This document shows positions 1 through 64,000 of a stretch of 64,000 nt of DNA, one piece after another. Origin of the DNA: Acidobacteriota bacterium. GTDB lineage: Bacteria; Acidobacteriota; UBA6911; RPQK01; JAJDTT01. The translations under genes were made by a program, and so were the position numbers. How positions within the stretch are numbered: position 1 is the first letter of the stretch; the number at the start of each line of letters is the position of its first letter. The stretch is taken from positions 29,816-93,815 of the forward strand of contig CBDCJH010000001.1 in assembly GCA_965217775.1 (NCBI GenBank), given 5' to 3'. The notes beneath the pieces are model-generated. The model saw only the letters and a list, made by a program, of their open reading frames with translations. It was not told the DNA's origin and ran no database searches.

Positions 1-1158
1 ATGGAGGACCGAGCCGTTGAACTTGTTCTTCATCTCCTTGTTTTTCCAGACGGTCCTTACAGTGTAGCCGTCCTTGCCCCGTCCGATCTCCAAAACTGCT
101 GCCCCGTGGCCGTAACCGGAGGAGATGAAGAACCGATCGCTTCCCAGCAACAGAGGTTCCACGGAATTGACGTCGTAGGACGTTACCCATGGATACTCCC
201 AGAGCAGGTCCCCGCCTTCCGGGTCCAACCCCACGACTCGCTCAGCCGTCACGACCAACAGCTGCTCCCGCCCGGCCAACTCGGATTGGATCGGCGCGGC
301 GTAGGCCTGTTTGTCGCTGAGCGACCCCCAGAGGAACTCGCCGGTGAGTCGATGATAGGCGACGACGGATCTGTCGGAAGGACCGCCGGGCAGGAGAATG
401 ACCTGATCACCCGTGATCAGGGGTGAGGCGGACATGCCCCATTCCAGATTCCGGGCTCCATTGTCCGAGATGATGTTCAGACCCCACTGGACTTTTCCGC
501 TGGCGGCGTCGAAGCAGCGGAACTCGCCCGTGGCCCCCAGGACGTAAAGACGGCCCTCGTGCCACAGGGGAGTCGCCCTGGGCCCGTCTCCCCCCATGAC
601 CTCCTGGAACTCGGCGTCCCAGCCAAGTTTCCAGACTTCGGCGCCCGTGTCCGGATCATAGGCAGCCACGACTTCCTGGCGCCCCCGTTGTTCGATGGTG
701 AAGAGGAGCCCCGAACCGGCGACAATGGAAGCGTATCCGCCTCCCACTGACCGCCGCCAGAGCAGCGGGAGTCCGTCACTGGGCCAGATGGTCCGGATCT
801 CTCCCTCCAGATAACGGCTGTCCCGGTCCGCCCCCCGAAACCCGTTCCAGTCTCGGACTTCCGACGAAGGAGAACGGTGAGCCGCGCTTGAAGCGGATGC
901 TCCCTCGATCGTGGCGTACCGGGACCAGATCGGTGTAATGGCAACCAGCGGACGCCAACCGGTGCCGTCACGTTCGATGCTCAGGCCCACTCCTTGAAAC
1001 ACGTAGACCCACGTCAATGCCAGAAGCGCGAGGCTTGCCAGCAACCGGTTCCGCGTCCTCCAGCCGGACCCCGCCCAGACCAGAATCAGGCCCAGCGGAG
1101 GCAACAACAGGGAAAGGGCAATCAGGATCCAGGGAGTCACGGCGCGTCCCTTGGTCAT
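1..1158 (-). CDS. PQQ-like beta-propeller repeat protein (BamB/YfgL-like); 3' end runs off the window
   Basis: Absent from the ORF track because it has no stop in the window. My reverse translation from the ATG at 1158-1156 stays open to position 1 (386 codons). It begins MTKGRAVTPWILIALSLLLPPLGLILVW (hydrophobic N-terminus). Propeller-blade-like repeats follow (LYVLGATGEFRCFDAASGKVQW, VVAYHRLTGEFLW, VVGLDPEGGDLLWEY). Confidence 0.8.
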   Translation of the reverse strand, partial: MTKGRAVTPWILIALSLLLPPLGLILVWAGSGWRTRNRLLASLALLALTWVYVFQGVGLSIERDGTGWRPLVAITPIWSRYATIEGASASSAAHRSPSSEVRDWNGFRGADRDSRYLEGEIRTIWPSDGLPLLWRRSVGGGYASIVAGSGLLFTIEQRGRQEVVAAYDPDTGAEVWKLGWDAEFQEVMGGDGPRATPLWHEGRLYVLGATGEFRCFDAASGKVQWGLNIISDNGARNLEWGMSASPLITGDQVILLPGGPSDRSVVAYHRLTGEFLWGSLSDKQAYAAPIQSELAGREQLLVVTAERVVGLDPEGGDLLWEYPWVTSYDVNSVEPLLLGSDRFFISSGYGHGAAVLEIGRGKDGYTVRTVWKNKEMKNKFNGSVLH

Positions 1159-1167
1159 CGGGGAGGC

Positions 1168-1470
1168 TTACTTGTACCGGTAGGTGAGACGGCCCCGGGT
1201 CAAATCGTAGGGTGAAAGCTCGACCATGACCCGGTCGCCACGGAGGATTCGGATGAAATGACGACGCATCTTGCCGGAAATGTGGGCCAGGACCACGTGA
1301 CCGTTCTCCAGTTCGACCCGAAACATGGCGTTGGGAAGCGGCTCCGTTACGGTTCCGGTGACCTCGATGGCGTCCGACTTCTTTTCTTTGGGCTCGTCCC
1401 GTCTCTGGGGAGGCCTCTTCTTTCGCCTCCGCCGTCTACGGCGAAAAGGTCTTGGTCGAAGTCTAGCCAT
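1168..1470 (-). CDS. infA: translation initiation factor IF-1 with a ~30-aa polybasic N-terminal extension
   Basis: The C-terminal 70 aa ([68 protein letters not shown]) match the canonical IF-1 S1-fold sequence. GGAGGGAG lies directly upstream of the ATG. Confidence 0.95.
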
Positions 1471-1599
1471 CTCCCTCCAATAGTCGGCAACGCACGGTTG
1501 TGAAACCGCAACCAGGAATGGAGGCTAGCACAGCCACAAATCGGAAAGCAACCAGACCGCAGGCATGTGCGCTGACAGGACAGGCGGAGAAAGGGCCCC

Positions 1600-2928
1600 T
1601 CAACCTTGAACGATGGAGACCAGGACCTCCTCGATGACGTCGAAGGCCCGGTGGACTTCCCGATCCTCGATGACGTATGGGGGAAGGAAATAAAGGACGT
1701 TTCCCAGAGGCCGTAGCAGAAGACCCCTCTCCAGAAAGGCTTGGATCAACCGGGGTGATCGAGAGTCGAGGTAGCCTGCCTCCCCCTCGGCTTCCAGTTC
1801 CACCACTGCCAGCGCTCCGATGCCTCGAACCTCTGCCACGCCCGGCAACCGGCCGATGCGCGCCAGACGCTCGGAGAAGAGTTGCTCCAATCGGGCCACC
1901 CGCTCCAATCGCCTTTCCTGATCGAACAGCAGCAGGCTTTCCAGGGCGACGGCGCATCCCAGGGGGTTGGCGGTGTAGGAATGTCCGTGCAGAAACCCGC
2001 GCCCCCGATCCTCGCTGAGGAACGCCTGGTACAGGGGCTCGGTCACCAAGGTGGCGGCCAGGGGAAGATACCCGCCCGTGAGGGCTTTGGAGAGGCACAT
2101 GAGATCGGGCGTCACCGGTCCATGTTCGCAGGCAAACATCTTTCCGGTCCTGCCGAAGCCGGTGAAGACCTCGTCGGCAATGAGCAACGTCCCGTGCCGG
2201 CGGGTCAGGTCCCGGACCAGGTTCAGGAACTCCACCGGCCAGATGATCATTCCACCGGCCCCCTGAACCATGGGTTCCACGATGACCGCCGCCACCCGGT
2301 GACCCGACTCCCGCAGGAGATCCTCAAGCCGGCCGCTGCACTCGATCCGGCAGGTGGCGCGGATGCGTCCCACCGGGCAGGTTCGGCAGGTGGGGGAGTG
2401 GGTCTGGAGCTGCTGAACCAGAAGGTCCGCGAACTGGGCATGGAAGGCATCGACTCCCCCCACTCCCATGGCCCCCAGCGTGTCGCCATGGTAGGCATGT
2501 TTCAGAGAGATGAAGAGATCCCGGGTCTCGCCCCGGTTCTTCCAGTACTGGTAGGACATCTTCAGAGCCACTTCCACCGAAGTGGATCCGTTGTCCGAGA
2601 AGAAGACCCGGGTCAACCCCGGCGGCGCCCGCCGGACCAGCTCGGAGGCCAACCGTGCCGCCGGTTCATGTGTGCAACCGGCAAACAGCACGTGCCCCAG
2701 CCGCGAAGCCTGTTCCTCCAACGCGCGGTTGAGACGGGGATGGTTGTGTCCGTGGATATTGACCCACCAGGAGGAGATGCCGTCCAATAGGCACCGGCCG
2801 TCCGCCGTATGGAGATAGATCCCCTGGGCCCGCTCTATGGGAATCGGAGGAGGCGCGGTCTGCATCTGGGTAAACGGATGCCAGACGTATTTCCGATCCT
2901 GGGACACCCAGCCGCCGAAATCTCCCAT
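1600..2928 (-). CDS. bioA: adenosylmethionine-8-amino-7-oxononanoate aminotransferase
   Basis: 442-aa ORF with class-III aminotransferase features (VWHPFTQM, SSWWVNIHGHNHP, IADEVFTGFGRTGKMFA). Adjacent to bioD and bioF. Confidence 0.93.
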   Translation of the reverse strand: MGDFGGWVSQDRKYVWHPFTQMQTAPPPIPIERAQGIYLHTADGRCLLDGISSWWVNIHGHNHPRLNRALEEQASRLGHVLFAGCTHEPAARLASELVRRAPPGLTRVFFSDNGSTSVEVALKMSYQYWKNRGETRDLFISLKHAYHGDTLGAMGVGGVDAFHAQFADLLVQQLQTHSPTCRTCPVGRIRATCRIECSGRLEDLLRESGHRVAAVIVEPMVQGAGGMIIWPVEFLNLVRDLTRRHGTLLIADEVFTGFGRTGKMFACEHGPVTPDLMCLSKALTGGYLPLAATLVTEPLYQAFLSEDRGRGFLHGHSYTANPLGCAVALESLLLFDQERRLERVARLEQLFSERLARIGRLPGVAEVRGIGALAVVELEAEGEAGYLDSRSPRLIQAFLERGLLLRPLGNVLYFLPPYVIEDREVHRAFDVIEEVLVSIVQG

Positions 2929-2944
2929 TGCTGACTACTCTAAC

Positions 2945-3640
2945 CTACTGCATCCCGTCGTCCGGCCGGGACCTCAGGAGATAGCGTTCCAGCACCCCGT
3001 CCCGGTCGAATTCGGAAGCCGCCCGGGTGACGGTTTCCCGGCAAAGGGGACTGAGGGGTTCCAACTCCGCCACGACACGGGTGCGACCGAACCTCTCGAT
3101 GGCCCGTCGATTCTCCAGGTTGAGGGGACCGTTCAGGACCACTCCCGCCAGACTCAGGCCTCTGGAACGGAGCGCTTCGAGGGTCAGGAGAGTGTGGTTG
3201 ATGGTCCCGAGCCGGCTCGACGAGACCACGAGGCAGGGCAGGTCCAGGGCGCTCAGGAGATCGGCCAAGAGATATCCGCGATCGGTCAGGGGCACCAGGA
3301 GCCCGCCGATCCCCTCCACGACCAGAAGACCGTTTCCCGAGGACTCCCGATGACGCCGGTAAGCGGAAACGATGCGTTCCGGTTCGATTTCGACTCCAGC
3401 CAGACGGGCTGCCAAGTGAGGCGATAGGGGCGGCGCAAACCGGTAACACTCCTCCAGAACTCGCAGCTCCGGCCCCACCAGGGAAGCCACTTCCCGGCTG
3501 TCGCTTCCCTCCTCTGCCCCCGTGGCAACCGGTTTCCAATAGGCTACTCCCATTCTCCCCATCCAACGGGCCAGGAGAACGGCGGAAACGACCGTCTTCC
3601 CGATCTCGGTTCCGGTTCCGGTGACCACGATTTCCATCAA
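2945..3640 (-). CDS. bioD: dethiobiotin synthase
   Basis: 231 aa. N-terminal P-loop VTGTGTEIGKT followed by YWKPVATG. Overlaps the bioF stop by 4 nt. Confidence 0.92.
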   Translation of the reverse strand: MMEIVVTGTGTEIGKTVVSAVLLARWMGRMGVAYWKPVATGAEEGSDSREVASLVGPELRVLEECYRFAPPLSPHLAARLAGVEIEPERIVSAYRRHRESSGNGLLVVEGIGGLLVPLTDRGYLLADLLSALDLPCLVVSSSRLGTINHTLLTLEALRSRGLSLAGVVLNGPLNLENRRAIERFGRTRVVAELEPLSPLCRETVTRAASEFDRDGVLERYLLRSRPDDGMQ

Positions 3641-4788
3641 ACGGTCTCCAGCGCGTCAGCCAGAGCCCGGCAAAGACGATCCAACTGCTCGGGAGTATGG
3701 TTGGCGTGAACCGAGATCCGGAGCCGTGCGGTTCCGGCCGGCACCGTGGGGGGACGAAGCGCCCTCACGTCCAAGCCCTCCTCTCGAAGCCGCTGGGCGA
3801 CGGCCAGAGCACGGCGGTTGTCCCCCAGGATGACCGGCACGATGGGACCCGCGCTGTCCAAGGTGTCCAGTCCCTGTGCTCTCAGTTGCCGGCGCAGGAG
3901 GTGGGAGAGCTCCAGGACCCGTTCCCGGCGTTCCGGGTCGCTCCGGATGATGTCCAGTGCCGCCTCCAACGCGTAGAGGAGAAGCGGCGGCGTGGAGGTC
4001 GTGAAGATGAAGCTGCGGCAAGCGTTGATCAGGTATTCGATGACGGTTCGGGGGCCGGCCACGAAGGCGCCGGCCACTCCCAGACCTTTACCGCACCCCG
4101 AGACGATGGCCGCGGCTCGTTTCTCGATTCCGAAATGCTCCGTGAGACCCGACCCTCGACCGTCGCCGAAGAGACCGGTGGCATGGGAGTCATCCACGAT
4201 CAGATCGGCTCCCCACTCCTCGGCCAAGTCGGCGTACTGGTCCAATGGGGCGATGTCTCCATCCATGCTGAAAAGGGACTCGGTGACCAGAAAGGTTCGG
4301 CCCCGCGGATGGGGAGACGAGAGAGCGGTTCGCATCGCCCCCAGATCCCGGTGTGGGTGGATGACCTTCCGCGCCCCGCTCAAGCGAATTCCGTCGATGA
4401 TGCTGGCATGGTTGAGCCGGTCCGAAACCACTCGGTCCCGGGGGCCCATGAGGGCAGAGAGGAGGCCCAGGTTGGCCTGGTAGCCGCTGGGAAAGATGAG
4501 AGCGGCCTCGGTCCCCTTGAAGCGGGCCAGCTTCTCTTCCAGGAGGCGGTGTTGCGGCGTGTTTCCCCGCAGTAGCCGGGAGGAGGGGGCAGAGACGGGA
4601 CGGGACCCGGCCTCTTCTTGCAGACGTTCGATCAGGAACGCCCTCAGCCGGGGATCGCGGGACAGATCAAGGTAGTCGTTGGAGCAGAAGTCCTCTAGCT
4701 GGGGGGACGCTTCCTCAAGGGACCGGTAGAGACCGGACGAGCGGATCCGCTCGAGGCGGTGCTCCAATTCCCGACCGAGAGTTCTCAT
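3637..4788 (-). CDS. bioF: 8-amino-7-oxononanoate synthase
   Basis: 383 aa, alpha-oxoamine synthase family (NDYLDLS, DDSHATGLFG, GCGKGLGVAGAF). First gene of the bioFDA cluster. Confidence 0.92.
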   Translation of the reverse strand: MRTLGRELEHRLERIRSSGLYRSLEEASPQLEDFCSNDYLDLSRDPRLRAFLIERLQEEAGSRPVSAPSSRLLRGNTPQHRLLEEKLARFKGTEAALIFPSGYQANLGLLSALMGPRDRVVSDRLNHASIIDGIRLSGARKVIHPHRDLGAMRTALSSPHPRGRTFLVTESLFSMDGDIAPLDQYADLAEEWGADLIVDDSHATGLFGDGRGSGLTEHFGIEKRAAAIVSGCGKGLGVAGAFVAGPRTVIEYLINACRSFIFTTSTPPLLLYALEAALDIIRSDPERRERVLELSHLLRRQLRAQGLDTLDSAGPIVPVILGDNRRALAVAQRLREEGLDVRALRPPTVPAGTARLRISVHANHTPEQLDRLCRALADALETV

Positions 4789-4872
4789 GGAGTCCCCGCC
4801 GGCATGGGGTACAAGCTATTGGAAATACCGCAACCGGTCAAGAATCCTTCCGAGTCTCGGCATCTCGTAGAT

Positions 4873-4902
4873 TTGAGTTCCAATTCCGGCGTTTCCTATA
4901 AT
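4873..4902 (+). promoter_or_regulatory. sigma70-like promoter for tRNA-Cys
   Basis: TTGAGT (4873-4878), an 18-nt spacer, then TATAAT (4897-4902). The -10 box ends 13 nt before the mature tRNA 5' end. Confidence 0.6.
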
Positions 4903-4915
4903 GGACGGAATCGGT

Positions 4916-4991
4916 GGCGGCGTACCCAAGTGGCTAAGGGAGAGGTCTGCAAAACCTCCATTCACCGGTTCGAATCCGGTCGCCGCCTCCA
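4916..4991 (+). tRNA. tRNA-Cys (anticodon GCA), CCA encoded
   Basis: Hand-folded cloverleaf. Acceptor GGCGGCG/CGCCGCC, anticodon stem GAGGT/ACCTC with loop CTGCAAA, T-arm ACCGG-TTCGAAT-CCGGT, discriminator T, then CCA. Confidence 0.93.
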
Positions 4992-5022
4992 CGCCCTCTG
5001 AAGCACCGCCTGGAGACGAGAC

Positions 5023-6744
5023 ATGGGCAGGTCCCGTCGATTCCTGCTGCTCCCACTGGCGATGATCCTGGTTTTCCTGCTTCTCCGCGACGGCGGTCCG
5101 GATCCGGAGTCCGTGTCGACTCCCCACTCCAGTTCCCAGATCCAGACGCCTCGAGACGAGGACGGAGTGCGGCGGCCTTCGCCGTACGGCGCCGGCGAGA
5201 AAAGACCTCAAGAGCTTCCGAAGGTCGGTACGGCGAAGAGAGCCGGGGAATGGAACGATGCTCCAACCCGGCTTGAGGTCCTGGTGATCGATGAAGAAAC
5301 TCGAGCTCCGCTGCCGGAGGCCACGGTTCACGTCGCGGATTTGTGGTCGTGGTCCAGGAATTTTTCAGGGGAGACCGGACCAGATGGACGGACCACTTTG
5401 GAACTGGACCGCGGGCATTACTGGCTGTTTGCGCTGCATCCGGACTACCTCTCCCACCACGTCAGCCTTGCAGCAGAGGGGCTTGAGGCTCGGCGCACGA
5501 TACCCCTGCTCTCGAGAGACCCCGAGACCCTGGTGACCGGATCGGTCCGGGACCGGACCGGTCAGGGAGTCCCGGAGGTTCCCATTTCCTTCCGGGCCGA
5601 ACCTGAGTCGAAGGAGCGAACGCGTCTGCGTCACAAAAAACCCGCCGATGTCCCGGTCCAGGTTTGGAACCGAATTCTGAGAAGAGCAGAACAGCCTCGA
5701 TGGGCCAAGACGGACCGGAACGGATTCTTCTCGCTGGAAGCCCCGAAGGGGAGATACGCGATCAACGTGCTCACATTGAGGTTTCGACCCTATGTAGGAG
5801 TGGTCCATGTCCCTCCTCCGGGACCCCTCGAGATAGTCCTGACCGAACCGGACGAAATGGTCCGGCTGTCGGGTTGGATCTCCGGTGAGGAGGGAGGCCC
5901 CCTGGCTGCGGCGAAGGTCAACCTGGACCTGCGGATGGAGTCCGGCAGGACGGGATTTGACCATGCCACCACCGACTCGGAAGGCTACTTCGAATTCGAT
6001 CTGCCGCCGGGTCTCGCCACGGTGAGAGCTCAACTCGACGGCTACCAGAAGTTCCGGGAAGTATATGAAGTGATCCGGGACACCGAGATCGTTCCGGTCC
6101 TCAAGGCTTACCGGAGCTTCACGGTGCGAGTCTACGATAGCAACGGAAGGACCGTCGCGGATCCCTTCGTGATCGGGACCGCCCTGGAGAGCGGCAAGGG
6201 CATCGTCTCCCCGGTCGCCGGGGAGGCCGGCGGGTCGAAGCAGACGCAAACCTATCACGCCACCGAGTACCCCTTTCGCATCTATGCCACGGCCCTTCAC
6301 CTGGGACGCGGCATCACGGAGGCCAAGGTGATCCGGTCCTACCAGGCCAACATCGATCTACGGGTCAAGGGTGGGGGGCGGATCGAGGGCAACGTCGCTG
6401 ATTCCGACGGGAATCCCGTACGGGATTTCACCATCGTATTGAGAAAGGACGGTTTTGACCTGGGTATCTTCAGGAGCTTTTCCCAAGAGGGGCGTTTCAG
6501 CCTGGAAGGGATCCCGCCGGGCCTCTACTCCTTGAGCTTCCACTCGCGCCCGGAACTGGACTGGACTCAGGAGCCGAGAAGGACCCAATCGGAACTGGCG
6601 ACGGTTCGGCCCAAACTGGTGTCAATTCAGAAGGATCGAACCAGTTTCCTGGATGTCGTGCTCCGACCGCAGGGATGGGTCAAGACCGCCGGCCAAAGGA
6701 GCGAACCACCGGACTCTCACCCTGAAACGCGGCTGGAATATTGA
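5023..6744 (+). CDS. secreted protein with repeated carboxypeptidase-regulatory-like (CarboxypepD_reg) domains
   Basis: 573 aa with an N-terminal signal/anchor (RRFLLLPLAMILVFLLL). Several segments resemble VTGSVRDRTGQGVPEV, TTDSEGYFEFDLPPGLATVRA and IEGNVADSDGNPVRDF...IPPGLYSLSF. Confidence 0.65.
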   Translation: MGRSRRFLLLPLAMILVFLLLRDGGPDPESVSTPHSSSQIQTPRDEDGVRRPSPYGAGEKRPQELPKVGTAKRAGEWNDAPTRLEVLVIDEETRAPLPEATVHVADLWSWSRNFSGETGPDGRTTLELDRGHYWLFALHPDYLSHHVSLAAEGLEARRTIPLLSRDPETLVTGSVRDRTGQGVPEVPISFRAEPESKERTRLRHKKPADVPVQVWNRILRRAEQPRWAKTDRNGFFSLEAPKGRYAINVLTLRFRPYVGVVHVPPPGPLEIVLTEPDEMVRLSGWISGEEGGPLAAAKVNLDLRMESGRTGFDHATTDSEGYFEFDLPPGLATVRAQLDGYQKFREVYEVIRDTEIVPVLKAYRSFTVRVYDSNGRTVADPFVIGTALESGKGIVSPVAGEAGGSKQTQTYHATEYPFRIYATALHLGRGITEAKVIRSYQANIDLRVKGGGRIEGNVADSDGNPVRDFTIVLRKDGFDLGIFRSFSQEGRFSLEGIPPGLYSLSFHSRPELDWTQEPRRTQSELATVRPKLVSIQKDRTSFLDVVLRPQGWVKTAGQRSEPPDSHPETRLEY

Positions 6745-6816
6745 TACGAACTGTCGTATTCCGTATCTTCCACATCGATTCGGACCAGTGACGTCCCGTG
6801 GTCCAGGAGGTGATCC

Positions 6817-7860
6817 ATGTTGAGTTCTCGAGGTGACGGCGCTCAGACTCGCCGCGGTTTTCTTCACCGATCCGCACAGGCCCTGGGGACCGCCGCCGCC
6901 GCCCATCTCGTCGGAGCCGAGGCGCGAAGCGCGCGTATCTCTGGCCCAAACAGGAAGGACGACCGGCCCCTGAAGATCGATGCCCATGGCCACATCAGCC
7001 AAGTTGAGATTCAAGACCTGGATGGAGAGTACAGAAAGAACTGGAAGTACGGGATGTCCCACCGGGACAACCTCTACCTGATGGATGCCGTCGGCATCGA
7101 AATGCAGGTGCTCCAATGCGCCTTCTACCTGCACCGATACCACCGCCGCGTGATGAAGGAACATCCGGGCCGATTCGTCGCCATCAGCAAGATCGACGAA
7201 CGGCTGCTCCCCGGTGACCGCGGGCTGAAGCTGATCCAGCAACACATCGAGGAATGGGGGTTCAAGGGCTGGTACTACGACTGCTGGCCACCGGAGCAGA
7301 GGGTGAAAATGGGGATGGACCCCAAGGAGTGGGGCACCCCCGACCCCTTCTACCACTTCGACCATCCCCGCTACGACCCTCAATGGGAACTGGTCCAGTC
7401 ACTGGGCGTCCCCGTCTGCATCACGTCTTATTCGTACAACTTCCAGACCCTGGGACCGGCTCTTTTGAACGTGGTCAAACGGTTTCCGGATCTGAAGGTG
7501 GTCGTCATCCACGGCTATTGGCCGCCGAGCTGTCTCCAGGACGACGGCTCCGTCCGAATTCCTGAAGCGGTCGTCGAGTTGGTCAGAAACTACAACGTGG
7601 TCTTGGAGCTCCTCACCGGACTCCAGCACAGGTCCGACATGTACGGTCCCGGCGAAGTGGTGCTCAAGGTGTTCTACGAAACCTTCGGCCCGGCCAAGCT
7701 GATGTGGGGCTCCGAGTACACCCACGTCAACCTTCCGACCGTCGAGCAGTACCGGCACCAGTTCGACTACATCAAGGAGCGGTGCCCGTACATGAGCGAA
7801 AGCGACGTCGCCCAGATCCGGGGCGGCACCGCCATGGAGACGTATGGCATCCAGGCCTGA
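6817..7860 (+). CDS. amidohydrolase-family (amidohydrolase 2-like) protein with a Tat-type signal
   Basis: 347 aa with a twin-arginine motif (TRRGFLHRSAQALGTAAAA), then IDAHGHI metal-binding motif and TIM-barrel-like content. Confidence 0.7.
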   Translation: MLSSRGDGAQTRRGFLHRSAQALGTAAAAHLVGAEARSARISGPNRKDDRPLKIDAHGHISQVEIQDLDGEYRKNWKYGMSHRDNLYLMDAVGIEMQVLQCAFYLHRYHRRVMKEHPGRFVAISKIDERLLPGDRGLKLIQQHIEEWGFKGWYYDCWPPEQRVKMGMDPKEWGTPDPFYHFDHPRYDPQWELVQSLGVPVCITSYSYNFQTLGPALLNVVKRFPDLKVVVIHGYWPPSCLQDDGSVRIPEAVVELVRNYNVVLELLTGLQHRSDMYGPGEVVLKVFYETFGPAKLMWGSEYTHVNLPTVEQYRHQFDYIKERCPYMSESDVAQIRGGTAMETYGIQA

Positions 7861-7966
7861 CGCGGATTGCGGCTTTTCCTTCCTACACACGATCCGATGG
7901 TCCGATATTCGCCAAAGGCGTGCTGATCACACCGGTCCGCACCCGTCGTCACTCGATGGGCCTTGA

Positions 7967-7998
7967 TTGTAAGACTATAGTCAGTAATACTCTTACAA
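7967..7998 (+). promoter_or_regulatory. inverted repeat (candidate VapB operator) overlapping the vapB promoter and start codon
   Basis: TTGTAAGA (7967-7974) and TCTTACAA (7991-7998) are perfect reverse complements. TTGATT and TAATAC boxes lie in the same stretch. The ATG is at 7998, so the mRNA may be nearly leaderless. Confidence 0.4.
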
Positions 7999-8228
7999 TG
8001 AGAATTACCTCTAAGGGTCAGGTGACAATCCCCCAGCGACTCAGGCTGAAGTTCGGACTGCTCCCCAATACGGAGGCGGCCTTCGAAGAGTCCGACGGTG
8101 GAGTGTTGATCCGTCCCGTGTTGACCAAACGAGCGCTCATAGAGCAGCGCCTCCGCGACGCACGCGGCGTCGCGGACAGTGGGCTCGGCACCGATGACGT
8201 GATGCGGCTCACGCGCGGGGACGACTGA
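7998..8228 (+). CDS. vapB: AbrB/SpoVT-type antitoxin
   Basis: MRITSKGQVTIPQRLRLKFGL is the AbrB/MazE swapped-hairpin motif. Its stop abuts the start of the PIN gene. The internal ATG at 7998 was chosen over the longer track ORF (7704). Confidence 0.85.
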   Translation: MRITSKGQVTIPQRLRLKFGLLPNTEAAFEESDGGVLIRPVLTKRALIEQRLRDARGVADSGLGTDDVMRLTRGDD

Positions 8229-8636
8229 GTGTTTCTGGTCGACACCAACGTATTGCTCGACATCTTCTCGGACGACCCGGTCTGGCGTCCCTGGTCCGAG
8301 CGTTCAATACGTGATTCACTGGTCTCTGGAGTAGTCGGAATCAACCCGATCATCTACGCCGAGACGTCACTTTCTTTCACCGACCCCAGAGAATTGGACC
8401 ATCACCTGAATGCCTTTATGCTGGTACGTTTTCAGCTACCGTACGAGGCTGGGTTTCTCGCGGCGAGAGCCTTTCTCCGGTACCGCCGCGCCGGAGGTGT
8501 GCGGTCATCGCCGCTACCGGATTTCTACATCGGCGCGCACGCCGAGACGCAAGGACTGACACTTCTCACGAGGGACATGAGGCGATACCAGACCTACTTC
8601 CCTGCAGTGAAACTGGTGACGCCACAAACCGGGTAA
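8229..8636 (+). CDS. vapC: PIN-domain ribonuclease toxin
   Basis: 135 aa with a GTG start immediately after the vapB stop. N-terminal FLVDTNVLLD (PIN acidic residue), later IYAE and TRD motifs. Confidence 0.85.
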   Translation: MFLVDTNVLLDIFSDDPVWRPWSERSIRDSLVSGVVGINPIIYAETSLSFTDPRELDHHLNAFMLVRFQLPYEAGFLAARAFLRYRRAGGVRSSPLPDFYIGAHAETQGLTLLTRDMRRYQTYFPAVKLVTPQTG

Positions 8637-8735
8637 AAGCTACATGGGTAGCGAGGTTCCGTGGAGAACGAGTCCCGCCGTCTCCGGATGGAAACGGTAG
8701 AGTCTCCCCGGTTGCAGATGCCGGGAGCGAATTCC

Positions 8736-11591
8736 CTACCGGAACAGCACGACCACTTCTTCCAGGATCGGCGATACGACTCCGGTGGGAGCGGGATGAA
8801 GAGTCGCACGGTATTGAATCACCGAGTGCGACGGATCCGTATACGGGATTTCGGCGGGATGCTCGAAGAATGTCGCCGGACCGCCGGGTCCCCGCCACAC
8901 GGCTCCGTCCAATTCTGCTTCCGACTCGGCCGTCCTGATCTGGAAACGCACTCGGCTGCCCAGGGGAGTCTGGGCTTTCCAGGTCAGGGTCGCCGGACGG
9001 CCCTTCGTGAACGAGTGGACCGAAGAGACGTAGTCGAACTCGAATCGGCGGTCGTAGATGTTGCCCAGGTCCACTCCAGAATCTCCATGGGGACCGCGGA
9101 CCGGGATCTCCAGCCGGCGGTCCGCCCGGAATCCGTCGACGCCTCCCCAGTAGAGAAAGGAGTTGGTGACGTGATCGCCGAAGGAGCCGATCCGGTTGGC
9201 GTCCCCCTCGGAACGGTGGCAGACGAAGAGAATGTCGGCGTATCCGTCCTGGTTGAAGTCTGCCACCATGCTTCCGGCCCCGGAGTTGGTGGGCAGCTTG
9301 AACATCCGATTCGGGTCGAACCCGTCAGGTCCGCCCAGATGCACCCGTGAGAGAGTCGCCCGGCTCGATCCGGTGTTGTAATTGGGGCACACCAGGTCCA
9401 GCCATCCGTCCTGGTTCACGTCCGCCACCGTGACCAGGTTGGTCCCCTCGATCTCGAATACGGTGCGCCGGCCGGCCGAGTATTCTCCCTCTCCCGCACC
9501 CCAATAGACGAACCCCGTGGTCAACCGGGAGCCCCCCTCGATGCCACGGCTCAAGACCAGATCGAGCACTCCGTCCCGATTCAGGTCGGCGACCTCCACG
9601 CCCCGGAGGCCGGACGACCCGGGAACGATGCCACGGCGCGACGAGGAGTAACCACGGCTTCCGTCGCCCCAATAGATGGGGACACCCTCCGGATTGGCCG
9701 AGAAAACGAGGTCCAGGTGTCCGTCCCGGTTGAGATCGGCAATGGCGGGGATGCCCGTCGGTCCGTTGTCCAACTCCAGCCGCTCGGTGACCACGAACCC
9801 TTCGCCGCCACCCCAGTAGACGAACGCTCCCGTCTCCGCCAACTCCTGACTGGGGACGTTGGACAGGACCACGTCCAGCCATCCGTCCCGGTCCAGATCG
9901 GCAATGCTCACGCCGGCGCTGCCGCGTCCCATCAGGGCGGACCGGTTGTCGACCTGGAACCCCTCTCGATCACCCCAGTAGACGTGGCTCTCCTGCCGCC
10001 ACCGAACCGTCTCTCCAAAGTTGGAGACCACCAGATCGGTCCAGCCGTCGTCGTCCAGGTCCGCCGATCCCCATTCATAAGGGTCCACGGCGGGCAACGA
10101 GATTCGCCGTTCGGCGCTGTACTGGCCCTGGGCGTCTCCCCAGTAGACGAAAATGGGACTGTCTCCACCCCGGCTGCGCGACACCGTGTTGTTGAAGAGG
10201 ATGTCCGGATGGCCGTCGCCGTCGAAGTCGGTCACCAGGTTTCCCACCGCGCCCTGGGTGAAGAGGGAGGTGCGCCGGGTGGGAGCGAATCCCTCTTCGG
10301 AGTTCCATTGGATATAGGAGGGGACCTCGAAAGAGAAGTGCTCCTTGTAATTGGAGATAACCAGGTCCACGTGCCCGTCCCGATTCAGATCGGCCGCCGA
10401 GACACCCCAGGCCCCCACCGTCTCGAATTCCTGGCGCCGCTCATTGGAGAAGCCTTCCGCAGAGCCCCAGTACAGAAAGGAGTGGGTGAGAGGGTTGCCG
10501 TGGGACTGATGATTGGTGAAGAAGATGTCCTGGTGGCCGTCGCCGTTGAAATCGGCGACGGCGGTGTCGCGGGCATTACTGGTGGAAAGCTCCAGCCGTC
10601 TCTCGGCCGAGAAGCCTTCCTCACTGTTGAGATAGACGAAAGAAGCCGGGCCCTTCCCGTTGGCGATCACGAGATCCGTGCGGCCGTCGCCATTCACGTC
10701 GGCCGCCTCCACGGCGAAGGCCTGATGGGTCGGAAGATCCACCTTGCGCTGGGGACTGAAACCCTCCTCACCGCCCCACAGAACATAGGAATCGATGTCC
10801 TGGTTCCCCTTGTCTTCCTGGTTGGCCAGGATGAGATCGGGCCATCCATCCCGGTTCAAATCAGCGACGGCCGCGTCCGAGGCCCCCAACGCCGGGACGT
10901 CCACGTAGCGCTCCCGGTCGGGACCTTGGGCGGAACCCCAGAAGACTCGGGACGGCGAATCGTAACCCCCTCCCCGGAAACCGACACGGTACTCCCAGAA
11001 TCCGGCGGACAGAGCCAGAACTACGTCGGGGTGCCCGTCACGGTTCAGATCAGCCACGGTGGCTCCCTGGGCCGCCCGCGAAGGAAGGGTGATCTTCCTG
11101 GAAAAGGGGTGGAATCCCCACGCCGAATCGTCCCGGCGGTTCTTCAACTCCTCGATCCCACCAAAATAGATGAACGAGTCCATGCCGTCCCAGGTGCCGT
11201 TGGTGTAGTTGGGGAAGACCACGTCCATCCGGCCGTCCCCGTTCAGATCGCCGGCCGCCGCCCATTGGGCGCCATCGTTGGGGATGAAGGAACGGCGGGA
11301 GACGTCGAAGTCCCTGCCGTTTCCCCAATAGATGGCCGCGTCCATCTTCTCCTTGTGGGGATGGGTGTTGGAAAAGACCAGGTCGATGAACCCATCCTGA
11401 TTGAGGTCCCATCGATTCACCAATTGGATGCGGCCCCGTCTGGAAACGTAGGTGTTGGCACCGCCGTCGCCAAACCTGCCGTCAACGAAATCCTCGAAGC
11501 TGGATTCCTTCCAGACCTTCGTCTCCGTCTGGCCCCAGGCCGCAACGGCGCAAGGCAGAAAAAGCAAGGTCAGCCCCAGATTCCAGCGCAT
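8736..11591 (-). CDS. secreted FG-GAP/VCBS-repeat protein
   Basis: 951 aa with a signal peptide (LTLLFLPCAVAAWGQ). More than 10 repeats of the ADLNRDGxxDLV / ADFNGDGHxD type. Confidence 0.85.
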   Translation of the reverse strand: MRWNLGLTLLFLPCAVAAWGQTETKVWKESSFEDFVDGRFGDGGANTYVSRRGRIQLVNRWDLNQDGFIDLVFSNTHPHKEKMDAAIYWGNGRDFDVSRRSFIPNDGAQWAAAGDLNGDGRMDVVFPNYTNGTWDGMDSFIYFGGIEELKNRRDDSAWGFHPFSRKITLPSRAAQGATVADLNRDGHPDVVLALSAGFWEYRVGFRGGGYDSPSRVFWGSAQGPDRERYVDVPALGASDAAVADLNRDGWPDLILANQEDKGNQDIDSYVLWGGEEGFSPQRKVDLPTHQAFAVEAADVNGDGRTDLVIANGKGPASFVYLNSEEGFSAERRLELSTSNARDTAVADFNGDGHQDIFFTNHQSHGNPLTHSFLYWGSAEGFSNERRQEFETVGAWGVSAADLNRDGHVDLVISNYKEHFSFEVPSYIQWNSEEGFAPTRRTSLFTQGAVGNLVTDFDGDGHPDILFNNTVSRSRGGDSPIFVYWGDAQGQYSAERRISLPAVDPYEWGSADLDDDGWTDLVVSNFGETVRWRQESHVYWGDREGFQVDNRSALMGRGSAGVSIADLDRDGWLDVVLSNVPSQELAETGAFVYWGGGEGFVVTERLELDNGPTGIPAIADLNRDGHLDLVFSANPEGVPIYWGDGSRGYSSSRRGIVPGSSGLRGVEVADLNRDGVLDLVLSRGIEGGSRLTTGFVYWGAGEGEYSAGRRTVFEIEGTNLVTVADVNQDGWLDLVCPNYNTGSSRATLSRVHLGGPDGFDPNRMFKLPTNSGAGSMVADFNQDGYADILFVCHRSEGDANRIGSFGDHVTNSFLYWGGVDGFRADRRLEIPVRGPHGDSGVDLGNIYDRRFEFDYVSSVHSFTKGRPATLTWKAQTPLGSRVRFQIRTAESEAELDGAVWRGPGGPATFFEHPAEIPYTDPSHSVIQYRATLHPAPTGVVSPILEEVVVLFR

Positions 11592-11609
11592 ATCAGACCT
11601 CCCGGGTAT

Positions 11610-12197
11610 TCAGTGGCCAGCTTGTTCGAGGTACTTCCTGGCGAACTCGAGCAACTTCCTGGATCGCAGGCCGATCTTCCGGGCCTCTTTCTCCGCCTTC
11701 GCCAGACTCCAGCCATGGTTGACCACCCGGTGAAGAATCCAGAACGCTCCGACCCGATTGGCGCTGGCGCAATGAATGAAGAGGGGCCGGTTCGACTCAT
11801 CCGAGACGATCCGCAGAAACTCGTCTCCCAGCTTCGGAGTCAGGTGATTCGAGTCCACCGGAAGATGGAAATACTTGAGTCCAAGCGCCTGCACGGCAGC
11901 TCCCTCTTTCAAAACGCCGGGGTCCTCGGCGGCGGTCCGCAGGTTCAAGACCGAGTGGACCCCTCGCTGCTTGAGCCGGATCAGGTCCTGGTGGGCCGGT
12001 TGGCCGCCGGTACAGTAGTCCCGGTTGATCCAGAGGAAGTTACGAGCCGAGACCGGCGCGTCGGAATCCTGCGCCAGCACAAATCCAGGCAGAAAGACCA
12101 CCCAGAGAAGAGCGGCCGGAATGATGAATCTCACGGCCCGAGTATACCGGAGCTTGCCCGGAAAGGCGGACCCTGGAAAGATCCCGGCATCATCCAA
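11610..12197 (-). CDS. Cys-based phosphatase-like protein (DUF442/PTP-like)
   Basis: 195 aa with a hydrophobic N-terminus. Active-site-like IHCASANRVGAFW. Confidence 0.5.
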   Translation of the reverse strand: MDDAGIFPGSAFPGKLRYTRAVRFIIPAALLWVVFLPGFVLAQDSDAPVSARNFLWINRDYCTGGQPAHQDLIRLKQRGVHSVLNLRTAAEDPGVLKEGAAVQALGLKYFHLPVDSNHLTPKLGDEFLRIVSDESNRPLFIHCASANRVGAFWILHRVVNHGWSLAKAEKEARKIGLRSRKLLEFARKYLEQAGH

Positions 12198-12214
12198 AGA
12201 CGGGGGCTGATAGA

Positions 12215-14041
12215 ATGTTTCGTCTGTATTCCGTGAGCGGACTCGAAGTCCTTTCTGTCGTCGCCATGCGATTTCGCCGCCTGTCGTGGGCCGCCGGCCT
12301 CTTGGGGTTCACCCTGATGCCGCTCGACGCCCAACAGGAACTCGTTCCGTCTTTCCGAGCCCATTCCGAGGTCGTCCTGGTCGACCTGGTAGTCACCGAC
12401 AAGCGAGACCGATTCGTCCCCGACCTGAAGCTTGAAGAGATTCAGGTTTTCGAGGACGGCAAGCTCCAGAGACTGACCTTCTTCGACCTGCGCATACGGG
12501 CCGGGTCCGAGGAACAACTGGTATCGGACGTCAGAACGGGCGCCGTTCCGGCACCCGCCCTCGCCGTCAGGTCCCTCCCCACGACCCCACAGGACAGGGG
12601 TTATTTCGTCTTTCTGTTCGACCTGCAGGCCATGTCCTTTCATGGGCTGGAACGAGCCAAGGAATCCATACGACGGTTCGCCCGCTCCGAACTGGCTCCC
12701 ACCGACCGGGTGATGGTGGCCAGCATACGGCCGCAGTTTCGAGTCGAAATGCCCTTCACCAGCGACATTTCTCGATTGAACGCCACCCTCGACCAACTGG
12801 TCGCGAGAGATTTTGAAGAGACCAGCATCGCCCGGTTCATAGAGCAGATGGACCATTCGTTCGCCCGAATGGAGGCGGGAGCCCTGGATACCTTCGATCC
12901 CGGCCAGACCGGGGCCGGAGAGCAGAGACTCGATCCAAATCTGGATGGAGCCATCTCTCAAGCAGCGGACCACGGCCGCGATCTCCTGGTGAAGGTCGAA
13001 CTGCAGTTGGACTTCACCTGCGCCGCCATCGGCGCGCTCTCCCGGCATCTGGGCTCCCTGCCCGGACGAAAACAGCTGATCTACTTCTCCAAGGGCTATC
13101 CTCTGGATGCCAAGCGCACCGTCACTCACCTGATCTCCCAACGAGCCGTTACCTACTCTCCGGGACAGGTCACGCTGATCCATCTGGCGGCCAACAACTA
13201 CATGGCGGGAGCCTCCCAAGCCTCGCACCTGCTCAACCGGCTTGGATCGGCGGTACGCCAGGCCAATCGAGCCCAGGTTTCGGTGTACAGTATCGATCCT
13301 CGAGGTCTGATGGTCCCCGCGATCAGCAACCCTGAAACCAGAGGTTCGGGCAATTACCTCTACCCGACCTACTCCACCGAGGACATCACGGCCCCGCAAC
13401 AGTTTCTGGCCTCCCTCTCGATGGAGACCGGTGGGCTCTGGTTCGCCGACGACAACGACCTGGAACGCCCGATCCGCAGTGCCTACCGGGACGGCAGTCA
13501 ATACTACCTTTTGGGATACGTCCCGTCCTCGATCCGGAAGCAGGGCAAGTTCCACAAGATCAAGGTGAAGGTCAGAAGAAAGGGCATCCGGTTGCGGTAC
13601 CGGGAAGGTTACGTCGAAGAGGACCCGCGGGAAGCCGAAACCGTTGATCTGGCCAACGCCTTCAAGTTCCCCGACCTGTTCCGGGACTTTCCCGTCGACA
13701 CTCAGATCCTGAACCGAAAGGGGCAGGTGCAGGTCCAGGCCCGAATTCCCACCGGCTCCTTCATCTTCAGATCCCAGGGCGGACAGAACCGGTGCGTCAT
13801 CGAGATGTTCGGCGCACTCTTCGACGACGGCGGGAAATGGGTTGGGGAGAACTTCTACTTCGTCGAGAAGATCGACCTGGACTTCAACCAGCAGGATCTG
13901 GCCAAGTTCCTCCGCTACGAACACTTCGTCCCCATGGCGGCGGGGGTCGCGCCGGACGGGCCCCACGACCTGGTGGTCGTGGTTCGCCAGAGTCTCACCG
14001 GAAGGATGGCAACGTCGACCCATCGGATCGTGCCGAACTGA
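12215..14041 (+). CDS. VWA-domain protein (VWFA-related acidobacterial-type)
   Basis: 608 aa with a signal peptide. The N-terminus VVLVDLVVTDKRDRFVPDLKLEEIQVFEDGKLQRLTFF resembles, from memory, the acidobacterial VWFA-related family. Confidence 0.7.
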   Translation: MFRLYSVSGLEVLSVVAMRFRRLSWAAGLLGFTLMPLDAQQELVPSFRAHSEVVLVDLVVTDKRDRFVPDLKLEEIQVFEDGKLQRLTFFDLRIRAGSEEQLVSDVRTGAVPAPALAVRSLPTTPQDRGYFVFLFDLQAMSFHGLERAKESIRRFARSELAPTDRVMVASIRPQFRVEMPFTSDISRLNATLDQLVARDFEETSIARFIEQMDHSFARMEAGALDTFDPGQTGAGEQRLDPNLDGAISQAADHGRDLLVKVELQLDFTCAAIGALSRHLGSLPGRKQLIYFSKGYPLDAKRTVTHLISQRAVTYSPGQVTLIHLAANNYMAGASQASHLLNRLGSAVRQANRAQVSVYSIDPRGLMVPAISNPETRGSGNYLYPTYSTEDITAPQQFLASLSMETGGLWFADDNDLERPIRSAYRDGSQYYLLGYVPSSIRKQGKFHKIKVKVRRKGIRLRYREGYVEEDPREAETVDLANAFKFPDLFRDFPVDTQILNRKGQVQVQARIPTGSFIFRSQGGQNRCVIEMFGALFDDGGKWVGENFYFVEKIDLDFNQQDLAKFLRYEHFVPMAAGVAPDGPHDLVVVVRQSLTGRMATSTHRIVPN

Positions 14042-14085
14042 GGGGAAGATCACAGGATCGGCAGAGTCCACTCGAGTTGAGGACG

Positions 14086-15501
14086 ATGGACAAGCCCAAC
14101 CTCGTCTACATCACCGCCGATCAACTCAAGGCCTCGGCGGCGCCCATTCTGGGGAACTCGCTGATCTCCTGCCCCTTCATGGAAGGCCTGGCCGCGGAAG
14201 GAATCACTTTTCCCGAGACTTATGCCGCCAGCACCATCTGCACCCCCAGCCGCGCCTCCGTCTTCACCGGCGTTCATCCCCTGGTCCACCAGGTCACCTG
14301 TTGGCAGAACAAGGCGCCCCTGAACTTGCCGCAGATGTCCGAGCTCTTCGCCTCAGCCGGTTACTACACGGCGGTGTCGGGTCATTTCGAACAAGGGAGG
14401 AACCTGAGCCGCGGCTGGTACGAGCAGGTGGATCTGCGCGAGCCGGGTCCGCTGGCTCGAGCCTTGGAGACCAAGTACTCCCATGGCCGCAGAGACGTGG
14501 GCTGGTCCTGCGGAGCCATCGATTGCGCTCCCGAGGAGGGACATTCGGCGCTGCTGGCAGATCGGTCGATCCGCATGATCGACACGGCACGGCGATCCCG
14601 AATGCCTTTCTTTCTCCACTTCTCCTTCAACGACCCTCATCCCTCCTATTTCGTGCCTCCCCCCTACGATTCCATGGTGGACCCCGGCCAAGTCGATCTG
14701 CCGGTGATGGACCACGACGGGGCGAGGCCCGCCTGGCAAACCCAGGCCCTCAAGGAAGTCAGGACCGATGAGGCTTCCGAACGCGAACTCAAGAAGGTGG
14801 TGGCCGTCTACCACGGAATGATTCGCTACGTGGACGACCAGATGAATCGGGTGTTCCAGGCCCTGGCCGAACGGGACCTGCTGGAGGACACCTGGGTGGT
14901 CTTCGCCTCCGACCACGGCGATTTCATGGGGGAGAAGGGACTCTTCGAGAAGTGCGAGGTTCCCTATGAGTGCCTGACCCACGTCCCGCTGGTGATCCGC
15001 CCGCCCACGAATCTGGCGGCTCACCGGGGAACCCGGATCCCCGGTCTGGTGGATCTGGTGGATCTTTTCCCCACCTTCCTCTCACTGGCCGGCATTCCGG
15101 TTCCCGACTATGCTCAGGGACGGGATCTGATGGCCTGGGTGGGCCGGGGAGCGAGACGGCCGTTGCGCCGTGTCGTCTTCGCTCAGGTCGGCGACTACCA
15201 TGGGCACCTCAAGTCCACCTTTCCCACCGGAACCTTCAATTCGGGGCGGCGAAACGCCCTGGTTCGCGGCGGACGGAGCCGGGACTTCTCCTACATCCGG
15301 GATCCGCAGTACGGGGACGAAGCCTACGATCTCACGCAGGATCCCCGCGAACTGGACAACCTCCTGCAGCGGGGGTCGGTCCCGGATGACGTCACTCAGT
15401 TCAGGGATGATCTCGACGGCTGGGAGGAGGCCTGTCTCGACCTGCGGAGACAGTTGAACGTCATCCCCGGAGACCGGGGTTTCGAACCGGGTTGGGAGTA
15501 G
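14086..15501 (+). CDS. Cys-type sulfatase (no obvious signal peptide)
   Basis: Starts at MDKPNLVYITADQL, an in-frame ATG within track ORF 13792. Formylglycine motif STICTPSRASVFTG. Also SDHGDFMGEKG. Confidence 0.88.
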   Translation: MDKPNLVYITADQLKASAAPILGNSLISCPFMEGLAAEGITFPETYAASTICTPSRASVFTGVHPLVHQVTCWQNKAPLNLPQMSELFASAGYYTAVSGHFEQGRNLSRGWYEQVDLREPGPLARALETKYSHGRRDVGWSCGAIDCAPEEGHSALLADRSIRMIDTARRSRMPFFLHFSFNDPHPSYFVPPPYDSMVDPGQVDLPVMDHDGARPAWQTQALKEVRTDEASERELKKVVAVYHGMIRYVDDQMNRVFQALAERDLLEDTWVVFASDHGDFMGEKGLFEKCEVPYECLTHVPLVIRPPTNLAAHRGTRIPGLVDLVDLFPTFLSLAGIPVPDYAQGRDLMAWVGRGARRPLRRVVFAQVGDYHGHLKSTFPTGTFNSGRRNALVRGGRSRDFSYIRDPQYGDEAYDLTQDPRELDNLLQRGSVPDDVTQFRDDLDGWEEACLDLRRQLNVIPGDRGFEPGWE

Positions 15502-15512
15502 TGGGGCGGCAT

Positions 15513-15569
15513 GGAATCGGGGGTTTGTAACCCCCGATTCCGGGGTGTGGGGGGGACAAGAATGTCCCC
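15513..15569. terminator. two stem-loops between convergent genes (candidate bidirectional terminator)
   Basis: GGAATCGGGGGTT-TGT-AACCCCCGATTCC (13-bp stem, 15513-15541) and GGGGACA-AGAA-TGTCCCC (15552-15569). They lie between the sulfatase stop (15501) and the ankyrin stop (15582). Confidence 0.55.
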
Positions 15570-15581
15570 TCCCAGGCGCCC

Positions 15582-16355
15582 CTACCTGGTGGCGCCGGCC
15601 TCTTGTAGATAACGGACGACCTCGGTGTGCCGGTTGGAAGCTGCAGCCCCAAGGGCGGTGAGACCCTTCTGGTCCTTGATGTCCAGTCGAGCTCCCGCGT
15701 TCACCAGCGCCTGGACCACTGGCAGATGGCCCTCGGTCGCCGCGCCGATGAGTGCCGTCTTGCCTTCGTTCTCGCGGGCATCGACGGCGGCCCCGGCCGC
15801 CAGCAGGGCTTGGGCGGTTTCCAGGCGGCCGCTCCAGGCGGCCCACATCAGGGCGGTGGCGCCGGTGTAATCGCGTGATTCCAACTGGGCTCCGGCGGCA
15901 AGCAACATCCCCACGATCACCGTGCGCCCCTCCCACGCGGCCCCCATGAGCCCGCCCCGGTCGTTCTTGTCCTTGATGTTCACGTCGGCTCCGGCTTCCA
16001 GAAGAATGCCGACGGTGTCGCCATATCCCTTCCAGCAGGCCCAGATGAGGGGTGTCATTCCGGCCAGTTCATCCCGGGGATCGATTTCGGAGCCTCGTTC
16101 CAAAAGGATCTTGACCACTTCGGTCTGACCCCTCCAAGCGGCGGCGGTCAGAGCCGTGGTGCCCTGCTCGTCCCTCCCGTTGACGTCCACGCCGAGGTCC
16201 AGCAGGTACTTCACCGCGTCCACGTCTCCCCGTTCGGCAGCCTCGATGAGATGGATCGGTTTCTCCTGCTGCCGGATCGCACCCGACACGGGTCCCGCTA
16301 CCAGGAGCGACGCGGCCAGCACCAAAACCACCGGCTTTCTGATTCTCAATCTCAT
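15582..16355 (-). CDS. secreted ankyrin-repeat protein
   Basis: Signal peptide MRLRIRKPVVLVLAASLLVAGPVSG, then about 7 ANK repeats (TALTAAAWRGQTEVVKILLERGSEID and similar). The ATG at 16355 overlaps the batE stop as ATGA. The track start is 16394. Confidence 0.85.
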   Translation of the reverse strand: MRLRIRKPVVLVLAASLLVAGPVSGAIRQQEKPIHLIEAAERGDVDAVKYLLDLGVDVNGRDEQGTTALTAAAWRGQTEVVKILLERGSEIDPRDELAGMTPLIWACWKGYGDTVGILLEAGADVNIKDKNDRGGLMGAAWEGRTVIVGMLLAAGAQLESRDYTGATALMWAAWSGRLETAQALLAAGAAVDARENEGKTALIGAATEGHLPVVQALVNAGARLDIKDQKGLTALGAAASNRHTEVVRYLQEAGATR

Positions 16356-17113
16356 TGCTGAGCGATCCTGGCCATGGAGTCGGCCTTCAGCCATCCTACA
16401 TTACCGTCGGCGAGAAGGACTTCGACCCACGATCCCGAAACTTCCTGAATTCGCACCTTGGTCCCCTCGTGGAGCGTGAAGACGTGGATGCCCTCTTCTC
16501 CCGGAGCACTCACGGCCCTGGCCTCATTGGCCAGAATGATGGCCTCGGAGGACTCTCGTTCCTGGCGAATCTGACCGGCAAGGCATAGGGAGGACACGAT
16601 CAGCAGGAGAGCTCCGGCCCCGATGATCTTGCCGGTGAACCTGCGGCCCCGACTCCAAAGAAGCCTGAGGATCCAGGCAGCCACCAGAACGGCGTAGGAA
16701 CTCCACATCAGGATCCATAGAGCGCTACGGGGAAGAAAGAACACGAAGCGCTCCAAGAGGACCAGGGGCCTGAACCGGGGCAGCTCAGGAATTTGATCGA
16801 CCACCTTGAGCCGCGCCAGTGACAGGTTCACCTCCAGATCCTCATCTCCGGGGATCAGTCGAGCCGCGCGCTCATAGTGAAGAATCGCCTGCCCCGTCTC
16901 GCCGAGCTTGTAGTAGCAATTCCCCATGTTGAAATAGAGTGGGCCCGACTCGTAACCCATGGCGGCGACGCTGGCGTAGCTCTCCAAGGCCTTCCGGTAT
17001 TCACCAGCCTCGTAATTTCGGTTGCCCTGTTGGAAGAGACCCTCCCGAGAGTCCCCCCAAACCGGAGCGAAGATCAAAGTCAGCGAGAGCAGAGCGATCG
17101 CCCGTGGGTTCAC
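16352..17113 (-). CDS. batE: BatE-like TPR plus SH3 domain protein
   Basis: 253 aa with a signal peptide, TPR repeats (YEAGEYRKALESY, GNCYYKLGETGQAILHYERA), TM segments and a C-terminal SH3-like WVEVLLADGNVGWLKADS. Last of the Bat gene order. Confidence 0.75.
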   Translation of the reverse strand: MNPRAIALLSLTLIFAPVWGDSREGLFQQGNRNYEAGEYRKALESYASVAAMGYESGPLYFNMGNCYYKLGETGQAILHYERAARLIPGDEDLEVNLSLARLKVVDQIPELPRFRPLVLLERFVFFLPRSALWILMWSSYAVLVAAWILRLLWSRGRRFTGKIIGAGALLLIVSSLCLAGQIRQERESSEAIILANEARAVSAPGEEGIHVFTLHEGTKVRIQEVSGSWVEVLLADGNVGWLKADSMARIAQQ

Positions 17114-18942
17114 TGAGAATACCTCCTTTCCGGGCGGGAGGCGAACTCCTGCTCCATCCGGGTCACGGCGTCCCGGGCGCTGGCCATCAGGTCCTGCATT
17201 TCCTGCTCGGCGGAGGAAGAGGGCGCGAACTGCTTCAGGTCACAGATCTGAAGACAATCGAAATAGCCCGCGAGGGATTCTTCCGAGACTCCTCTCGCCC
17301 GCAAGGACTCCTTGACCTCCTGACTGACCATTCCGGCTTGGGCCAGGTTGAGCTTGTCGGCAAGATAGCCCGTGAGCGCCTGTCCCACGGCCTGATAGAA
17401 CTTCTTCTCGGCGCCCCCATCCAGATGGGCCTGGGCTTGGGCCAGTCTCTTCCGGGAGACGCGGCGAGCCCGCCGGGCCCGCGCGTAGGCTACGTCTCCC
17501 TTGAGCCGCATCAGATGCCGCCTGTAACCGACGGCGCCCAGAAGGCAAAACAGGGGCAAAGAGAAGGGAATCCAGAACCGCTGGGCCGTCAGCAAGGACT
17601 CCCCGGTCTTGCGGAATGGACCGGACCCGATCTTGATGAACCGGATATCCTGTCCCAGCAGCTTCACCTCCTGGCGGGAGAGCCCTCCTTCCGCCGCTTC
17701 CGCCAAGTGATCTCCTGGCGCCACATGGACCGACAACTCGGGAGCGCGGCTGATCCGGTAGGCGCCCTCGACCGGGTCGAAGTACGCCAGCTTCACCGGC
17801 TCCAACCGCACCGGACCGGGACGGCGGGGAATGAGCACGTATTCGTAGGTCTTCTCTCCCGAGATCCCGCTCGGATCCCGTCGGATCTGCTGCTCCATCT
17901 TCGGCGGGTAGACTTCGAAGCTGGAAGGGAAGGAGATTTGGGGTTCGCTCAGTCCGGAAAGATTGCCGCTGCCGGAAATCCGAACCTTGTAGGTCAGAGC
18001 CTTGTTGACCTTGACCTGAGACTTGTCCAATTGACCAGCAATGGAGAAACTTCCCACGGCGCCCTGGAATTCCGGGGGCCTGCCCTCCTGGGGCAAGGGC
18101 AGGACTTGCACCCGAAGCGAATCGGAAGCCAGTTGCCGGGTCACCTCCCGGCCGAAGAGATCACCGCTGAAAAAGCCTCGGAAGGGGTCCCGGGAGACGC
18201 CTCGGGACCGGACCCGGCATTCTAGGACCAGGGGGCCGACCTCCTTTTCCCCAGCGCCGGTGGGGAAAAGCGCCATCCTCTTGATCAGCGCCACCCTATA
18301 TCGCCGTCCGTCGATCACTTCCTCGGTATGTGGCTGCCGGGTCTGCGGATAGTCTTCCACCCAGAATCCAGCCGTCTCCGGCTGCTTGGAGATCCCGTAC
18401 GAGGAAACGCTGACACGCGTATAGATCTTGTAAGTCACCACCAGGGCCTGGTTCTCGTAGATGCGCTCCCGGTCGGCCGTTGCACGCACAAAGAGATCGG
18501 ATTGGGCAGCCGTGCCCGCCGGCCGGCGGTCGCCACGAGGAGTGGGCGCCGGTCGACCGGTGCCGCCGATCCGGATCCGAAGAGGGGCCGTTTTATGGAC
18601 CCTGCCGTCCAGTTGCACTTGGACCGCGCCGATCTCGAACTCCCCTTCCCGGGTCGCCTGAAAATGGAAGCTGAAGGTCCTGGACGTGGACATGCGTCCG
18701 TTCACCAAGCGAAACTGCTGTGAACTCCTACGTCCCAGGAACGCGGCAAACTTCTCCATCGGGGGCAAGCGCGGTTCTCCGGATCCGGAGGCGCCCCTGC
18801 CCGAAACTTCCACCGAAAGCGTGAACTGCTGGCCCACAAAGACGGAGGTACGGTCCAGAAACGCCCGGACGGCCGGGTCCTGACCGCCTGCCGGTCCGCA
18901 AAGCAGGACCGCCGCCAGAAGTGTTCCGCAAAACTTTCTCAC
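17110..18942 (-). CDS. batD: BatD-like oxygen-tolerance protein
   Basis: 610 aa with a signal peptide and a C-terminal TM region. Position between batC and batE, with 4-nt overlaps on both sides. Confidence 0.75.
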   Translation of the reverse strand: MRKFCGTLLAAVLLCGPAGGQDPAVRAFLDRTSVFVGQQFTLSVEVSGRGASGSGEPRLPPMEKFAAFLGRRSSQQFRLVNGRMSTSRTFSFHFQATREGEFEIGAVQVQLDGRVHKTAPLRIRIGGTGRPAPTPRGDRRPAGTAAQSDLFVRATADRERIYENQALVVTYKIYTRVSVSSYGISKQPETAGFWVEDYPQTRQPHTEEVIDGRRYRVALIKRMALFPTGAGEKEVGPLVLECRVRSRGVSRDPFRGFFSGDLFGREVTRQLASDSLRVQVLPLPQEGRPPEFQGAVGSFSIAGQLDKSQVKVNKALTYKVRISGSGNLSGLSEPQISFPSSFEVYPPKMEQQIRRDPSGISGEKTYEYVLIPRRPGPVRLEPVKLAYFDPVEGAYRISRAPELSVHVAPGDHLAEAAEGGLSRQEVKLLGQDIRFIKIGSGPFRKTGESLLTAQRFWIPFSLPLFCLLGAVGYRRHLMRLKGDVAYARARRARRVSRKRLAQAQAHLDGGAEKKFYQAVGQALTGYLADKLNLAQAGMVSQEVKESLRARGVSEESLAGYFDCLQICDLKQFAPSSSAEQEMQDLMASARDAVTRMEQEFASRPERRYSQ

Positions 18943-19823
18943 CAGTCCTTCTCTACCTTCACGGTTCCCGGGCGCAATTCGAGTTTCTTTTTGATTCCCG
19001 CCTGAGCCTGAGCCAGGGCCTCCAGCAGTCGCTCGGCCTCTTCCCGAGACATGGGCTGAGAGCCCTCGGGAGAGGCCTGGGTCTGATCCTCCCGGGGAGG
19101 TTCCTGTTGCTGGTCGCCGGAGGCGCGAGATTTCTCGTCCCTGTTTTCCTGCGGGTCCCCAGGGCGCTGTTGAGGCTCTTCGGAATCCTGCCGGTCATTC
19201 TGATCCCGGGACTGCTGCCCCTCTTCCTGCGGGTCCCGGCCCTCCTGATCTTCCGGCCGGTCCTGCCGGCCCTGCTCTGACTGATCCTCGCCGTCGGACT
19301 GACCCTCGTCCTGGTTCTTATCCTTGTCCTTTTCCTGATCTCCGTCTCCCTGCTGGTTCTGGTTCTTCTGCTGCTGTTGCTGCTCCTGCAACTGCTTGAG
19401 TACGAATTCCAGATTGTGCTTGGCGTCCCGGTCCCCGGGAGCCACCTTCAGAGCTTCCCGGTAGGCACTCAGGCTCTCTTGGAGCTTGCCCTGGCGATAG
19501 AGCGAGTTGCCCAGATTATACTGGGCCCGGGACTTGATCTCGGGATCCTCCGACTGCAGCGCCTGGGAGAAGGAATCGGCGGCATCCTCCATCTCTTCTT
19601 TCTTGAAGTGCGCATCCCCCAGATTGAAACGGATGGCCGGGGAATCCGGGCTCTCTTCCAGTGCCTCCCGGTACAGCTCCAGAGCCTTGTCGTAGTCTCC
19701 TTCCGAGAAATTCCGGTTCCCCTCCAGAACTTTCTCCCTGCCGGCCTGACTCCAGAGAGGCTGGGAGCCGGACAGCAGTCCCGCCAGCAACAGTCCCGCG
19801 AACAGACGACGAAACCCGATCAC
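18939..19823 (-). CDS. batC: BatC-like TPR protein with a long Gln/Asp/Glu-rich tail
   Basis: 294 aa with N-terminal TPRs (GDYDKALELYREALE, YNLGNSLYRQGKLQESLSAYREALK). A ~140-aa low-complexity QEQQQQQKNQNQQGDGDQEKDKDK... region follows. Confidence 0.75.
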   Translation of the reverse strand: MIGFRRLFAGLLLAGLLSGSQPLWSQAGREKVLEGNRNFSEGDYDKALELYREALEESPDSPAIRFNLGDAHFKKEEMEDAADSFSQALQSEDPEIKSRAQYNLGNSLYRQGKLQESLSAYREALKVAPGDRDAKHNLEFVLKQLQEQQQQQKNQNQQGDGDQEKDKDKNQDEGQSDGEDQSEQGRQDRPEDQEGRDPQEEGQQSRDQNDRQDSEEPQQRPGDPQENRDEKSRASGDQQQEPPREDQTQASPEGSQPMSREEAERLLEALAQAQAGIKKKLELRPGTVKVEKDW

Positions 19824-20851
19824 CGAAAACGCCCTCTCCAGACTCTGTCGACTCGCCGCCGCTCGGCCAACAGGACATCGGCCAGCAACAGCACCAGACC
19901 CAGCAGGACCGGAATCTGAAACCGCTCCTCATATTGGGCCACCTGGATGGAGGCGAGCTGCTTCTTGTCCATGGCGGCCACTTCTCCGTAGATCCCCTCC
20001 AATTCCGACTCGCCGGGGGAGGCCCGGTGATAGGTGCCTCCCGTCTCCTCGGCCAGTTCTCGAAGCGTGCTCTCGTCCAGCCGCGTCATCACCACTTCGC
20101 CTGACCTGTTCTTCTTGAAACCCTGGGCGCGGCCTTCGGAATCGAAGACCGGTATGGGAGTTCCCTGCATCGACCCGATTCCGACGGCGTGGATGACCAC
20201 TCCCTGGCCGGCCGCCTCCCGGGCCACCTCCAGGGGCCGTCCCAGGTGGTCTTCGCCGTCGGTGATCAGAATCATCACCTTGTGCTTCTTCTCCTCGGCC
20301 GAGAAGAGCTCCATCCCCTTGCGCAGGGCTTCGCCCAACGCCGTTCCCGGCACCGGTATCGACTCCGGACCCATGGAAACCAGCAGCGTCCTGGCCGCTC
20401 CGTAGTCGAGGGTCAGGGGACATTGGACGAACGCTTCTCCGGCGAACCCCACAAGCCCGATGCGGTCCCCCTCCAGCAGGCCGATGAGCGTTCCGATGGC
20501 GTGCTTGGCCTTTTCCAGGCGGTTCGGCTGGATGTCCCGGGCCAGCATGGAGGCGGACAGATCCAGGACCACCACCAGATCCTGTCCCTCTCTTTCCACC
20601 GTCTCCAGACGGGTCCCGAACTGGGGCCGGGCCAGACCGCCCAACAGCAGGCCGGCGGCGGCCACCACCAGAAGCCCCTTCGACCACTGCCGCCGGCTGC
20701 TGGAGTTCCCGGTGAGCCGGGGCGCCATGTGGGGGCCCACCAGGACCTGGATCCCGCGCCGCTTGCGCCGGATTACCCAGAACAGAAAAGCCAGCAGCAG
20801 CGGCAACAGAACCAGCAAATGCAGTAACTGCGGTTCACCGAACCGAAACAA
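19820..20851 (-). CDS. batB: BatB-like VWA-domain membrane protein
   Basis: 343 aa with an N-terminal TM and a VWA MIDAS motif (VVLDLSASM). Also ILITDGEDH. Confidence 0.8.
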   Translation of the reverse strand: MFRFGEPQLLHLLVLLPLLLAFLFWVIRRKRRGIQVLVGPHMAPRLTGNSSSRRQWSKGLLVVAAAGLLLGGLARPQFGTRLETVEREGQDLVVVLDLSASMLARDIQPNRLEKAKHAIGTLIGLLEGDRIGLVGFAGEAFVQCPLTLDYGAARTLLVSMGPESIPVPGTALGEALRKGMELFSAEEKKHKVMILITDGEDHLGRPLEVAREAAGQGVVIHAVGIGSMQGTPIPVFDSEGRAQGFKKNRSGEVVMTRLDESTLRELAEETGGTYHRASPGESELEGIYGEVAAMDKKQLASIQVAQYEERFQIPVLLGLVLLLADVLLAERRRVDRVWRGRFR

Positions 20852-20878
20852 GATCCCTTCCCTCTGGTCTGTCTGGTT

Positions 20879-21889
20879 TCACGGTATCTTGCGAAACCAG
20901 GTTCCGGAGAGTCCCAGCTCGCCCAACAGAATCACGACGGCCAGGGCCAGCGGATAGGGGAACAGCTCTCCGTATTGAGTGTATTGGTTCACCTTGATCT
21001 CGCTCTTTTCCAATTCGTCGATCTCACGGTAGATCTCCTCCAGGCTCTCACGATCCGTGGCCCGAAAATATCGCCCGCCCGTGGTGTCGGCGGCTTGTCG
21101 GAGAGCCTCTTCGTCGATGTCGACCCGGATCCGGGTCTGGCGCCGGCCGAAGACGGGGTCGTCCACAGGATAGGGGGCCGCGCCCCGGGTTCCGGCTCCG
21201 ATGGAATAGATGCGGATTTCGAAGGCCTGAGCCATCTGGGCCGCGGTGGCGGGGTCGATCTCTCCAGCGTTGTTGCGGCCGTCGGTGAGCAGGATCAACA
21301 CCTTGGACTCGGCTTCGCTCTCCTTGAGCCGGCCGACGGCGGTGGCGATGCCCATGCCCAGGGCGGTCCCGTCGTCCAGCAGGCCCACCTTCAGCTCGTC
21401 CAGAAAATCCAGAAGGATCCCGTAGTCCAGGGTCAAGGGACACTGGACGAACCCGTGACTGGCGAAAACCACCAGCCCGATACGGTCGTTGGTCCGGCGG
21501 CGGATGAAGTCGGCAGCGACCTGCTTCGCCGCCTCGATCCGGTCCGGCTCGATGTCCTGCGCCAGCATGGAACTGGACAGATCCAATGCCAGCACGATGT
21601 CGATCCCTTCCGCCGTCACCTCCTCACGGGTGGCGCCACTCTGGGGCCGCGCCGCCGCGAGAACCAGAAGCCCCAGGGCGATCAACCGAAGGGCGAAAAG
21701 AAAATGGCGGGAACGGGCCGCCATGGGCTTGTAGGCCTTCTTGAGAGATCCCACGTGCGGAAACCGCAGACTGGAGTTCCGGCGGCCCGCCCGCCTCAGG
21801 GTCCAGACCAGGATCAGGGGAAGGATCAGCAGCAGGCTGAGAAACCAGGGATCCGCGAAACGGTACGACATGGTCAAATCTCGGGGCAA
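20879..21889 (-). CDS. batA: BatA-like VWA-domain membrane protein
   Basis: 336 aa in the track (TTG start). The ATG at 21871 (MSYRFADPWFLSLLL) is the more likely start. Motifs LALDLSSSM and ILLTDGRNN. Confidence 0.8.
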   Translation of the reverse strand: MPRDLTMSYRFADPWFLSLLLILPLILVWTLRRAGRRNSSLRFPHVGSLKKAYKPMAARSRHFLFALRLIALGLLVLAAARPQSGATREEVTAEGIDIVLALDLSSSMLAQDIEPDRIEAAKQVAADFIRRRTNDRIGLVVFASHGFVQCPLTLDYGILLDFLDELKVGLLDDGTALGMGIATAVGRLKESEAESKVLILLTDGRNNAGEIDPATAAQMAQAFEIRIYSIGAGTRGAAPYPVDDPVFGRRQTRIRVDIDEEALRQAADTTGGRYFRATDRESLEEIYREIDELEKSEIKVNQYTQYGELFPYPLALAVVILLGELGLSGTWFRKIP

Positions 21890-21938
21890 AGCGAAATCAG
21901 GTCGTCGATCCCCAATTGTCCGAATCGAGGTTCTCTAT

Positions 21939-22096
21939 CAGTCCGTGGTGAAAGTCCCGCGAGCACCGAGACCGTTCCTGCGCCCGCCGGACAAGGCGCG
22001 ATTCGGGTGCATACCGGGAGTATGTGCCCGAATCGCAACGCAGTCCGCCGGGATGCAGGGACGGTCGAATGCCGTGGCGACTTTTGCCACGGGCTG
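21939..22096 (-). mobile_element. 158-bp MITE, copy 1 (reverse orientation relative to copy 2)
   Basis: About 93% identical by hand alignment to the reverse complement of 56169-56326. Termini are CAGYCCGTGG...CCACGGRCTG. Flanked by a direct 4-bp duplication CTAT (21935-21938 and 22097-22100). Confidence 0.8.
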
Positions 22097-22202
22097 CTAT
22101 GGCCCCAGGGGTCCACTCTACCGGTTTCGGACCCGCCGGCGGTCAGCTTTGAACTCCCACTCGGTGGGAGAATCCGTGCGGCCGTGATCCTGCACACGAT
22201 CC

Positions 22203-22523
22203 TCATCCGAGAACCCACAGGAGGGCCGCAACTATCCCCACGATGCCGGCGGCTTGTATTGCCAGGGCTCGATAGATCCGAGATTCCAGATCGCGGATGG
22301 TCGATTCCAGGGCCTCGCTCGTGGGACGCGACGCAATAGCCTCCCGGATCTGAGCCAGGTCGTCGTGCAGGGTCGTCGTGGCCTCATCGAATGCTTGGCG
22401 CACAGCTGCCGCATCGATGCCGGACCCTGTGTCTTTGCCCATTCGCTTGTCAATGACTTTCGTAACGGCCGTGACAACAGCGTCGATCAGAGCCCCAAGC
22501 AAAATCGGGGGAACAAGAACCAT
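22203..22523 (-). CDS. small hypothetical protein with hydrophobic N- and C-termini
   Basis: 106 aa. A strong AGGAGG lies 5 nt upstream of the ATG. MVLVPPILLGALIDAVVTAV ... ALAIQAAGIVGIVAALLWVLG. No family recognised. Confidence 0.6.
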   Translation of the reverse strand: MVLVPPILLGALIDAVVTAVTKVIDKRMGKDTGSGIDAAAVRQAFDEATTTLHDDLAQIREAIASRPTSEALESTIRDLESRIYRALAIQAAGIVGIVAALLWVLG

Positions 22524-22534
22524 GATGACCTCCT

Positions 22535-23530
22535 CTAATGTGTATCGTCTTGCCCGTAGCGGCGATCCCCTGGCTGACGATCACCGGTCTCCGGCGCGGA
22601 CTGCGGGGCGGCCGATAGGACCGGTTCCGCCGGGCGGGTGACCTCCAGAATCCGGAAGGCCAGCTTCGTCACTCGCTCCTGCTCCGGGACCGGGGGGACA
22701 TATTTGGCGAATTTGACCAGGTCACAGCAAGGGAAGAAGTCCCGAAACAGTTGCAGCTCATCCAGGGCGAGAGCCATCTTCCGCAGTTGGTCCAGGACCT
22801 GCGTGGTCGTCGATTCCATGGCTTGAATCGGATACCGCCGTTCCAGGTAGCGGCGGATGATCTCCGAGAGCCGGGTGAAATAGGGCTTGAGCCGACCCTC
22901 TTCCAGAAGTCCCGAATCCCGCAGGCGGCAGAGCGCCTGATACGCCTCGTCATACGGCGAGAGCCGGGGTTTGCGGGATACCGCTGATGGAGCCTCTCCG
23001 CCCCTCCGGCGAAGATACAGGAGGATCAGGGCCGCCAGGCCCAGGGCGGCGGCGAACCAGGGCCACAGCGACCAGAGGCTTCGCGGAATCTCCAGCGGTC
23101 CCTTGATGTCGAGGATGTCCTTGGAATCGTCCGACAGAGTGCTCTCGACCCGAATCGAATGCTCCTGGGTCCGGACCGAGCCGGCTTGGATCCCGTCGCC
23201 ACGGTAGGTCACCGGGACCGGCGGAATCTCGAAACTGCCCGGTTCATAGAGAGCCAGAGTGTAGGCCACGGTCCAGGTCCGATTTCCTTCCTCCTCGACC
23301 GGACCCGCGACCTCCTGGCCGAGGACCTCGAACTCGCCCAAGTCAGGGTCCGCTTCCGGCAGATCCACTTCCACGCCGGGGACCGCCGTCACCGTCAGGG
23401 TGAAGCGAATCGGATCCCCCACCGTGACCTGGGTCAGATCCACCTGGGAATCCAACTGGACGGGGGGTTGTCCCCGCAGCACCAGCAGGCAGCAGATCAG
23501 GATCGCAATTGAGATGGCATTGTGTCTCAT
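22535..23530 (-). CDS. Bat-operon membrane protein (DUF4381-like)
   Basis: 331 aa with a signal peptide, a central TM (WPWFAAALGLAALILLYL) and C-terminal FFPCCDLVKFAKY. Sits between the DUF58 gene and batA, as in Bat operons. Confidence 0.6.
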   Translation of the reverse strand: MRHNAISIAILICCLLVLRGQPPVQLDSQVDLTQVTVGDPIRFTLTVTAVPGVEVDLPEADPDLGEFEVLGQEVAGPVEEEGNRTWTVAYTLALYEPGSFEIPPVPVTYRGDGIQAGSVRTQEHSIRVESTLSDDSKDILDIKGPLEIPRSLWSLWPWFAAALGLAALILLYLRRRGGEAPSAVSRKPRLSPYDEAYQALCRLRDSGLLEEGRLKPYFTRLSEIIRRYLERRYPIQAMESTTTQVLDQLRKMALALDELQLFRDFFPCCDLVKFAKYVPPVPEQERVTKLAFRILEVTRPAEPVLSAAPQSAPETGDRQPGDRRYGQDDTH

Positions 23531-24408
23531 CGCCGCAGTCGCCGGCTCCGGGTCCGGAAGAACCGGATCAACAACTCCAGATAGCTCCGGTTGGAATCCA
23601 CCTCGATGCTGTCGACGCTGATGGAGTTGAGAAAGCTCCTGAGCTCCTCGTCCTCCCGGAGAACCTGGGCCTTGAAAGCCTCTCGAACCTCGGGGTCATT
23701 GGTGTTGAGGATCAGTTGCTCTCCCGTCTCGGCATCCTCGAACTCGACGAAACCCACTCGCGGAAGTTCCCGTTCCCTGGGGTCCCGGACCCGGATGGCC
23801 ACCACGTCATGCCTCCGGTTGGCGACCCGGAGCCCGCGCCGGAAACCGTCCGCGAGGAAGTCCGACACCAGGAACACGATGCTTCTTCGGCGGATCACCC
23901 GCATCAGGTACTCGAGGGCCAGACCGATGTCGGTGGCGTGATGCCGGGGCTGGAAATACAGCAACTCCCGCAGGACCCGGAGCACGTGGGAGCGGCCCTT
24001 GCGGGGGGGCACGAATTTCTCGATCCGGTCGGTGAAGATGATCAGGCCCACCTTGTCGTTGTTCTTGATGGCGGAAAACGCCAGCAGAGCGCAGATCTCG
24101 ACGGCGACCTCTCCCTTCATTCGCTCCCCGGACCCGAACTCTCCCGAGAGGCTGGCGTCGACCAGGAGCATCACCGTCAGGTCCCTCTCCTCGTCGAACA
24201 GCTTGACGTAGGGACGATCCATCCGGGCCGTCACGTTCCAGTCGATGGTCCGGACGTCATCCCCGATCTGGTACTCGCGGACCTCGGCAAAGCTCATGCC
24301 TCGTCCCTTGAACACTGAATGGTATTCGCCCGAAAAGACATTGTTGACCAGACCTCGAGTGGCGATCTCGAGACGGCGAACCTTGCGCAGGATCTCTCGT
24401 GGAATCAT
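23527..24408 (-). CDS. DUF58-domain protein (MoxR partner)
   Basis: 293 aa. GEYHSVFKGRGMSFAEVREYQIGDDVRTIDWNVTAR is the characteristic DUF58 motif. Confidence 0.88.
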   Translation of the reverse strand: MIPREILRKVRRLEIATRGLVNNVFSGEYHSVFKGRGMSFAEVREYQIGDDVRTIDWNVTARMDRPYVKLFDEERDLTVMLLVDASLSGEFGSGERMKGEVAVEICALLAFSAIKNNDKVGLIIFTDRIEKFVPPRKGRSHVLRVLRELLYFQPRHHATDIGLALEYLMRVIRRRSIVFLVSDFLADGFRRGLRVANRRHDVVAIRVRDPRERELPRVGFVEFEDAETGEQLILNTNDPEVREAFKAQVLREDEELRSFLNSISVDSIEVDSNRSYLELLIRFFRTRSRRLRR

Positions 24409-24489
24409 CTCAGCATGAATTCAATAGACCGATTCCGCATTCCGGAAACGGCGATACGTGCCATAGACATCGGACAAAAGGGTCGAAGA

Positions 24490-24514
24490 GGGCACCCACA
24501 AGGGGTACCCCTAC
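24490..24514 (-). repeat. REP-like hairpin, half element
   Basis: On the minus strand it reads GTAGGGGTACCCCTTGTGGGTGCCC. This is the same hairpin type as the 5' arm of the 44248 and 47984 elements. Confidence 0.6.
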
Positions 24515-24569
24515 GCTGCCACCAATTTATTTCCGGCATTCGCTGGTCCTCGCCCCGGGGGGGACGTTC

Positions 24570-25616
24570 CTATGGTACTTCTACGTTGTTCAGGACCTTC
24601 CGGACCACGTCCTCGGCCGTCACCTCTTCGGCTTCCGCCTCGTAGGTCAGAATGACCCGGTGCCTGAGGACGTCCATGCCGATAGCCCGAACGTCTTCCG
24701 GAGTCACGTAGGCGCGATGGTCCAGGAAGGCGTGGGCCCGGGCCGCCCGAGCCAGAAAGATGGAGGCTCTGGGAGAAGCCCCGAAATTGACGAGATCGAC
24801 CAGCTCGTCCATTCCGCACTCCCCGGGCGTTCGTGTCGCGAAGACGATGTCGACGATATACCGTTGAATCTTGGTGTCCATGTAGATTTCCTGCACCGCG
24901 GCCCGGGCGCGTCGGACCTCCTCCGGCGACACGACGGGTCCGGCCTCGGGAACGACGCTTCCGGACATGCGGCGCATGATCTCCAACTCTTCCATTCGCG
25001 ACGGATACCCCACCGACAACTTCAACATGAAGCGGTCGACTTGTGCCTCGGGAAGGGGGTAAGTGCCCTCCTGCTCGATGGGATTCTGGGTCGCCAGAAC
25101 CAGGAACGGGTCATCCAGGGGATAAGTGGTCTCGCCGATGGTCACGGTCCGCTCCTGCATGGCCTCCAGCAGAGCCGACTGGACCTTGGCCGGTGAGCGA
25201 TTGATCTCGTCAGCCAGAATCAGGTTGGAGAAGATGGGTCCCTTCTTGGTCTTGAAGGTCCCGTCGCTCTGATCGTAGACCAGCGTGCCGATCAGATCCG
25301 CGGGGAGCAGGTCGGGCGTGAACTGAACCCGTTGAAACCCGGTGTCGATGGTCTGGGAGAGGGTCTTGACCGTCAGGGTCTTGGCCAGACCGGGCACCCC
25401 CTCCAGCAGCACGTGCCCATTGGTGAGAAGCCCGATGAGCAGGCGCCGGACCATATATTCCTGGCCCACGATCACCTTGGAAACCTCGTCGAGGATTCGC
25501 TCCACCACGACACTCTCGGCATCGATTCTTCGCTGGATTTCTCGGATCTCGATGTTCATCTTGGATGGTTCCGCTTTCTTTACTTCTCGAGGGAAAATGG
25601 GATTCTCAGACTTCAA
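24570..25616 (-). CDS. MoxR-like AAA+ ATPase
   Basis: 348 aa. Walker A LLEGVPGLAKT and Walker B ILADEINR. First gene of the MoxR-DUF58-Bat cluster. The true start may be the internal MNIEIREIQ. Confidence 0.9.
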   Translation of the reverse strand: MKSENPIFPREVKKAEPSKMNIEIREIQRRIDAESVVVERILDEVSKVIVGQEYMVRRLLIGLLTNGHVLLEGVPGLAKTLTVKTLSQTIDTGFQRVQFTPDLLPADLIGTLVYDQSDGTFKTKKGPIFSNLILADEINRSPAKVQSALLEAMQERTVTIGETTYPLDDPFLVLATQNPIEQEGTYPLPEAQVDRFMLKLSVGYPSRMEELEIMRRMSGSVVPEAGPVVSPEEVRRARAAVQEIYMDTKIQRYIVDIVFATRTPGECGMDELVDLVNFGASPRASIFLARAARAHAFLDHRAYVTPEDVRAIGMDVLRHRVILTYEAEAEEVTAEDVVRKVLNNVEVP

Positions 25617-25670
25617 AATATTTCACGACGGCCTCTGGAGGCGAGTTCCACTAAACCGGGAAAACGATGC

Positions 25671-25696
25671 GTAGGGGCGGCCCTTGTGGCCGCCCG
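25671..25696 (+). repeat. REP-like hairpin, half element
   Basis: GTAGGGGCGGCC-CTTGT-GGCCGCCCG with a perfect 8-bp stem. Intergenic. Confidence 0.6.
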
Positions 25697-25732
25697 TTTC
25701 AACAGGTGGTATGCGAGGAGGCAACAACAGCG

Positions 25733-26776
25733 TCAGCCCACAGAAGCCACGGCCTCTCGAACCAGCCGCTTGAGGGTGGCCAGATCCTTACCGATGGACT
25801 CCAGAACCCGATCCCGGTCCATGGTGAGTCGACGGCTGCCACGCTCGGCGCCGCCGAGGGAGTATTCGCAGTGAAGGCTGATTGGACCTGCGAAACCCGA
25901 TTTCAGCAATAGGGCCAGAAAGGGACGGATGGGAACCATGCCCTCGCCCAGGGGACAGTTTTCCACCCGCCACCCCTCGGATGTTTCCTTCCATCTGAAG
26001 TCTTTCACCACCACGGTGTGGATTCGGTCGGCCAGAGCCCTGAAGTTGGTGGGCCAGGCGAGCCCCCCTTCCACGGTGGCGTGACGAATGTCGAACTGGC
26101 AACCGAGCCAGCGCCGGGGGAATCCCTCCAACGCTTGACGCAGGTCCCACAATGCCGCTCCAAAATGGGAAGCGCCGGCGTGGTTCTGATAGTCGCCGCA
26201 GATCTCGAACCTGCGATTTAGATCGGCCAAGCCGGCGAGATTTCTTCTGATCTGCGCCAGCGTCTCCGACATGTCCTTGTCTTCCGGGTAGCGATAGTAC
26301 CCCAGCCGATAGTAAGGGATCCCCAGTCCACTGGCGGTCTCCAGGATCTCCCGCGTGCCCGCTCCTTCCGGGTCGGTAATGGCCGTCGTTATCGTGGACA
26401 CGCGGACACCCGATTCCGCAACAGCCGACACGGCCCGGGGAAGATCCGTTGTCACCTTCCCGGGCAGAACATGCCCTGAAGGACGGACGGTGAGGTCGAC
26501 TCCGTCAAAGCCCAACTGGGACACGGCCACGCCCAATTCCGGGTAGTCCAGCCACTGCAGGTGCTTGGAGAAGATGCAGTACGTCCACTCGGGGACGGCG
26601 GGACTCCGGCCGCGAGCGAAAGGATTGCCTCGGACCGACTTCCCGGAGACCGCCAGAAGACCGGTTCCCAGGCCGGCAAGGAATTCCCGTCGTCCGGTTC
26701 GTTCAGTCTTAACTCGACCGCAGCTCATCGACGCCTCGCGTTCTTCATTTGGAGCACTACCATCTGGAAACACCAT
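25733..26776 (-). CDS. sugar phosphate isomerase/epimerase (xylose isomerase-like TIM barrel) with a Tat signal
   Basis: 347 aa. Twin-arginine motif TGRREFLAGLGTGLLAVSG, followed by TIM-barrel-like content. Confidence 0.65.
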   Translation of the reverse strand: MVFPDGSAPNEEREASMSCGRVKTERTGRREFLAGLGTGLLAVSGKSVRGNPFARGRSPAVPEWTYCIFSKHLQWLDYPELGVAVSQLGFDGVDLTVRPSGHVLPGKVTTDLPRAVSAVAESGVRVSTITTAITDPEGAGTREILETASGLGIPYYRLGYYRYPEDKDMSETLAQIRRNLAGLADLNRRFEICGDYQNHAGASHFGAALWDLRQALEGFPRRWLGCQFDIRHATVEGGLAWPTNFRALADRIHTVVVKDFRWKETSEGWRVENCPLGEGMVPIRPFLALLLKSGFAGPISLHCEYSLGGAERGSRRLTMDRDRVLESIGKDLATLKRLVREAVASVG

Positions 26777-26863
26777 GATAGGCTATCGGGCCATTTCGAC
26801 CGTTGCCGTCCGATTCTACACTGGACCGGCCGCGGACAAGGAAGGATTTCGACGGAGGAGAAC

Positions 26864-27559
26864 ATGTCCCTGCTTCAGACCTTGAACCGTCTCGTCGAAT
26901 ACGACACGGCATTGCTCGCCAACACCATCGGATACATCGATCCGTCTCCGCCTGAGGAGTTTTACATGTCGGGCGCCATTCAATCGGTCACCCCTTCCTT
27001 GGGACCCAGCGTCGGAGTGGCCGTCACCTGCAAGCTGGACAGCAGCACGCCGGGAAGGCAATCGGACCTGAGCGGGTTCTGGGAGATGGTGGACCGGATC
27101 GACAAGATGGAAGAGCCCGTGGTGTGGGTGTGCGAGGCGGTCGGCTCCAGGCCGGAACACGAGTGCGTGTTCGGCGACGGAATGGCCAAAGCGCTGCACA
27201 CTGCCGGTTGCAGCGCCCTCGTCACCAACGGCGGGGTCAGAGACATTCCCGGACTGATGAGCATTCCCTTCGCAGCCTATGCGCGAGGCCTCACCATCCA
27301 CCACTGCGCGCTGACGGTCTCGGGGGTGAACGAGCCGGTTCAGGTCGGCGGGATTCAGGTGACCCCGGGCGACGTCATCCACGCCAACAACGAGGGGGTC
27401 ATCAAGATCCCCGCGAGCTGCCTCCAGGTTCTGCCTGAGAAAGCGGGACAGATGCTCGTCTTCGAGAAGGAGGCGCACGAGATCATGCGCCGGCCCGATC
27501 TACCTCCTCTGGAGAAACCGAAACAGACCGCCCAACTGTTGAAGAAGTTCGGATTCTGA
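26864..27559 (+). CDS. RraA-family protein (RraA / HMG-CHA aldolase-like)
   Basis: Start ATG at 26864, preceded by GGAGGAG. Motifs VYDTALLANT-like, FGDGMAKALHTAGCSALVTNGGVRD and PGDVIHANNEGVIKIP. Confidence 0.75.
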   Translation: MSLLQTLNRLVEYDTALLANTIGYIDPSPPEEFYMSGAIQSVTPSLGPSVGVAVTCKLDSSTPGRQSDLSGFWEMVDRIDKMEEPVVWVCEAVGSRPEHECVFGDGMAKALHTAGCSALVTNGGVRDIPGLMSIPFAAYARGLTIHHCALTVSGVNEPVQVGGIQVTPGDVIHANNEGVIKIPASCLQVLPEKAGQMLVFEKEAHEIMRRPDLPPLEKPKQTAQLLKKFGF

Positions 27560-27605
27560 CGCGGCGAATATCGCCTGCCTGCGGCAGACGCCTCGAACGA
27601 CTCCA

Positions 27606-29252
27606 TCACAGATACCCCACCAGGCTCAGCGTGGTGACGATCGCCAGCAGGGTGAAGAAGGATCCGGCCAGGAACATTCCGATGCGCATGGGCCAGCCGG
27701 GGCGAAGTTCCGGGGGCAGCAGGATGACGTTGACGGCCAGCGTGTGGAAACAGCTCACGCCCAAAGCGTAATTGAAGATGTTGGTGGCGAACTTCAAGAG
27801 TTCCAGCGGCGGCGCCAATGAGAGCATGATGAGTCCGAACCCGGCGTAGCCGGCCAGCACCTTGAAATAGACGATCCGGATCCGGCTGGGTTCCAGCTTC
27901 CGCAGGCGTGCGCTGGAGGTCCAGAACACGTCCACCCACCGGCGGATCACTCCGTCCGCCGACGTCGCCATGGTCGGAGCCAGGACCAGAAAACCGCAGC
28001 ACATGGTGAGGTACCAGAAGAGCACGCCGGCATCCAGGCCCCAGGCCGCCCCCACGTGATCCCGTACGCCGGAGGCCGTCATGCCGGCTGCGACCCAGCT
28101 GCTGGCTTCCGTACCCCGGGGCAGAAACTGCACCGAGAGCATGCTGGGCAGGGCCAGGCCCAGGAAGCAGGCCGGCATCCAGACGGCCAATTGGTCGCGG
28201 GCAACATGCCGGTACCAGCGGCGAAATCTGCCCAGGGAGCTGCGCGTCACCTCGAAGACCATCCCCACGTGGGACAGGCTCAGGTTGTGCCCTCCGATGA
28301 CGCTGGGGATGGCTCCGACGTGACGCCCCATTCCCCAACCCTGATCCCTCGTGTAGTTGCTGATGGGAGCATTGGAGAGCCCCCCGCTGCCGGCGATGGC
28401 GGCGAATGCCGCCAAGAGGGAGATGGTGCTGAAATCGATCTCGGGCAGTGTACCCTTGTCCATCAGGGAGATGAAGATGTTCTCGGTCTCGGTTCCACCG
28501 ACGGGAACCGACCCGAACTTGAGGAAGCCGCTGAAGATCTCGAACCAGGTGGAGAGGCTGGAGTGGAAGATTCCCAGGATTGAGAGAAACCCCAGGACGA
28601 CCACGATCTTGAAGGTCATCACCGCCCGGAGCGAGTTGTAGATCTTGCCGCCGATCAGCAGCGGTATCAGGGCCGCCAGAAAAATCACGTAGCCCAGGAT
28701 CTTCAGGAGCCACCAGTGGGCATCGTTGTTGAGGGGGTCGGGAAGGACTCCTCCCAGCAGCACGGCGGCCAGAGGGGTGGCCGCATTGGCCGCCAGATAG
28801 GGAAAGACGGCTCCAAAATCCAGGAAAATGTAGGCGATAAGCCAGAACCTGGGTCCGGGCAGAGTCCGGAACTTGCCGGTGAAGATCGGTTCTCCCGTGT
28901 AGAGTGCGTACCGGCTGATCTCGATGTTGTAGAGAACCTGACTCATGATGCTCAGGGTGGCGAGCCACATGAGAGCGCCGCCGTACTTGGCCGTTACGGC
29001 CGGTCCCATCAGCCATTCGCCGCCGCCGATGGCGCCTCCTCCCAGGAGCAGGCCGGGACCCAGCAAGCCGAACCAGTTTCGAGTCGTGAAGACAGGCGCC
29101 TTCACCAGCTCACCGGTCTGCCACCGCGGCATCTCCTTGGAACCGGGATGGGGCGCCTGAAAGCCACGGCTTCCCGAGCCAGGAGATGAGTTTTCCGGTC
29201 TCGTGTCTTGCATTCCTGAAACCTTTCTGCTGGGGCTCCCGCTACGGGCCAT
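27606..29252 (-). CDS. Nramp-like polytopic membrane transporter
   Basis: 548 aa and strongly hydrophobic (10 or more predicted TM segments by eye). N-terminal GPGLLLGGGAIGGGEWLMGP resembles the Nramp signature. Confidence 0.55.
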   Translation of the reverse strand: MARSGSPSRKVSGMQDTRPENSSPGSGSRGFQAPHPGSKEMPRWQTGELVKAPVFTTRNWFGLLGPGLLLGGGAIGGGEWLMGPAVTAKYGGALMWLATLSIMSQVLYNIEISRYALYTGEPIFTGKFRTLPGPRFWLIAYIFLDFGAVFPYLAANAATPLAAVLLGGVLPDPLNNDAHWWLLKILGYVIFLAALIPLLIGGKIYNSLRAVMTFKIVVVLGFLSILGIFHSSLSTWFEIFSGFLKFGSVPVGGTETENIFISLMDKGTLPEIDFSTISLLAAFAAIAGSGGLSNAPISNYTRDQGWGMGRHVGAIPSVIGGHNLSLSHVGMVFEVTRSSLGRFRRWYRHVARDQLAVWMPACFLGLALPSMLSVQFLPRGTEASSWVAAGMTASGVRDHVGAAWGLDAGVLFWYLTMCCGFLVLAPTMATSADGVIRRWVDVFWTSSARLRKLEPSRIRIVYFKVLAGYAGFGLIMLSLAPPLELLKFATNIFNYALGVSCFHTLAVNVILLPPELRPGWPMRIGMFLAGSFFTLLAIVTTLSLVGYL

Positions 29253-29293
29253 TGAGGGCTGCTATGCTAGACTGCGCTCCGGAACTCCGCAAC

Positions 29294-30811
29294 ATGCAGG
29301 TCCTTTCCAAACCGGTACCGGCGAGTCCGATGGGGGCAGTGATTCTCCTGCTGTTGACGCTGGCGAACCTTACGGCAGCGCCGATCAAGGGCGTCGGCGA
29401 GCTCCCCGCGCAGGGCGAGATCCCGTCTCCGCCGGTGCCGGGACAGCCGGCGCGGGCGGATCTGGATCGAGCCATCACCCGGGGCACCCGATCCTTCATC
29501 CGGGACTTCGTCGAGCCCTCCTACGCCGCCATCTCCAACGGCGGCTACGTCGACTACAAGAACGCCGACGGCGCCGTCAAACGCTACGGACCCAAGGCCT
29601 ACGTGGCCTACCAGCTCTACCTGCTGACCCATTTCCTCATGTACTATCAGGACTTCGGCGTCGATCCGCAGAGCGAGCTCTTCCGGAAGGTCAGAACTTG
29701 GTTCGTGGAGGAATTCGATCGCCGGACCGGGAACTGGCTCTGGTCCCACGAGGGCTGCCTCCACGCCAAGGGAATGATCGCTCTGGCCAATCTGGGCCGT
29801 TCCTCCCTGGTGCGGAAGGGGTACGAATGGGCGCTCAGGTCGCCGCTCTCCCTGCCCTATCTGCCCCCCAGTTCCCTGCCGGTCGCCGACCGGGTCTTCA
29901 CCATCATGCAATCGGGCAACATCATCCAGACCCTGGGCAACGCCCGGAGTTCGCTCACCGGAAAGCACGGCTGGGAGCACGGCAGTCCGGTTCCCGACCT
30001 GGAGAACAGCGCCAAGCTCCTCTATGCCCTCTTGCAGGCCGGGTTCCCGTCCACGGACGCTCGCCTGACCGACCTCCGCCGGGGACTGGCGAACCGGCTT
30101 CTGGCCCTGGGTCCCCGCCTGATCGCAGCGGACTACGTGGGACTGGCCTGGTACGTCTTCCTGACCCACGACTTCGACCTGGAACCCGACCTGGCCTACC
30201 AGCGGTGTCTTCAGATTATGGAGGCGACCATCGACGGTGAATGGAAGTCGCATTTCGCCCTGATGGAATTTCCGGGCTTCCGCAGCCTCCTGGTGCGGGC
30301 GCTCATGACCGCCGGCAGGAGATCGCCTCAGGTGGATGCCGCCGTGAACGGGTACGTCGCGTCGCAAAGTGAAACTGGGGCCTGGCCGCTACCCCGCGCC
30401 CTCAGTCTATGGGGACTGGACAAGCCGCCGGTCGCCGGGATCAAACTGGGCACCATGGACGGCGCCAACACCTACCTGTTGACGCTGACGCTGATCCACT
30501 ACCGGGACAGGATCTCCAGTGACAACTCCGCGTTCGCCGTCCCGTCCCTTTCCCTGAAACACCGTCTCGCGCCGGCCGCCGTACGAGACGACTCTCCAGG
30601 AGCGAAGGCGGTGGAGCGGGCCTGTACCGGTTGCCATGCCCGGCCTCACCCCGATGCCTATGGCCGCGAGGATTGGCCGGGCGTCACCCGGAAAATGGAA
30701 GAGTACATGTTCGAGAAGGGGATGAACGTCGCTCCCCGGGATCTCACCCTGGTTCTCGACTACCTGATGGAGAAAGCTTCGTCCCGGTCGGGGACCAACG
30801 AGCCAAGGTGA
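29294..30811 (+). CDS. secreted hypothetical protein with a C-terminal c-type haem-binding motif
   Basis: Internal ATG at 29294 gives a signal peptide (MGAVILLLLTLANLTAAP). CxxCH motif ACTGCHARPHP near the C-terminus. The N-terminal ~400 aa were not recognised. Confidence 0.55.
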   Translation: MQVLSKPVPASPMGAVILLLLTLANLTAAPIKGVGELPAQGEIPSPPVPGQPARADLDRAITRGTRSFIRDFVEPSYAAISNGGYVDYKNADGAVKRYGPKAYVAYQLYLLTHFLMYYQDFGVDPQSELFRKVRTWFVEEFDRRTGNWLWSHEGCLHAKGMIALANLGRSSLVRKGYEWALRSPLSLPYLPPSSLPVADRVFTIMQSGNIIQTLGNARSSLTGKHGWEHGSPVPDLENSAKLLYALLQAGFPSTDARLTDLRRGLANRLLALGPRLIAADYVGLAWYVFLTHDFDLEPDLAYQRCLQIMEATIDGEWKSHFALMEFPGFRSLLVRALMTAGRRSPQVDAAVNGYVASQSETGAWPLPRALSLWGLDKPPVAGIKLGTMDGANTYLLTLTLIHYRDRISSDNSAFAVPSLSLKHRLAPAAVRDDSPGAKAVERACTGCHARPHPDAYGREDWPGVTRKMEEYMFEKGMNVAPRDLTLVLDYLMEKASSRSGTNEPR

Positions 30812-30952
30812 AGCGACATCAGTAGCCTGCGCCCTGCTACAGTTTCGAAGCCGGATAATCTGAGATTCCACCGACGCACCGCAGACGGACCGCTTTGGGC
30901 AGCGCCCCTCCCCCACTGCTGCGGGGCAAGAGGGGCGCCGTCCCGGTCTTCA

Positions 30953-32224
30953 TCATGACCGTCCCTGGACGCTCGTGGGCGCGCCCGGTCTCCCCGTAGG
31001 GACTCCGGCTCCGGCTTGCGAGCGTACGGGCCACCCGGAACGCGATTTTGTTGTTCCGGTTCGCGGTGGTGTTCCTGTTGCGGTTCGCGGAGCGCAGGTT
31101 CCTAGGGTTGTTGTTCCAGGAGCCGCCGCGCAAAACGCGCCGGGGGGACGGTCAGGCCTCCGGACGGGGCCGAAACGCACCGCCCGGAAGATCGCTTGGC
31201 GCAAGCGCCAGGTGTTCGCATGCTCGGCATGCGCGATCCAGGCGCGCACGTGCCGAGTCATCTGTTCCAGGTCCACCGTGCCCGCGTGCCAGCGGTCGCG
31301 CAGCCCCCGCAGGCGATTGCGGAACCGGCGCACGTTCGCTTCCGGCAATCGGCGGTAACCGCCCGGAAGTAGGACCAGGCCCAGGAACGGAGTCGGTTGA
31401 GCAGTTTCCAGCACCACCGTCTTGCGTGGGTGCAGCCGCAGGCGCCGGCCCTTGAGATACGTCGCGATTCGATTCCGCCAGTCCTCGAGCCGCCCGCGGT
31501 CGTCGTGAAACAGCGCGAAGTCGTCCACGTACCTGAGATATCCCTTCGCCCGCAGCACTTCCTTGCAGAAGTGGTCGAGACCGTTCAGATAGAGATTGGC
31601 GAAGAACTGGCTCGTCAGGTTGCCGATGGGCAAACCTCGCCGGCGTTCGAACGGGGTGAAGAGATTGTCGCCGGGATAGTAGAGGTTCACCGGTTCCTGC
31701 GGGTTGGACCCCTCGATGAGGCGTTCCGCTAACGCCAGGGTGCGCCGGCAGGCGATCCGCCGCCGCAGGTCCGCCTTGAGGATCTCGTGGTCGATGGCCG
31801 GGAAGTAGCGGTAGACGTCACAACGCAGCACCCAACGGTGCCGGTCGCGAAATCGTTCGTAGCGCGCGATGGCCCGGTGGGTTCCCTTGCCCTTCCGGTT
31901 GGCGTAGCTGTCGTGGATGAAGCCGCGTTCGAAGATGGGTTCCACCACGCGGCAGAAGGCATGGTGGACGACCCGGTCCCGAAAGGGCGCCGCCGAGACC
32001 ATGCGGCGTTTGGGGTCCCGGATCTCGATCACGGTGTAGCGTCCGGGACGGTAGCGCCCGCTCCTCAGTTCCCGCTCCAGGCGCAGAACCTGAGGCTCCA
32101 GATTGGCCAGGAACGACGCCACGCCCGGCTTGGCCCGTTTGCCCTTACAGGCGATCCGGGCCGCCTCCAGCAGGGCCGAAAACGAGGCGATCCGGTCAAA
32201 GAGGTCACGCGCTTTCGCGGGCAT
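30953..32224 (-). CDS. DGR-type reverse transcriptase; the annotated ORF reads through TR1
   Basis: 423-aa ORF with RT motifs, including the DGR-typical LPIGNLTSQFFANLYLNGLD and catalytic RYVDDFALF. After about residue 350 the ORF is just the open frame across TR1. Confidence 0.9.
   Translation of the reverse strand: MPAKARDLFDRIASFSALLEAARIACKGKRAKPGVASFLANLEPQVLRLERELRSGRYRPGRYTVIEIRDPKRRMVSAAPFRDRVVHHAFCRVVEPIFERGFIHDSYANRKGKGTHRAIARYERFRDRHRWVLRCDVYRYFPAIDHEILKADLRRRIACRRTLALAERLIEGSNPQEPVNLYYPGDNLFTPFERRRGLPIGNLTSQFFANLYLNGLDHFCKEVLRAKGYLRYVDDFALFHDDRGRLEDWRNRIATYLKGRRLRLHPRKTVVLETAQPTPFLGLVLLPGGYRRLPEANVRRFRNRLRGLRDRWHAGTVDLEQMTRHVRAWIAHAEHANTWRLRQAIFRAVRFGPVRRPDRPPGAFCAAAPGTTTLGTCAPRTATGTPPRTGTTKSRSGWPVRSQAGAGVPTGRPGAPTSVQGRS
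31032..31143 (-). other. DGR template repeat TR1
   Basis: Adenine/AAC-rich on the minus strand. In the VR frame it reads RGGSWNNNPRNLRSANRNRNTTANRNNKIAFRVAR. Aligns to VR 32696-32823 with mismatches mostly at TR adenines. Confidence 0.85.
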
Positions 32225-32600
32225 GATGCGCTTTCCGCCAGCCGCCGACCAGACGGCCGGTCTCGTCGAGTTGTCGGGCCGCGTGTTCGTAACGGCGCGG
32301 GTCCAGGTAACGCAGCTCGCGGGCCAGACGGCATAGGCACCGGAGCTTCTCCAGACCCAGGTTGGCGGCGGCCAGGGCGGGACCGCGGTGCCGGGTGTAG
32401 GTCGCCTCGATCAGCCGCTCCAGAACGTCCAGAGCCGAGGTCTGGATCCGGTCCCCCAGCAGAAACTTCTGCCGGCGCGGAAAGCGCTCCACCGTCGGGA
32501 TCAACCAGGCGAGGAATCGATAGTGCGACTCCAATGCGGGGCCAGTTTCACGCGAACGGTCGCCACTCCGGACACGCCGCCGCTGGGATTCATTCCTCAA
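32205..32600 (-). CDS. avd: DGR accessory variability determinant (Avd, four-helix-bundle family)
   Basis: 131 aa with a TTG start; a later TTG is also possible. YRFLAWLIPTVERFPRRQKFLLGDRI...LRCLCRLARELRYL...GRLVGGWRK matches the Avd pattern. Overlaps the RT start by 20 nt. Confidence 0.8.
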   Translation of the reverse strand: MRNESQRRRVRSGDRSRETGPALESHYRFLAWLIPTVERFPRRQKFLLGDRIQTSALDVLERLIEATYTRHRGPALAAANLGLEKLRCLCRLARELRYLDPRRYEHAARQLDETGRLVGGWRKAHHARESA

Positions 32601-32618
32601 ATTTGCCGATCAACCTCA

Positions 32619-32645
32619 AGAAAAAACCAGGGCGTTGCCCCCTGG
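32619..32645 (-). terminator. stem-loop plus T6 downstream of VR (intrinsic terminator and/or DGR target-recognition hairpin)
   Basis: The minus strand reads CCAGGG-GGCAACG-CCCTGG followed by TTTTTT. It lies about 50 nt 3' of VR and just upstream of avd. Confidence 0.55.
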
Positions 32646-32695
32646 CCCCCCGCAGGAGATAAAGATTTAAGGATTCAAGGGGTAACGGTCCGGGG

Positions 32696-32823
32696 CACCC
32701 GGAACGCGATTCCGAGGTCACCGAATTCACATGAGCCGGTTCGCGGAGGCGGACCCGCTGCGGTACGCGGAGCGCAGGAGCCCGGGGAAATTGCTCCGGG
32801 AGCCGCCGCGCAAAACGCGCCGG
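32696..32823 (-). other. DGR variable repeat (VR) at the 3' end of the target gene
   Basis: Collinear with TR1. By hand count about 18 of 22 substitutions are at TR adenines. VR carries a 16-nt insertion relative to TR1, and a TGA sits where TR1 has AAA. Confidence 0.8.
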
Positions 32824-33944
32824 GAACATTTCCCGCTCTCCCACGCCGAGCCGTTTGTCGGCGCTCCTTGGTAATTCTCGTTCCAACAATCCTGCACCCA
32901 CTCATACACGTTCCCGTGCATGTCGTGCAGGCCCCAGCCGTTGGGACCGAACGATCCCACCGGCGCCGTCTGTGCCTTGTCCCACTTACTCCCGCAGCCA
33001 ACACAGTTGGCCCGGTTGCGACCGATCCCGTTCCCCCAACTGTAGACCGTCTCCGTCCCCGCCCGAGACGCACCCCATCCGGAAGCTCCCCCCGGGGATC
33101 ACCACCATCTCCGGCCGAATCGGGTCCGCCTGGCTGCAGTCGTAAGTGCTGCTGCGGTCATAGGTGACCGACCTCTCGTTTTCTCCTCCCGGATCAAGGG
33201 TCCAAGTCCCGTCCCGTTTGTCCTCCACATACGACCCTTGTTCTACGATCTGCCCGTCATCGTTGCGCCTCACCCAGCGGCCGTGTTTCTTGCCTTCGAC
33301 GTAGGAGATTTCCCATGTGTCGCCGTCCGCGTCTCGGCCGGTCAGTTGGCCGTGTCTTTTGCCGTCTACGTACGGCCTTTTCTCTATGGATCCGTCTGGC
33401 CACCGAGCAGTCCAAAGGCCCTGCATATTGCCTTCCACGAAGGGTCCTTCTGTCTTGTTCCCGGACAGGTCACCGTCTGCTCCGGCAAGAGATATTCGTC
33501 CCACACGTGGCATCCCGGCTGGTTGGCCAGTTCCTTCCAACATTCGGAACCCTTCGCTTTGCCTGAGCAGGTCTGGACGGCATTGAACGTGTCCGCTTCG
33601 GCGGCGTTCAACAATTCCAGGGCTTCGATGTAGTGGTCCCCGTCGCGTCCAGCCATCTCCAAATAGCGCGTCACCATCTGGACCGCCCGGGCGGGACGGC
33701 CCGTCCGCTACGCCACTTGGGCACTTCGAAAATAGAATTCTTCCGGAAGCTTTAGACCCTGTTCCGTCTCTAACGTACTCATCTTGTCGAGCGCGGTTTG
33801 AGCACCAGCGAAGTCTTGCCGCTCGATCGCTTGCCGCGCGGAAAGTAGGTAGCGGTCCGCTTGGATCTCGGGTGGCAGCTGGGCGACCGTCGCGGGAGCG
33901 CCCAAGAATACGAAAACGACAACGCTCCGGATTCTTTTTTCCAT
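32727..33944 (-). pseudogene. DGR target: signal peptide + YwqK/MORN-like repeats + FGE-sulfatase (C-type lectin fold) domain; apparently disrupted
   Basis: The coding signal is split over track ORFs 33708-33944, 33384-33677, 32986-34017 (the latter's 3' half) and 32727-32960. There is an in-frame TAG at 33710-33708, a frame change near 33478, and a frame change plus missing domain core near 33055. Confidence 0.7.
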
Positions 33945-34080
33945 TGATTCTCTCCCGGTCTTCAGTGCATGCAGGTGAGGTGTGAATGCAGCCTATTCTA
34001 AAGGACCATCGGGCCATCTATCTTTTTGCTCCGCGGCAACCATTCTCCTGCTCCACTGATCGCTCTTCCCACCCTTCGCG

Positions 34081-35418
34081 TCACTTCACTAGGGCACCAA
34101 AAAGGTCCTCCAGATTTCGTGAGACGCCAAAGATGAATCGTAAGTCGTCAATCCCTTCGCCGTTGTTCAAATCAAATCCGAAGTGGATTCCTTTCAGATA
34201 GAGGCGAGACTCGATGTAGGTTCTCCATGGACGTTTCCGGGTAAAGTCCTTTTCCTCAATCATAGAAATAAGAGGGGGACCACGCCTCTTAGTTGGCATG
34301 GTGCGGCACTTTTGTATGTCTCTCGCACACTTCATTGCATTGGGTGTCAGCGGCGTTGCGATCTCATAGTTTTCAAACTTGCCGTAGGACACGTCCACGT
34401 AGAAGACCGGGGACCACGTGTTTCTCTTAGCCTTGTCCATGAGCGAGAATCGGCCTCCGAACGTGTAAGCAGAATAAATGTCATCTACATCCCAAATTCG
34501 AAGCGCCTTCTCACTACCCGTTATGCTTTGAAGGACGTACCTCCCAATAAAGCCACCCGACCACTGGTAGCGATCGTTTGATCCCAACGCTGCGACTGGG
34601 AAGTAGCGACCGACAACACCACCAAGGTGAATCGTCGCAGCTTTCTGTGACTGGATAAACGCACTCGAATCGAAGCCACCGCTGGCGTCCCCGGTGCTTG
34701 TCTTCACGCCAACCGAAGAAAGGCGAATGTTGACAATGGGATCAACGACGCATTCTCTTTCTGGGTCCACTATGGCTGGCATCAGGTCAAGCGCCATGTA
34801 CAGGTTCGCCTTAGTGAACGGTTCATTCGACCCCGCTTGAGCAGGGGCTTGAAGGTTCAACCTGTGCGTAGAGTTCGCCAGAACCACTCCAGCCGTGGCG
34901 TTCGCCCGCAGTAGACTTAGTACTGTTTTGTCGTCGGAATCACCTGCTGTGCCTTTGGCGTGTTCCGACCATGGGCCGCCGCCGCCTTCATTGTAAGCGC
35001 GAACCCGGTAGTGTTTCGTCGTACCGGCAAGGAGGTCGGTGTGGTGATACTTTGGTTTCTTGGGGTCAATGTCGTCGCATAGGATGATCCAGCCGGTGTT
35101 GCCGTCGTCGGAGACTTGGAGCGTGTAACCGGTGATCGTGGCATCTGCAGCCGGTTTGTTCCACGTCACCTCGATGCTACTGATTCCGGAGACCGCTTTC
35201 AGTCCACAGACTTTTTCTGGCTTTGGTGGGGAGGTCGTCTCCCCCGTGCCTGTCCCGAACCCGAGGACAGAGGCGTACATGAGGACGATGAGGAAGGCAA
35301 GAATATGACTGAGACGGGAGATAAATGAGAGCTTCTTACTCCTCCGCCACCCTCGCGGACCATTTGGCAGATTGGGCGGGATGTCGGGAGTGAGCCATCG
35401 GGCGGGTTCTTCTGACAC
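34081..35418 (-). CDS. membrane-anchored protein with a fibronectin type III domain and an unrecognised ~280-aa C-terminal domain
   Basis: 445 aa with TM ILAFLIVLMYASVLGF. FN3-like segment SIEVTWNKPAADATITGYTLQVSDDGNTGW...HYRVRAYNEGGGGPWS. Visibly lower GC than its flanks. Confidence 0.65.
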   Translation of the reverse strand: MSEEPARWLTPDIPPNLPNGPRGWRRSKKLSFISRLSHILAFLIVLMYASVLGFGTGTGETTSPPKPEKVCGLKAVSGISSIEVTWNKPAADATITGYTLQVSDDGNTGWIILCDDIDPKKPKYHHTDLLAGTTKHYRVRAYNEGGGGPWSEHAKGTAGDSDDKTVLSLLRANATAGVVLANSTHRLNLQAPAQAGSNEPFTKANLYMALDLMPAIVDPERECVVDPIVNIRLSSVGVKTSTGDASGGFDSSAFIQSQKAATIHLGGVVGRYFPVAALGSNDRYQWSGGFIGRYVLQSITGSEKALRIWDVDDIYSAYTFGGRFSLMDKAKRNTWSPVFYVDVSYGKFENYEIATPLTPNAMKCARDIQKCRTMPTKRRGPPLISMIEEKDFTRKRPWRTYIESRLYLKGIHFGFDLNNGEGIDDLRFIFGVSRNLEDLFGALVK

Positions 35419-36159
35419 TCTAACCTCCTTGAGGAAACCGTACCATTAGTTACCGTATCTATGACTTCGATCATGCCGAGTGAGTTGCTGAATTCAAGAT
35501 AAAGTGCCTTACAGGAAATAATCCCACATATCGTCATGCTCTAAGTTGGCCGCCACTTCTGTGCATATCTCAAGTGAACTTTCCCTGTAACTAAGGACGC
35601 AACTTTTTTTAAACGAGAATGCGGAATGTTACAACTTAGTACGTGCCTTTTTAGTCCCCATTTCTCATCACCGAAACGGAAGTCGGTGCGTTTAACGGCA
35701 TTTCAATGGTTTTCTTATTCATATGAATTCAAGTGCCGTCTTGCCGACTCGAATGTGGCGACAAAAGCCAAGATCGGGCGATGTCCAGAGGCATTTGACG
35801 TCCCACCTGCGTTCATGAGCCAGATTTCTCAAAGAGCCGACTCCAGCGCAGAGTCCGTCCGGCGCGGCGGACTCCCAAGGTGGCGTCTTCCCATTCGCTG
35901 TTTCCCGTCAACAGCGAACCTGGAGGGATTGCCCTCGCGCCAGAACCGATCACAAACACGAATTGCTAGCCCTGGTTTCACGAGCCGAAGCGGCTCCTGG
36001 CGGCTCACAAGTCTATCACCTGATGTTCAAATACCTATGACGTTTGGGAAACGAGAACCGGACAGTTTCCCCGAAAAAATTGAGGAGAGGCGCGATAGCC
36101 GTAGGTCCGAGGGAGTCGCTGTTGGCGGCGGCCTTCGCCGCTATGCTGGCGCCTCGATC

Positions 36160-36262
36160 TCCCTTCCTGCTTGCCGTGTAGCGGATCGTTCGTGGCGTCC
36201 ACGTTCAGGATCATGTACGCGGGCGGCGCTTGGTGCGCTTCCAGGAACACCTCCACCGGTCG
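36160..36262 (-). pseudogene. fragment resembling the N-terminal catalytic region of a DDE transposase (IS1380/IS4-superfamily-like)
   Basis: The minus-strand translation EVFLEAHQAPPAYMILNVDATNDPLHGKQEG resembles the LDxDxTxxxxHGxQEG block of such transposases. The similarity stops abruptly. Bounded by motif copies. Confidence 0.35.
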
Positions 36263-36501
36263 GAACCAGAGAGAAGGGGACAGTCACGTTTTCTGCATGC
36301 GATTCGCCAGGACCGAAAAGGGGACAGTCACATTCTCTGCTGTCGCTACTGGGGAGCTCCAGACTCGACTTCCACCGAGCCGCTCTTCGCCTGGAGACCC
36401 AAGAGGAGGATCGAAGCCCTATTGGCCGTTTCGACCTTGACCGAAGAGGAGAAGGAGACAGTCTATTTGTCGCGCGCCGTTGTCCTTGGTACGGTAGCGT
36501 A

Positions 36502-36945
36502 TCAGGTTAGTCCAGACGTAAACGATTGGGTGACCAGGCCCTTGGCCGCGTCTATCCCACCCTCCTTGATCAGGCGAGCAAGAATCTTTCCAAAAGTCTC
36601 GTCGGGTTGCTGGACGCCATCGGGAATGGAGTTGAGTAGCTTCAGCGCCTTCTCGGTCAACATGCAGCCGTTGACCTGTAGTCCTCCACGCTGGAGAGCC
36701 CGAACGTACTCATTCTCTACGAGCCAATCGATCGTCGAAAAGGCGATCCGCATCTGCTTCTGCTTCTCCTCGTCCACATCCTCTGAGTCGTCCTTGCGAG
36801 AGTAAAAGATGTCACCGTATCCTTTGGGGCGAGTGTCACCGCTGATTTCCCACGCCATAAGATCTTGTCTGACCGGAAAGTTCTCATAGAGGCGGCCCAA
36901 AATGATGGCGACGTATTCGTTGAACAGGTCGATGTTCTGCGTCAT
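36502..36945 (-). CDS. hypothetical protein
   Basis: 147-aa ORF with plausible composition (MTQNIDLFNEYVAIILGRLYENFP...). No family recognised. Lies between two motif copies. Confidence 0.5.
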   Translation of the reverse strand: MTQNIDLFNEYVAIILGRLYENFPVRQDLMAWEISGDTRPKGYGDIFYSRKDDSEDVDEEKQKQMRIAFSTIDWLVENEYVRALQRGGLQVNGCMLTEKALKLLNSIPDGVQQPDETFGKILARLIKEGGIDAAKGLVTQSFTSGLT

Positions 36946-37038
36946 GCGTCCTCCCCGTAATGGCTGAGTTGGAGCCGAAACTCCACTTTACGAGGTGTTC
37001 CCACTCGGAGAGAAGGGGACAGTCACGTTTTCTGCATG

Positions 37039-37275
37039 CGCGGCGAGGGCCAAGGCAGTGGCGCCCTCACCGTTCTGGGCGTCGATCCGGGCCCTGCGGT
37101 CCAGCAGCAATTCCGCGACTTCAGCATGACCGTTCGAGGCGGCTTGCATCAGGGGGGTCCGACCATCGTCGTCCCGAACATCCGGGTCCGCCCCCCGGTC
37201 CAGCAGCAGCTTGGCGATCTCCGGGAATCCCTGATACGCCGCGAAGGCGAGAGCCGTCTGGCCTCCCGCGCCTCG
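37039..37275 (-). pseudogene. ankyrin-repeat gene fragment, paralogous to 38767-39003
   Basis: 237 nt, collinear and about 90% identical by hand count to an internal part of the 627-aa ankyrin gene. Encodes GGQTALAFAAYQGFPEIAKLLLDRGADPDVRDDDGRTPLMQAASNGHAEVAELLLDR. Bounded on both sides by motif copies. Confidence 0.85.
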
Positions 37276-37541
37276 GGTTCCCACGGGACGCGAGAAGGGG
37301 ACAGTCTATTTTTCCCGCCCTCGGTTCCAACTGCGCCCACCACTGGACCCTTGCCTGCCAGGTCGATTATCTGGTCACGGACCCTCTACGCGAGAGGGGA
37401 CCAGATTAGGGACCGCTTGGAGAGGTTGGCGAGGGTGCCTTTCTTGACGTGGCTCTTAGGGCGGTAGGACTTGCTCAGGAGGGGCCGGAGAGAAGGGGGC
37501 AGTCACGTTTTCCGCCCCTCGTTCGATGTCAGGAGGATGGC

Positions 37542-37558
37542 GGGGGGGGGGGGGGGGG
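37542..37558 (+). repeat. homopolymeric G17 tract
   Basis: 17 consecutive G read directly from the sequence. Intergenic within the mosaic region. Confidence 0.9.
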
Positions 37559-37568
37559 CGCAGACCGG

Positions 37569-37790
37569 CTACTCCTGCTCCTGGAGCAATCTGGCCAGCG
37601 CAAGAAGGGGACAATCTATTTTTCCCATGATGACGTGTGAAACGTACCGTCTTCCCGCCAATACGCCAGCCCATGCGCCGACGGCCGCAGAGCCTATGGC
37701 GAGAAGGGCCTCATTCTCTTTCTCGTAGAATGCCAACAGCACGGAACCCAGCACAGATAGAACAATGGCCGTGCCCAGCGATATTGCCAC
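37569..37790 (-). CDS. small two-TM hypothetical ORF whose 3' end runs into a motif copy and an ankyrin 3'-end fragment
   Basis: 73 aa with a GTG start. MAISLGTAIVLSVLGSVLLAFY...LLAIGSAAVGAWAGVLAG. The last ~20 codons are encoded by motif copy 37602-37626 plus the LLQEQE-stop fragment. Confidence 0.35.
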   Translation of the reverse strand: MAISLGTAIVLSVLGSVLLAFYEKENEALLAIGSAAVGAWAGVLAGRRYVSHVIMGKIDCPLLALARLLQEQE

Positions 37791-37888
37791 GACTCGATAA
37801 AAGAACTGGTACGATTCATAGGTGGGGGGTGGAACCTATCGCAATTGCAGAATTCCCACTATCGCCCCAATCCTGGGGAGCGGGGGTT

Positions 37889-38110
37889 TCAGCCACCTCT
37901 CAGCCCCATAATGACAAGACGCTCCATCGAACCGTCCTTCTTGCGTCTGTACAATTCTCCACCGTCTTCGACCAACCTGGTCAGATCGTCCATCACCGAC
38001 AATGCGCTACTCACAGTTGATGCTTTGCTTCGCGAGTCCAATTTTTGCGTCAGCCTGTTGGTGATTTCGATATCGCGCTCGGTCAGATTCATGGTGACTT
38101 TTCGTAACAC
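37889..38110 (-). CDS. small ribbon-helix-helix-like hypothetical protein
   Basis: 73 aa. GTG start with AGGAGG 5 nt upstream. VTMNLTERDIEITNRLTQKLDSRSKASTVSSALSV fits a beta-alpha-alpha RHH pattern by eye. TTGACT-18 nt-TATATT lies upstream. Confidence 0.45.
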   Translation of the reverse strand: MLRKVTMNLTERDIEITNRLTQKLDSRSKASTVSSALSVMDDLTRLVEDGGELYRRKKDGSMERLVIMGLRGG

Positions 38111-38381
38111 GTGTGCCTCCTATGTGGTTGCAGATTCCAACCATGCTTCGTTCTGGATGCGCATTGTGCCGCCAAGTCGAGGGACGTCGAGAGGCCAACC
38201 CTGGATCCATCCACCTTTTCAGTCGATGCCAAAGCCCATTCAGCAGCATCTTCAACACTTAACGAGTACTAGAACACATACAGACAATGTATGGCGAATA
38301 TACAGATAAAGTATGGTCATAGTCAAGGTCAAGGGGGGTCGGAACAGGGGACAGTTCCCTTTTCACGAGGTGTGGGTCCGT

Positions 38382-38531
38382 TTTTGTTGTTCCGGTTCCC
38401 GGTGGTGTTCCTGTTGCGGTTCGCGGAGCGCAGGTTCCTGGGGTTGTTGTTCCAGGAGCCGCCGCGAAAAACGCGCTGGGGGGACGGTCAGGCCTCTGGA
38501 CGGGGCCGAAGTGCACCTCCCGGAAGATCGC
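38382..38531 (-). other. orphan second copy of the RT 3' end plus template repeat (TR2)
   Basis: About 150 nt collinear with 31046-31196 at roughly 93-95% identity. Encodes ...IFREVHFGPVQRPDRPP in the RT frame and RGGSWNNNPRNLRSANRNRNTTGNRNNK in the VR frame. There is no RT body upstream. Flanked by motif copies. Confidence 0.8.
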
Positions 38532-38619
38532 CTCGAGGGGACAGTCACGTTTTCCGCAGAGAGAAGGGAACCGCGCAGAGAGAAGGGAACCGGATTCGCG
38601 CGTGCGGCCCAGACGGCTT

Positions 38620-40503
38620 CTACTCCTGTTCCTGGAGTAATCTCGCCGTGACCTTTCGACCTTCGGCCTGAGCCAGCATGAGGGGATTGCTTCCCTGGTG
38701 GTTCCGGATACGCACGTCAGCGCCGCGGCTCAGCAACAGCCGGGCCAGGTCCGTCTGACCTCGGGACGCGGCGAGGGCCAAGGCAGTGGCGCCCTCTCCG
38801 TCCTGGGCATCGATCCGGGCCCCCCGGTCCAGTAGCAGTTCCGCCACTTCAGCATGACCGTTCCAGGCGGCTTGCATCAGTGGGGTCCGGCCGGAATCGT
38901 CTTGGACATCCGGGTCCGCCCCCCGGTCCAGCAGCAGCTTGGCGATCTCCGGAAATCCCTGATACGCCGCGAAGGTGAGGGCCGTCTGGCCCCCCGCGCC
39001 TCGCGCTCCGACACGAGCGCCGCGTTGCAACAGTTTCCGCACCGACTCGATTCGCCCCCTGTAGGCCGCCATGCCCAGAAAAGACTGGCCGCGGGGGGCG
39101 AGCGAATTCACGTCCACACCCGCCGCCAACAGGGCGTCGACGATGGGACCGCGGTCCTGGCTCAGCGCCAGCCCCAGGGCCGTCCAGCCCTCGTTGCTGC
39201 GAGAGTCGAGCCGGGCGCCGCCGTCGATGAGCCGCCGCGCCACTTCGGCGTGACCATGGAGGGCGGCGTAGATGAGCGGCGTCCTCCCCTCCCGGTCCGG
39301 CCGGTCCGGATCGGTCCCCCGGGCCAGCAGGACCTTGACCGTCGCCTCGTTTCCTTCCAACGCGGCGTGCACCAGAAGGGTTCGACCCGCCTCGTCGGGG
39401 GTATCGACCCGTTCCCCGGCCGGGAGCAGCGCTTCGATGACCTTCGTGTGGTCGTACCAGACGGCCAGGTCCAGAGCCGTCTGGCCCCGATTGGACTTGA
39501 TCTGCGGATCCGCGCCCGCCGCCAGAAGCGCCTTGACCGCATCCGCCTTCCCCTGGGAGGCGGCCTGCGTGAGAGGTGTCCGGCCTTGACTGTCGCGGCT
39601 GTCCACCACGGCCCCCGCCCGGATCAGAGCCTCGACGATGGGTGCAAAGCCATTGTAGGCCGCCGCCGCCAGTGGTCCGTTGCCCTCCTTGTCCCGAAAG
39701 CCGGTGGCGGCGCCGTGGGCCAGCAGGAATCGGGCCGCTTCGGTCTTCCCTCCCGACGCCGCATGCATCAGGAGCGGGATGCCGTTGACGTCCACCTCAT
39801 CGACGTCGGCTCCGTAGCGCACCAGGAGAGCAGCCGTTCGTCCGTGGCCCTCGAACAGGGCCAAGGCGAGAGCCGTCCAGTTGTCGCGGCTCCGAGTCCC
39901 GACCTTGGATCCTCCTTCGAGCAGAGCCTCGACCACAGGCAGGTCGCCCTGGGACGATGCCCGCATCAGGACGGTCCAGCCCGTCTTGTCTCGCGCGTCG
40001 GGTCCGGCCCCGGCCGCCAACAGTGTCCGGACCACCGCCACGCTCCCTCCCAGTACTCCCCAGACCAAGGGCGTATGTCCGCTGGCGTCGGTGGAGCGTA
40101 TGTCCGCTCCCACCTCCAGCAAGGCGCCAACGACAGCCACATGTCCGGATCCGGAACCGATCATCAGGGCGGTGGCGCCGTCCCGGGTTCTGGCTTCCAG
40201 TTCCGACCCCCGGGACAGGAGCAGGCGGACGGTCTGTTCATTCCCGCCCATGGCGGCGTACATGAGAGGATTCAATCCGTCCGGATCCCGAACCAACACG
40301 CTGGCGCCCCGGTCCAACAAGGCCGCGACCTGATCGGTGCGGCCCTCCACGGCGGCCCCGATCAGGGCCGCATTGAGCTCCTGATCCTGACCGGCGGCGG
40401 AGACGTTGGACGACAGAAGACCCAGAACCAACCACCGGGCGAGGAAGTCCCGGCCCCGCGGTTTCGGCCTTGGCCGCACTTGATATCCGGTGGCTCGGAA
40501 CAT
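38620..40503 (-). CDS. large secreted ankyrin-repeat protein
   Basis: 627 aa with an N-terminal signal/anchor (WLVLGLLSSNVSAAG), followed by about 18 ANK repeats. Confidence 0.9.
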   Translation of the reverse strand: MFRATGYQVRPRPKPRGRDFLARWLVLGLLSSNVSAAGQDQELNAALIGAAVEGRTDQVAALLDRGASVLVRDPDGLNPLMYAAMGGNEQTVRLLLSRGSELEARTRDGATALMIGSGSGHVAVVGALLEVGADIRSTDASGHTPLVWGVLGGSVAVVRTLLAAGAGPDARDKTGWTVLMRASSQGDLPVVEALLEGGSKVGTRSRDNWTALALALFEGHGRTAALLVRYGADVDEVDVNGIPLLMHAASGGKTEAARFLLAHGAATGFRDKEGNGPLAAAAYNGFAPIVEALIRAGAVVDSRDSQGRTPLTQAASQGKADAVKALLAAGADPQIKSNRGQTALDLAVWYDHTKVIEALLPAGERVDTPDEAGRTLLVHAALEGNEATVKVLLARGTDPDRPDREGRTPLIYAALHGHAEVARRLIDGGARLDSRSNEGWTALGLALSQDRGPIVDALLAAGVDVNSLAPRGQSFLGMAAYRGRIESVRKLLQRGARVGARGAGGQTALTFAAYQGFPEIAKLLLDRGADPDVQDDSGRTPLMQAAWNGHAEVAELLLDRGARIDAQDGEGATALALAASRGQTDLARLLLSRGADVRIRNHQGSNPLMLAQAEGRKVTARLLQEQE

Positions 40504-40554
40504 AAGATTTCGTTGCTGGAAACCCGCTCCAGTCTAGTTTAAGCGACCGCTCCC

Positions 40555-41706
40555 ATGCCAAGAAGAAGTGTCGTCGATCTTCCGCCTTCCAGTATCCGCA
40601 TGATGTTCAACGAGGCTGCGGGAAAGGAAGACGTCGTCCATCTCTCCATCGGGCAACCGGATTTCAACACGCCCGCTCCGGTCATCGAGGCCATGGTGAA
40701 TGCTCTTCACGAGGGCAAGACCCGCTACGCCCTGGATTCGGGCGTCCCCGAATTCAGAGAGGCCATCGGCGGCTACTATGAGAGAACCCAGGGCGTTCAA
40801 GTCCGTCCCGAAGAGATCCTGGTCACTGACGGCGCAGTGGAGGCCATCACCCTGACACTTCAGGCCTTCATCAGTCCAGGCGATGAGGTCATCTTGCTGG
40901 AACCGGCTTTCGTCGTCTACGCTCCATTCATTCGGATGATCGGCGGGGAACCCGTTTCCGTGGTGACGAGGGTCGAAGACGGCTACATACCCGATCCCAA
41001 TCAGGTCGAAGCCGCCGTCACTCCCCGAACCAGGATGATCCTGGTCAACTCCCCCTGCAATCCCACCGGGTCGACCTATCCGGTGGAGGTCCTCCAGGGG
41101 CTGGCCGCAGTGGCGCGGAGGCATGGCCTGTTGCTGGGCTCGGACGAAGTCTATGAACAACTGGTCTACGACCATGAGGGGAGTTACCCCTCCATGCTGG
41201 CGCTGGAGCCCGACCGGGACCGTCTCTTCGTGTTCCACAGCTTGTCCAAAACCTACGCCATGACCGGCATCCGAGTCGGCTGGGTCGTGACGGGCCATTC
41301 CAATTGGCGGCTCCTGCAAAAGCTCCACACTTTTACCACCACCGTGGCCAACACGCCGGGCCAGTGGGCCGGCATCGAGGCGCTGACCGGAGATCAGACC
41401 TTTATCCCCCCCATGGTTTCCGAGTACCGGGAACGGCGCAATCTGGCCCTGGATCTGCTTCGAGACATACCGCATCTCTCCAGCTATACCCCGGGAGGGG
41501 CCTTCTACATCTTTCCCAGATTCGATCTGGACCTGGATGCGGATACGTTTTGCCTGCGTCTCCTGGAGGAGGCGCGAGTCTGTTGCATTCCCGGAACCGG
41601 CTTCGGCGAGTCTTGCCGCCGGGCCTTCAGAATTTCATACGCAGTGGGTCCGGACACCATCCGGGAGGGACTTAGGAGGATACGACAGTGGCTTACCCGA
41701 TTCTGA
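40555..41706 (+). CDS. PLP-dependent aminotransferase, class I/II
   Basis: 383 aa. Motifs GQPDFNTP, NSPCNPTG and PLP-lysine motif SLSKTYAMTGIRVGW. Confidence 0.88.
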   Translation: MPRRSVVDLPPSSIRMMFNEAAGKEDVVHLSIGQPDFNTPAPVIEAMVNALHEGKTRYALDSGVPEFREAIGGYYERTQGVQVRPEEILVTDGAVEAITLTLQAFISPGDEVILLEPAFVVYAPFIRMIGGEPVSVVTRVEDGYIPDPNQVEAAVTPRTRMILVNSPCNPTGSTYPVEVLQGLAAVARRHGLLLGSDEVYEQLVYDHEGSYPSMLALEPDRDRLFVFHSLSKTYAMTGIRVGWVVTGHSNWRLLQKLHTFTTTVANTPGQWAGIEALTGDQTFIPPMVSEYRERRNLALDLLRDIPHLSSYTPGGAFYIFPRFDLDLDADTFCLRLLEEARVCCIPGTGFGESCRRAFRISYAVGPDTIREGLRRIRQWLTRF

Positions 41707-42668
41707 TCATCAGCCAGAAAGAGATCATCTCACGATTCAGCATCCAGGAGTCCATCGACATGGTGGAGCAGGCCTTCGCCAATCATGAGAAGGGGAACGA
41801 CATCCTTCCCAAGAAACTCATTTTCCAGGTCCCGGGCGGCATCAGCGCCTGCATGGCCAGCATGCTCCCGGACCTGAACGTGCTGGCCATGAAACTGGGA
41901 CAGGGCCGGGAAGAGAACCCCAAGCGGAACCTGCCCAACATACTCTCCCAGATCTCGCTGTTCGATCCCGACACGGGAAAGCCGCTGGCCCTGATGGATG
42001 GTTCCTGGGTGACCGGGCTCAGAACCGGAGCCTCGGCCGCGGTCGCCGTCAAGCACTTGGCCAGGACGGACGTTCGGACGCTGGGGATCCTGGGAGCCGG
42101 ATTCCAGGGGAGGCACGCCCTGCGAGCCGCGGTTCAGGTCCGGTCCTTTGAGGAAATCCGGGTCTACGACTCCTTTCCCAAAGCCCTGGAAAGCTACGTC
42201 GCCGAGCTTTCCGAGGATCTGGGCCGACCGGTGGAGCCGGTCCGCCGCCCGCGGGATCTGGTCACGACGAGCGACGTCATCATTACCTGCACCAATACCA
42301 CCGTCCCCATCGTCCGGAACGAATGGTTGAGACCCGGGACCCACCTGTCGTGCATGGGGGCCGATCAAGCCTGGAAACAGGAATTAGCCAATGGCGTGCA
42401 TGCACGGTGCACCATCTTCGGCGATCACATCGAGCAGATTTGCCACTTGGGCGAGGTCTCGGAACCGCTGGAAAAAGGCCATATCGACCGTTCCGATATC
42501 AGGGGCACACTGGGCCAGGTGATCAACGGCTCTATTGAGGGTCGCACTTCCGACGACGAGATCACTCTTTTTGACGCGACCGGAATGGCCATCCAGGACG
42601 CGGCCGTCGCCCGCCGCATCTACGATCTGGCGGCTCAGGAAAAATTCGGGATCTGGGCCGAACTCTAA
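41688..42668 (+). CDS. ornithine cyclodeaminase/mu-crystallin family protein
   Basis: 326 aa. Rossmann motif LGILGAGFQGRHALRA and family-typical TGLRTGAASAVA. Confidence 0.85.
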   Translation: MAYPILIISQKEIISRFSIQESIDMVEQAFANHEKGNDILPKKLIFQVPGGISACMASMLPDLNVLAMKLGQGREENPKRNLPNILSQISLFDPDTGKPLALMDGSWVTGLRTGASAAVAVKHLARTDVRTLGILGAGFQGRHALRAAVQVRSFEEIRVYDSFPKALESYVAELSEDLGRPVEPVRRPRDLVTTSDVIITCTNTTVPIVRNEWLRPGTHLSCMGADQAWKQELANGVHARCTIFGDHIEQICHLGEVSEPLEKGHIDRSDIRGTLGQVINGSIEGRTSDDEITLFDATGMAIQDAAVARRIYDLAAQEKFGIWAEL

Positions 42669-42696
42669 TCTCCCACTCTACCCCCGATCTCCCCCT

Positions 42697-44073
42697 CTAC
42701 CGTAGTGGCGTCGTCTTCTGCTCCGGACGGGGCTCGATGTCGATGGTTTCGGTGCAGTCGACGAAGAACCAGGAGAGCGCGCTGACCAGATACATGGCGG
42801 CTACGACGACGAACAGGGGATTGTAGTTGGTGGTTTGGACCCATGCGCCGTCCACCCATTGCCGGGCCGTGTTGTAGTCCAGGATCAGACCGAAGAGCGG
42901 GGGAGCGAGGACACCTCCCGCGCTGCCCGACGTGTTGATGATCCCAAAAAGAGTCGCCGAGTATCTTCCTCCCAGATCGGTGCAGGTTCCCCACGTCGTC
43001 GGTTGACTCCAGTCGGTGAAGAACTTGACCGCGAACAGGGAGATTCCGGCCGCCACCGCGCTCTCCTGACGGATGGTCAAGAGCATCAGCAAGCAGGCCA
43101 GGAACTTGCCGCTGAATCCGATGAGGCTCCGGCCCCAACGCCGGCTTCCGCTCCACTGGATGGCCCAGTCGTTGCAGTAGCCTCCCACCATGCCCCCCAC
43201 GGCTCCTCCCCACAGGGGCAGGCTCACCAGTATGCCCGCCTGGATCATCTCAATGCCTTTGGCGTTCAGGAAAAAGTCTCCCATGAACGAAACGTAGATG
43301 GTGTCGGCGGCCGCGCTCATGATCTGGCCCAGGACGAAATAGCGCATGCTCCGATTGCGCGCGACCCGGCGCCAGGGGAGCACCCGGGACCCTCCCGGCT
43401 CCGGTTTCGGCGATCCCTCCCGAATCAGATCCCGCTCCGCCTGGTTGGTCCTCGGGTCCAGCTTCGGCGAATTGCGAAACAGTTGCAGGAAGAGCACACC
43501 CAGAAGAACCCCTCCTCCTCCCAACAACACCAGTGCCGATTGCCACGAGAAGCCGCAGTAGCCGATGAGGAGGGTCCCGAAGAGGATGGGGGACATGGCC
43601 CCTCCGCCCCGGCCGAAAAAGGTGGCCACCCAACCCTGGATGATGGTGCGCCGGCTCCGGGGAAACCAGACCTGGGTGACCTTGGCCAGGTTGGGATAGC
43701 AACCCGCCTGGAAGGTGCCGAAGAGAACACGGACGGCGGCCAGAGAAAAGAAACTGCCGGCCGCGGCATGCAGAGGAAGCGCCAAAGACCAGAGGATCAT
43801 GATCAGTCCCAGAAACAGATGTGGACCGACCAGATCGCTCACGATGCCGCTGGGAATCTGCAGGAGCCCGTAGGGAGGGATGAAGAAGGAGAAGAGAGTG
43901 CCCAGCTCGGCCTTGGAGAGGCCGTGGGTCCGTTCCAACTCGGGCCCAATGAAATTCCAGGTGTACCGGTGCAGGTAGAGCATCCAGGACGAGGCGCAGG
44001 CCAAGCCGAAGACCAGCCAACGGACTCGGGTGGGAGACTGGAGGGGTTGCCCCATGCTGGTTGCCGGTATCAA
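42697..44073 (-). CDS. MFS transporter
   Basis: 458 aa with about 12 hydrophobic segments. TTG start in the track; the ATG at 44055 is the more likely start. Confidence 0.8.
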   Translation of the reverse strand: MIPATSMGQPLQSPTRVRWLVFGLACASSWMLYLHRYTWNFIGPELERTHGLSKAELGTLFSFFIPPYGLLQIPSGIVSDLVGPHLFLGLIMILWSLALPLHAAAGSFFSLAAVRVLFGTFQAGCYPNLAKVTQVWFPRSRRTIIQGWVATFFGRGGGAMSPILFGTLLIGYCGFSWQSALVLLGGGGVLLGVLFLQLFRNSPKLDPRTNQAERDLIREGSPKPEPGGSRVLPWRRVARNRSMRYFVLGQIMSAAADTIYVSFMGDFFLNAKGIEMIQAGILVSLPLWGGAVGGMVGGYCNDWAIQWSGSRRWGRSLIGFSGKFLACLLMLLTIRQESAVAAGISLFAVKFFTDWSQPTTWGTCTDLGGRYSATLFGIINTSGSAGGVLAPPLFGLILDYNTARQWVDGAWVQTTNYNPLFVVVAAMYLVSALSWFFVDCTETIDIEPRPEQKTTPLR

Positions 44074-44090
44074 GAGGAATGTGATGGGAT

Positions 44091-44168
44091 TGGCGGGACC
44101 GACGAGATTCGAACTCGCGACCTCCGGCGTGACAGGCCGGCGTTCTAACCAAGCTGAACTACGGCCCC
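44091..44168 (-). tRNA. tRNA-Asp (anticodon GUC), CCA encoded
   Basis: The reverse complement folds as a cloverleaf. Acceptor GGGGCCG/CGGTCCC, anticodon stem CCGGC/GCCGG with loop CTGTCAC, T-arm GCGAG-TTCGAAT-CTCGT, discriminator G, then CCA. Confidence 0.93.
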
Positions 44169-44247
44169 GCTAGGCCGAGCGCACATTATATTCATTCCCC
44201 CCCTGTCAGGCAACGAAGCGGCCCCATTCCCGTGCTCCGGCCAAACC

Positions 44248-44328
44248 GTAGGGGCACCCCTTGTGTGGGTGCCCGCTTTCGCCTGCACGGATCGGCCCGG
44301 GGAGGGCGACCGCAAGGGTTGCCCCTAC
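44248..44328 (+). repeat. REP-like double-hairpin intergenic element (full copy)
   Basis: GTAGGGGCACCC-CTTGTGT-GGGTGCCCG ... GGGCGACC-GCAA-GGGTTGCCCCTAC. About 85% identical to 47984-48063. Confidence 0.8.
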
Positions 44329-44399
44329 TTGGGAAAGGTGCCGGTTCAGTTTTTTCTTAGTAAATCCATGAACTTGTGTTATTATCGCTGACTGTGCGG

Positions 44400-44690
44400 A
44401 TGAGGGGCATCGGTCGAAACACTGAGACACGTCAAAAGGTAGATTTCAGGTCCGAAAGAAATTTAGCCGTTGCCATCTTGAGACAGGCGTGGCACGAAGC
44501 CGTCATCGACCTGCGGATCGTCAAGGAGAACTCCCGCAAAGACTATCGCCTGCTCAAAAAGAAAGCCATCGAGTGGATCGTCAGTGACGAAGATGGCTTT
44601 CCCTACTGGTGCAAGTTGGCTGACGCCGACCACAGCGCCATCCGGCAGCGCCTCCAGGAGCGATTGAGCCAACAGTACAACTGTCAGTAG
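44400..44690 (+). CDS. small hypothetical protein
   Basis: ATG at 44400 within track ORF 44376. Lower GC. TTAGTA-17 nt-TATTAT lies upstream. No family recognised. Confidence 0.45.
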   Translation: MRGIGRNTETRQKVDFRSERNLAVAILRQAWHEAVIDLRIVKENSRKDYRLLKKKAIEWIVSDEDGFPYWCKLADADHSAIRQRLQERLSQQYNCQ

Positions 44691-44879
44691 ACGCTCTCAG
44701 TGCTGTCGATGGAATCGCGGACTGCCTTCCACTTCTACCCTTCTTAGAATTCCTCTATCCCCCCTCCGAGAGGAATTCCCTCGCTTCTATCTTTCACTCC
44801 TGATATTGGTTACCCCGAGTCAGCAAATGCCGACTCCAGAGTCGCAATGACGCCTTTTCTCTCACTCCTCACTCCTCCG

Positions 44880-47800
44880 TCAGTCCCTGGAAGCCGGGAC
44901 GACGGTCAGGGTGATCCTCTTGCCCTCTCGCACCACGACGATCTCGGTCGGTGAGCCGATCTCCAGAAAATCGATGGCGTAGGTGTAGTCGTAGATGTCC
45001 CCGATCTCACGGTCGGCCAGACGCACCACCAAATCCCCGGCTCTGACTCCCGCCTTTTCGGCCGGTCCCCCGGCCGCGACGCCGGAGAGGCTGAGACCCT
45101 TTTGCGCACCCTGAGCGTAATCGGGAATCGTACCCAGGTAGGCTCTCAGCCCGCTTCTGGCCCCTCGCCTTCTGGGGTCGCTCATCTCCTGGTAATCGGG
45201 ACGGTCGGGGTTTTCCAAGAGATGGACGGCAATCCGGCTCAGGAACGACGCAATCTTCCGCGTCCCCTGATAGTTGATTTTTTCGGGGCGGTCTCCGGGC
45301 GTGTGATAGTCCTCGTGGGAACCGGTGAAGAGGCTCAGGATCGGGACCTGTTTGACATAGAAGGAGGTGGCATCCGTGGGCAGGTGGCTCTCGGGCTGCA
45401 TCACGACGGGTAGATCCAGATCCAGGTTGGACCGCTCGATAGCGGAAGGCCAGACAGAACTAGAACCCACACCCTGCACCACCAGGGATGTCTTCAAGCG
45501 ACCCACCATGTCCAGATTCAGATAGGCCAACAGGTCGCTTCCGGACCCATGCCCTGGGCCCGATCCATAGGTTTTCATGAAATGGTTCGAGCCCAGCAGA
45601 CCGAGCTCCTCGCCTGACCAGAGCGCGAACAAGACGTCTCGTCCCGGCGGAAGGTCTCCCTTGTCACGGAGGTCCACGAGATGTTCCGCAATCTCCAGAA
45701 CCGCGGCGACCCCGGACGCATTGTCGTCGGCCCCGTAGTGGATCCCTCCCTCCTCGTCCGACCGGGCCAGAGATGCGGCCGTGGCTCCCGAGCCCAAATG
45801 GTCCAAATGGGCTCCCACCACCAGCACTCCCTCCCCGGCCCTGCTCTGCCCCACTTGCAGCGTCCCCAGAACGTTCCGGCCGGTCCTCTGCTCCGTGTTC
45901 AGATCGACGTTCGAAGCCACCTCGACTCCGGGCAGCACGAAACCCATCTGGAGCTCGCCGGAATCCAGTTCTTCCTGGAGCTCTTCCAAGGTCCGGTCGT
46001 TGGACTCCAGCAGAATTCCGGCTGTCCGGTCGGTAATGGAGATGACGGGGAGGCGTCCGTCCGTGACCGAACCGTCGAGCCTCAGCGGGATCAGCTCCCG
46101 GCGGACCTTGGAGTTGGGACCGCTGGCGATGAGGAGTCCCTGGGCGCCACGGTCCAGGGCCTGCATGGCCTTGTAACGAAGGCTCCCATAGCGAGCCAGA
46201 TGGCGCCGCCGTTGGGGAGACACCTCTTCGGGATAGTAACGCAGCACCAGGACCCACTTGCCGGCCACGTCCAGGTGAGCATAGGAATCGTAGCCCGGAT
46301 TCTCCTCCAACTCGGGCGCCACAATCCCATACCCGGCAAAGACCACCTGAGAGGTCCCGAAGGTTCCGGTGGCCGAGAAGGACAGCGGTCTCCAGTCGTG
46401 GTCCAGGCGCAGCGACTTCTTCTCTTCCCCACTCACGATGTCCAATCGGTTCTCGGAGCCCAGTGAGACTCCCGCCGTGAAGGGAAAGGACTGGAAGAAG
46501 GAGCCTTCGTCTCCAGCCGGCTTCAACCCCAACCGAGCCAGGACCGAAGCGGCGTACTCGGTGGCCAGGAGCTCTCCCCGAGTCCCGGTCATTCGTCCCT
46601 CCATCTCCTCGGAAGCCAGGCGGATCACGTGGCGGCGAAGGTCCTGAGCCCGGATCAGGGCCTCACTTGCAGTCTCCGCGGCCGAACCGGAGACGGCCTC
46701 TCCCTCCGGCTCGGAAAGTCCCAGCAGACGTCTCGCTTCCCGGTCGTCCCAGTCGGCCAGATAGATCTGGGAAGTCTTTCCGGGAGTCCGGTTGGAGGTC
46801 CAGGCCAGCGTATCTCCATCGGGAGAGAAGACGGGCAGACCGTCGAATCCGGGAGTCCCGGTGACGCGCACCGGTTCGGAGCGACCCCCGGCGGCCACCA
46901 GGTAGAGCTCGAAATTGTCCAGGCCATGCAGGTTGGTGGTAAAAATCAGGTAATCGCCGGAAGGATGGAAAAACGGCGCCCAGGACATCTTCCCCAGTCG
47001 CGTCACGGGCCGCTGGCGGCCCCCGTCCACGTCCATCAGGTAGATCTCGGCCACCAGTCCGTCCTCGGTGAATCTTCGCCAGCAGATCTCCCGGCCGGAG
47101 GGACTGAAGAAGGGACCGCCGTCATACCCCGGCGAGGCGGTCAGGCGGCGGACGCCGGTACCGTCCGAGTTCATGGAGTAGAGGTCCACAAAGGACGAAG
47201 GGTCCCGGTCCCGGGACTCCACCTGCTCCGGAGACAGACGGGCTTCGTAGGCCAACCGATTCGAGGCGAACACGATCCGTCCGCCATCCGGAGACCAGGA
47301 AGCTTCAGCGTCATATCCCATCTTGTTGGTGAGGTTCTGCAACGTCGACGTTCCAAGAGTGAGTCCGTAGATTTCATACTCGGCGTCGAAATCCCACGTG
47401 TACCGGCGGGTCCTGCCCGAGGCCCTGCGCTCCAGTTCCTCGCGTTGCTTCCGCCCGGATTCGGGATCATGGTGGGTCGAGGCGAAGAGAACCTGACCCC
47501 CCGAAGGATGAATCCAGCCGCAGGTGGTCTTGCCCTGGCCGGGAGAGAGCCGGCTCACCTCTCTCCGGACCATGTCCATCAGGTAGATCTGGAAGAACGG
47601 GTTTCCCTCCTCGCGCTCGCTCTGGAAGATGAACCGGGAGCCGTCCCGGCTGAAATAACCTTCTCCGGAACGCCGGCCTTCGAAAGTGAGCTGTCGAGTT
47701 CCGGAAAGGAGCGGCTCTCGTTCGCTTGAAACATGATTCGGCTCCGGCGCCGGAGCTCGGCTGAATCCCTGGCTGCCCGAGACGGACGCCAGGATGGCCG

Positions 47801-47930
47801 CCCCGACCCAGACCGCCAGCAGGGTGGAAGATGACCCAGGACGCATCGCGGGAGATCGGTCTCTCATCGGGCTACAATAGCAGCCCCTGCCAAGCATCGT
47901 CATGGTCTCCACCAACAACACTGTCCCCAT
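44880..47930 (-). CDS. multidomain protease: TolB-like beta-propeller + PA/M28 metallopeptidase + C-terminal PDZ
   Basis: 1016-aa track ORF; the likely start is MRPGSSSTLLAVWV at 47846. Motifs are the repeats SPDGxxIxF, GAHLDHLG...GADDNASGVAAVLEIAE, LWSGEELGLLGS, and PDZ GLSLSGVAAGGPAEKAGVRAGDLVV. Confidence 0.85.
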   Translation of the reverse strand: MGTVLLVETMTMLGRGCYCSPMRDRSPAMRPGSSSTLLAVWVGAAILASVSGSQGFSRAPAPEPNHVSSEREPLLSGTRQLTFEGRRSGEGYFSRDGSRFIFQSEREEGNPFFQIYLMDMVRREVSRLSPGQGKTTCGWIHPSGGQVLFASTHHDPESGRKQREELERRASGRTRRYTWDFDAEYEIYGLTLGTSTLQNLTNKMGYDAEASWSPDGGRIVFASNRLAYEARLSPEQVESRDRDPSSFVDLYSMNSDGTGVRRLTASPGYDGGPFFSPSGREICWRRFTEDGLVAEIYLMDVDGGRQRPVTRLGKMSWAPFFHPSGDYLIFTTNLHGLDNFELYLVAAGGRSEPVRVTGTPGFDGLPVFSPDGDTLAWTSNRTPGKTSQIYLADWDDREARRLLGLSEPEGEAVSGSAAETASEALIRAQDLRRHVIRLASEEMEGRMTGTRGELLATEYAASVLARLGLKPAGDEGSFFQSFPFTAGVSLGSENRLDIVSGEEKKSLRLDHDWRPLSFSATGTFGTSQVVFAGYGIVAPELEENPGYDSYAHLDVAGKWVLVLRYYPEEVSPQRRRHLARYGSLRYKAMQALDRGAQGLLIASGPNSKVRRELIPLRLDGSVTDGRLPVISITDRTAGILLESNDRTLEELQEELDSGELQMGFVLPGVEVASNVDLNTEQRTGRNVLGTLQVGQSRAGEGVLVVGAHLDHLGSGATAASLARSDEEGGIHYGADDNASGVAAVLEIAEHLVDLRDKGDLPPGRDVLFALWSGEELGLLGSNHFMKTYGSGPGHGSGSDLLAYLNLDMVGRLKTSLVVQGVGSSSVWPSAIERSNLDLDLPVVMQPESHLPTDATSFYVKQVPILSLFTGSHEDYHTPGDRPEKINYQGTRKIASFLSRIAVHLLENPDRPDYQEMSDPRRRGARSGLRAYLGTIPDYAQGAQKGLSLSGVAAGGPAEKAGVRAGDLVVRLADREIGDIYDYTYAIDFLEIGSPTEIVVVREGKRITLTVVPASRD

Positions 47931-47983
47931 TTTTCTGGGGGTTCAGTAGAACAGGGGAAGCAGGTTTGAACGAGGATCGCGAC

Positions 47984-48063
47984 GTAGGGTCACCCCTTGT
48001 GGGTGCCCGCTTTCGCCCTTCACTGATCGGCCCGGGGAAGTCGACCACAAGGGTCGCCCCTAC
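47984..48063 (+). repeat. REP-like double-hairpin intergenic element (full copy)
   Basis: GTAGGGTCACCCCTTGTGGGTGCCCGCTTTCGCCC...GGCCCGGGGAAGTCGACCACAAGGGTCGCCCCTAC. Same family as 44248-44328. Confidence 0.8.
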
Positions 48064-48118
48064 GTTTTCCTCTTTGGTCCGTTTGACACCCGGAAATAGG
48101 GGTGACTATTCTCCCGTG

Positions 48119-49003
48119 ATGGCCACGGACGCGACATCGACGCTGCAGAGGGTCCCCCTTCGGGAGGGTGAGCCGGTTCTGCTCATCGGACCCAAGAACA
48201 AGCGCCACATGCTTCAACTGCGCCCAGGTGGCCTCTTCCACCACTCCCATACCGGCCACGTCTCCCACGACGAGATCGTGGGCAAGCCCCCAGGCTGCCG
48301 GTTTCTGAGCCGCCAGGGAATACCTGTCGTCTGCCTGCGGCCTACGCTGGAACGGTACGTTCTCAAGAGGCTGCGCCGTCGAACCCAGATCATCTACCCG
48401 CGGGACTCGACGCAGATCCTGCTCCGGGGCGACATCTATCCTGGGGCCCGGGTTCTGGAAGCGGGCCTGGGGTCCGGATCGGTCGCCCTGATCCTGCTCC
48501 GTTTCCTGGGACCGCAGGGTCATCTCATCTCCTACGAGCGCCGGGAAGAGTTCGCTTCGCTGGCCCGGGACACGCTCTCCGAATTCGCGGGCCTCTACGG
48601 GGCTTCGGGAGCGCGGCACACGATCGTTCTGGAGGATGTCTACGACGGGATCCGGGAGGAGGACCTGGACACGATCCTGCTCGACGTCCCCGAACCGGAG
48701 AGCGCCGTCGACTCGGCGGCAGCGGCGTTGAGACCGGGCGGCAGCCTTCTCTGTTGGCTTCCCACGGCGCTTCAAGTGTACCGCCTGGTGAGAAAATTGC
48801 AGCGCGACCCGGACTGGGCGCACATCGAAACCACCGAGTCGCTGGTCCGTCCCTGGCACGTCAGCGAGGCTTCCATCCGGCCGGTCCATCGGATGGTGGC
48901 GCACACCGGCTTTCTGGTTTCCGCCCGGCGTATCTATGTGGAACCTGCGGATCAGAACTCCACGGTGGGAGCCGCCTCAGCCCCCTCGGAGGCTTCGAAG
49001 TAA
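48119..49003 (+). CDS. trmI: tRNA (adenine-N1)-methyltransferase (TrmI/Gcd14 family)
   Basis: ATG at 48119 within track ORF 47831. Motifs RRTQIIYPRDSTQIL and SAM motif VLEAGLGSGSVAL. Confidence 0.85.
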   Translation: MATDATSTLQRVPLREGEPVLLIGPKNKRHMLQLRPGGLFHHSHTGHVSHDEIVGKPPGCRFLSRQGIPVVCLRPTLERYVLKRLRRRTQIIYPRDSTQILLRGDIYPGARVLEAGLGSGSVALILLRFLGPQGHLISYERREEFASLARDTLSEFAGLYGASGARHTIVLEDVYDGIREEDLDTILLDVPEPESAVDSAAAALRPGGSLLCWLPTALQVYRLVRKLQRDPDWAHIETTESLVRPWHVSEASIRPVHRMVAHTGFLVSARRIYVEPADQNSTVGAASAPSEASK

Positions 49004-49518
49004 GCCGTGCTCCGCTCGAAGCCGTAAAAGCCGGCCACCAGGTTGGTGGGAAACCGGCGGACCGTCGTGTTGTAGTTCCGTACCGCCTGGTTGTAGCGGC
49101 GCCGCTCCACGGCGATCCGGTTTTCGGTACCGGCCAACTCATCCTGCAGGGCCAGGAAGTTCTGATTGGACTTGAGTTCGGGATAGCGCTCGGCGACCAG
49201 GAGAAGGCGAGACAGCATCCCTTCCATCTGGCCGGCGATCTGAGCCTTGCCGGCGGTGGTCCGGGCGGCTCCCCATTGGCTGCGCAAGCGGGTGACCTCC
49301 GTAAAGACTTCCCGCTCCTGGGCTGCAAACCCCTTCACGGTGTTCACCAGGTTGGGGATCAGATCGTAGCGCCGTTGCAACACCGTCTCCACTTGGGCCC
49401 AAGCACTCTCCACCCCCTCATTCAACGTGACCAGCCGGTTGAAAGAGCCGGTCAGACTCATGCCGATGATGAGGAAAAGAAGCAGGAAAGCTCCCAAGAC
49501 GATCCATGTCTTCTTCAA
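48952..49518 (-). CDS. lemA: LemA family protein
   Basis: 188 aa with an N-terminal TM. The sequence AWAQVETVLQRRYDLIPNLVNTVKGFAAQEREVF is typical of LemA. Confidence 0.9.
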   Translation of the reverse strand: MKKTWIVLGAFLLLFLIIGMSLTGSFNRLVTLNEGVESAWAQVETVLQRRYDLIPNLVNTVKGFAAQEREVFTEVTRLRSQWGAARTTAGKAQIAGQMEGMLSRLLLVAERYPELKSNQNFLALQDELAGTENRIAVERRRYNQAVRNYNTTVRRFPTNLVAGFYGFERSTAYFEASEGAEAAPTVEF

Positions 49519-50255
49519 GACGACAACTCCTGTTCATCAGCCCGTCCCCGCCCCTGGACGTAGCTGTCGATGGTGTCCACCACCGTTTCAACGGTCTTCA
49601 GAAAATCTCCGAAGAGGGCGTCCGCGTTGACTTGTCTGACCTTCATGTGTCCTTCCTTGAGGGCTTCGACGGTTTCGAACGGTGTGGGGTCCAATGGGAT
49701 CCGCCGGGCTAGAGCGGCCAGCGCATCCAGCTTCTTGGCCGGCGCCTCGATCTGGTAGAGGCGAAGGGCCGCACGAAAGAGGACCAGGAAAGAAGCAACG
49801 GAACGGACCAGGACTTCCACCACGTCCCGGGGCTTGCCTCCCGTAATCAGATAGGCTTCCCGCAGTTGAATCAGCTTTCCCTTGAGCTCCGACTCCACCT
49901 GGTGTCTCAGATTCCCTTCACTGACCGGAATCCGGCTGAGGACATCCGCGCCGTAAAGGACCCGGTTCGCCGCCTTCATGTCCAGGATCTCGATGGGGAA
50001 GACGTCCGCCGACTGTTTCAATCGCTCCAAAGTGAAGAGCAGCGGAGGCGGATTCCCTGCCTTGACCCAACGCCGAGCCACGCTGGACAGAGCCCGCAAC
50101 TCCGGCACTCCCAGACTCTCCGCGATGACGAGCACATTGTAGTCCGAGCGCTTCTTTACGAAGTCACCGGCGACGGCCGACCCGTACAGAATGACCGACC
50201 TGAGACTCAAGGGTTGGACTTTGCGCAGCTTCTCGACCAATTGTTCCGGTTTCAT
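49515..50255 (-). CDS. nucleotidyltransferase-domain protein
   Basis: Start MKPEQLVEKL at 50255. The longer track ORF would overlap the TPM gene. NTase motif ILYGSAVAGDF, followed by a helical C-terminal domain. Confidence 0.65.
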   Translation of the reverse strand: MKPEQLVEKLRKVQPLSLRSVILYGSAVAGDFVKKRSDYNVLVIAESLGVPELRALSSVARRWVKAGNPPPLLFTLERLKQSADVFPIEILDMKAANRVLYGADVLSRIPVSEGNLRHQVESELKGKLIQLREAYLITGGKPRDVVEVLVRSVASFLVLFRAALRLYQIEAPAKKLDALAALARRIPLDPTPFETVEALKEGHMKVRQVNADALFGDFLKTVETVVDTIDSYVQGRGRADEQELSS

Positions 50256-50283
50256 GTTTTCAAATCCGATCCGAGACCGACGC

Positions 50284-51045
50284 TTACCAACTCCTGCCGG
50301 CGCCTCCGCCCCCGGAGAGCCCGCCACCGAAGCCGCCGAAGCCCCCTCCCGAGAATCCGCCGCCATAGCCGCCCCGCGGGAACCCGGCACCCATTCCGAG
50401 AGGCAGAAACAACCCCAACAGGGGACGCCGCAGGAACAGGAACAGGAGAAATAGCAGATAGAGCAGGTTGCCGGCGCCCGGACGGCGGCTTCTTCGAGGC
50501 TCCGACGGGACGGCAGCCCCGCTGAGAGTGACTTCCGCATCCCGGGCAATCACCCCGGCAATCGTGAGCGCGCCCCTGGCCAAGCCACCCCCATGGCGCC
50601 CGTGGCGGAAATCCGGCATCACCGCCTGGTCCAGAATGCGTCCCACCAACGCGTCCGGAAGGAGTCCTTCCAAACCGTAACCGACTTCAATCCAGATCTT
50701 GCGATCCTCCAGCGAGGTGAGGATCAGAACACCGTTGTCCTTGCCTTTCCGTCCCACTCCCCAGCGCTCGAAGAGCCGATTGGCGAAGTCCCGGATCTCT
50801 CCTCCCTTCAGCGACCGGAGAGTGACCACCGCAATCTGAGCCGACGTCTTCTGCTCCAGTTCCCTGAGCCGAACCTCCAGTGACCGCCTCAGATTGGCGT
50901 CCATCACGCCCGCGTAGTCGCTGACGTAACCCTGGGGCTTCAGACTCTCCAGCAGGGTGTCCGGCTCGACCTGGGCCTGGGATTGACTGCCCAGCAGGAG
51001 GAGCAGGGGCACCAGCAACCAACGGCTCGTTCTCACGGGCTCCAT
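50284..51045 (-). CDS. TPM-domain (YgcG-like) protein
   Basis: 253 aa with a signal peptide. Motifs YVSDYAGVM...QIAVVTL...NGVLILTSLEDRKIWIEVGYGLEG, a TM segment and a Gly-rich tail. LemA/TPM neighbourhood. Confidence 0.85.
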   Translation of the reverse strand: MEPVRTSRWLLVPLLLLLGSQSQAQVEPDTLLESLKPQGYVSDYAGVMDANLRRSLEVRLRELEQKTSAQIAVVTLRSLKGGEIRDFANRLFERWGVGRKGKDNGVLILTSLEDRKIWIEVGYGLEGLLPDALVGRILDQAVMPDFRHGRHGGGLARGALTIAGVIARDAEVTLSGAAVPSEPRRSRRPGAGNLLYLLFLLFLFLRRPLLGLFLPLGMGAGFPRGGYGGGFSGGGFGGFGGGLSGGGGAGRSW

Positions 51046-51086
51046 TGTACTCGACTCGCCGGTAACCCGATCGGAGGATCGCGAAG

Positions 51087-51122
51087 CGGCCCGGGGAGGG
51101 CGACTACAAGGGTCGCCCCTAC
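51087..51122 (+). repeat. REP-like element, 3' half
   Basis: CGGCCCGGGGAGGGCGACTACAAGGGTCGCCCCTAC matches the 3' hairpin of the 44248 element. Confidence 0.65.
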
Positions 51123-51128
51123 TGCCGA

Positions 51129-53446
51129 TCAGAGCCGGATCCGCCGCAATCTCAAGGCGTTGGCGATCACCGAGAGAGAGCTGAGAGCCATGGCCGCGGC
51201 GGCCAGCATGGGGTTCAGCGTGACTCCCCAGAGAGGATACAGGACCCCGGCCGCTACCGGAACACCCAACATGTTGTAAAGAAAAGCTAAAAACAGATTT
51301 TGGCGAATGTTTCGCAGCGTCGCCCGGCTCAATCGGAGAGCTCGAAGAATGCCTTTCAGATCCCCCCGAACCAGGGTCACCCCGGCACTCTTGAGGGCGA
51401 TGTCGGATCCCGTGCCCATGGCGATGCCCACCTGGGCCAAGGCCAGGGCCGGGGCGTCGTTGACGCCATCCCCCGCCATGGCCACGATCCGGCCCTCCTC
51501 CTGGTACCTATGAATCAGACTCGCCTTCTCGTCGGGCAACATCTCCGACCGGACCCGTTCGATCCCCAGCTCACTCGCCACCGCGTCGGCCGTGGTCCGG
51601 CCGTCGCCGGTGAGCATGACGATCCTGAGGTCTTGGATCCTCAACTGCGCCAGAGTCTCCCGGGCGGACGCCTTGACCGGGTCACCCAGACCCAAAACGC
51701 CGGAGCTACGCCCGTCGACGGCCACGAAGAAGGCCGTCAGCCCGCGGTGGCGCAACTCTTCCGCCTGCTGATCCAGATCCCCCACCCGGACGGACAGACC
51801 CGCCAGGAAACGCCGGTTGCCCACCGCCACATCCCGGCCCTCCACCTTTCCCCGGACCCCCTGTCCGGCCACGGAATCGAAGCGTTTCACGGAAGGTAAC
51901 TCCAGACCCTCCCGACGCGCTCCATCAACCACGGCCCCGGCCAGGGGATGCTCACTCCCCTGTTCGACGCCGGCGGCGAGTCTCAGGATCTCCTCACGCT
52001 TCCATCCGGCGGCCGGAAGCACGGCCTGAAGCCGGGGTCTCCCTTCGGTGAGAGTGCCCGTCTTGTCGACCATCAGGGTATCCACGCGCTCCAGGACTTC
52101 CAGCGATTCGGCGTCGCGAATCAGGACCCCCGATCGGGCCCCCTCCCCCACCCCCACCATGATGGACATGGGAGTGGCCAGACCGAGGGCGCAGGGACAC
52201 GCGATCAGCAATACCGCTGCCGCCGTGACGAGCGCGTTGGCCCACCTGGGTTCCGGTCCCAGCAGTCCCCACGTCACTGCCGCCGCCACCGCCACCAGAA
52301 TGACCCCGGGTACGAACCACGCCGCCACCCGGTCCACCAAGCGGTGGACGGGCGCCCGGGAGCGTTGGGCTTCGGTGACCATCCGGACGATACGGGCCAA
52401 AAGGGTCTCGGTCCCGACCCGGCGAGCCTCCATGACGAGCGTACCGGAACCGTTCGCCGTCCCGCCCGTCACCGAGTCTCCCGGTTGTTTCATGACCGGG
52501 ATGGACTCGCCGCTGATCATGGACTCGTCGACGCTGCTCTCTCCCTCCAGCACCCGGCCGTCCACCGGGACCTTGTCCCCCGGGCGCACTCGCAGCCGAT
52601 CGCCCGGCTGCACGTCCCCCAAAGGCACCACTTCTTCGCCTCCGGCGACGATCTTCCGGGCGGTGGGCGGAGACAGTTCCAGCAGGGACCGGATGGCGCT
52701 GCCGGTACGCGCCCTGGCTCTGAGCTCCAGGACCTGCCCCAGAAGGACCAGGGTCGTGATGACGGCGGCCGCCTCGAAATAGACGCCCACCTGACCGAGG
52801 CTGTCCCGATAGACATCCGGAAAAGATTTTGGAAACCCGACGGCCGCCAAGCTGTAGACGTAGGCTGCGCCCGTGCCCAGGGCAATCAGCGTGAACATGT
52901 TCAGGCTGCGATTCAGAATGGAGGCCCAGGCTCTCTGCCAGAAGGGGAGCCCTCCCCAGATCACCACGGGCGTGGCCAGCAGCAGCTCGATCCACTGGCG
53001 GAGCGTCGGAGTCAAGGTCCCGGAGATCGGACGTCCCGGCGCCATATCCAACATGGACAGCAGAAAAAGGGGAACGGTGAAACCGAGACTCCAGCGGAAA
53101 CGCCGGGTCATTTCCCGCAATTCTCCGTCGTCGTCTCCTGCCGCCGGGTCGTACGGCTGCAAAGCCATGCCACATGAGGGACACGACCCTGGTGTCGGCG
53201 ACTCGACGCCGGGACACATGGGGCAGACGTAAGCGAAGGCGTCCCCATGGTCCCGGACCTGGTCCTCGGAAGGGTCCCCTCCCTGGTGCGCAAGGGCGAG
53301 TTCCGGATCGGACCGGAACAAATCGGCGCAGTGTGAGCAGCAAAAGTAGTACCTGGTTCCCCGGTGGGCGACGGTGACGGTGTCGGGTCCGGGAGTCACC
53401 GTCATCCCGCAAACCGGATCGATTTCACGCTGCTCGGACGAGGGGC

Positions 53447-53450
<4 letters not shown>
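51129..53450 (-). CDS. copA: heavy-metal (Cu-type) translocating P1B-type ATPase with an N-terminal TRASH/YHS-like domain
   Basis: 773 aa. Motifs DPVCGMTV...[17 protein letters not shown] motif [19 protein letters not shown] and GDGVNDAP. Confidence 0.9.
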
Positions 53451-54531
<1,081 letters not shown>

Positions 54532-54535
<4 letters not shown>

Positions 54536-55920
54536 GACGGAGGTTGTCCCTCACCCTTGATTCGCCTGAGTCCGAACTTCCGCATCCGGTAGATCAGAGT
54601 GTTTCTGGTGATCCCCAGGTACCGCGCCGTACGAACCTGATTCCAGCGGTTCCGCTCCAGCGCCGCCAGCAGGATGTCACGCTCCAGCTCTTGCAGAGAA
54701 AAGCCTTTCTCCGGGAGCCGGAACATCCGGCCGTACGAATCCGCGGGAGGGCGGCGGATCTCGATGGGCAGGTCCTCGCGCTCGACGCTTCCGGTCCGGT
54801 TGAAGAGCACCAGCCTCTCGACGACGTTTTCCAGCTCCCGGACATTGCCGGGCCAACGGTACGACTGCAGCAGCGAAACCCCCTCTTCCCCGAACCGCAC
54901 CTCCTTTCCCAGTTTCCGGGACGACTCACTCTGGAAATGGTGGATCAGAAGCGGGACGTCTTCCCGGCGCTCCCGCAAGGGGGGGATCCTCAAGGGCGCG
55001 ACCGAGAGCCGATAGAACAGATCTTGCCGGAATCGGCCCTCGGCCATGTTCCGGACCAGGTCCTGATTCGTGGCCGCCAGGATCCGGACGTCCACGGGAG
55101 AGGGTACGGGGTCTCCGATCACATCCATCTCCTTGTGCTGCAATACCCGGAGCAGCTTCACCTGCATATCCAGCGGAAGCTCCGCCACCTCATCCAGGAA
55201 CAGAGTCCCGGTGTCCGCCACGGCGAACTTTCCATGCCTGTCGGCGACGGCTCCGGTGAATGCGCCCTTCCGGTGACCGAAGAGTTCGGACTCCATCAGG
55301 TCCCGCGGAATGGCGCCGCAGTTGACCACCACGAAGGGACGATCCCGGCGCGGACCGTTGAAATGGATGGCCCGCGCCAGGAGTTCCTTCCCGGTCCCCG
55401 TCTCTCCCTGAATCAGAACCGTCGTCCCCACCGCCGCCAGTTGGCGCGCCATGTCCAGGACCTCCCGGAACTCCTTGGACGATCCCACGATCCCCTCGAA
55501 CTCGAACCTGCGCTGCACCTCCCGGGAGAGTCTCCGGTTCTCCCGAATCAACTGCGTCATCTGCAGGGCTTTCCGGATGGAGTGGTGGATCTCCTCCCGC
55601 TCGAAGGGCTTGGTCAGAAAATCGGAGGCCCCGCCCTTGACGGCGTCGACGGCCCCCTCGATGGAGCCGTGGGCGGTCAGGACGATCACGGGCAGGTCCG
55701 GGTCCAGCCGGCGGATCCGTTCCAGCAACTGGAGGCCGTCCATCCCCGGCATGCGAAGGTCGGTGACCACCAGGTCCACGTCGGACTCGCGAACCCGGTC
55801 CAAGGCGCGGTCACCGGAAGAGACGCAGCAAGTGTCGTACCCGAACTGCTCGACCTGATAACCCAGGACCCGCAGGAAATTCCGGTCGTCGTCGACCAAC
55901 AGGATCCGTTCGGATTTCAT
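54532..55920 (-). CDS. sigma54-dependent response regulator (NtrC family)
   Basis: 462 aa with a receiver domain (LLVDDD...DLVVTDLRMPGMDG). AAA+ domain with Walker A GETGTGKE and the GAFTGA loop (KGAFTGAV). C-terminal HTH. Confidence 0.92.
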
Positions 55921-55944
55921 CTTCTATCCATTGTAACCAACATG

Positions 55945-55999
55945 TGTATCATATGAGACATCTGTTTTATTTCCCACATTCTATGATTCATATGAACCA
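55945..55999 (+). promoter_or_regulatory. two near-palindromic 16-mers (candidate enhancer/UAS sites for the NtrC-type regulator)
   Basis: TGTATCATATGAGACA (55945-55960) and TGATTCATATGAACCA (55984-55999). They share the form TG-N2-TCATATGA-N2-CA and start 39 bp apart. They lie about 110-150 bp upstream of the sigma54-like promoter. Confidence 0.45.
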
Positions 56000-56100
56000 T
56001 AGAACAGGCTCGTCGATCCCCGGACCGTCTCCGGCCGGTAAGCATCAAATATCCAATTTGGAAGGACTTAGCACCCGCATCCGGGGGCAGGAGCTCCAGT

Positions 56101-56116
56101 TGGATCGGAAATTGCG
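56101..56116 (+). promoter_or_regulatory. sigma54-type -24/-12 promoter for the efflux operon
   Basis: TGGATCGGAAATTGCG has GG and TTGC at the canonical TGGCAC-N5-TTGC spacing. It lies about 25-30 nt upstream of the GTG/ATG at 56141/56147. A sigma54-dependent regulator is encoded divergently. Confidence 0.55.
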
Positions 56117-56140
56117 TGCGAAAACAGGCGAGCCGGACAA

Positions 56141-57646
56141 GTGACGATGAAGAGATCGACACCCTTAACAGCCCGTGGTGAAAGTCGCCACGGCATTCGA
56201 CCGTCCCTGCATCCCGGCGAACTGCGTTGCGATCGGCTCACATACTCCCGGTATGCTCCCTCATCGCGCCTTGTCCGGCGGGCGCAGGAACGGTCTCGGT
56301 GCTCGCGGGACTCTCACCACGGACTGTTAATCCTGACGGCCGTATTGCTGGGAGTCGGGCTCCTCCTGCCGGGGGTCCCCGGAGTCTACGGAGCGCAGCC
56401 GGATGCGGAGCAAGCCTTCCACATCCCGGACCCGCTGCTGGGTGAGTACATTCGCACCGCCCTCGACTCCAACCCCTCCATCCTGACCGAGCTGGCCCGT
56501 TACCGTGCGGCTCTCCAGAAGGTGCCCCAGCAGACCGCTCTTCCCGATCCCATGGTGAGCTTCGGCCGCTACCTTCGCAGCGTAGAAACCCGGGAAGGTC
56601 CTCAACTGAGCACGCTCACACTCAGCCAGCGGTTCCCCTGGTTCGGCAAGCTGGACCTGAAGGGCAAGATCGCCTTCAAACGGGCGGCGGCCCGATACCG
56701 TCTCTACCGCGCCCGGGAAAGGGAAGTCGCCGCCGACGTGAAGCGAAACTTCTACGACGTGGCCTTTCTGGACCGGGCCCTGGAAGTCGTACAGGAGGAG
56801 AAATCTCTGCTGGCTCACTACGAGAATCTGGCTCAGGCTCGTTACGCTTCGGGCAAGGGACACCAGCAGGAGGTGATCCGGATCCAGGCCGAGATCAGCC
56901 GGACCATGAGCCGGCTGGAACTGCTGGGACAACAACGCCAATCGGCGGCGGCACGACTGAACAGCCTGCTGGACCAGCCTCCGGAAAAGCCCGTGCCTCG
57001 ACTCCTGCTTCCCGCTGCGGCGAAGGTCAGTATCAACTTGGATGAATTGTACGAGCTGGGGAAGCTTCACCGGCAGGAACTCAAGGGGACCATGGCGCGG
57101 ATCGAAGCTTCGGAGCAGGGCGTGGAGCTGGCCAAGAAGAGTTTCTGGCCGGATTTCACACTGACTGCGGGGACCGTCAACGTGGGCGGTCTTCCGCCGC
57201 AGGACCTGTTGCCGGCGACGCGTCCCGGCGGCGGAAAGAATGCCTACAACCTCTCGGTGGGCATCAACATTCCCCTCCAAAGGCACAAATACCGCGCGGA
57301 GGTGATGGAGGCCGCGGAAAACCTGATCGCCGAACGCAGCACGTATCGAGATCTGCGAAACCGGATTCAACTCTCCATCCGGGACCTGGCGGTTCGCATC
57401 CAGACCCTGTGGAGACAGATGGACCTGTTTGAACGGGTCCTGATTCCCCAGACCCGGGAGGCGCTCCGTTCCGCCGAGTCCGGATACCGGAACGGGCAGT
57501 TGGGGGCCCTGGAGCTCTTGGACAGCGAACGGTCCCTGTTGGAAACGCGCGTGCTCCAGGCTCGCCACCGGGCCGACTATTTGCAGGCCCTGGCGGAAAT
57601 GGAGCGGGCCGTCGGAGCACGTTACCCCGGATCGGGAGAAGACTGA
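56141..57646 (+). CDS. TolC-family outer-membrane efflux protein (CusC/CzcC-like) carrying an in-frame MITE insertion near the 5' end
   Basis: 501-aa track ORF. From about residue 65 it is a typical OMF (paired coiled repeats). Residues ~10-63 are encoded by MITE copy 2. The functional start is uncertain. Confidence 0.8.
   Translation: MTMKRSTPLTARGESRHGIRPSLHPGELRCDRLTYSRYAPSSRLVRRAQERSRCSRDSHHGLLILTAVLLGVGLLLPGVPGVYGAQPDAEQAFHIPDPLLGEYIRTALDSNPSILTELARYRAALQKVPQQTALPDPMVSFGRYLRSVETREGPQLSTLTLSQRFPWFGKLDLKGKIAFKRAAARYRLYRAREREVAADVKRNFYDVAFLDRALEVVQEEKSLLAHYENLAQARYASGKGHQQEVIRIQAEISRTMSRLELLGQQRQSAAARLNSLLDQPPEKPVPRLLLPAAAKVSINLDELYELGKLHRQELKGTMARIEASEQGVELAKKSFWPDFTLTAGTVNVGGLPPQDLLPATRPGGGKNAYNLSVGINIPLQRHKYRAEVMEAAENLIAERSTYRDLRNRIQLSIRDLAVRIQTLWRQMDLFERVLIPQTREALRSAESGYRNGQLGALELLDSERSLLETRVLQARHRADYLQALAEMERAVGARYPGSGED
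56169..56326 (+). mobile_element. 158-bp MITE, copy 2
   Basis: Terminal inverted repeats CAGCCCGTGGTGAAAGTC ... GACTCTCACCACGGACTG. Flanked by direct TTAA repeats (56165-56168 and 56327-56330). About 93% identical to copy 1. Confidence 0.8.
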
Positions 57647-59148
57647 TGAAAAGATGGGTTCTACCGGTCTTGCTGATTTTTCTGGCGGCGGCCGCCCTGA
57701 TCCTGGTGGATCCTTTCGATTGGCGCCTGATCCATCGGTTCCGGAAGGGAATCCCCTCCTGGTTCGGCATTCTGTCTCCCCAACGAGATTCCCAGGAGGG
57801 ACAGCTCTGGACCTGCGGCATGCATCCCCAGGTCATCCGCCAAGGGCCGGGAAGCTGTCCGCTCTGCGGGATGCGCCTGAGTCCGTTGAAAGGATCGACC
57901 GCCGGCCGGGAAGGCTCCGGGACAGATCGGGAAGGTGCCGGGACCGACCACGTCATGTCCCGTTCCCGACTCTCGCACGGCTCCACGGGCGACACCGGTG
58001 TTTCCGGCGAAACGGAGACACGCACCGCAGACAACCAACAGCCGGACGTTCCGGAAACGGAAATCGAGACCCGTCATCAGGACGTCGTTCGAATCGACCC
58101 GTCCTTCGTCCAGAACTTCGGCGTGCAGTGGGTCGCAGTCCGGCGGGTCGATCTCTCCTTCACCATCCGAACCGTGGGAAACCTGGTCCACGACGAAGGG
58201 AAGATGTCCTGGATCAACACCAAGTACGACGGTTGGATCGAGAAGGCTCACGTCAACTACGTGGGTGAGCCGGTCGAGAGAGGCCAGAAGCTGCTGGAGA
58301 TCTACAGCCCCGAACTGGTGACCACCCAGCAGGAGTATCTGCAGGCCATGGACTACGCCGAGCGGCTCGGCGGAAACCAGTACCCCGAGGTCGCCGAGCG
58401 GGCCCGATCCCTGGTGGAGTCCAGCCGGCGCCGGCTGGATCACTGGGACGTCGACTCGGACCAGATCCGCCGTCTGGAAGAGTCCCGAGAGCCCCGGCAC
58501 ACCGTCACCTTGGTATCACCGGTCAGCGGAGTGGTGGTGGAGAAAATGGACAAGGCGTTGGAGGGGATGCGAGTCCGTCCCGGAATGAACCTCTACAAGA
58601 TCGCCGATCCTTCCAGCCTCTGGGTGGAGGCGGAGGTCTTCGAGCATCAGATTCCCTGGCTGCAGATCGGACAGGCCGCCTCCATCGAGATTCCTGCCCA
58701 ACCGGGACAAAAATTTCAAGGCGCCGTCCGGTTCCTGTCCCCCGCCATCAGCGGCCGGACCCGGACTCTCAAGGTGTCGGTGGAGTTGATGGATCCCGAT
58801 CCGAGCCTTCGCGCCGACATGTACGCCAACGTCACCTTCGACGTGTCATCGGTCCGCGGAGCACTGGCGGTTCCCGAGGACTCGGTGATCCACAGCGGCC
58901 GCCGGAACCTGGTGGTCCTGGATCGGGGAAATGGAGCCTTCCAGGTCCGGGTGGTGGTGTTGGGCAGAAACGGCAATGGATTCTGGGAAGTGAGGAAGGG
59001 TCTGGCCGTTGGCGATCGGGTCGTGATCTCTTCCCAATTCCTCATCGATTCGGAGAGCCGTCTGAAGGAGGCCATTCGGAAAATCGTCTCTCCGAACTCC
59101 ACGGACGCCACGGGGAACACAGGATCCTCCATGCATCATCAGCACTGA
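57646..59148 (+). CDS. RND efflux periplasmic adaptor (CusB/CzcB-like) with an N-terminal metal-binding CxxC-type motif
   Basis: 500 aa. Motif WTCGMHPQVIRQGPGSCPLCGMRL followed by membrane-fusion-protein domains. Its start overlaps the upstream stop. Confidence 0.88.
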   Translation: MKRWVLPVLLIFLAAAALILVDPFDWRLIHRFRKGIPSWFGILSPQRDSQEGQLWTCGMHPQVIRQGPGSCPLCGMRLSPLKGSTAGREGSGTDREGAGTDHVMSRSRLSHGSTGDTGVSGETETRTADNQQPDVPETEIETRHQDVVRIDPSFVQNFGVQWVAVRRVDLSFTIRTVGNLVHDEGKMSWINTKYDGWIEKAHVNYVGEPVERGQKLLEIYSPELVTTQQEYLQAMDYAERLGGNQYPEVAERARSLVESSRRRLDHWDVDSDQIRRLEESREPRHTVTLVSPVSGVVVEKMDKALEGMRVRPGMNLYKIADPSSLWVEAEVFEHQIPWLQIGQAASIEIPAQPGQKFQGAVRFLSPAISGRTRTLKVSVELMDPDPSLRADMYANVTFDVSSVRGALAVPEDSVIHSGRRNLVVLDRGNGAFQVRVVVLGRNGNGFWEVRKGLAVGDRVVISSQFLIDSESRLKEAIRKIVSPNSTDATGNTGSSMHHQH

Positions 59149-59174
59149 AGGTCCAACCCACGGTGATCTGAGAA

Positions 59175-62100
59175 ATGCTTGGGAAAATCATCGACTGGTC
59201 CCTGGAAAACCGCCTCCTGGTCATCCTGGCCACCGGTTTCATCATCATCGCCGGACTGTATTCCTTCCGGCAGACCCCCCTGGACGCCATTCCGGACCTC
59301 TCTGACGTCCAGGTCATCATTTACGCCGAATACCCGGGCCAGGCCCCGCAGGTGGTGGAAGACCAGTTGACCTACCCCATCACCACCCAGATGCTCTCCG
59401 TGCCCTATTCGAAAGCCGTGCGGGGGTACTCTTTCTTCGGTTATTCCTTCGTCTACGTCATCTTCGAAGACGGGACCGACATGTACTGGGCCCGGAGCCG
59501 GGTGCTGGAGTCCCTGAACTACGTCAGCACCCGTCTGCCCGAAGGAGTGAGTCCCACCCTGGGACCGGACGCCAGCGGCGTCGGGTGGGCCTTCATGTAC
59601 GTCCTCAAATCGGAACGGAGAAACCTGGCCGAGCTTCGCAGCCTCCAGGACTGGTTCCTCAAGTACGAGCTCACCTCGGTCGACGGCGTGTCGGAAGTCG
59701 CGAGCGTCGGCGGCTTCGTCAAGCAGTACCAGATCACCGTGGATCCCAACAGGCTCCGAGCCTACGACATTCCCATCTCCCAGATTCGCCAGGCCGTCCA
59801 GCGGAGCAACAGCGAAGTGGGGGGACGGGTCCTGGAGATGTCGGAAACCGAGTTCATGATCCGCGGCCGGGGATATATCCGGAACGTGGCGGACCTCCGG
59901 GAGATTGCGTTGGCGGTGTCTCCGGCCGGAACGCCGATTCTCCTGAGAGACGTGGCCACGGTCCAGATGGGACCCGAAATGCGGCGGGGGATCGCTGAAT
60001 TCAACGGCGAGGGAGAGGTGGTGGGCGGAATCGTCGTGGTGCGGTCCGGGGCCAATACCCACCAGGTCATTCAAGGAGTCAAGGAGAAGTTGGAGGAGCT
60101 GCGCCAGGGTCTGCCCGGGGACGTCGAGATCCTGACCGTCTACGACCGGTCGGCTCTGATCGAACGGGCGGTGAAGACACTGGGGGAGAAACTCCTGGAA
60201 GAGGGGCTGGCGGTCGCCCTGGTGTGCATCCTGTTCCTGCTCCATTTGCGCTCCTCGCTGGTGGCCATCATCACCTTGCCGGTGGCGGTCCTGATCTCCT
60301 TCATCGTCATGGAGCAGCAGGGGATCGACGCCAACATCATGTCTCTGGGGGGCATCGCCATCGCCATCGGGGCCATGGTCGACGGCGCCGTCATCATGAT
60401 CGAGAACGCCCACAAGCACCTGGAGGCGGATCGCGGCCGCAAGGACCACTGGCAGATCATCGCCGAGGCCTCCAAGGAGGTCGGCCCCACCCTCTTCTTC
60501 GCCATGCTGGTCATCACCGTCTCCTTCATTCCCGTCTTCACTCTGGAGGCCCAGGAAGGGAGGCTCTTCAAGCCCTTGGCCTTCACCAAGACCTGGTCCA
60601 TGGCGGCGGCTTCGATTCTGGCGATCACTCTGGTGCCGGTCCTCATGGGTTACTGGATTCGGGGCCGGATCCGGTCCGAGAAGAGGAATCCCCTCAGCCG
60701 TATCCTGATCCGGCTCTACGACCCGGTGCTCCGTCTCCTGCTGAGGTGGAAGTGGACGGTCCTGCTCCTCACCGCCGGGACCTTGGGGTTGACCTGGTTT
60801 CCCTACTCCCGCCTGGGATCCGAGTTCATGCCGCCCCTCTATGAAGGCGACCTGCTCTACATGCCCACCACCCTGCCCGGAATCTCCACCACCAAGGCCC
60901 GAGAGATCCTGCAGCAGACAGACAGGATCATCGCCAGCTTTCCCGAGGTCGACCGCGTCTTCGGAAAGATCGGGCGAGCCGACACGGCCACCGACCCCGC
61001 CCCCCTGAACATGATCGAAACCACCATCATGCTCAAACCCGAGTCGGAGTGGCGCCCCGGCATGACCCCGGACACCCTCATCGCTGAGTTGAACCAGGCC
61101 ATTCAGTTCCCTGGACTCACCAACACCTGGACCATGCCCATCAAGACCCGGATCGCCATGCTCTCCACCGGAATCAAGACCCCGGTCGGGATCAAGTTGT
61201 CGGGACCGGACCTTACCGTGCTCCAGAACCTGGGGCAGGAGATCGAGGCGGTGGTCCGCCGCCTGCCCGGCACCCTCTCCGTCTACTCGGAGCGGGTCAT
61301 GGAGGGCAACTACCTGGACTTCGACATCCGGCGGGACGCCATTGCCCGCTACGGGCTCACCGTGGGCGACGTCCAGGATGTGATCCAGTCGGCCATCGGC
61401 GGAATGAACATCACCACCACCGTCGAGGGTCTGGAGCGCTATCCGGTGAATCTACGCTACAGCCGGGAATTGCGGGACAACCTTCCTGCCCTGCGGGAAA
61501 TCCTGGTTCCCACACCACGGGGGTCGCAGATCCCCCTGGGACAGTTGGCCTCCATCCGAATCCGGAAGGGGCCGGCTTCCATCAAGACCGAGAATTCCCG
61601 CCCCAACGCCTGGATCTACGTCGACCTGGCAGACATCGACGTGGGGAACTACGTGACCATGGCGCGGCAGGCGGTCGCGGGCCAAGTCGACGTTCCCGAC
61701 GGATACAACGTCGTCTGGAGCGGTCAGTACGAGCACATGGTGCGGACCCGCCAACACCTGATGGCCGTGATCCCCATGACCCTGTTGATCGTCTTCGTCA
61801 TCATCTACCTGAACACGCGCTCCGTTTTCGAGACGGCCATCGTGTTTCTGGCGGTCCCCTTCTCCCTGGTGGGAGCGTTCTGGCTGCTCTATCTGCTCGA
61901 CTACAACATGAGCGTTGCGGTCTGGGTCGGGATCATCGCCCTGATGGGACTGGATGCGGAAACCGGCGTGGTGATGCTACTCTACCTGAACGTGGCCTAC
62001 GGGAAGGCAGTCCGGGAGGGTCGCATGCAGCGGCTTTCGGATCTGACCGGTTGCATCCGCGAGGGCGCGGTCCACCGTGTGCGCCCCAAGGTGATGACGG

Positions 62101-62273
62101 CCTGCATCATCCTGGCGGGTCTCATTCCCATCATGTGGAGCCGTGGAGCCGGCGCGGACGTCATGAAGAGAATCGCCGCACCCATGGTCGGCGGAGTGAC
62201 GACTTCCGTCCTCCTGGAACTCTGTGTCTACCCCGTCATCTACTACATCTGGAAGGGTTGGAGGCTGAAATGA
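59175..62273 (+). CDS. CusA/CzcA-family heavy-metal efflux RND transporter
   Basis: 1032 aa with 12-TM RND architecture. The N-terminus (IIDWSLENRLLVILATGFIIIAGLYSF) is typical of the HME-RND family. Confidence 0.93.
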   Translation: MLGKIIDWSLENRLLVILATGFIIIAGLYSFRQTPLDAIPDLSDVQVIIYAEYPGQAPQVVEDQLTYPITTQMLSVPYSKAVRGYSFFGYSFVYVIFEDGTDMYWARSRVLESLNYVSTRLPEGVSPTLGPDASGVGWAFMYVLKSERRNLAELRSLQDWFLKYELTSVDGVSEVASVGGFVKQYQITVDPNRLRAYDIPISQIRQAVQRSNSEVGGRVLEMSETEFMIRGRGYIRNVADLREIALAVSPAGTPILLRDVATVQMGPEMRRGIAEFNGEGEVVGGIVVVRSGANTHQVIQGVKEKLEELRQGLPGDVEILTVYDRSALIERAVKTLGEKLLEEGLAVALVCILFLLHLRSSLVAIITLPVAVLISFIVMEQQGIDANIMSLGGIAIAIGAMVDGAVIMIENAHKHLEADRGRKDHWQIIAEASKEVGPTLFFAMLVITVSFIPVFTLEAQEGRLFKPLAFTKTWSMAAASILAITLVPVLMGYWIRGRIRSEKRNPLSRILIRLYDPVLRLLLRWKWTVLLLTAGTLGLTWFPYSRLGSEFMPPLYEGDLLYMPTTLPGISTTKAREILQQTDRIIASFPEVDRVFGKIGRADTATDPAPLNMIETTIMLKPESEWRPGMTPDTLIAELNQAIQFPGLTNTWTMPIKTRIAMLSTGIKTPVGIKLSGPDLTVLQNLGQEIEAVVRRLPGTLSVYSERVMEGNYLDFDIRRDAIARYGLTVGDVQDVIQSAIGGMNITTTVEGLERYPVNLRYSRELRDNLPALREILVPTPRGSQIPLGQLASIRIRKGPASIKTENSRPNAWIYVDLADIDVGNYVTMARQAVAGQVDVPDGYNVVWSGQYEHMVRTRQHLMAVIPMTLLIVFVIIYLNTRSVFETAIVFLAVPFSLVGAFWLLYLLDYNMSVAVWVGIIALMGLDAETGVVMLLYLNVAYGKAVREGRMQRLSDLTGCIREGAVHRVRPKVMTACIILAGLIPIMWSRGAGADVMKRIAAPMVGGVTTSVLLELCVYPVIYYIWKGWRLK

Positions 62274-62950
62274 AACCAAGTCTGTTCGCTCTCCTGACAC
62301 TGCTCTGTTTCGCCACCGGCGCCTGGGGAGATTCGATGCGGGTCCGGCACGACCACGATCCCTGGGGCAAGTGCGAAGGCGAATTGATCATCGACCAGGA
62401 GGGGATCGAATACCGGTCGCCGAAAAAGATGGACCACAACCGGAAGTGGGTCTGGCAAGACATTCAGAGCGTCGACCGCAAGTCCCCCTCTCGCCTGAGC
62501 GTGCTCACCTACGAAGACCAGAAGCTCCGTCTGGGCCAGGACAAGGTCTTCGACTTCGAGCTGCTGTCTCCTGATCAGACTTTTTCCGACCAGACGCTGT
62601 CGCTCATCTCCGGCAAGCTGAAGAAACCGGTGACCGATCGCGTCACCGACCCCATTGATGCCGAGTACCAGGTCCCGGCCAAACACAAGCACACTCTCGG
62701 AGGCTGCGAAGGCACGCTCTATTTCGGACCGGAGACCATCGTCTACGACAGCGAGGACTCGTCGGATTCGAGGAAATGGAGAAAGGATCGGGACGTGGCC
62801 AACGTCTGGTCCTCGCAACGGTACGAGCTGGAGATCCGGACTTTCGAAGAGAACCGCCGCAACTTCGACAAGATGCGGGTCTTTCGCTTTCAGCTCAAGG
62901 AGCCTCTGAATCAGGCATACTATGAGAAACTTCGTCGCGAACTGCCGTAG
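62270..62950 (+). CDS. periplasmic hypothetical protein with an internal tandem duplication (two H..GxCEG modules)
   Basis: ATG at 62270 overlaps the RND stop (ATGA). Signal peptide MKPSLFALLTLLCFATGAWG. The two ~95-aa halves align by eye. Confidence 0.65.
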   Translation: MKPSLFALLTLLCFATGAWGDSMRVRHDHDPWGKCEGELIIDQEGIEYRSPKKMDHNRKWVWQDIQSVDRKSPSRLSVLTYEDQKLRLGQDKVFDFELLSPDQTFSDQTLSLISGKLKKPVTDRVTDPIDAEYQVPAKHKHTLGGCEGTLYFGPETIVYDSEDSSDSRKWRKDRDVANVWSSQRYELEIRTFEENRRNFDKMRVFRFQLKEPLNQAYYEKLRRELP

Positions 62951-62989
62951 TCTTGGCGAGTGGCGACCGGCCCCCAGGGTAACTGTGTC

Positions 62990-63529
62990 ATGAAGGAAAA
63001 TGGGCCGCCGCCCGACGCTCCGGCCAAGCGTGCCGGTAGGGGCTCCCAGGTGTTTCGAGGAACTGCGCTCATACTGTTGATATTGCTGCTGGGCGGCAGC
63101 GGCTATTTCCTGTACACGCTGGAGACGGGAACCTGCGCCGTCTGCCAGAGACCTCTGCATGGAGACTCGACCTACCGAATCGTACTTTCCGGAGGAGAGG
63201 ACATCGACGTCTGCTGTCCTCGTTGCGGGCTCCATTACCAGGAGCTGAACGGCCACCGGGTGAAAGAGGCGTGGATTGGAGACGTCGCCACCGGAGAGCT
63301 CCTCCCCGCCGAGCAGGCCGTCTACGTCGAAGACAGCTCGATTCGCCAATGCTGCTCGCTGGAACGGCCCCGGGAAGATGGATCCGGCCACCAGTACACT
63401 CTGGCCTGGGACCGGTGCCTGCCCGGCCTGGTCGCCTTCAAGGACCGCCGGAGCGCTCTGGAATTCCAAGCAGGCCGCGGCGGCGTTATCCGAAGTTACC
63501 AGGAGCTGTTGGCGGCGGGTCACCGGTAA
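62990..63529 (+). CDS. membrane-anchored Cys-rich hypothetical protein
   Basis: ATG at 62990 within track ORF 62960. TM ALILLILLLGGSGYFLY. Cys motifs CAVCQ...CCPRCG...QCCS. Confidence 0.55.
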   Translation: MKENGPPPDAPAKRAGRGSQVFRGTALILLILLLGGSGYFLYTLETGTCAVCQRPLHGDSTYRIVLSGGEDIDVCCPRCGLHYQELNGHRVKEAWIGDVATGELLPAEQAVYVEDSSIRQCCSLERPREDGSGHQYTLAWDRCLPGLVAFKDRRSALEFQAGRGGVIRSYQELLAAGHR

Positions 63530-63567
63530 CGGCGAGTCCGCAGGGCAGCGCAATCAGGGAGAGAACC

Positions 63568-64000
63568 ATGAAGAGAAGACGATTTCTGGGGGCTGCGACG
63601 GCATCGGTGTCGGCCGGACTCTGGACCGGAGAAACTTCCGCCTTGCCCGTTTCGACCCGGCAAACCACCCGGACACCTCCCCTGCGCCTGGGAACGGTCA
63701 CCTACAACCTGGGCCGGAATTGGGACCTGGAGACGCTCATCCGCAACTGCACCGAAACCGGGTTCGAGGGGGTCGAGCTGCGCAGCACCCACGCCCACGG
63801 CGTCGAGATCGACATTTCTCCCGAGAAGCGCCGGGAGGTGATGATGCGATTTCAGGATTCACCGGTCCGCCTGGTGGGCCTGGGCAGCGCCTGCGAGTAT
63901 CACTCACCCGATCCGGAAGTCCTGCGCCGCAACATCGAAGAGACCAAGGATTTTGTCCGGCTGGCCCACGACGTCGGCGCCCCCGGCGTCAAGGTGCGCC
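63568..64000 (+). CDS. sugar phosphate isomerase/epimerase-like TIM-barrel protein with a Tat signal; 3' end runs off the window
   Basis: Not in the track (no stop in the window). MKRRRFLGAATASVSAGLW, then TYNLGRNWDLETLIRNCTETGFEGVELRSTHAHGVE. Confidence 0.65.
   Translation, partial: MKRRRFLGAATASVSAGLWTGETSALPVSTRQTTRTPPLRLGTVTYNLGRNWDLETLIRNCTETGFEGVELRSTHAHGVEIDISPEKRREVMMRFQDSPVRLVGLGSACEYHSPDPEVLRRNIEETKDFVRLAHDVGAPGVKVR

Follow-up and report, generated by a model that had tools for sequence, protein, structure and literature searches.

Does a 158-bp sequence that occurs twice in a 64,000-nt stretch of an Acidobacteriota genome (the whole stretch analysed, hereafter the window) owe its presence to transposition, or is it a conserved structured element that is kept in place for its function? 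The first-pass annotation, made from the letters of the window, had favored transposition over a conserved regulatory RNA. Copies at unrelated sites, most of them with a target-site duplication of their own, and empty sites in relatives bear out that choice, and we consider it highly probable that the two segments belong to a family of non-autonomous DNA transposons (MITEs) served in trans by a DDE transposase of the IS1182/IS5 type. The element is a standard bacterial MITE in kind, of a well-known sort and with no new mechanism. What is new here is how large the family is and which hosts it occupies, its YTAR target motif, the empty site of copy B, a candidate transposase clade, and an in-frame insertion into a signal peptide.

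Anatomy and folding of the two copies

Copy A (21939..22096, minus strand) is intergenic in a bat (BatA/VWA) operon, and copy B (56169..56326, plus strand) lies within the 5′ coding region of an OEP/CusC-like gene, in its signal peptide, where it is in frame and stop-free. Two 158-bp segments with 11 differences and CAG/CTG ends had been described, and alignment agreed: the copies are 93.0% identical (11 mismatches over 158 bp), start with CAGCCCGTGG and finish with CCACGGACTG. Their likeness ends a few bases past each terminus (a gap-free extension reached 167 nt at 92%), their flanks are unrelated, and together they form the sole long inverted repeat of the window (repeat finder, I1). On its left, copy B carries the 18-nt terminal inverted repeat CAGCCCGTGGTGAAAGTC (56169..56186, plus strand), and the autonomous insertion sequences described below have an identical left end; the right repeat, given as its reverse complement, is CAGTCCGTGGTGAGAGTC (56309..56326, minus strand; window sequence and A/B alignment). 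The different 4-bp direct repeats reported around the two copies are present in the sequence. Copy A is flanked by ATAG on the minus strand (left, 22097..22100; right, 21935..21938; window sequence), and copy B by TTAA on the plus strand (left, 56165..56168, where orthologues have CCAA or CCAT and no element; right, 56327..56330, from the window sequence and orthologue comparison). Copy A is 98-99% identical to copies from other genomes, and its ATAG duplication recurs at another copy (L010).

Each copy is predicted to fold as a single full-length hairpin, as the first-pass annotation had proposed; its estimate that the symmetry reaches only ∼55 nt inward was too short, as the inverted symmetry spans the entire element, with arms of ∼77 nt. 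RNA folding gave one hairpin per copy, at −97 and −81 kcal/mol on the strand read in that annotation (hereafter the reader strand) and at −117 and −103 kcal/mol on the opposite strand. Relative to dinucleotide-shuffled sequences, the z-scores lie between −5.4 and −12.3. Nothing in Rfam reached the gathering score for the element, the best hits being chance-level matches (E = 0.19-0.31).

Other repeats in the window

Two further sets of repeats were observed in the window. A second repeat family, unrelated to the 158-bp element, occupies 44248-44328 and 47984-48063 and also occurs near 23986, 24499, 25671 and 51107. Its units are small GC-rich hairpins with GTAGGGG heads (e.g., GTAGGGGCACCCCTTGTGTGGGTGCCC), two of them arranged as inverted doublets ∼65 nt apart. 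The sequence CAAGGGTCGCCCCTAC matches the window 8 times with ≤3 mismatches against 0.9 matches expected, and by its sequence the GTAGGGG-headed family looks REP/REPIN-like. Separately, the 18-mer GGGGACAGTCACGTTTTC is found 7 times, always on one strand, within 36276-38554 (plus strand; 0.04 expected), inside a repeat-rich region (31043-39408) and among direct repeats of 89, 153 and 246 nt (D1, D3, D5, D6); the stretch 36276-38554 has the appearance of clustered paralogous units that share an upstream element.

Family size, target-site duplications and hosts

Further copies at unrelated sites, which the first-pass annotation had anticipated, are numerous. One genome per bacterial species was scanned with a degenerate 27-mer that fits each of the four known ends, which gave at least 80 loci. 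The genomes concerned number at least 15, three of them Gammaproteobacteria MAGs and more than 12 of them Acidobacteriota MAGs. Acidobacteriota MAGs make up the majority of the matches listed (OZ253580.1, OZ241897.1, CATOST01, JAPOYZ01 [labelled Aminicenantes], JAIVJN01 and others), and the gammaproteobacterial hosts are OY761822.1 and two Candidatus Rariloculaceae genomes. Neither viral contigs nor plasmids yielded a match to the element, and no description of the 158-bp sequence family was found in the literature searched. Among the matches listed, BLAST identified 66 full-length copies of 156-170 bp (mode, 158), with at least 24 full-length copies in OZ253580.1; all copies have CAGYCCGTGG...CCACGGRCTG termini and arms that are alike over ∼77 nt.

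The 4-bp duplications hold up at these other copies as well. Among the matches listed, perfect duplications flank 41 of the 66 copies, and the flanks of 13 more differ by one base. With a chance of p = 1/256 per copy for a match between 4-bp flanks, and with the match holding at this many further copies, the observation made on the two copies of the window is far beyond chance. Eighteen different tetranucleotides are duplicated among the 66 copies listed, most often CTAG (11), TTAA (5) and TCAA (4), and the consensus is YTAR (Y in 35/41, T in 34/41, A in 35/41 and R in 33/41). Six copies that are 100% identical over 158 bp occupy six sites in three species-level genomes, with a perfect duplication at each, which points to recent movement.

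A gammaproteobacterial subfamily of 156-157 bp, ∼80% identical to the acidobacterial consensus, comprises L023, L029, L074, L076 (OY761822.1), L055 and L064; its duplications are perfect in 6/6 copies (five CTAG, one CTGG). Because this subfamily is present in Gammaproteobacteria MAGs, Candidatus Rariloculaceae included, the element family crosses phyla. Deletion derivatives also occur, including one 57-bp form that is explained by recombination between internal and terminal CGGACTG repeats. At L090 (Ga0315338_1000632) we observed a 47-bp mini-element, CAGCCCGTGGTGAAAGTCCCGTGGGCAGGGACTCTTGCCACGAGCTG, with CTCG on either side, which seems to be little beyond two termini. Several short-read contigs end within the element.

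Some copies interrupt coding sequence, and others coincide with stop codons, lie between convergent genes or occupy 5′ regions; among the matches listed most are intergenic or at gene ends. Two young copies lie in frame and open within other genes: one at L042:6189-6346 within a sulfatase domain (Pfam Sulfatase at aa 25-303, insertion near aa 149) and one at L006:6085-6242 within the DDE_Tnp_1 transposase of a different insertion sequence.

The copy-B locus and its empty site

Copy B interrupts a TolC/CusC-family outer-membrane efflux gene of a cusCBA-like operon (56147..57646, plus strand). CusB- and CusA-like genes follow, and a sigma-54 response regulator (54532-55920, minus strand; Pfam scan) is divergent from the outer-membrane gene. 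The copy and one duplication together make 162 nt, or 54 codons, inserted after codon 7, and the frame from the ATG at 56147 crosses copy B stop-free (MKRSTPL, 54 residues, then ILTAVLLGVGLLLPGVPGVYGA|QPD). The outer-membrane protein was rebuilt without the insert and used as the homologue query in the search for an empty site. Orthologues of 445-447 aa, with 83-93% identity and the entire query covered, have the N termini MKRSTPPILTAVLL... or MKRSTPPFLTAALL..., i.e., MKRSTPP(I/F)LTA.... At L126 and L128, whose OEP proteins are 93% and 88% identical, the site reads ACRCCC-CCAWTCCT-GACGG without interruption, compared to ACACCC-TTAA(158 bp)TTAATCCT-GACGG in the window. Judged by this alignment, L126 and L128 are a clean empty site, copy B having evidently entered TTAA and duplicated it.

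Empty sites in relatives, which the reading as a transposon called for, were thus found at copy B and also at L059, which is without the copy that the orthologous L082 carries. Other copies are common to orthologous sites (L053/L073 and L054/L080), and some insertions are therefore old. A related strain (L002, ENA ERZ25072670; identical response regulator) carries a 100-nt remnant of the element at the copy-B site (L002:3173-3272), without both termini and without a duplication. With the remnant, the locus is 92 nt longer than the empty site and the original ATG is out of frame, on a contig with a coverage of only 8x, where small indels are uncertain; the gene call runs instead from an upstream ATG and gives 459 aa.

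As a likely side effect of the insertion, the CusC-like protein would carry 54 mostly basic extra residues between the n-region and the h-region of its signal peptide, and this insert probably impairs or alters export. The locus is a concrete case of a MITE inside the signal peptide of a metal-efflux outer-membrane gene, and it illustrates how the element produces false or lengthened gene calls: the outer-membrane gene of the window is called at 499 aa, 54 residues of which are element-encoded.

The copy-A locus in the bat operon

The bat-type operon lies on the minus strand and consists of DUF58, a BatD-like gene and then BatA/VWA genes (Pfam scan). Copy A is located 67 nt upstream of the batA ATG (21871) and has the same direction as the operon, with batA (BatA_N + VWA; 20879..21871, minus strand; Pfam scan and homologues) directly downstream. 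Neither intrinsic terminator nor promoter motifs were found at copy A. If co-transcribed, the element would give the mRNA of the bat operon a hairpin with a folding energy of about −80 to −117 kcal/mol. A 106-aa ORF (22203-22523, minus strand) lies between copy A and the BatD-like gene; it has a strong GAGGAGG ribosome-binding site, hydrophobic N and C termini and no Pfam match, and it is absent from the relatives L130 and L131. In these relatives (BatA 95% identical) the element is absent and only 9 nt separate the upstream gene from batA, versus ∼660 nt in the window, made up of the MITE and the extra 106-aa ORF. The entire spacer (∼750 nt) differs, the junction is not alignable, and L130/L131 offer no clean empty site for copy A.

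Candidate transposases and autonomous relatives

No transposase with matching ends had been noticed in the window, and a tblastn search with the candidate transposase described here likewise found no family member in the window or in 82 genome loci; a search of the same sequences for paired termini found no longer element with the same ends. Autonomous elements with the same termini do exist in other metagenomes. A metagenome scan with the 18-nt terminus and a next base that excludes ordinary MITE arms gave 43 loci, whose left flanks are most often CTAG (13), TTAG (10) and CTAA (6). Six complete insertion sequences of 1.5-2.0 kb have termini of 14-18 nt in common with the MITE (CAGCCCGTGG(T/C)(G/A)AAAGTC-type), and each encodes one ∼465-aa transposase with DUF772 and DDE_Tnp_1 domains. 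Five are flanked by perfect duplications (L083, 1507 bp, TTAG/TTAG; L107, 1985 bp, CTAG/CTAG; L113, 1476 bp, CTAG/CTAG; L115, 1530 bp, CTAG/CTAG; L125, 1511 bp, CTAA/CTAA), and the flanks of the sixth show a one-base mismatch (L094, 1968 bp, CTAG/ATAG). The likeness of most matching insertion sequences to the MITE comprises the first 14-18 nt only, with divergence after about 18-34 nt; L111 agrees at its left end with copy B in 29/35 positions and with a MITE variant in 31/35. These insertion sequences come from other metagenomes, mostly soil to judge by contig names, and not from the present genome or the MITE-bearing genomes. In the commonest soil variant (25/43 loci, ∼1.97-1.99 kb; L107:78-2062, L094:371-2338), we observed a RibD_C (dihydrofolate-reductase-like) passenger gene antisense to the transposase.

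The transposase matched Pfam DUF772 (E = 4e-18) and DDE_Tnp_1 (E = 4e-7) or DDE_Tnp_1_6. Its best NCBIfam model was IS1182 (187 bits; cut-off, 270), followed by IS5_4 (93 bits; cut-off, 140); it falls below both cut-offs and is therefore a divergent relative, assigned to neither IS1182 nor IS5. The earlier guess of an IS5-like parent was essentially right, given these domains and this order of NCBIfam models, and YTAR is the published duplication motif of IS5 (PMC10359306). Within the IS1182 family, ISPse1 is 1653 bp long, with 16-bp inverted repeats and a 4-bp duplication (PMC3281130). The candidate parents resemble such elements in length (1.5-2.0 kb), in their single ∼465-aa ORF, in inverted repeats of 14-18 bp and in 4-bp duplications, but their transposase, at the IS1182 score given above, is a divergent relative rather than a certified member of the family. 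Homologues of the transposase are very numerous, with at least 8000 scored candidates at E ≤ 1e-40, mostly on short contigs; the best 120 of these at least 8000 homologues were all soil-type, on short contigs and without a link to MITE-bearing chromosomes.

Because the transposase was found neither in the window nor in the 82 genome loci, we infer, rather than observe, the acting enzyme in these Acidobacteriota. An IS1182/IS5-like class of transposase would be what moves these copies, presumably from an active source in these genomes. Made elsewhere in the cell, such a DDE transposase would bind both ∼18-nt termini, CAGYCCGTGG(Y)(R)AAAGTC, and then excise the element (cut and paste). Insertion into YTAR with a 4-bp staggered cut would follow, and repair would leave the 4-bp duplication. 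The enzymology in this scheme is carried over from established DDE insertion sequences, and the anatomy is that of the copies themselves. The element is short, well inside the limit of about 300-500 bp usual for MITEs, and transposase-free, has terminal inverted repeats and variable 4-bp duplications, occurs at many loci with empty sites, and has its ends in common with autonomous insertion sequences, as a MITE does; its copy number, its target motif and the identical copies at different sites are direct observations too.

Alternative explanations

One alternative is a conserved structured RNA, either a cis-regulatory hairpin or a small RNA gene that is kept for its function and was never inserted. 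In its favor, the fold is highly stable and significant, one strand folds better in 66/66 copies (by ∼14 kcal/mol on average), and compensatory changes between subfamilies preserve the pairing. Over 60 pairs, 84% of cells are Watson-Crick across subfamilies, and 16 pairs show two-sided changes, versus 3-11 in slid controls; for example, TCCC/GGAA in the main acidobacterial form becomes ACGA/TCGT in the gammaproteobacterial form. This conservation suggests that pairing of the arms matters, for transposition or persistence, though arm-to-arm correction within the palindrome could give an equal pattern of two-sided changes. It is also a point against a plain MITE account: a deletion derivative made of two ends needs no full-length palindrome, and a constraint beyond transposase binding may act. 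G:U strand asymmetry was considered as evidence of RNA function and rejected. Compared arm against arm, G:U-type mismatches number 6 versus 4, and the difference in energy between strands is inherited from the common ancestor of the copies; a larger asymmetry in the covariation count is an artefact of a structure derived from one strand. The copies, moreover, sit at unrelated, heterogeneous sites, with site-specific duplications and with empty sites in orthologues, and Rfam holds no match. Their orientation relative to neighboring genes is unbiased, with 12 same versus 10 opposite in ORFs and 8 versus 7 between co-directional genes (genes were called by a GC3-based caller with ORFs taken stop to stop, so that “in ORF” near 5′ ends mostly means upstream regions). 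A conserved RNA is thus a very improbable explanation of the family. Still less credible is a palindrome of the REP/REPIN type that owes its spread to a RAYT (IS200/IS605-like tyrosine) transposase. The element shares with REPINs a long palindromic, intergenic form at high copy number, and a separate GTAG-headed REP-like family is present in the same window. However, REPINs make no target-site duplications, whereas most copies of the 158-bp family have them, and its ends are CAG...CTG inverted repeats in common with DDE-transposase insertion sequences, not GTAG-headed units.

The remaining alternatives accept the MITE and add to it. One holds that the element has been further shaped for, or co-opted into, life within genes, in the manner of Rickettsia palindromic elements; element plus duplication make 162 nt, or 54 codons, which would let insertions persist as in-frame peptide inserts. 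In its favor, the reader strand of the consensus is stop-free in all three frames (P of about 0.02 against shuffles), 43/66 copies are fully open on that strand (25 stops versus 213 on the other), and in-frame open insertions occur in the CusC-like gene of the window, in the sulfatase domain (L042) and in the DDE transposase (L006), in-frame MITE fusions being already known (PMC10969869). The copies are related, however, so that the stop-free strand counts in effect as a single observation. Length also ranges over 156-170 bp, and in the gammaproteobacterial subfamily the sum 157 + 4 is not divisible by three. As members of the very young group with 100% identity, the L042 and L006 copies are uninformative on tolerance, the copy-B remnant in L002 is out of frame with the original ATG, and most copies are intergenic or at gene ends. 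We regard co-option as quite unlikely. A broader reading takes the element beyond a passive MITE, with horizontal spread in a shared, probably marine and host-associated community and selected tolerance in genes and operons, whether as a peptide insert or as an expression-modulating hairpin. It was considered because the compensatory hairpin in two phyla, the stop-free strand, the 54-codon form and the identical copies across species-level genomes fit together, and it too appears unlikely. The account that we prefer for the family is that of a MITE moved in trans.

Implications and comparison with known systems

Genome catalogues gain one family, together with its target motif and a probable clade for its transposase. 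The family disrupts short-read assemblies of these uncultured Acidobacteriota, and it serves as a marker of DNA recently exchanged, both from one species-level genome to another and across the Acidobacteriota and the Gammaproteobacteria.

Prokaryotic MITEs derived from the IS5/IS1182 superfamily share with the 158-bp element a small, non-coding and multi-copy form, termini that exactly match the inverted repeats of transposase-bearing insertion sequences, and 4-bp duplications of YTAR (PMC10359306; PMC3281130). The present family differs from known MITEs of this derivation in being new to the literature searched, in its hosts (uncultured Acidobacteriota and some Gammaproteobacteria) and in having a parent that, in those hosts, is only deduced. 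ERIC and YPAL, MITEs of enterobacteria, are whole-length imperfect palindromes of ∼130-170 bp that form one long RNA hairpin if co-transcribed and are found between genes in operons; elements of this type insert at TA with different duplications. The 158-bp element is likewise a full-length palindrome with a single hairpin and intergenic copies in operons, but it has no sequence relation to them, and insertion at TA contrasts with the 4-bp YTAR duplications found here. ERIC has been counted among intragenic MITEs, and Rickettsia palindromic elements are ∼150-bp palindromes that lie in frame in protein-coding genes (PMC10969869). The 158-bp element also occurs in frame, in the CusC-like signal peptide and in the sulfatase. 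Rickettsia palindromic elements, however, are mainly intragenic, whereas the 158-bp family is found mostly between genes or at gene ends, with clear duplications and a candidate transposase family.

Follow-up and report, generated by a model that had tools for sequence, protein, structure and literature searches.

Among diversity-generating retroelements (DGRs), the order target-avd-RT-TR, with the template repeat (TR) behind the reverse transcriptase (RT) gene, has been published as architecture B2 (avd-RT-TR) by Wu et al. 2018 (PMC5758913), and DGRs in which TR overlaps the 3′ end of the RT open reading frame form group 3 of the 2012 DiGReF classification (PMC3521204). Handa et al. described an Avd-binding stem-loop of about 9 bp with a UNCG tetraloop just downstream of TR and, by prediction, assigned such RNA elements to 207 of 278 Avd-type DGRs; in BPP-1, cDNA priming takes place 56 nt past the end of TR and uses a 7-bp pairing between TR and the spacer (PMC6182149; bioRxiv 10.1101/2023.10.23.563531).

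We analyzed a locus on the minus strand of a 64-kb stretch of DNA (hereafter the window). The locus is a DGR: the nearest solved relative of its RT is bRT, its Avd exceeds the cutoff of an equivalog model, the differences between TR and the variable repeat (VR) are adenine-specific, and RNA elements of DGR type surround TR. A preliminary description had already read the locus as a DGR, and all elements that it listed were found on the minus strand, but the target is a remnant and not an intact gene (Table 1). Its statement that the flanks carry no phage genes also held, since ten flanking ORFs match cellular Pfam families, with no phage hallmark among them. The best explanation is, with good probability, that this is a chromosomal DGR of the published avd-RT-TR type whose neighboring target gene has decayed.

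Table 1 Features of the DGR locus (window coordinates)
Feature	Position	Strand	Details
Terminal long hairpin	30901..30941	(-)	Past RT stop; helices 5 and 6, 15 pairs, all with compensatory changes
Near-invariant motif CCAGGGACGGUCAUGAUGA	30950..30968	(-)	Downstream duplex arm 30965-30956, then UGAUGA = RT ORF stop (30955-30953)
RT ORF	30953..32224	(-)	423 aa; RVT_1 1e-17 (Pfam); IGNLTSQ and YVDD in translation
Structured RNA domain directly 3′ of TR	30967..31027	(-)	Helix P1 = 31027-31020 with 30974-30967
TR	31024..31144	(-)	121 nt, 29 adenines; target-frame translation ..RVLRGGSWNNNPRNLRSANRNRNTTANRNNKIAFRVAR
Upstream duplex arm UGACCGUCCC	31145..31154	(-)	Pairs with 30965-30956; 10-bp long-range duplex bracketing TR
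avd accessory gene	32205..32600	(-)	Open frame from TTG 32600
Hairpin CCAGGG-(7 nt)-CCCTGG, then T6	32621..32645	(-)	Hairpin 32645-32627, T6 32626-32621; between target and avd
DGR target remnant	32675..33944	(-)	At least four reading-frame pieces (three-frame translation)
VR	32688..32824	(-)	TR alignment: 18 A-to-N, 3 internal non-A, 2 3′-end differences
VR insertion CTCATGTGAATTCGGT	32720..32735	(-)	16 nt; frameshift and TGA 32729-32727 ending lectin-domain ORF
Orphan truncated copy	38379..38531	(-)	RT 3′ end, upstream duplex arm and most of TR

As the preliminary description had it, the RT contains IGNLTSQ and YVDD, which correspond to the DGR-RT pattern [LIV]GxxxSQ plus YxDD, and its frame remains open across TR. 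The best PDB match was 8ub7_A, a bRT-type chain from an entry that also includes an Avd chain (E = 2.5e-39, versus 8.7e-18 for the best group II RT). NCBIfam has no DGR RT model, and its best named match was a group II RT (129 bits; cutoff 300), with weak retron and DRT matches; on this basis one could assign the RT to a different class (group II intron, retron or defence RT) and treat TR and VR as an unrelated duplication of the 3′ end of a lectin domain. However, all these matches lie far below their cutoffs, bRT leads the solved relatives by 70 bits, the Avd equivalog overlaps the RT start, the adenine-specific mismatches recur across dozens of relatives, and neither intron RNA nor any other Rfam family was detected, which makes such a reading barely credible. 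PADLOC returned a generic RT model and weak DRT matches only, a result that is uninformative as to class. The Avd assignment was likewise borne out by Pfam (PF22296 bAvd, 1.1e-18) and by the NCBIfam equivalog NF033474 DivGenRetAVD (109.6 bits; cutoff 80). The protein is 94% identical to the Avd of an orthologous locus, L081, and gave only weak matches in the PDB, to 4dwl (Bbp7) and the Avd chain of 8ub7. Its start codon is uncertain: the GTG start of the L081 orthologue reads GTC in the window.

TR starts right after the RT core. A direct repeat of 89 nt (82%; 31056-31144 and 32736-32824), whose 22-nt core has a chance expectation of 0, extends to the complete TR and VR. The adenine-rich TR that had been proposed is present, but its homology with VR covers 121 nt instead of 112 nt. 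Mismatches fall on 18 of 29 adenines versus 5 of 92 other sites (Fisher p = 5e-10), and the 3′ ends differ at two positions only (31031 and 31026). Exceptions to the adenine rule in VR comprise three internal non-A changes and the 16-nt insertion; the non-A difference at 31104 is a mutation of TR, as the orphan copy and the TR of L081 have the VR base. The 64-kb window contains no further VR copy.

VR lies within the sequence coding for the C-terminal C-type-lectin fold of the target, in line with the preliminary description: Pfam FGE-sulfatase was detected (5e-20) in ORF 32960-32727, and the match includes VR. The domain is truncated, with only profile positions 169-239 of 255 present, in one 77-aa ORF, and is preceded by a signal peptide, an N-terminal region and MORN-like 23-aa repeats. 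An intact gene, which had been implied, was not recovered. An in-frame TAG (33710-33708) interrupts a stretch homologous to residues 214-308 of L081 T3, and there are at least two frameshifts, the signal peptide being in a different frame from the MORN and PEMVVIPGG segments. L081 T2 aligns in two blocks, residues 72-94 at 33132-33064 and, in a different frame, residues 183-298 at 33071-32724; the 88 residues between the blocks are missing. In addition, the conserved tryptophan of GGSW is changed to arginine. Neither TR nor the orphan TR copy nor any of the three VRs of L081 contains the insertion seen in VR, and a search of the window for its source gave chance 8-9-mers only. Without it, VR would read ..GIAFRVPRTVTP, and relatives end in ..GFRVARTLTP; among 22 relatives checked, 17 show a long reading frame with this ending 8-10 nt after VR, and the window has none. 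The premature TAG, the frameshifts, the loss of 88 residues and the insertion in VR leave no expressible ORF, and the adjacent target reads as a pseudogene, a status that the preliminary description had missed.

We considered that the DGR might be fully functional and its target intact, the frameshifts, deletion and VR insertion being assembly or consensus artifacts in a hypervariable stretch rich in repeats. Populations are polymorphic in VR regions, which can yield chimeric assemblies, the low-coverage contig of L081 has a 7-nt deletion in one VR, and VR frames are disrupted in a minority of relatives, some of which could be assembly artifacts. By contrast, the lesions in the window are of differing kinds and lie mostly outside VR (the TAG, the loss of 88 residues, the frame change before the MORN repeats and the GGSW substitution), other truncated gene fragments occur in the surrounding 36.9-38.6 kb region, and avd, RT and the neighboring genes are full length, with 92-97% identity to L081. 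The full-length alignment of the flanking genes to that locus argues against generally poor sequence quality. These observations render an artifact unlikely and favor real decay of the target; in the best explanation, the frameshifting insertion has not been followed by any rewriting of VR.

The preliminary inventory of repeats was incomplete, in that it did not describe a third, truncated copy of TR. This orphan copy is 94% identical to 31043-31195 and keeps all adenines, but it breaks off ~20 nt before the end of TR and contains none of the 3′ RNA element; copies of a dispersed repeat, GAAAACGTGACTGTCCCC, flank it. VR has ATCGCG as in TR, whereas the VRs of L081 have ATCGGG, and these TR-specific bases place homing after the split from the L081 lineage. 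The indirect evidence of VR on activity is two-sided: non-A changes and an indel have accumulated, yet derived TR bases are shared, and activity may have lasted until a recent time. Judged from sequence, both the enzymes and the template RNA look intact, and the DGR core may be idle or may serve targets beyond the window.

The hairpin and T6 of the preliminary description were located between target and avd, ~40 nt downstream of VR. In DGRs, an IMH at the 3′ end of VR can be followed by a DNA hairpin or cruciform, and we considered the hairpin for this role. It is present, but the folding of its region is not distinguishable from that of shuffles (z = 0.42), and together with T6 it looks like a terminator.

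The conserved feature around TR is RNA, namely, a bracketing duplex, a UNCG stem-loop and a terminal hairpin, all with strong covariation and all with counterparts among the DGR RNA elements of BPP-1. Over 66 loci, 97.4% of cells in the bracketing duplex were paired with 86 double-sided changes, as opposed to 28-50% and 6-21, respectively, when the register was slid. In the 3′ RNA domain, helix P1 encloses a stem-loop (31008-30985) capped by c(UACG)g, which is of the UNCG type and matches the Avd-binding stem-loop described by Handa et al. RNAalifold on 65 loci revealed compensatory changes in 31 of 34 pairs; 94.3% of cells were paired versus 42-52% in slid registers, with a covariation score of 0.53 versus 0.11-0.14. 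Nucleotide conservation extends ~50 nt beyond the RT stop codon, and all helices are intact in the window except for a 2x2 internal loop in the stem-loop. Rfam returned two tRNAs elsewhere and nothing at the TR-flanking RNA when the whole window was searched at the gathering threshold, and no family for this RNA in 30600-32800 at E ≤ 1. By analogy with BPP-1, putative roles of the helices are Avd binding, priming and the stop of cDNA synthesis.

RT core homology stops at about residue 355 (near 31160), and the template RNA element supplies residues ~357-423. The possibility that this C-terminal extension is under selection as a working portion of the enzyme, with TR truly dual-coding, was assessed among 76 distinct relatives. 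TR is in the window's phase of the RT frame in 46, where the ORFs have similar lengths (415-429 aa, including RT homologues of 415-424 aa) and ..SVQGRS recurs at the tail end, as a selected extension would predict. However, TR is in the target phase in 6 relatives and in the third phase in 4, and the RT frame ends at or before the TR start in ~19; relatives with 60-78% RT identity are among those that use the other two phases or end just before TR. With three phases in use across TR, and some frames ending ahead of it, the open frame is not conserved as a protein feature. Conserved RNA (duplex arm plus UCAUGAUGA) accounts for both the recurring peptide and the position of the stop, since the RT frame first meets a stop at the UGA of UCAUGAUGA, which adjoins the downstream duplex arm. 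This motif is equally conserved in relatives where it is not the stop, and CCAGGGACGGUCAUGAUGA is kept in relatives whose RT ends before TR (L049 and L050). Residue changes before TR (PDRPP, PDPPP and PDHPP) follow compensatory base-pair changes in the duplex, and bRT, which has 328 aa and aligns with residues 4-341 of the window RT only, has no counterpart of the tail. We therefore regard a dual-coding TR as very unlikely, and the best explanation includes a 65-residue tail that appears to be incidental and not a conserved protein. The RT ORF runs through TR only because the RT core is directly followed by the template RNA, a G+C-rich sequence that is stop-free in that phase, and the passage is probably a by-product of tight packing and not a new mechanism. 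The ~1850-nt tblastn matches at some loci, considered as insertions in the RT gene, were rejected as such because they reflect an upstream VR that matches the TR-encoded tail.

It is likewise very improbable that translation and templating are coupled in this lineage. If they were, the ribosome finishing RT would in most members cross the upstream duplex arm, TR and the Avd-binding stem-loop and terminate at the UGA directly beside the downstream duplex arm. RT synthesis would then briefly unfold the template RNA and free the new RT on its own template, with cis-preference, or switching between translation and reverse transcription, as the outcome, and the near-invariant UCAUGAUGA would double as an RNA element and a stop signal.

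In a scheme drawn by analogy with BPP-1, a single transcript would carry avd, RT and the template RNA, and RT and Avd would bind the 3′ stem-loop. Priming of the cDNA would occur in cis, from the strand paired with the 3′ end of TR in helix P1, ~50 nt downstream of TR; TR would be copied with misincorporation opposite adenines up to a stop at the bracketing duplex, and the cDNA would then replace VR. For annotation, the 423-aa "RT" corresponds to a core of ~355 aa plus template RNA, the template RNA is a noncoding DGR RNA reaching ~50 nt beyond the stop codon, and the adjacent target is to be labeled a pseudogene. DGR RNA elements had earlier been defined structurally in one phage element and elsewhere predicted by single-sequence folding; the modest gain here is covariation support for them in a large avd-RT-TR lineage across many bacterial phyla. 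The locus itself opens no new question.

The layout, which the preliminary description had put forward as the point of interest, is not new. By its coordinates, the element fits both B2 (PMC5758913) and DiGReF group 3 (PMC3521204), and ~75 related loci from many phyla have the same avd-RT-TR order with adenine-biased VR copies. It shares with B2 the core order, a same-strand target located upstream, and a VR of the CLec type; there is no difference in layout, and what the window has in addition is the decay of its target and the orphan fragment of TR. The DiGReF study classified the overlap and did not ask about selection, and the relatives of the window element show that the phase is unconserved. 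In BPP-1, the order is mtd-avd-TR-brt, whereas TR and the 3′ RNA of the window follow the RT gene instead of lying between avd and brt. Unlike BPP-1, the window element is chromosomal without phage context, its RT ORF runs through TR and the 3′ RNA, its target is a pseudogene of the FGE-sulfatase type and not Mtd, and the functions of its RNA are those suggested by BPP-1. Common to both are Avd, a bRT-like RT, adenine-specific differences between TR and VR, and a VR at the C-terminus of a target with a C-type-lectin fold. Both also have a long-range duplex bracketing TR, a stem-loop with a tetraloop cap close to the 3′ side of TR, and a TR 3′ end that pairs with a strand ~50 nt downstream, the site of priming in BPP-1 (Sp 56). 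The covariation across the avd-RT-TR lineage supports a mechanism of priming and stop that would be conserved on whichever side of the RT gene TR is located.

Judged from its sequence, the minus-strand element is a chromosomal diversity-generating retroelement (DGR), because its repeats differ chiefly at adenines, its Avd matches DGR families, its reverse transcriptase (RT) is nearest to a solved DGR RT and it sits among cellular genes. A direct repeat of 89 nt with 82% identity (31056-31144 and 32736-32824) extends, with one gap allowed, to a template repeat (TR, 31144-31024) and a variable repeat (VR, 32824-32688); its 22-nt core occurs three times, against none expected by chance. The VR differs at 18 of the 29 TR adenines and at 5 of the 92 other positions (Fisher p = 5e-10). 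The Avd ORF matched Pfam bAvd (1e-18) and scored 109.6 bits (cutoff, 80) with the NCBIfam DGR-Avd equivalog, and the RT ORF starts 20 nt before the end of the Avd stop. A non-DGR RT can practically be dismissed, given this Avd score and a nearest solved structure, chain 8ub7_A (a 328-aa RT with Avd in the same entry; E = 2.5e-39), far ahead of the best group II intron RT (8.7e-18). The ten flanking ORFs are all ordinary cellular genes (including Nramp, MoxR AAA, BatA/BatD, aminotransferase, MFS, M28 peptidase, and ankyrin genes). The preliminary description, which proposed a DGR with an Avd ORF, an RT carrying both motifs and flanks free of phage genes, is borne out on these points; the RT motifs, the adenine-biased TR/VR pair, a VR in a lectin-fold coding sequence, Avd and the template RNA elements all mark the element as a DGR, and what it lacks is an intact target. 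The avd start of the orthologous locus L081, GTG, is GTC in the window (32571-32573); the window gene may have to start at TTG 32600 (GAGG 13 nt upstream) or an internal TTG, or may be poorly translated. The sole Rfam matches in the window are two tRNA genes, 4916-4988 (+) and 44094-44168 (-), neither adjoining the DGR.

Features of the DGR and its template RNA, in window coordinates
Feature	Position	Strand	Remark
Target gene, broken into reading-frame pieces	33944-32675	minus	First in order
Hairpin and T6	32645-32621	minus	Between target pieces and Avd ORF
Avd ORF	32600-32205	minus	Pfam bAvd, NCBIfam DGR-Avd
RT ORF, 423 aa	32224-30953	minus	RVT_1, IGNLTSQ, YVDD
Bracketing duplex, upstream arm UGACCGUCCC	31154-31145	minus	Abuts TR 5' end
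Helix P1	31027-31020 with 30974-30967	minus	Begins exactly at end of TR-VR homology
9-bp-class stem-loop, cap c(UACG)g	31008-30985	minus	Consensus structure, 65 loci
Single-stranded, near-invariant CCAGGGACGGUCAUGAUGA	30968-30950	minus	65-locus alignment
Bracketing duplex, downstream arm GGGACGGUCA	30965-30956	minus	Reverse complement of UGACCGUCCC
Long terminal hairpin	30941-30901	minus	Consensus structure, 65 loci

The target gene had been described as having an FGE-sulfatase/lectin C-terminus that ends in the VR; a remnant of that domain and the VR are present, but the gene is, on the following lesions, a pseudogene. Three-frame translation of the region showed no one frame spanning the whole gene. 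The intact FGE-sulfatase targets of L081, whose downstream genes share 92-97% amino acid identity with those of the window (RT, 92%; Avd, 94%), served as a ruler. An in-frame TAG (33710-33708) lies within the stretch homologous to the L081 target T3, and the MORN-repeat/PEMVVIPGGSFRMG part is in a different frame from the signal-peptide/N-terminal part. Residues 72-94 of target T2 are fused straight to residues 183-298 in a different frame, with loss of 88 lectin-domain residues, so that Pfam covers only profile positions 169-239 of 255. Within the VR, a 16-nt insertion (32735-32720) supplies a TGA that cuts off the ..GIAFRVPRTVTP end, and Arg replaces the conserved GGSW tryptophan; in 17 of 22 relatives checked, the VR terminates an open frame of 293-1215 aa ending ..GFRVARTLTP. 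An assembly artefact is unlikely, being hard to reconcile with how varied the lesions are and where they lie; because the neighbouring genes are full length, the damage is confined to this locus and, being heterogeneous as well, argues against general sequence error. The VR of this pseudogene carries TR-specific bases (ATCGCG) absent from the L081 VRs, which points to rewriting from the window TR after the split from the L081 lineage and not since the 16-nt insertion arose. No further VR copies were found in the 64-kb window. Upstream of the lectin domain, the remnant contains three 69-nt (23-aa) MORN-like repeats (..GKRHG../..GKKHG../..DKRDG..; 33274-33443, minus strand). In L081, one of the three VRs (target T1, 1296-1470) has a 7-nt frameshifting deletion, and an IS with a DDE_Tnp_1 transposase (7552-8733) separates the last target from avd; cassette decay is thus not unique to the window.

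The preliminary description set the TR embedded in the RT reading frame against the classical BPP-1 layout, but the arrangement is not special: it is published, common to about 75 loci and read in no conserved phase. RT homologues number in the thousands; identity is 71-92% for the best 120, most of which have 415-424 aa. We took 80 related loci from MAGs labelled Acidobacteriota, Gamma- and Alphaproteobacteria, Binatia, Dehalococcoidia, Spirochaetia, Latescibacterota, and others; about 75 share a VR, an Avd-sized gap, the RT, and a TR that begins around nt 1080 of the RT gene, and the differences in their VR copies fall almost exclusively on adenines. The conserved RT core extends to ..WIAHAEHANTWRLRQAIFRGGWFDP (about residue 355), and the frames of 76 distinct relatives were compared past this point: 46 read the TR in the window's phase (..PGAFCAAAPGTT..), 6 in the target phase (..RVLRGGSWNN..), and 4 in the third phase (..LEQQ..), and about 19 terminate at the first TR base or immediately upstream of it. 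These differences, together with an alignment to the BPP-1 RT limited to residues 4-341, indicate that the tail is not a conserved protein; a functional, dual-coding tail, which the phase data contradict, is highly improbable. MAGs carrying the lineage (RT 60-85% identical, with layout and RNA scaffold in common) bear the labels of at least eight phyla or classes, which implies wide horizontal transfer. Some genomes hold two or three copies (L015/L016, L024/L025, L034/L037/L038), and several genus names, the sole basis here, suggest sponge or marine hosts.

Conservation at the nucleotide level begins some 20 nt upstream of the TR and continues through it to about 50 nt beyond the RT stop codon. 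A 65-locus alignment gave a consensus RNA structure of 34 pairs, 31 with compensatory changes; standard pairing was found in 94.3% of cells, against 42-52% when the register was slid by 1-3 columns, with covariation scores of 0.53 and 0.11-0.14, respectively, and none of 500 shuffles attained the observed values. The 10-bp bracketing duplex was paired in 97.4% of cells across 66 loci (slid registers, 28-50%), with 86 double-sided changes (slid registers, 6-21); its covariation accounts for the apparent amino acid variation PDRPP/PDPPP/PDHPP before the TR. The RT stop is a UGA after the downstream arm, and since it lies in a conserved RNA motif, ORF lengths look conserved; CCAGGGACGGUCAUGAUGA is equally conserved where the relatives' RT stops before the TR. 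An extra variable-length hairpin (alignment columns 137-168) lies between the downstream arm and the terminal hairpin in a subset of the relatives: L004, L036, L041, L043, L051, L053, and L057-L060. In the related locus L012, the TR and whole 3' RNA element are duplicated (4247-4613 and 7085-7451; 367 nt, 97% identical); the second copy is located 2.8 kb upstream of the RT and may serve as an additional functional template.

In the Bordetella phage BPP-1, the template needs flanking RNA on its upstream and downstream sides (Handa et al., PMC6182149; bioRxiv 10.1101/2023.10.23.563531); cDNA is cis-primed at spacer position 56 through 7-bp pairing with the TR 3' end, and Avd binds a stem-loop of about 9 bp just downstream of the TR, with a tetraloop cap that is often UNCG in Pseudomonadota (Handa et al.). 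The window's RNA elements correspond to these, and by analogy the element would work alike. P1, whose 3' strand lies 50-57 nt after the TR, would be the template:primer pairing, the UACG stem-loop would bind Avd, and the bracketing duplex would be a stop element. All RNA elements are intact in the window, and with an intact RT and Avd the DGR core looks competent; the dead part, as far as the sequence tells, is the local target only. It is quite unlikely that translation is coupled to templating, with ribosomes unfolding the template RNA and terminating at the duplex arm to give cis-preference.

A third TR copy (38531-38379; 94% identity to 31195-31043) comprises most of the TR together with its immediate upstream sequence and the last 12 or so RT-core codons. 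Because it keeps every adenine and includes RT-core codons, it is a DNA-level copy of the TR rather than a VR. Neither the TR 3' end nor any of the sequence beyond it is present, and the copy is most plausibly a dead fragment. Its base at the position of T 31104 shows that this T is a recent mutation in the TR, which explains one non-A TR/VR mismatch. The copy is flanked on both sides by GAAAACGTGACTGTCCCC, an 18-nt partly palindromic dispersed repeat with 13 matches (0.22 expected), 12 at 36271-38554 and one at 10149-10166. The cluster has the DGR target on one side and the ankyrin gene on the other; truncated gene fragments adjoin its copies, which look as though they marked recombination or deletion junctions. 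A 98-aa ORF (36988-37284, minus strand) ends in this repeat and reproduces, at 90% identity, a fragment of the adjacent 627-aa ankyrin-repeat gene (38620-40503, minus strand), namely residues 498-579.

The layout is that of architecture B2, defined by Wu et al. as avd-RT-TR (2018; PMC5758913), and of group 3 of the 2012 survey (DiGReF; PMC3521204), in which the TR overlaps the end of the RT ORF. That survey named the genus Ca. Accumulibacter, two loci of which (L053 and L063) belong to the window's RT lineage. The window DGR is an unannotated member of this known type, to which our analysis adds two small points: BPP-1-type RNA elements gain support from covariation in an avd-RT-TR lineage, and one case of a decayed target accompanied by an orphan TR fragment is documented.

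Follow-up and report, generated by a model that had tools for sequence, protein, structure and literature searches.

A short palindromic repeat delimits a mosaic array of gene, prophage and transposon fragments in an Acidobacteriota genome

A directional array and its repeat unit

The window, the whole 64-kb stretch of Acidobacteriota DNA analysed here, contains a patchwork of about 2.5 kb composed of gene, prophage and transposon fragments, located in a low-GC island between an ankyrin-repeat gene and a diversity-generating retroelement (DGR). The full-length ankyrin gene (38620..40503, − strand; Pfam Ank_2, E=7e-148) borders the array and is the parent of two of its segments, D and F, and the active-looking DGR is about 4 kb away. 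The first-pass annotation had described foreign and neighbouring gene pieces set out in one direction as a mosaic, with a single motif at their borders, and the present analysis supports this description. The array had been placed at 36058-38590, where nine same-strand units and two partial ones were indeed recovered, but no motif copy stands at its proposed start, 36058, where the sequence (CGGACAGTTTCCCCG) is part of a block conserved in relatives.

The repeat unit GAGAA-GGGGACAGTC-ACG-TTYTC occurs as nine copies and two partial copies on one strand in 36271-38592. The 18-mer GGGGACAGTCACGTTTTC, allowing up to three mismatches, has eight matches in the window versus 0.04 expected by chance, seven of them on the + strand from 36276 to 38554. 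A search with the motif core yielded further units at 36454 and 37607, so that the + strand carries all nine units; their cores start at 36276, 36320, 36454, 37015, 37297, 37495, 37607, 38347 and 38537, with an irregular spacing of 44 to 852 nt. The 23-nt motif reads GAGAAGGGGAC-A-GTCACGTTYTC, an imperfect palindrome whose left half (GAGAAGGGGAC) shares 8 of 11 positions with the reverse-complemented right half (GAAAACGTGAC). Units are 23 nt long with the ends GAGAA...TTYTC, and sub-families reach 28-33 nt; the motif alignment showed neither conserved bases nor a conserved flanking tetranucleotide outside these ends, and the conserved part of the palindrome is its centre rather than a GC-rich stem. 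Predicted folding of the window copies is weak (−0.4 to −4.3 kcal/mol; z-scores +1.16 to −1.99, below zero only for the type-C copy M2), and covariation in the 5-bp outer stem does not exceed chance, so that a hairpin is not demonstrated. Rfam covariance models gave no match at E≤5 in 35900-38700.

The units, all on the + strand, fall into subtypes. Type A comprises M9 (36271..36293), M6 (37010..37032) and M4 (37490..37512). The 33-nt unit of M9 (36269-36301) is identical to that of M6 (37008-37040) at 33 of 33 positions, as annotated; M6 is joined to gpU sequence at the microhomology CTTCTC(TC)CG, and M4 corresponds to three tandem 23-nt copies in the related strain L035. Type B is represented by M5 (37292..37314; GAGAAGGGGACAGTCTATTTTTC), M3 (37602..37624), through which a small ORF (37569-37790) reads, and the variant M7 (36449..36471; GAGAAGGAGACAGTCTATTTGTC). 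M2 (38342..38364; AACAGGGGACAGTTCCCTTTTC) is of type C and overlaps in part the pre-existing sequence of segment C. The remaining units are M8 (36315..36337; GAAAAGGGGACAGTCACATTCTC) and M1 (38532..38554), which carries CTCGA in place of the left arm GAGAA and is followed by two 19-nt tandem partial units (38555..38592; CGCAGAGAGAAGGGAACCG twice).

Sources of the segments between the repeats

Every inter-motif segment has a motif-free counterpart elsewhere. The segments are 11 to 713 nt long and most are truncated gene fragments. The array was compared with L028, L029 and L035, which are independent assemblies from three other samples and are 93-96% identical.

Segment J (36038..36256, − strand), missing from L028 and L029, is an internal DDE transposase fragment that covers positions 127-164 of a 435-position profile. 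The transposase-like fragment noted earlier does match Pfam PF13701, but at E=9.6e-6, under the curated cutoff, and the assignment is weak. Segment H (36366..36442, + strand) is a diverged 77-nt VWA gene fragment recognised by similarity to relatives' loci (72-75% identity with L035 4735-4811, L029 5900-5976 and L028 12752-12826); the VWA gene itself is present in the relatives and not in the window. Segment G (36482..37011, − strand) is a piece of a P2-like prophage tail operon with 91% identity to L030 9934-10458, a stretch that sits between the GpU and Phage_tail_X genes. It contains the gpU 3' end, the complete ORF147 (36502-36945) and the first codons of tail-X, and ORF147, already annotated as intact, matches phrog_2266.

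Segment F (37039..37284, − strand) is an internal ankyrin fragment with 90% identity to 38767-39012, as had been noticed, although its length is 246 nt and not 237. Segment E (37323..37487, − strand) has partial similarity to the 5' region of an IS transposase gene and matches L029 5216-5289, L028 12071-12150 and the IS at L028 17291-17324; its counterpart in the relatives lies just downstream of a displaced ankyrin copy. Segment D (37533..37598, − strand) consists of a G16 run (37533-37548) followed by the ankyrin stop codon region and downstream flank. The copy of the stop region is real (37569-37596, 89% identity to 38620-38647) but spans 28 nt instead of about 40.

Segment C (37627..38332, − strand) is a self-contained module with 81% identity to L036 3781-4513, where it occurs in an unrelated context from which the motif is absent, and the homology stops within 10 nt of M3 and M2. 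It comprises an AT-rich upstream region and the two small ORFs of the earlier annotation, namely ORF73 (37889-38110), with a putative RHH-like pattern judged by eye, and the small hydrophobic, putative membrane ORF at 37569-37790, with a weak DUF202 match (E=0.0038, below cutoff). Segment B (38379..38531, − strand) copies the 3' end of the DGR RT and most of TR, as had been recognised, with 94% identity to its parent locus in the resident DGR (31043..31195, − strand). None of its nine differences from TR falls on the 31 adenines, versus 13 of the 16 differences between TR and VR; this lends no support to the proposed capture of cDNA and does not fit a product of DGR mutagenic retrohoming. Duplicated pieces are 4-10% diverged from their parent sequences.

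Homology had been said to stop at the motif at the junctions inspected. Of 13 homology boundaries, 12 have a motif unit no more than 15 nt away and one does not. Internal fragment boundaries lie within this distance in 5/5 cases (permutation p=1.5e-4) and strain-to-strain boundaries in 8/9 (permutation p=5e-6), against a background in which 17.5% of the region is within 15 nt of a unit.

Rearrangement among related strains

The array is shared by L028, L029 and L035; its segments vary from strain to strain in presence and order, and these changes break at motifs, consistent with the earlier suggestion of a recombination site. In L029, the TR segment (B) is absent and a hybrid M2/M1 site remains, whose crossover lies in the T-run and not in the motif centre. 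ORF147 is found ahead of the ankyrin copy in L029, behind it in the window and not at all in L035, and its segment keeps one orientation across these slots. All three strains carry at the distal end of the array a contiguous, displaced 386-nt copy of the ankyrin 3' end (85-90% identity to the gene's own 3' end) that contains the equivalent of segment F. Segment ends are not fixed and differ among strains by tens of nucleotides. At the site of the tandem partial units (38555-38592), L035 has one copy, and L028 and L029 have a full unit and a 63-nt gene fragment.

L035 is collinear with the window over 40819-37039, through M1 to segment F, and the M6-G-M7 arrangement recurs in L028 and L029; the junctions F/M6 and M7-H-M8-M9-J were found in the window only. 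Since the three other assemblies reproduce most junctions and their segment differences break at motifs, most of the array is not an assembly chimera.

In the relative L011, a deletion has removed the RT, avd and VR of the DGR. The junction, inside TR, carries the 33-nt type-A unit together with partial copies, in a stutter-like filler of partial motif, full motif, partial motif and a 9-nt repeat in three copies. Tandem or partial copy number also differs between orthologous loci (L004 vs L022, L019 vs L024, and M4, tripled in L035), and partial copies break at motif positions 10-17, clustered in the central GACAGTC. Each new motif copy was accompanied by rearrangement, and no clean filled-versus-empty pair for a single-unit insertion was seen among the compared loci.

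The motif in other genomes and the search for an enzyme

The exact 18-mer is present in at least seven related Acidobacteriota genomes from soil. With a core of at most one mismatch and an arm filter, the retrieved loci yielded 80 distinct motif-like sequences, a few of which are unrelated or coding matches, and there are probably dozens of motif sites per genome. In several related species, both the exact motif and its sub-family units of 28-33 nt stand between unrelated flanks, and the family also occurs at loci lacking a DGR. Within clusters of up to 12 kb, all copies share one orientation, and the motif is often partly self-duplicated and broken at its centre.

In L013, double and triple motif copies stand on either side of a RelB/YafQ toxin-antitoxin pair, and in L025, a perfect 745-nt tandem duplication of the 3' part of a beta-lactamase gene ends at the motif. 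An integrase fragment in L026 abuts the motif and is truncated there; an AlpA-type gene in L032 (PF12728, 2093-2338) has a motif some 40 nt away, at 2378. The motif also flanks 3' ends of OmpR-type response-regulator genes and a prophage remnant, and in five genomes a conserved gene pair is followed by the motif and then by unrelated DNA. The annotation would have been weakened by a ubiquitous repeat that ignores fragment boundaries; the borders of fragments and small modules in these genomes are at odds with such a repeat. At a transketolase locus, partial 3' gene duplications lie beside ORF73-family genes in the absence of the motif, which suggests that the duplication process may be partly motif-independent.

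The recombinase that the annotation proposed to look for was not found: the 64-kb window contains no recombinase or transposase gene, and the transposase pieces of the array are fragments. Neither an HUH-Y1 pattern nor a RAYT was detected in the retrieved loci (about 0.4 Mb) and the window, and no cas genes are present in the window.

Interpretation and alternatives

The preferred reading, held tentatively and at somewhat under even likelihood, is that the motif is an undescribed REP-like repeat that is copied in trans and acts as a point of breakage and recombination. Considering that the exact motif and its longer units recur with unrelated flanks in several species, we infer copying around the genome by an enzyme encoded elsewhere, and the physical cause of breakage is likewise inferential. 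Copies would build up in one orientation in the dispensable, low-GC, hypervariable ankyrin-DGR island, a step that is partly shown. Breakage at the palindrome centre or polymerase slippage may generate the partial and tandem self-duplications, and both the motif-fragment junctions and the tandem duplications of adjacent gene 3' parts would arise where a motif end is joined to ectopic DNA that shares scant microhomology with it, or none. Exchange between direct copies could then delete, duplicate or re-order the intervening segments, the outcome being a mosaic "junkyard" similar to a BIME or NIME, made up of fragments from the ankyrin gene, the DGR, prophage, IS, a VWA gene and small modules. 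The array is probably not a functional cassette array. The serial partial duplication near a gene 3' end that had been envisaged finds parallels in the L025 beta-lactamase and the 386-nt ankyrin copy, whereas nested insertions of a tiny element alone leave the differences in segment order between strains unexplained. Against the REP-like reading stand the lack of stem covariation, of a clean single-unit insertion and of a recombinase or transposase gene in the window, as well as the motif-free duplications; moreover, imperfect homology of 23-33 nt is marginal for RecA-type exchange.

A less likely reading makes the motif the site of a trans-acting tyrosine recombinase or HUH transposase (of the IS200/IS605 or REP-RAYT kind) that cuts out, in circular form, any segment flanked by copies of like orientation and reintegrates it beside a different copy. 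This would suit the single orientation of every cluster, the asymmetric, sequence-conserved imperfect palindrome typical of a protein-recognised site, the moves of ORF147 with orientation unchanged, the bracketed toxin-antitoxin pair and the breaks in GACAGTC, the expected crossover region; excision of the TR segment would leave the hybrid site of L029. However, that hybrid crosses in the T-run rather than the centre, no recombinase lies near any array or in the window, the segments are mostly arbitrary fragments with shifting ends, several junctions lie within the motif or next to it at no single position, M1 lacks its left arm, and no intact cassette with both motifs was seen at an unlinked locus. 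A related idea, rather doubtful, is that of an unrecognised trans-encoded system of DNA capture and shuffling in Acidobacteriota with the palindrome as its recombination site. Any segment between two direct copies might be excised and re-inserted beside another copy, giving directional arrays drawn from prophages, transposons, retroelements, toxin-antitoxin loci and the neighbouring chromosome.

Passive instability, in which an immobile palindrome stalls forks and template switching copies nearby sequence and motif into the region, is improbable. The 19-23-nt and 745-nt tandem duplications terminating at the motif and the stutter-like filler of L011 would be expected from it, and sources within 8 kb are available (the ankyrin gene, TR and the 3' end of the gene at 29186-30811), yet it leaves unexplained the identical 23-33-nt units with unrelated flanks across loci and species, the prophage tail, module C and VWA counterparts are found in other genomes only, and the copies fold weakly with a stem devoid of covariation. 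Very improbable is a multi-copy att site, in which the motif would be the att core of a family of phage-like elements or small islands and the array a decayed tandem accretion, with the displaced ankyrin 3' copy as the far end of an insertion. That copy does resemble a displaced target 3' end, and the prophage-derived ORF147, the L026 integrase fragment, the L032 AlpA-type gene and the passage from conserved locus through motif to variable DNA in five genomes are in keeping with it. The probable dozens of sites per genome, segments of just 11-713 nt and pieces of local chromosomal genes and the resident DGR between copies are not, and no intact motif-bounded element with an integrase was seen, the L026 integrase being truncated at the motif. 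An assembly chimera at short repeats, or cDNA from the neighbouring DGR reverse transcriptase, is scarcely credible. Assemblers can be misled by short repeats, the G16 run could be a base-calling artefact, and an active-looking DGR with a copy of its RT end and TR in the array is close by; but the junctions reproduced in three other samples, the 4-10% divergence of copies from parents, the adenine pattern and the DGR-free loci largely refute this reading, save for the window-only junctions F/M6 and M7-H-M8-M9-J.

If the REP-like reading holds, a soil phylum that has been little studied and is for the most part uncultured would gain a new family of short palindromic repeats, and direct strain comparison would show such a repeat as the seam of nearly every rearrangement of the hypervariable island, including the loss of a whole DGR in L011. 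The repeat would offer a testable handle on the part that REP-like repeats play in duplicating gene fragments, in building pseudogene "junkyards" and in exchanging small modules, and on the enzyme that moves or cuts them; a dedicated enzyme, if real, would mean a new cassette-type recombination system. Annotation calls for caution, as ORFs of the array such as the ankyrin fragment ORF and the small ORF through M3 are chimeric by-products.

Comparison with known systems

The earlier statement that no described element fits the array is upheld by comparison with integrons, CRISPR, the REP tag, pdif and DGRs. CRISPR disagrees with the spacings of 44-852 nt, the spacer-less tandem repeats and the lack of cas genes in the window. 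Integron attC sites were historically the "VCR" repeats of Vibrio. Integrons and CALINs resemble the array in having a structured repeat in one orientation that separates unrelated segments, including toxin-antitoxin modules, with strain-variable content. The motif, however, measures 23 nt versus 57-141 nt for attC and lacks the RYYYAAC/GTTRRRY cores, no intI, attI or integrase occurs in the 64 kb, the segments are mostly truncated gene fragments rather than promoterless ORFs, and the junctions are not fixed. The pdif sites of Acinetobacter plasmids (XerC/D) are similar as two-arm sites of about 28 nt with a central region, flanking small modules that often encode toxin-antitoxin systems. Both arrangements are mosaic, that of pdif between replicons; pdif sites alternate in orientation and fit the dif consensus, whereas the motif copies are all direct (9/9 on one strand), show no dif-like AT-rich centre on inspection against the dif consensus, and lie in chromosomal, fragment-rich arrays. 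The proposed capture system would be analogous in function to integrons and pdif modules, with another site and enzyme and no requirement for whole genes.

Rolling-circle elements are known accumulators of gene fragments. IS200/IS605-type elements, their miniature derivatives (PATEs) and Helitron/IS91-type elements resemble the array in bracketing arbitrary DNA with same-orientation subterminal hairpins, and circular intermediates would account for segment re-ordering. They differ in that no Y1/Y2 HUH gene was found in the retrieved loci and the window, and IS200/IS605 miniature elements do not fit one motif type with sub-variants, no distinct LE/RE and no conserved cleavage tetranucleotide.

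REPs and BIMEs are repetitive extragenic palindromes mobilised by RAYT Y1 transposases. The motif shares with them a short (20-40 nt), imperfect palindrome in many, mostly intergenic and clustered copies with unrelated flanks, which is what qualifies a repeat as REP, as well as a lineage-specific sequence with sub-families, a place at sites of duplication and rearrangement, and an enzyme, if any, encoded elsewhere. The copies are direct instead of inverted pairs, and the centre rather than a GC-rich stem is conserved. Assignment to the GTAG/GTGG or CGTC REPs is rejected, as the 5' foot tag is absent and bases outside GAGAA...TTYTC are not conserved. Separate canonical GTAG REPs occur in the window at 44288, 48023 and 51082. 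The CnGA-footed class-3 structures listed for Solibacter differ in sequence from the motif (PMC3733652; PMC6006769 Table S1). The Neisseria repeat dRS3 is classed as CGTC-1 (PMC3733652).

Like NIMEs, the array consists of short heterogeneous blocks, each edged by a palindromic repeat of about 20 nt, in a variable intergenic region. In Neisseria, NIMEs are heterogeneous blocks in variable intergenic regions bounded by the ~20-nt palindromic dRS3, which also serves as a target of mobile DNA. The repeat dRS3 is an inverted repeat with perfect arms, unrelated to the motif in sequence and from another phylum. NIME blocks belong to repeat families of 50-150 bp, whereas those of the present array are fragments of neighbouring genes, prophage and IS.

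Motif units and arrangement in the array

The motif, in plus-strand notation, reads GAGAA-GGGGACAGTC-ACG-TTYTC, and the surrounding genes lie on the minus strand. A search of the 64 kb with the 18-mer GGGGACAGTCACGTTTTC, allowing up to three mismatches, returned eight matches against 0.04 expected, seven of them on the plus strand at 36276-38554. Variants at 36454 and 37607 were added by a core search, so that both searches together give an array of nine plus-strand units, numbered M9 to M1 from the left, with two 19-nt tandem partial units (38555-38592) after M1. Three sub-types alternate, namely type A (..ACGTTTTC), of which a 33-nt unit is identical at 36269-36301 and 37008-37040, type B (..TATTTTTCCC), and a single copy of type C (..TTCCCTTTTC). 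When the right half GAAAACGTGAC is reverse-complemented, it agrees with the left half GAGAAGGGGAC at 8 of the 11 positions flanking a central A, and the motif is thus a 23-nt imperfect palindrome. Motif copies from other genomes form stable folds (-8.3 kcal/mol, z=-3.5). The idea of a hairpin was dropped, since the window copies fold poorly and stem covariation was no better than independence.

Origin of the intervening segments

Every segment of the array has a motif-free counterpart elsewhere. Nearest the ankyrin gene (38620-40503, minus strand), segment B (38379-38531) is a 94% copy of 31043-31195, comprising the 3' end of the reverse transcriptase (RT) gene and most of the template repeat (TR) of the resident diversity-generating retroelement (DGR). 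Segment C (37627-38332) is a self-contained module of an AT-rich upstream region, ORF73 (37889-38110), and a small hydrophobic ORF; it is 81% identical to 3781-4513 of L036, a locus in a different genome and context without the motif, and the homology stops within 10 nt of M3 and M2. Segment D (37569-37596) copies the ankyrin stop region, segment E (37323-37487) partly resembles the 5' region of an IS transposase gene, and segment F (37039-37284) is 90% identical to ankyrin positions 38767-39012. Segment G (36482-37011) is 91% identical to a P2-like tail operon in L030, a locus from another genome, and contains the gpU end, the complete ORF147 (36502-36945, phrog_2266), and the first codons of tail-X; the intactness of ORF147 is an accident of where the prophage piece was cut. 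Segment H (36366-36442) is a 72-75% fragment of a VWA gene that is present in relatives and absent from the window, and segment J (36038-36256) weakly matches a DDE transposase fragment.

The first-pass annotation had reported that homology to the parent loci ends at the motif or a few nt from it, and this was largely borne out. All five internal fragment boundaries (permutation p=1.5e-4) and eight of nine strain-to-strain homology boundaries (p=5e-6) lie within 15 nt of a unit, a zone that occupies 17.5% of the region. A low-GC island extends over about 33000-38500 (50-59% GC vs 65-70% in the flanks). A run of 16 G inside the array at 37533-37548, where the related-strain contig L035 reads GGGGGCGTGTGG, is a genuine expansion or else a homopolymer error. 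On the minus strand, two ORFs read through motif copies: a small membrane ORF (37569-37790) ending in ...GKIDCPLLALARLLQEQE, which derives from the motif and the copied ankyrin stop region, and an ankyrin fragment (36988-37284) ending in ...AENVTVPFS. Each is a chimera created by the mosaic and might be annotated as a gene in error.

The DGR and its loss in a relative

The DGR itself (30953-34017, minus strand) looks complete, with an RT (RVT_1, 30953-32224), bAvd (32205-32600), TR (31056-31144), and variable repeat (VR, 32736-32824), all on the minus strand. Its target gene looks chimeric: ORFs 32675-33073 and 32986-34017 overlap out of frame, and homology to the 850-873-aa FGE-sulfatase target of relatives begins only at about 33063. 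Segment B was rejected as a retrohoming or cDNA product of this DGR, as none of its nine differences falls at the 31 adenines, against 13 of 16 TR-VR differences at TR adenines.

Locus L011 of the Acidobacteriota MAG CATOST01 is 94.5% identical to window 24562-31092 and tracks it as far as mid-TR (31092). There it continues with GAGAAGGGGAG, a type-A unit in which 9 nt are duplicated internally, and three copies of (CACCGGATG), and then re-enters the DGR target gene with 85% identity to 33062-33123. The RT, avd, and VR are deleted in this locus (L011 1-420, related to window 31040-33125), and the motif forms the seam, with partial motif copies and the threefold 9-nt repeat also filling the junction.

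Variation among related strains

ORF147 and ORF73 look-ups retrieved three metagenome contigs that come independently from related strains (L028, L029, and L035), with flanks 93-96% identical to the window. L035 is collinear with window 40819-37039 through M1, the TR copy, M2, C, M3, D, M4, E, M5, and F, except that M4 is three tandem 23-nt units; after D-M4-E-M5 it carries the full ankyrin 3' copy, and it is without ORF147. M6-G-M7 is reproduced in L028 and L029. These two contigs are missing D-E-F at the window-equivalent position. At the far end of their array, beyond ORF147 and an additional gene of 184 aa, lies an uninterrupted 386-nt copy of the ankyrin 3' end and then E-like sequence. 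Where the window holds just two partial units, they have a full type-B unit and 63 nt copied from the 3' end of gene 29186-30811. L029 is without the TR segment, and its hybrid site there joins the left part of M2, a T-run, and the right flank of M1. Since ORF147 precedes or follows the ankyrin copy, the order of segments varies among strains while their orientation is kept.

The concern that the region is an assembly chimera was dispelled for most of the array by these shared junctions, and persists for F/M6 and M7-H-M8-M9-J, so far seen in the window only. As the contig alignments indicate, most of the array is no assembly artefact and is variable between strains.

Mobile elements also occur in these contigs. 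In L029 an AT-rich MITE of 117 nt (2030-2146), ending in perfect 19-bp inverted repeats (CTAGGAGGCTGTCCGAGAA), adjoins a motif copy; at this spot L028 shows no more than a duplicated GCTGGCACTGGTTYTCG, possibly an excision footprint. L028 17053-18995 is an IS encoding a DDE_Tnp_1 transposase of 572 aa; it seems to be flanked by CTTAAG and separates the DGR target gene from avd in this strain only. The termini of both elements are unrelated to the motif, and IS ends were rejected as its source.

The motif in other genomes

The exact 18-mer occurs at 27 loci in the species-representative genome set, most of them in about 7-8 Acidobacteriota MAGs, several of which are complete chromosomes. Complete chromosomes carrying the motif are OY764083.1, OZ253580.1, OZ246889.1, OZ241897.1, and OZ220706.1. 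The Acidobacteriota loci share a GAGAA/GAAAA left arm in unrelated flanks, and the remaining matches look like chance or coding sequence. From the fetched loci, 80 distinct motif-like sequences were gathered (core with at most one mismatch plus an arm filter), a few of which are an unrelated GGGGACATTC hairpin, coding, or chance matches. Copies at one locus nearly always share a strand (5/0 in L013, 4/0 in L020, 4/0 in L027, and 5/0 over 12 kb in L031). A relation of orientation to GC skew or coding strand was discarded as inconsistent and too noisy on 8-kb loci.

Placement is mostly intergenic or gene-poor, and copies elsewhere also border fragments, as the first-pass annotation had asked. 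In L025 the 3' part of a beta-lactamase gene forms a perfect tandem duplication of 745 nt, with the motif at the end of the period. The motif adjoins a truncated integrase in L026, two C-terminal fragments of OmpR type (identified by eye) in L027, and a prophage remnant at both its ends in L031. A RelB/YafQ pair is bordered in L013. In five genomes the motif comes after a conserved pair of genes (142 aa and 682 aa) and is itself followed by unrelated DNA. Orthologous loci (L004/L022 and L019/L024) differ in tandem or partial copies, and partial copies beside full ones break at motif positions 10-17, the palindrome centre.

Homologues of ORF73, widespread and 55-79% identical over the family, lie between rplI and a transketolase gene in L037, L038, L040, and L042 (~2800-5700). 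Beyond the homologue, four genomes carry one or two partial 3' transketolase copies (74-98%) and a RelE/HTH pair. The GGGGACAGTC motif is absent at these rplI-transketolase loci, so some of the 3'-end duplication may arise in a different way.

Other repeats were noted in the window. A ~165-nt, near-perfect long hairpin (21935-22099, plus strand; 56165-56333, minus strand), also found at L028 2439-2607, L012 7767-7855, and L026 871-926, folds at -118 kcal/mol (z=-11.6), has no Rfam match, and is probably a MITE-like palindromic element. Three canonical GTAG-type REPs (44288-44347, 48023-48082, and 51082-51141; reverse complement GTAGGGGCGACCCTTGCGGTCGCCC) are unrelated to the motif, and similar ones occur in L038 and L040. 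A short hairpin, GGGGACATTCTTGTCCCC(C), at 15552-15569 (minus strand) recurs in the motif-bearing genome set (L002 1457, L013 4889, L015 2594, L020 7294) and could be a terminator or belong to a second repeat family.

Possible mechanism

The motif marks seams; full and partial copies change in number locally, and segments are gained, lost, and re-ordered between direct copies. At one junction a motif arm and gpU share an 8-10-nt microhomology. Identical 23-33-nt units at independent junctions (M9, M6, and L011) and in several species suggest that the unit is copied, not just retained. Our tentative preference is that the unit is copied, presumably by a trans-encoded enzyme as for REPs, and then serves as a break or exchange point, where breakage or slippage at the palindrome centre, end-joining to ectopic DNA, and unequal or circular exchange between direct repeats could each operate. 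Passive template switching alone would leave the dispersal of the unit unexplained and seems improbable.

That the enzyme itself moves motif-bounded segments as cassettes would account for the uniform orientation within arrays, the L029 hybrid site, the toxin-antitoxin cassettes, and the breaks clustered at the palindrome centre, but junction positions vary, segment content is fragmentary, and no linked enzyme was found, which makes it rather unlikely. A multi-copy att site is very unlikely: it would suit the remnants of integrase and AlpA and the displaced copy of the ankyrin 3' end, but not the tiny local fragments. An artefact or DGR cDNA is essentially excluded.

Comparison with known systems

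The search for an associated recombinase that the first-pass annotation had proposed found none: Pfam over all likely window genes gave no recombinase, a regular-expression scan of all loci found no HUH-Y1 signature, and recombinase, transposase, and HUH genes are absent from the window and from the neighbourhood of the arrays examined. Rfam returned no family for the whole window at gathering thresholds or for the array at E<=5, plasmid and phage collections held no motif match, a full-text literature search found unrelated eukaryotic primers only, and a JGI metagenome scan matched only two short, uninformative contigs.

The motif is shorter than attC and lacks its cores, and the array has neither the regular period nor the cas genes of a CRISPR. 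By inspection it is unlike the dif consensus, and parS, matS, the LexA box, sigma-54/ECF promoters, DNA uptake sequences, and tRNA-derived att cores were likewise rejected by inspection of the sequence. Checked against published tables (PMC3733652; PMC6006769 Table S1), it also lacks the GTAG or CGTC tag of catalogued REPs and is different in sequence from the structures with a CnGA foot on either side of class-3 TnpA-Y1 genes in Solibacter. The repeat family is real, reproducible, and undescribed, with an unusual architecture of direct-orientation arrays that join fragments, and is best placed beside the REP/BIME/NIME-type mosaic repeats, as a new variant that belongs to none of these families.

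Follow-up and report, generated by a model that had tools for sequence, protein, structure and literature searches.

A truncated copy of a DGR template repeat in an Acidobacteriota genome is probably a non-functional relic bounded by a short dispersed repeat

Results

The resident DGR and its target

We analyzed a 64-kb stretch of DNA from an Acidobacteriota bacterium, referred to here as the window; positions are counted from its first base. The window contains a DGR (30.9-34.0 kb) whose parts all lie on the minus strand in the order avd-RT-TR, the arrangement designated 'B2' by Wu et al. 2018 (PMC5758913). The features are as follows.

30900 to 31021, minus strand: conserved structured RNA 3' of TR1 (RNAalifold, 26 related loci)
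30953 to 32224, minus strand: DGR reverse transcriptase (RT), 423 aa, intact (RVT_1, 1e-17)
31024 to 31144, minus strand: TR1, the resident template repeat, inside the RT 3' end (TR/VR alignment)
31145 to 31195, minus strand: RT coding stretch just upstream of TR1, without target-gene homology, duplicated in TR2
32205 to 32600, minus strand: bAvd accessory gene, intact (PF22296, 1e-18)
32688 to 32824, minus strand: variable repeat (VR), disrupted; a 16-nt insertion at 32720-32735 shifts the frame to a stop codon (TR1/VR alignment)
32688 to 33944, minus strand: adjacent DGR target, a pseudogene with an FGE-sulfatase / C-type-lectin fold (domain search and comparison with relatives)

The resident element combines a DGR-clade RT with the accessory protein Avd, and the IGNLTSQ and YVDD motifs are readable in the RT translation. 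Homologues of the RT number in the thousands, with 90-92% identity, equal length and full coverage among them, and the closest is P0008. The RT reading frame continues through the TR and the first hairpin of the downstream RNA to a conserved stop codon at 30953-30955. Because many of the best homologues are called at 423-424 aa with full coverage, reading through the TR is a family trait. Exact-protein look-ups with the RT, Avd, 147-aa and fn3 proteins of the window returned no identical record. A homologue of the fn3 neighbor (P0002) is found on an unrelated IS-rich contig.

TR1 and the VR differ mostly by adenine-to-N changes, with 19 of these compared to 3 internal non-adenine differences. 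Like the B2-type DGRs (PMC5758913), the resident element has a bAvd gene, an RVT_1 RT, a TR at the 3' end of the RT gene (here inside it), a VR with mostly adenine-specific differences at the 3' end of an FGE-sulfatase-domain gene, and an Avd-binding-type stem-loop after the TR. It differs from them in having only a pseudogene as its adjacent target and an additional, truncated TR 7.3 kb away. The lesions of the target pseudogene are an in-frame stop, an internal deletion of about 88 aa with a frameshift near 33064-33071, and the insertion in the VR, so that no intact VR-bearing target gene adjoins the element. In addition, Arg has replaced the Trp of the GGSW stretch, a residue that both TR1 and the relatives' target genes retain. 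Full-length target genes are called in the relatives L029, L115 and L116.

In L110/L111 (8475-11356), an RT with 85% identity is found in an IS-rich region with MobC and relaxase genes, and the FGE-sulfatase target is likewise split into two reading frames. This DGR lineage is thus also present in mobile contexts, and split targets recur, via either real decay or long-read indel errors.

A structured RNA downstream of TR1

The region 3' of TR1 was aligned across 26 DGR loci, comprising close relatives reached via RT homologues and JGI metagenome loci with 59-74% RT identity. RNAalifold predicted 27 pairs, and compensatory double changes were present in at least one sequence at 25 of these. A 3-bp outer helix (31021-31019 pairing with 30975-30973) encloses hairpin 1 (30985-31008), which has a 10-bp stem and a UNCG-type tetraloop. 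Beyond it are a box, GCGTCCAGGGACGGTCATGATGA (30950-30972), that holds the RT stop codon, and a GC-rich hairpin 2 (30900-30940). The box between the two hairpins is near-invariant among the aligned loci (GCGTCCAGGGNCGGTCATGATGA, also written GGTCATGATGA). No Rfam family was found for this RNA.

Avd-binding stem-loops have been reported just downstream of the TR in 207 of 278 Avd-containing DGRs, with stems of approximately 9 bp and tetraloops, and UNCG loops are frequent in those of Pseudomonadota (Handa et al., bioRxiv 10.1101/2023.10.23.563531). In the Bordetella phage DGR, the noncoding segment 3' of the TR makes bRT-Avd processive on DGR RNA (PMC6182149); it is bound by Avd and acts as the cis primer of cDNA synthesis (PMC6182149; bioRxiv 10.1101/2023.10.23.563531). 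The conserved RNA 3' of TR1 fits the published description of an Avd-binding stem-loop. It is for the Bordetella phage DGR alone that a requirement for downstream RNA has been demonstrated, and here we infer it from conservation.

TR2 resembles the template repeat and not the variable repeat

A second TR-type sequence is found 7.3 kb from the resident DGR.

38379 to 38531, minus strand: TR2, a truncated copy of the RT 3' end and template repeat (pairwise repeat search and BLAST against 31043-31195)

A repeat search of the window aligned 31043-31195 with 38379-38531 without gaps (144 of 153 bases the same, 9 mismatches, 94%), and BLAST of the same pair gave 150 nt at 94.7% identity (E = 4e-64). 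When the TR region was compared by BLAST to the whole window, it matched in three places only: TR1, TR2 and a single VR at approximately 32690-32824. On its sense strand, TR2 begins 51 nt upstream of the point where TR/VR homology begins. These 51 nt, which match the RT gene and not the target gene, are RT 3' coding sequence and are followed by the first ~100 of the 121 TR nt. TR2 retains each of the 31 adenines that TR1 has in the shared stretch, and the nine differences all fall at other TR1 bases; TR2-type bases at non-adenine positions are found, for example, in ...TTTTTCGCGG... and ...CCACCGGGAAC.... Given the complete retention of adenines and the presence of the RT-gene flank, TR2 is TR-like and not VR-like. 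It has no adenine-specific differences and lies outside any FGE-sulfatase reading frame. We considered that TR2 could be the VR remnant of a lost target, since in L029 the ankyrin gene and the 147-aa gene are separated by target genes; this was ruled out by the RT-gene flank. Based on these comparisons, TR2 was copied from the RT/TR junction at the DNA level and is not a VR or an adenine-mutagenized cDNA product.

The homology of TR2 to TR1 and to the TRs of relatives ends at ...AACGG, approximately 20 nt short of the TR end. TR2 therefore has no complete TR 3' end (the IMH*-equivalent region, for homing), and the part encoding IAFRVAR is not present. On the sense 3' side, TR2 is followed by 13 unrelated nt and then by a copy of the motif described below; the structured downstream RNA, with its Avd-binding stem-loop and priming site, is wholly absent. 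By analogy with the Bordetella phage DGR, an RNA made from TR2 would be unable to start cDNA synthesis, as it would have neither the Avd-binding stem-loop nor the priming region, and TR2 itself would be unable to home with its TR 3' end missing. No promoter-like site was found upstream of TR2 on the minus strand, and no terminator-like site was found between the ankyrin stop codon (38620) and TR2. The latter observation makes it plausible that read-through RNA from the ankyrin gene could extend across TR2.

These results agree with much of a preliminary description of this segment, which placed it correctly to within 1-3 nt as collinear with the TR1 region, recognized it as a TR copy rather than a VR, noted that the RT body and the IAFRVAR part of the TR are missing, and observed that both breakpoints coincide with motif copies. 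That description regarded the duplicated region as the end of the RT followed by TR1. An RT 3' piece is indeed carried by TR2, but the RT frame does not end there, as it reads through the TR to the stop codon at 30953-30955.

A TR2-type template of the VR is not supported

It was suggested previously that a TR2-like sequence may have been the last template of the VR, based on a match of the VR to TR2 at one non-adenine position in a 'CCC' site. A three-way alignment of TR1, TR2 and VR bears out the match, with T in TR1 and C in both TR2 and VR, and this is the only non-adenine site at which the VR sides with TR2. We polarized the TR1/TR2 differences with the TRs of L029, L112, L110 and L116 and the orthologous TR2 of L115. 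Among the six TR/TR2 sequences compared, the T is private to TR1, so the match reflects a TR1-private change and the VR keeps the older base. At another codon, GCG is found in TR1 and the VR, compared to GGG in both TR2 copies and L112; the VR therefore cannot be derived from a TR2-type template by adenine mutagenesis. Four changes are private to the window's TR2, three of them to A and one to T. Only the change to T, in TTTTTC, falls inside the VR-homologous stretch, and the VR does not have it. Counted over non-adenine positions, TR1 has three mismatches to the VR and TR2 has four, which include GGG versus GCG and T versus G. The suggested TR2-like template for the VR is thus not supported. 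Within the 64-kb window, no VR was found that differs from TR2 at adenines only, the sole VR having the four non-adenine mismatches.

The 3' end ATCGCGTTCCGGGTG is common to the VR (32688-32707) and TR1 (31024-31043). At this position the TRs of the relatives L029, L112 and L116 read AACGGnTTCCGCGT, and TR2 has AACGG. This pattern suggests VR-to-TR conversion at the TR1 3' end, which may have given the TR a VR-type homing end.

TR2 in related genomes

Pairwise identity over 154 shared columns is 91-94% among TR1, TR2 and the TRs of L029 and L112, and TR1 and TR2 each have approximately 4-5 private substitutions. Because TR1 and TR2 share derived bases, the duplication that separated them was intragenomic but is old.

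Two further relatives, L115 and L116, whose samples are listed in ENA as ERZ25072670 and ERZ25067264, were reached through the 147-aa neighbor gene. L115 is a metagenome contig with 92.9% identity to the window across the ankyrin gene and the genes flanking it. TR2 occupies the same site in this contig (8946-9097), as part of a 922-nt block that matches the window at 96.6%. One nt has been deleted from the L115 copy, and an AAC has become AGC. The TR2 copies of the two sequences are 95.4% identical, compared to 96.2% for the rest of the block. Since TR2 diverges about as much as its noncoding surroundings and has an indel in L115, it shows no sign of selection. L116, in which the ankyrin gene is 96% identical, lacks exactly the unit composed of the motif, TCGAG, TR2 and 13 nt, and its junction ...CTTCTCTCTGCGGAAAAAAAAGGGAACTGTCCCC... 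falls within the GAAAA arms of the motif copies found on either side of TR2 in the window. Its absence from L116 indicates that TR2 is dispensable. The retained adenines and the persistence of TR2 in two lineages are expected of a neutral relic that is approximately 5% diverged, yet would also be expected of a template in use.

At CC[G/A]GAGG, the A is common to TR1 and TR2 of the window and is not found in the TR2 of L115. This hints at occasional gene conversion between TR1 and TR2, and at a possible minor role for TR2 as a recombination partner.

Another Acidobacteriota relative, L011, on contig CATOST010000018.1, is 93.5% identical to the window over 7.7 kb. In this genome RT, avd and the VR are gone, and the sequence from mid-TR to mid-target has been swapped for approximately 100 nt containing the motif. 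At L011 1-420, the 3' half of the TR continues through the motif and three copies of a 9-nt repeat (ACCGGATGC) into mid-target sequence.

A short repeat in a 2.3-kb intergenic patchwork

TR2 is located in a region in which copies of a short motif separate small modules and gene scraps.

36268 to 37626, plus strand: remaining motif cluster, with cores at 36276, 36320, 36454, 37015, 37297, 37495 and 37607 (repeat search)
36448 to 37011, minus strand: 147-aa gene module, motif-bounded, 96-98% identical in L029, L115 and L116
37039 to 37284, minus strand: ankyrin-repeat gene scrap, motif-bounded, 90% identical to 38767-39012 of the intact gene
37569 to 37596, minus strand: duplicate of the ankyrin 3' end with its stop codon, followed by a flank orthologous to the post-ankyrin sequence of L029
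38347 to 38364, plus strand: degenerate motif copy GGGGACAGTTCCCTTTTC, 3 mismatches, 13-14 nt past the sense 3' breakpoint of TR2
38532 to 38562, plus strand: exact motif copy (core 38537-38554, GGGGACAGTCACGTTTTC) that abuts the sense 5' breakpoint of TR2
38556 to 38600, plus strand: half-motif GCAGAGAGAAGGGAACCG in two tandem copies, which separate the motif from the ankyrin stop codon (read directly)

Nine copies of GGGGACAGTC-NNN-TTYTC are present in 36268-38600, all on the same strand. The 18-mer GGGGACAGTCACGTTTTC, with up to 3 mismatches allowed, has 7 same-strand copies in 36276-38554, compared to 0.04 expected. The sense 5' breakpoint of TR2 is 5 nt from the exact core, and the degenerate copy on the other side is conserved in L115 and L116. 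Within the cluster, start-to-start spacings are 44, 695, 282, 198, 852 and 190 nt, an irregularity that rules out a CRISPR array.

The patchwork also holds two 73-aa reading frames. In the ankyrin scrap (246 nt), 16 of the 25 differences are at third codon positions and 6 of the 25 are at A, with an A content of 16%. The absence of adenine bias in this scrap rules out that the scraps are adenine-mutagenized retro-copies. L029, L115 and L116 contain the same modules at 96-98% identity in other orders and combinations; the DNA flanking the 147-aa module is 92-96% identical in these genomes, and the neighbors differ between them. When homology blocks were defined against L115, L116 and L029, 13 of 22 block ends were within 15 nt of a motif core, compared to an expected 13.7% (P about 9e-7).

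The 147-aa module or its homologue is found at L029 4612-5183, L115 9934-10498, L118 2366-2889 and L117 10001-10438, with an 88%-identical occurrence in an unrelated genomic context. In a P2-like phage tail cluster, a protein 89% identical to its product is encoded by a gene flanked by gpU and tail-X. Within the patchwork, a homopolymer of 19 G (37540-37558) may be a hotspot for slippage or long-read assembly error.

The motif was observed in several other Acidobacteriota genome assemblies, and extended flanks are common to the Acidobacteriota matches only. Complete Acidobacteriota chromosomes with the motif are OY764083, OZ253580, OZ246889, OZ241897 and OZ220706. The motif-bearing loci are L002, L011-L013, L015, L019-L027, L029, L115 and L116. 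Stuttered half-sites often flank the copies in other genomes, and synteny stops at the motif in six orthologous loci. In L013, the motif flanks two genes whose translations look like a RelB/YafQ pair. A search of the genome collection with the 18-mer returned 27 matches, of which approximately 17 could be due to chance in 596 billion bases searched on both strands. Two matches in viral contigs, apparently one sequence, do not have the GAGAA flank and were judged unrelated to the Acidobacteriota family.

Several known classes of element were considered for the motif and ruled out. A REP/BIME palindrome is inconsistent with its lack of folding, as three copies on both strands folded no better than shuffled sequences (Z 0.7 to 1.4). 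A promoter or terminator is inconsistent with its orientation relative to genes, which varies between L013 and the window, and with the absence of a hairpin. An accessory site of the DGR is inconsistent with the absence of DGR genes from most motif-bearing loci. No Rfam family was found for the motif region, and a literature search with the motif string returned unrelated primer sequences only. Among the proteins encoded beside the motif, the only families that recur are orthologous neighbors, with no recombinase, and no recombinase gene was found near the motif cluster in the window.

A separate element of approximately 170 nt is present in the window as two inverted copies 34 kb apart (21936-22106, plus strand; 56165-56329, minus strand). 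It folds into a single long near-perfect hairpin (-117.6 kcal/mol, z = -10), is also found in L012 and L026 (Candidatus Aminicenantes assembly), and has no Rfam match. This element looks MITE-like.

Discussion

We conclude that TR2 is most probably a fossil that no longer functions and is now part of a repeat-bounded block; we assign this reading a probability of roughly 0.82. The RT-3'/TR junction of the resident DGR would have been duplicated at the DNA level long ago and subsequently trimmed on both sides to 153 nt. The resulting block now lies in the 2.3-kb intergenic patchwork between the ankyrin-repeat gene and the DGR, and it would have formed, and then been gained or lost, by recombination at the short repeat. 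Such recombination could be site-specific, or could be illegitimate or homologous between repeat copies. The duplicate could have originated either from a complete second DGR that was once present or from the copying of the fragment alone. The surrounding context is one of DGR decay, as the adjacent target is a pseudogene and the core of the DGR has been deleted at the motif in L011.

One variant of this explanation, which differs in origin alone, is that a complete second DGR core (avd-RT-TR) was once present beside the ankyrin gene and was eroded by deletions until only TR2 was left. The fragment spans the RT/TR junction in its native register, the deletion in L011 shows that big motif-ended losses can remove DGR parts, and approximately 10% of DGR-bearing complete genomes have several DGRs (PMC5758913). 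However, no other remnant of RT, avd or the downstream RNA was found in 35.4-38.7 kb, L029, L115 and L116 have no second core here, and a second TR-type copy was found in none of approximately 85 related DGR loci. We consider this origin possible but unlikely.

A functional role for TR2 is far harder to reconcile with the data. The preliminary description proposed that an isolated TR could still be transcribed and used in trans by the RT. TR2 would in that case be a working orphan template, transcribed for example by read-through from the ankyrin gene and used by the resident RT-Avd on a VR elsewhere in the genome. The adenine-rich template character is fully kept, no terminator separates TR2 from the ankyrin gene, the RT and Avd frames are intact, and TR2 has been retained in two lineages. 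Other observations speak against such a role: TR2 has neither the TR 3' end nor any of the conserved downstream RNA with its Avd-binding-type stem-loop; the window contains no VR matched to TR2, and its sole VR fits TR1 at least equally well; TR2 is conserved no better than nearby noncoding DNA and has an indel in the L115 copy; and L116 does without it. Taken together, these points make use of TR2 in trans very improbable.

It is similarly improbable that TR2 is a product of retrohoming or another RT-mediated process, in which a cDNA running past the TR 5' end was integrated ectopically. The combination of TR and upstream transcript sequence does resemble an over-long cDNA, and several scraps in these patchworks are 3' parts of local genes (ankyrin and RT, and a 541-aa gene in L029, L115 and L116). 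Against this, TR2 retains all 31 adenines, and the differences in the ankyrin scrap are not biased towards adenine. The part of the TR where cDNA synthesis and integration start is the part that is missing, and the third-codon-position differences in the ankyrin scrap point to descent from another functional gene copy and not to a retro-copy. An assembly artefact, in which a chimeric read join created the segment, is scarcely credible. The region is full of short repeats and has the 19-G run at 37540-37558, and low-coverage long-read metagenome assemblies are the source of the related contigs. However, nine positions distinguish TR2 from TR1, its flanks are unique, and the independent contig L115, from another sample, has the block and the same flanks at the same place (922 nt at 96.6%).

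TR2 resembles gene-fragment relics such as pseudogene scraps in being partial and promoterless, with both ends of the functional unit missing, in its approximately neutral divergence, and in its presence or absence among close relatives. It differs from them in that its parent is a non-protein template element and a specific short repeat bounds the scrap.

The repeat itself can be compared to better-known systems. In Neisseria, NIMEs are bounded by dRS3 repeats, and the BIMEs of enterobacteria are built from REP sequences. As in these, a short, lineage-specific dispersed repeat bounds intergenic modules here and coincides with points of rearrangement or insertion; in contrast to them, the motif is non-palindromic and unfolded, and the modules include scraps of neighboring genes. 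The motif is not known to have sequence similarity to REP or dRS3, and no recombinase or transposase is known to be associated with it. Integron cassette arrays offer another comparison. Same-orientation repeats bound small modules (the 147-aa gene, the RelB/YafQ pair of L013, the TR2 block), and these modules are present, absent or reordered among relatives with junctions inside the repeat. Unlike attC sites, which have an R''/L''-L'/R' hairpin with GTTRRRY boxes and an IntI integrase at the array, the motif has no attC hairpin and, on inspection, no GTTRRRY box; its orientation relative to genes is not fixed, and no integron integrase was found among the neighboring genes examined.

The motif may be a true recombination or insertion site, or it may be a short repeat that seeds illegitimate recombination. 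We speculate that an undescribed process of cassette shuffling in Acidobacteriota could use GARAAGGGGACAGTC-NNN-TTYTC as its site of recombination or insertion, with TR2 as a captured cassette and with the same process dismantling the DGR in L011, although we regard this as doubtful. In such a process the RelB/YafQ pair, the 147-aa gene, the scraps of neighboring genes and the TR2 block may all be modules that are inserted, excised and reordered.

If orphan templates were usable in trans, surveys of DGRs restricted to the vicinity of RT genes would miss part of the diversification network. The case of TR2 argues the opposite, namely that an extra TR can be a relic. Before an orphan TR is called functional, one should ask whether its 3' end and the Avd-binding RNA beyond it are present, how its diagnostic bases are polarized, and whether relatives have or lack it. 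The locus records the decay of a chromosomal DGR, in which the target has been pseudogenized, the core has been deleted in a sister genome and fragments have been left behind. As a DGR finding TR2 is ordinary, and the Acidobacteriota repeat, which is present at nearly all of the breakpoints, is the more interesting lead. If it is a true recombination site, this repeat would represent a new way to shuffle small gene modules in a poorly studied phylum.
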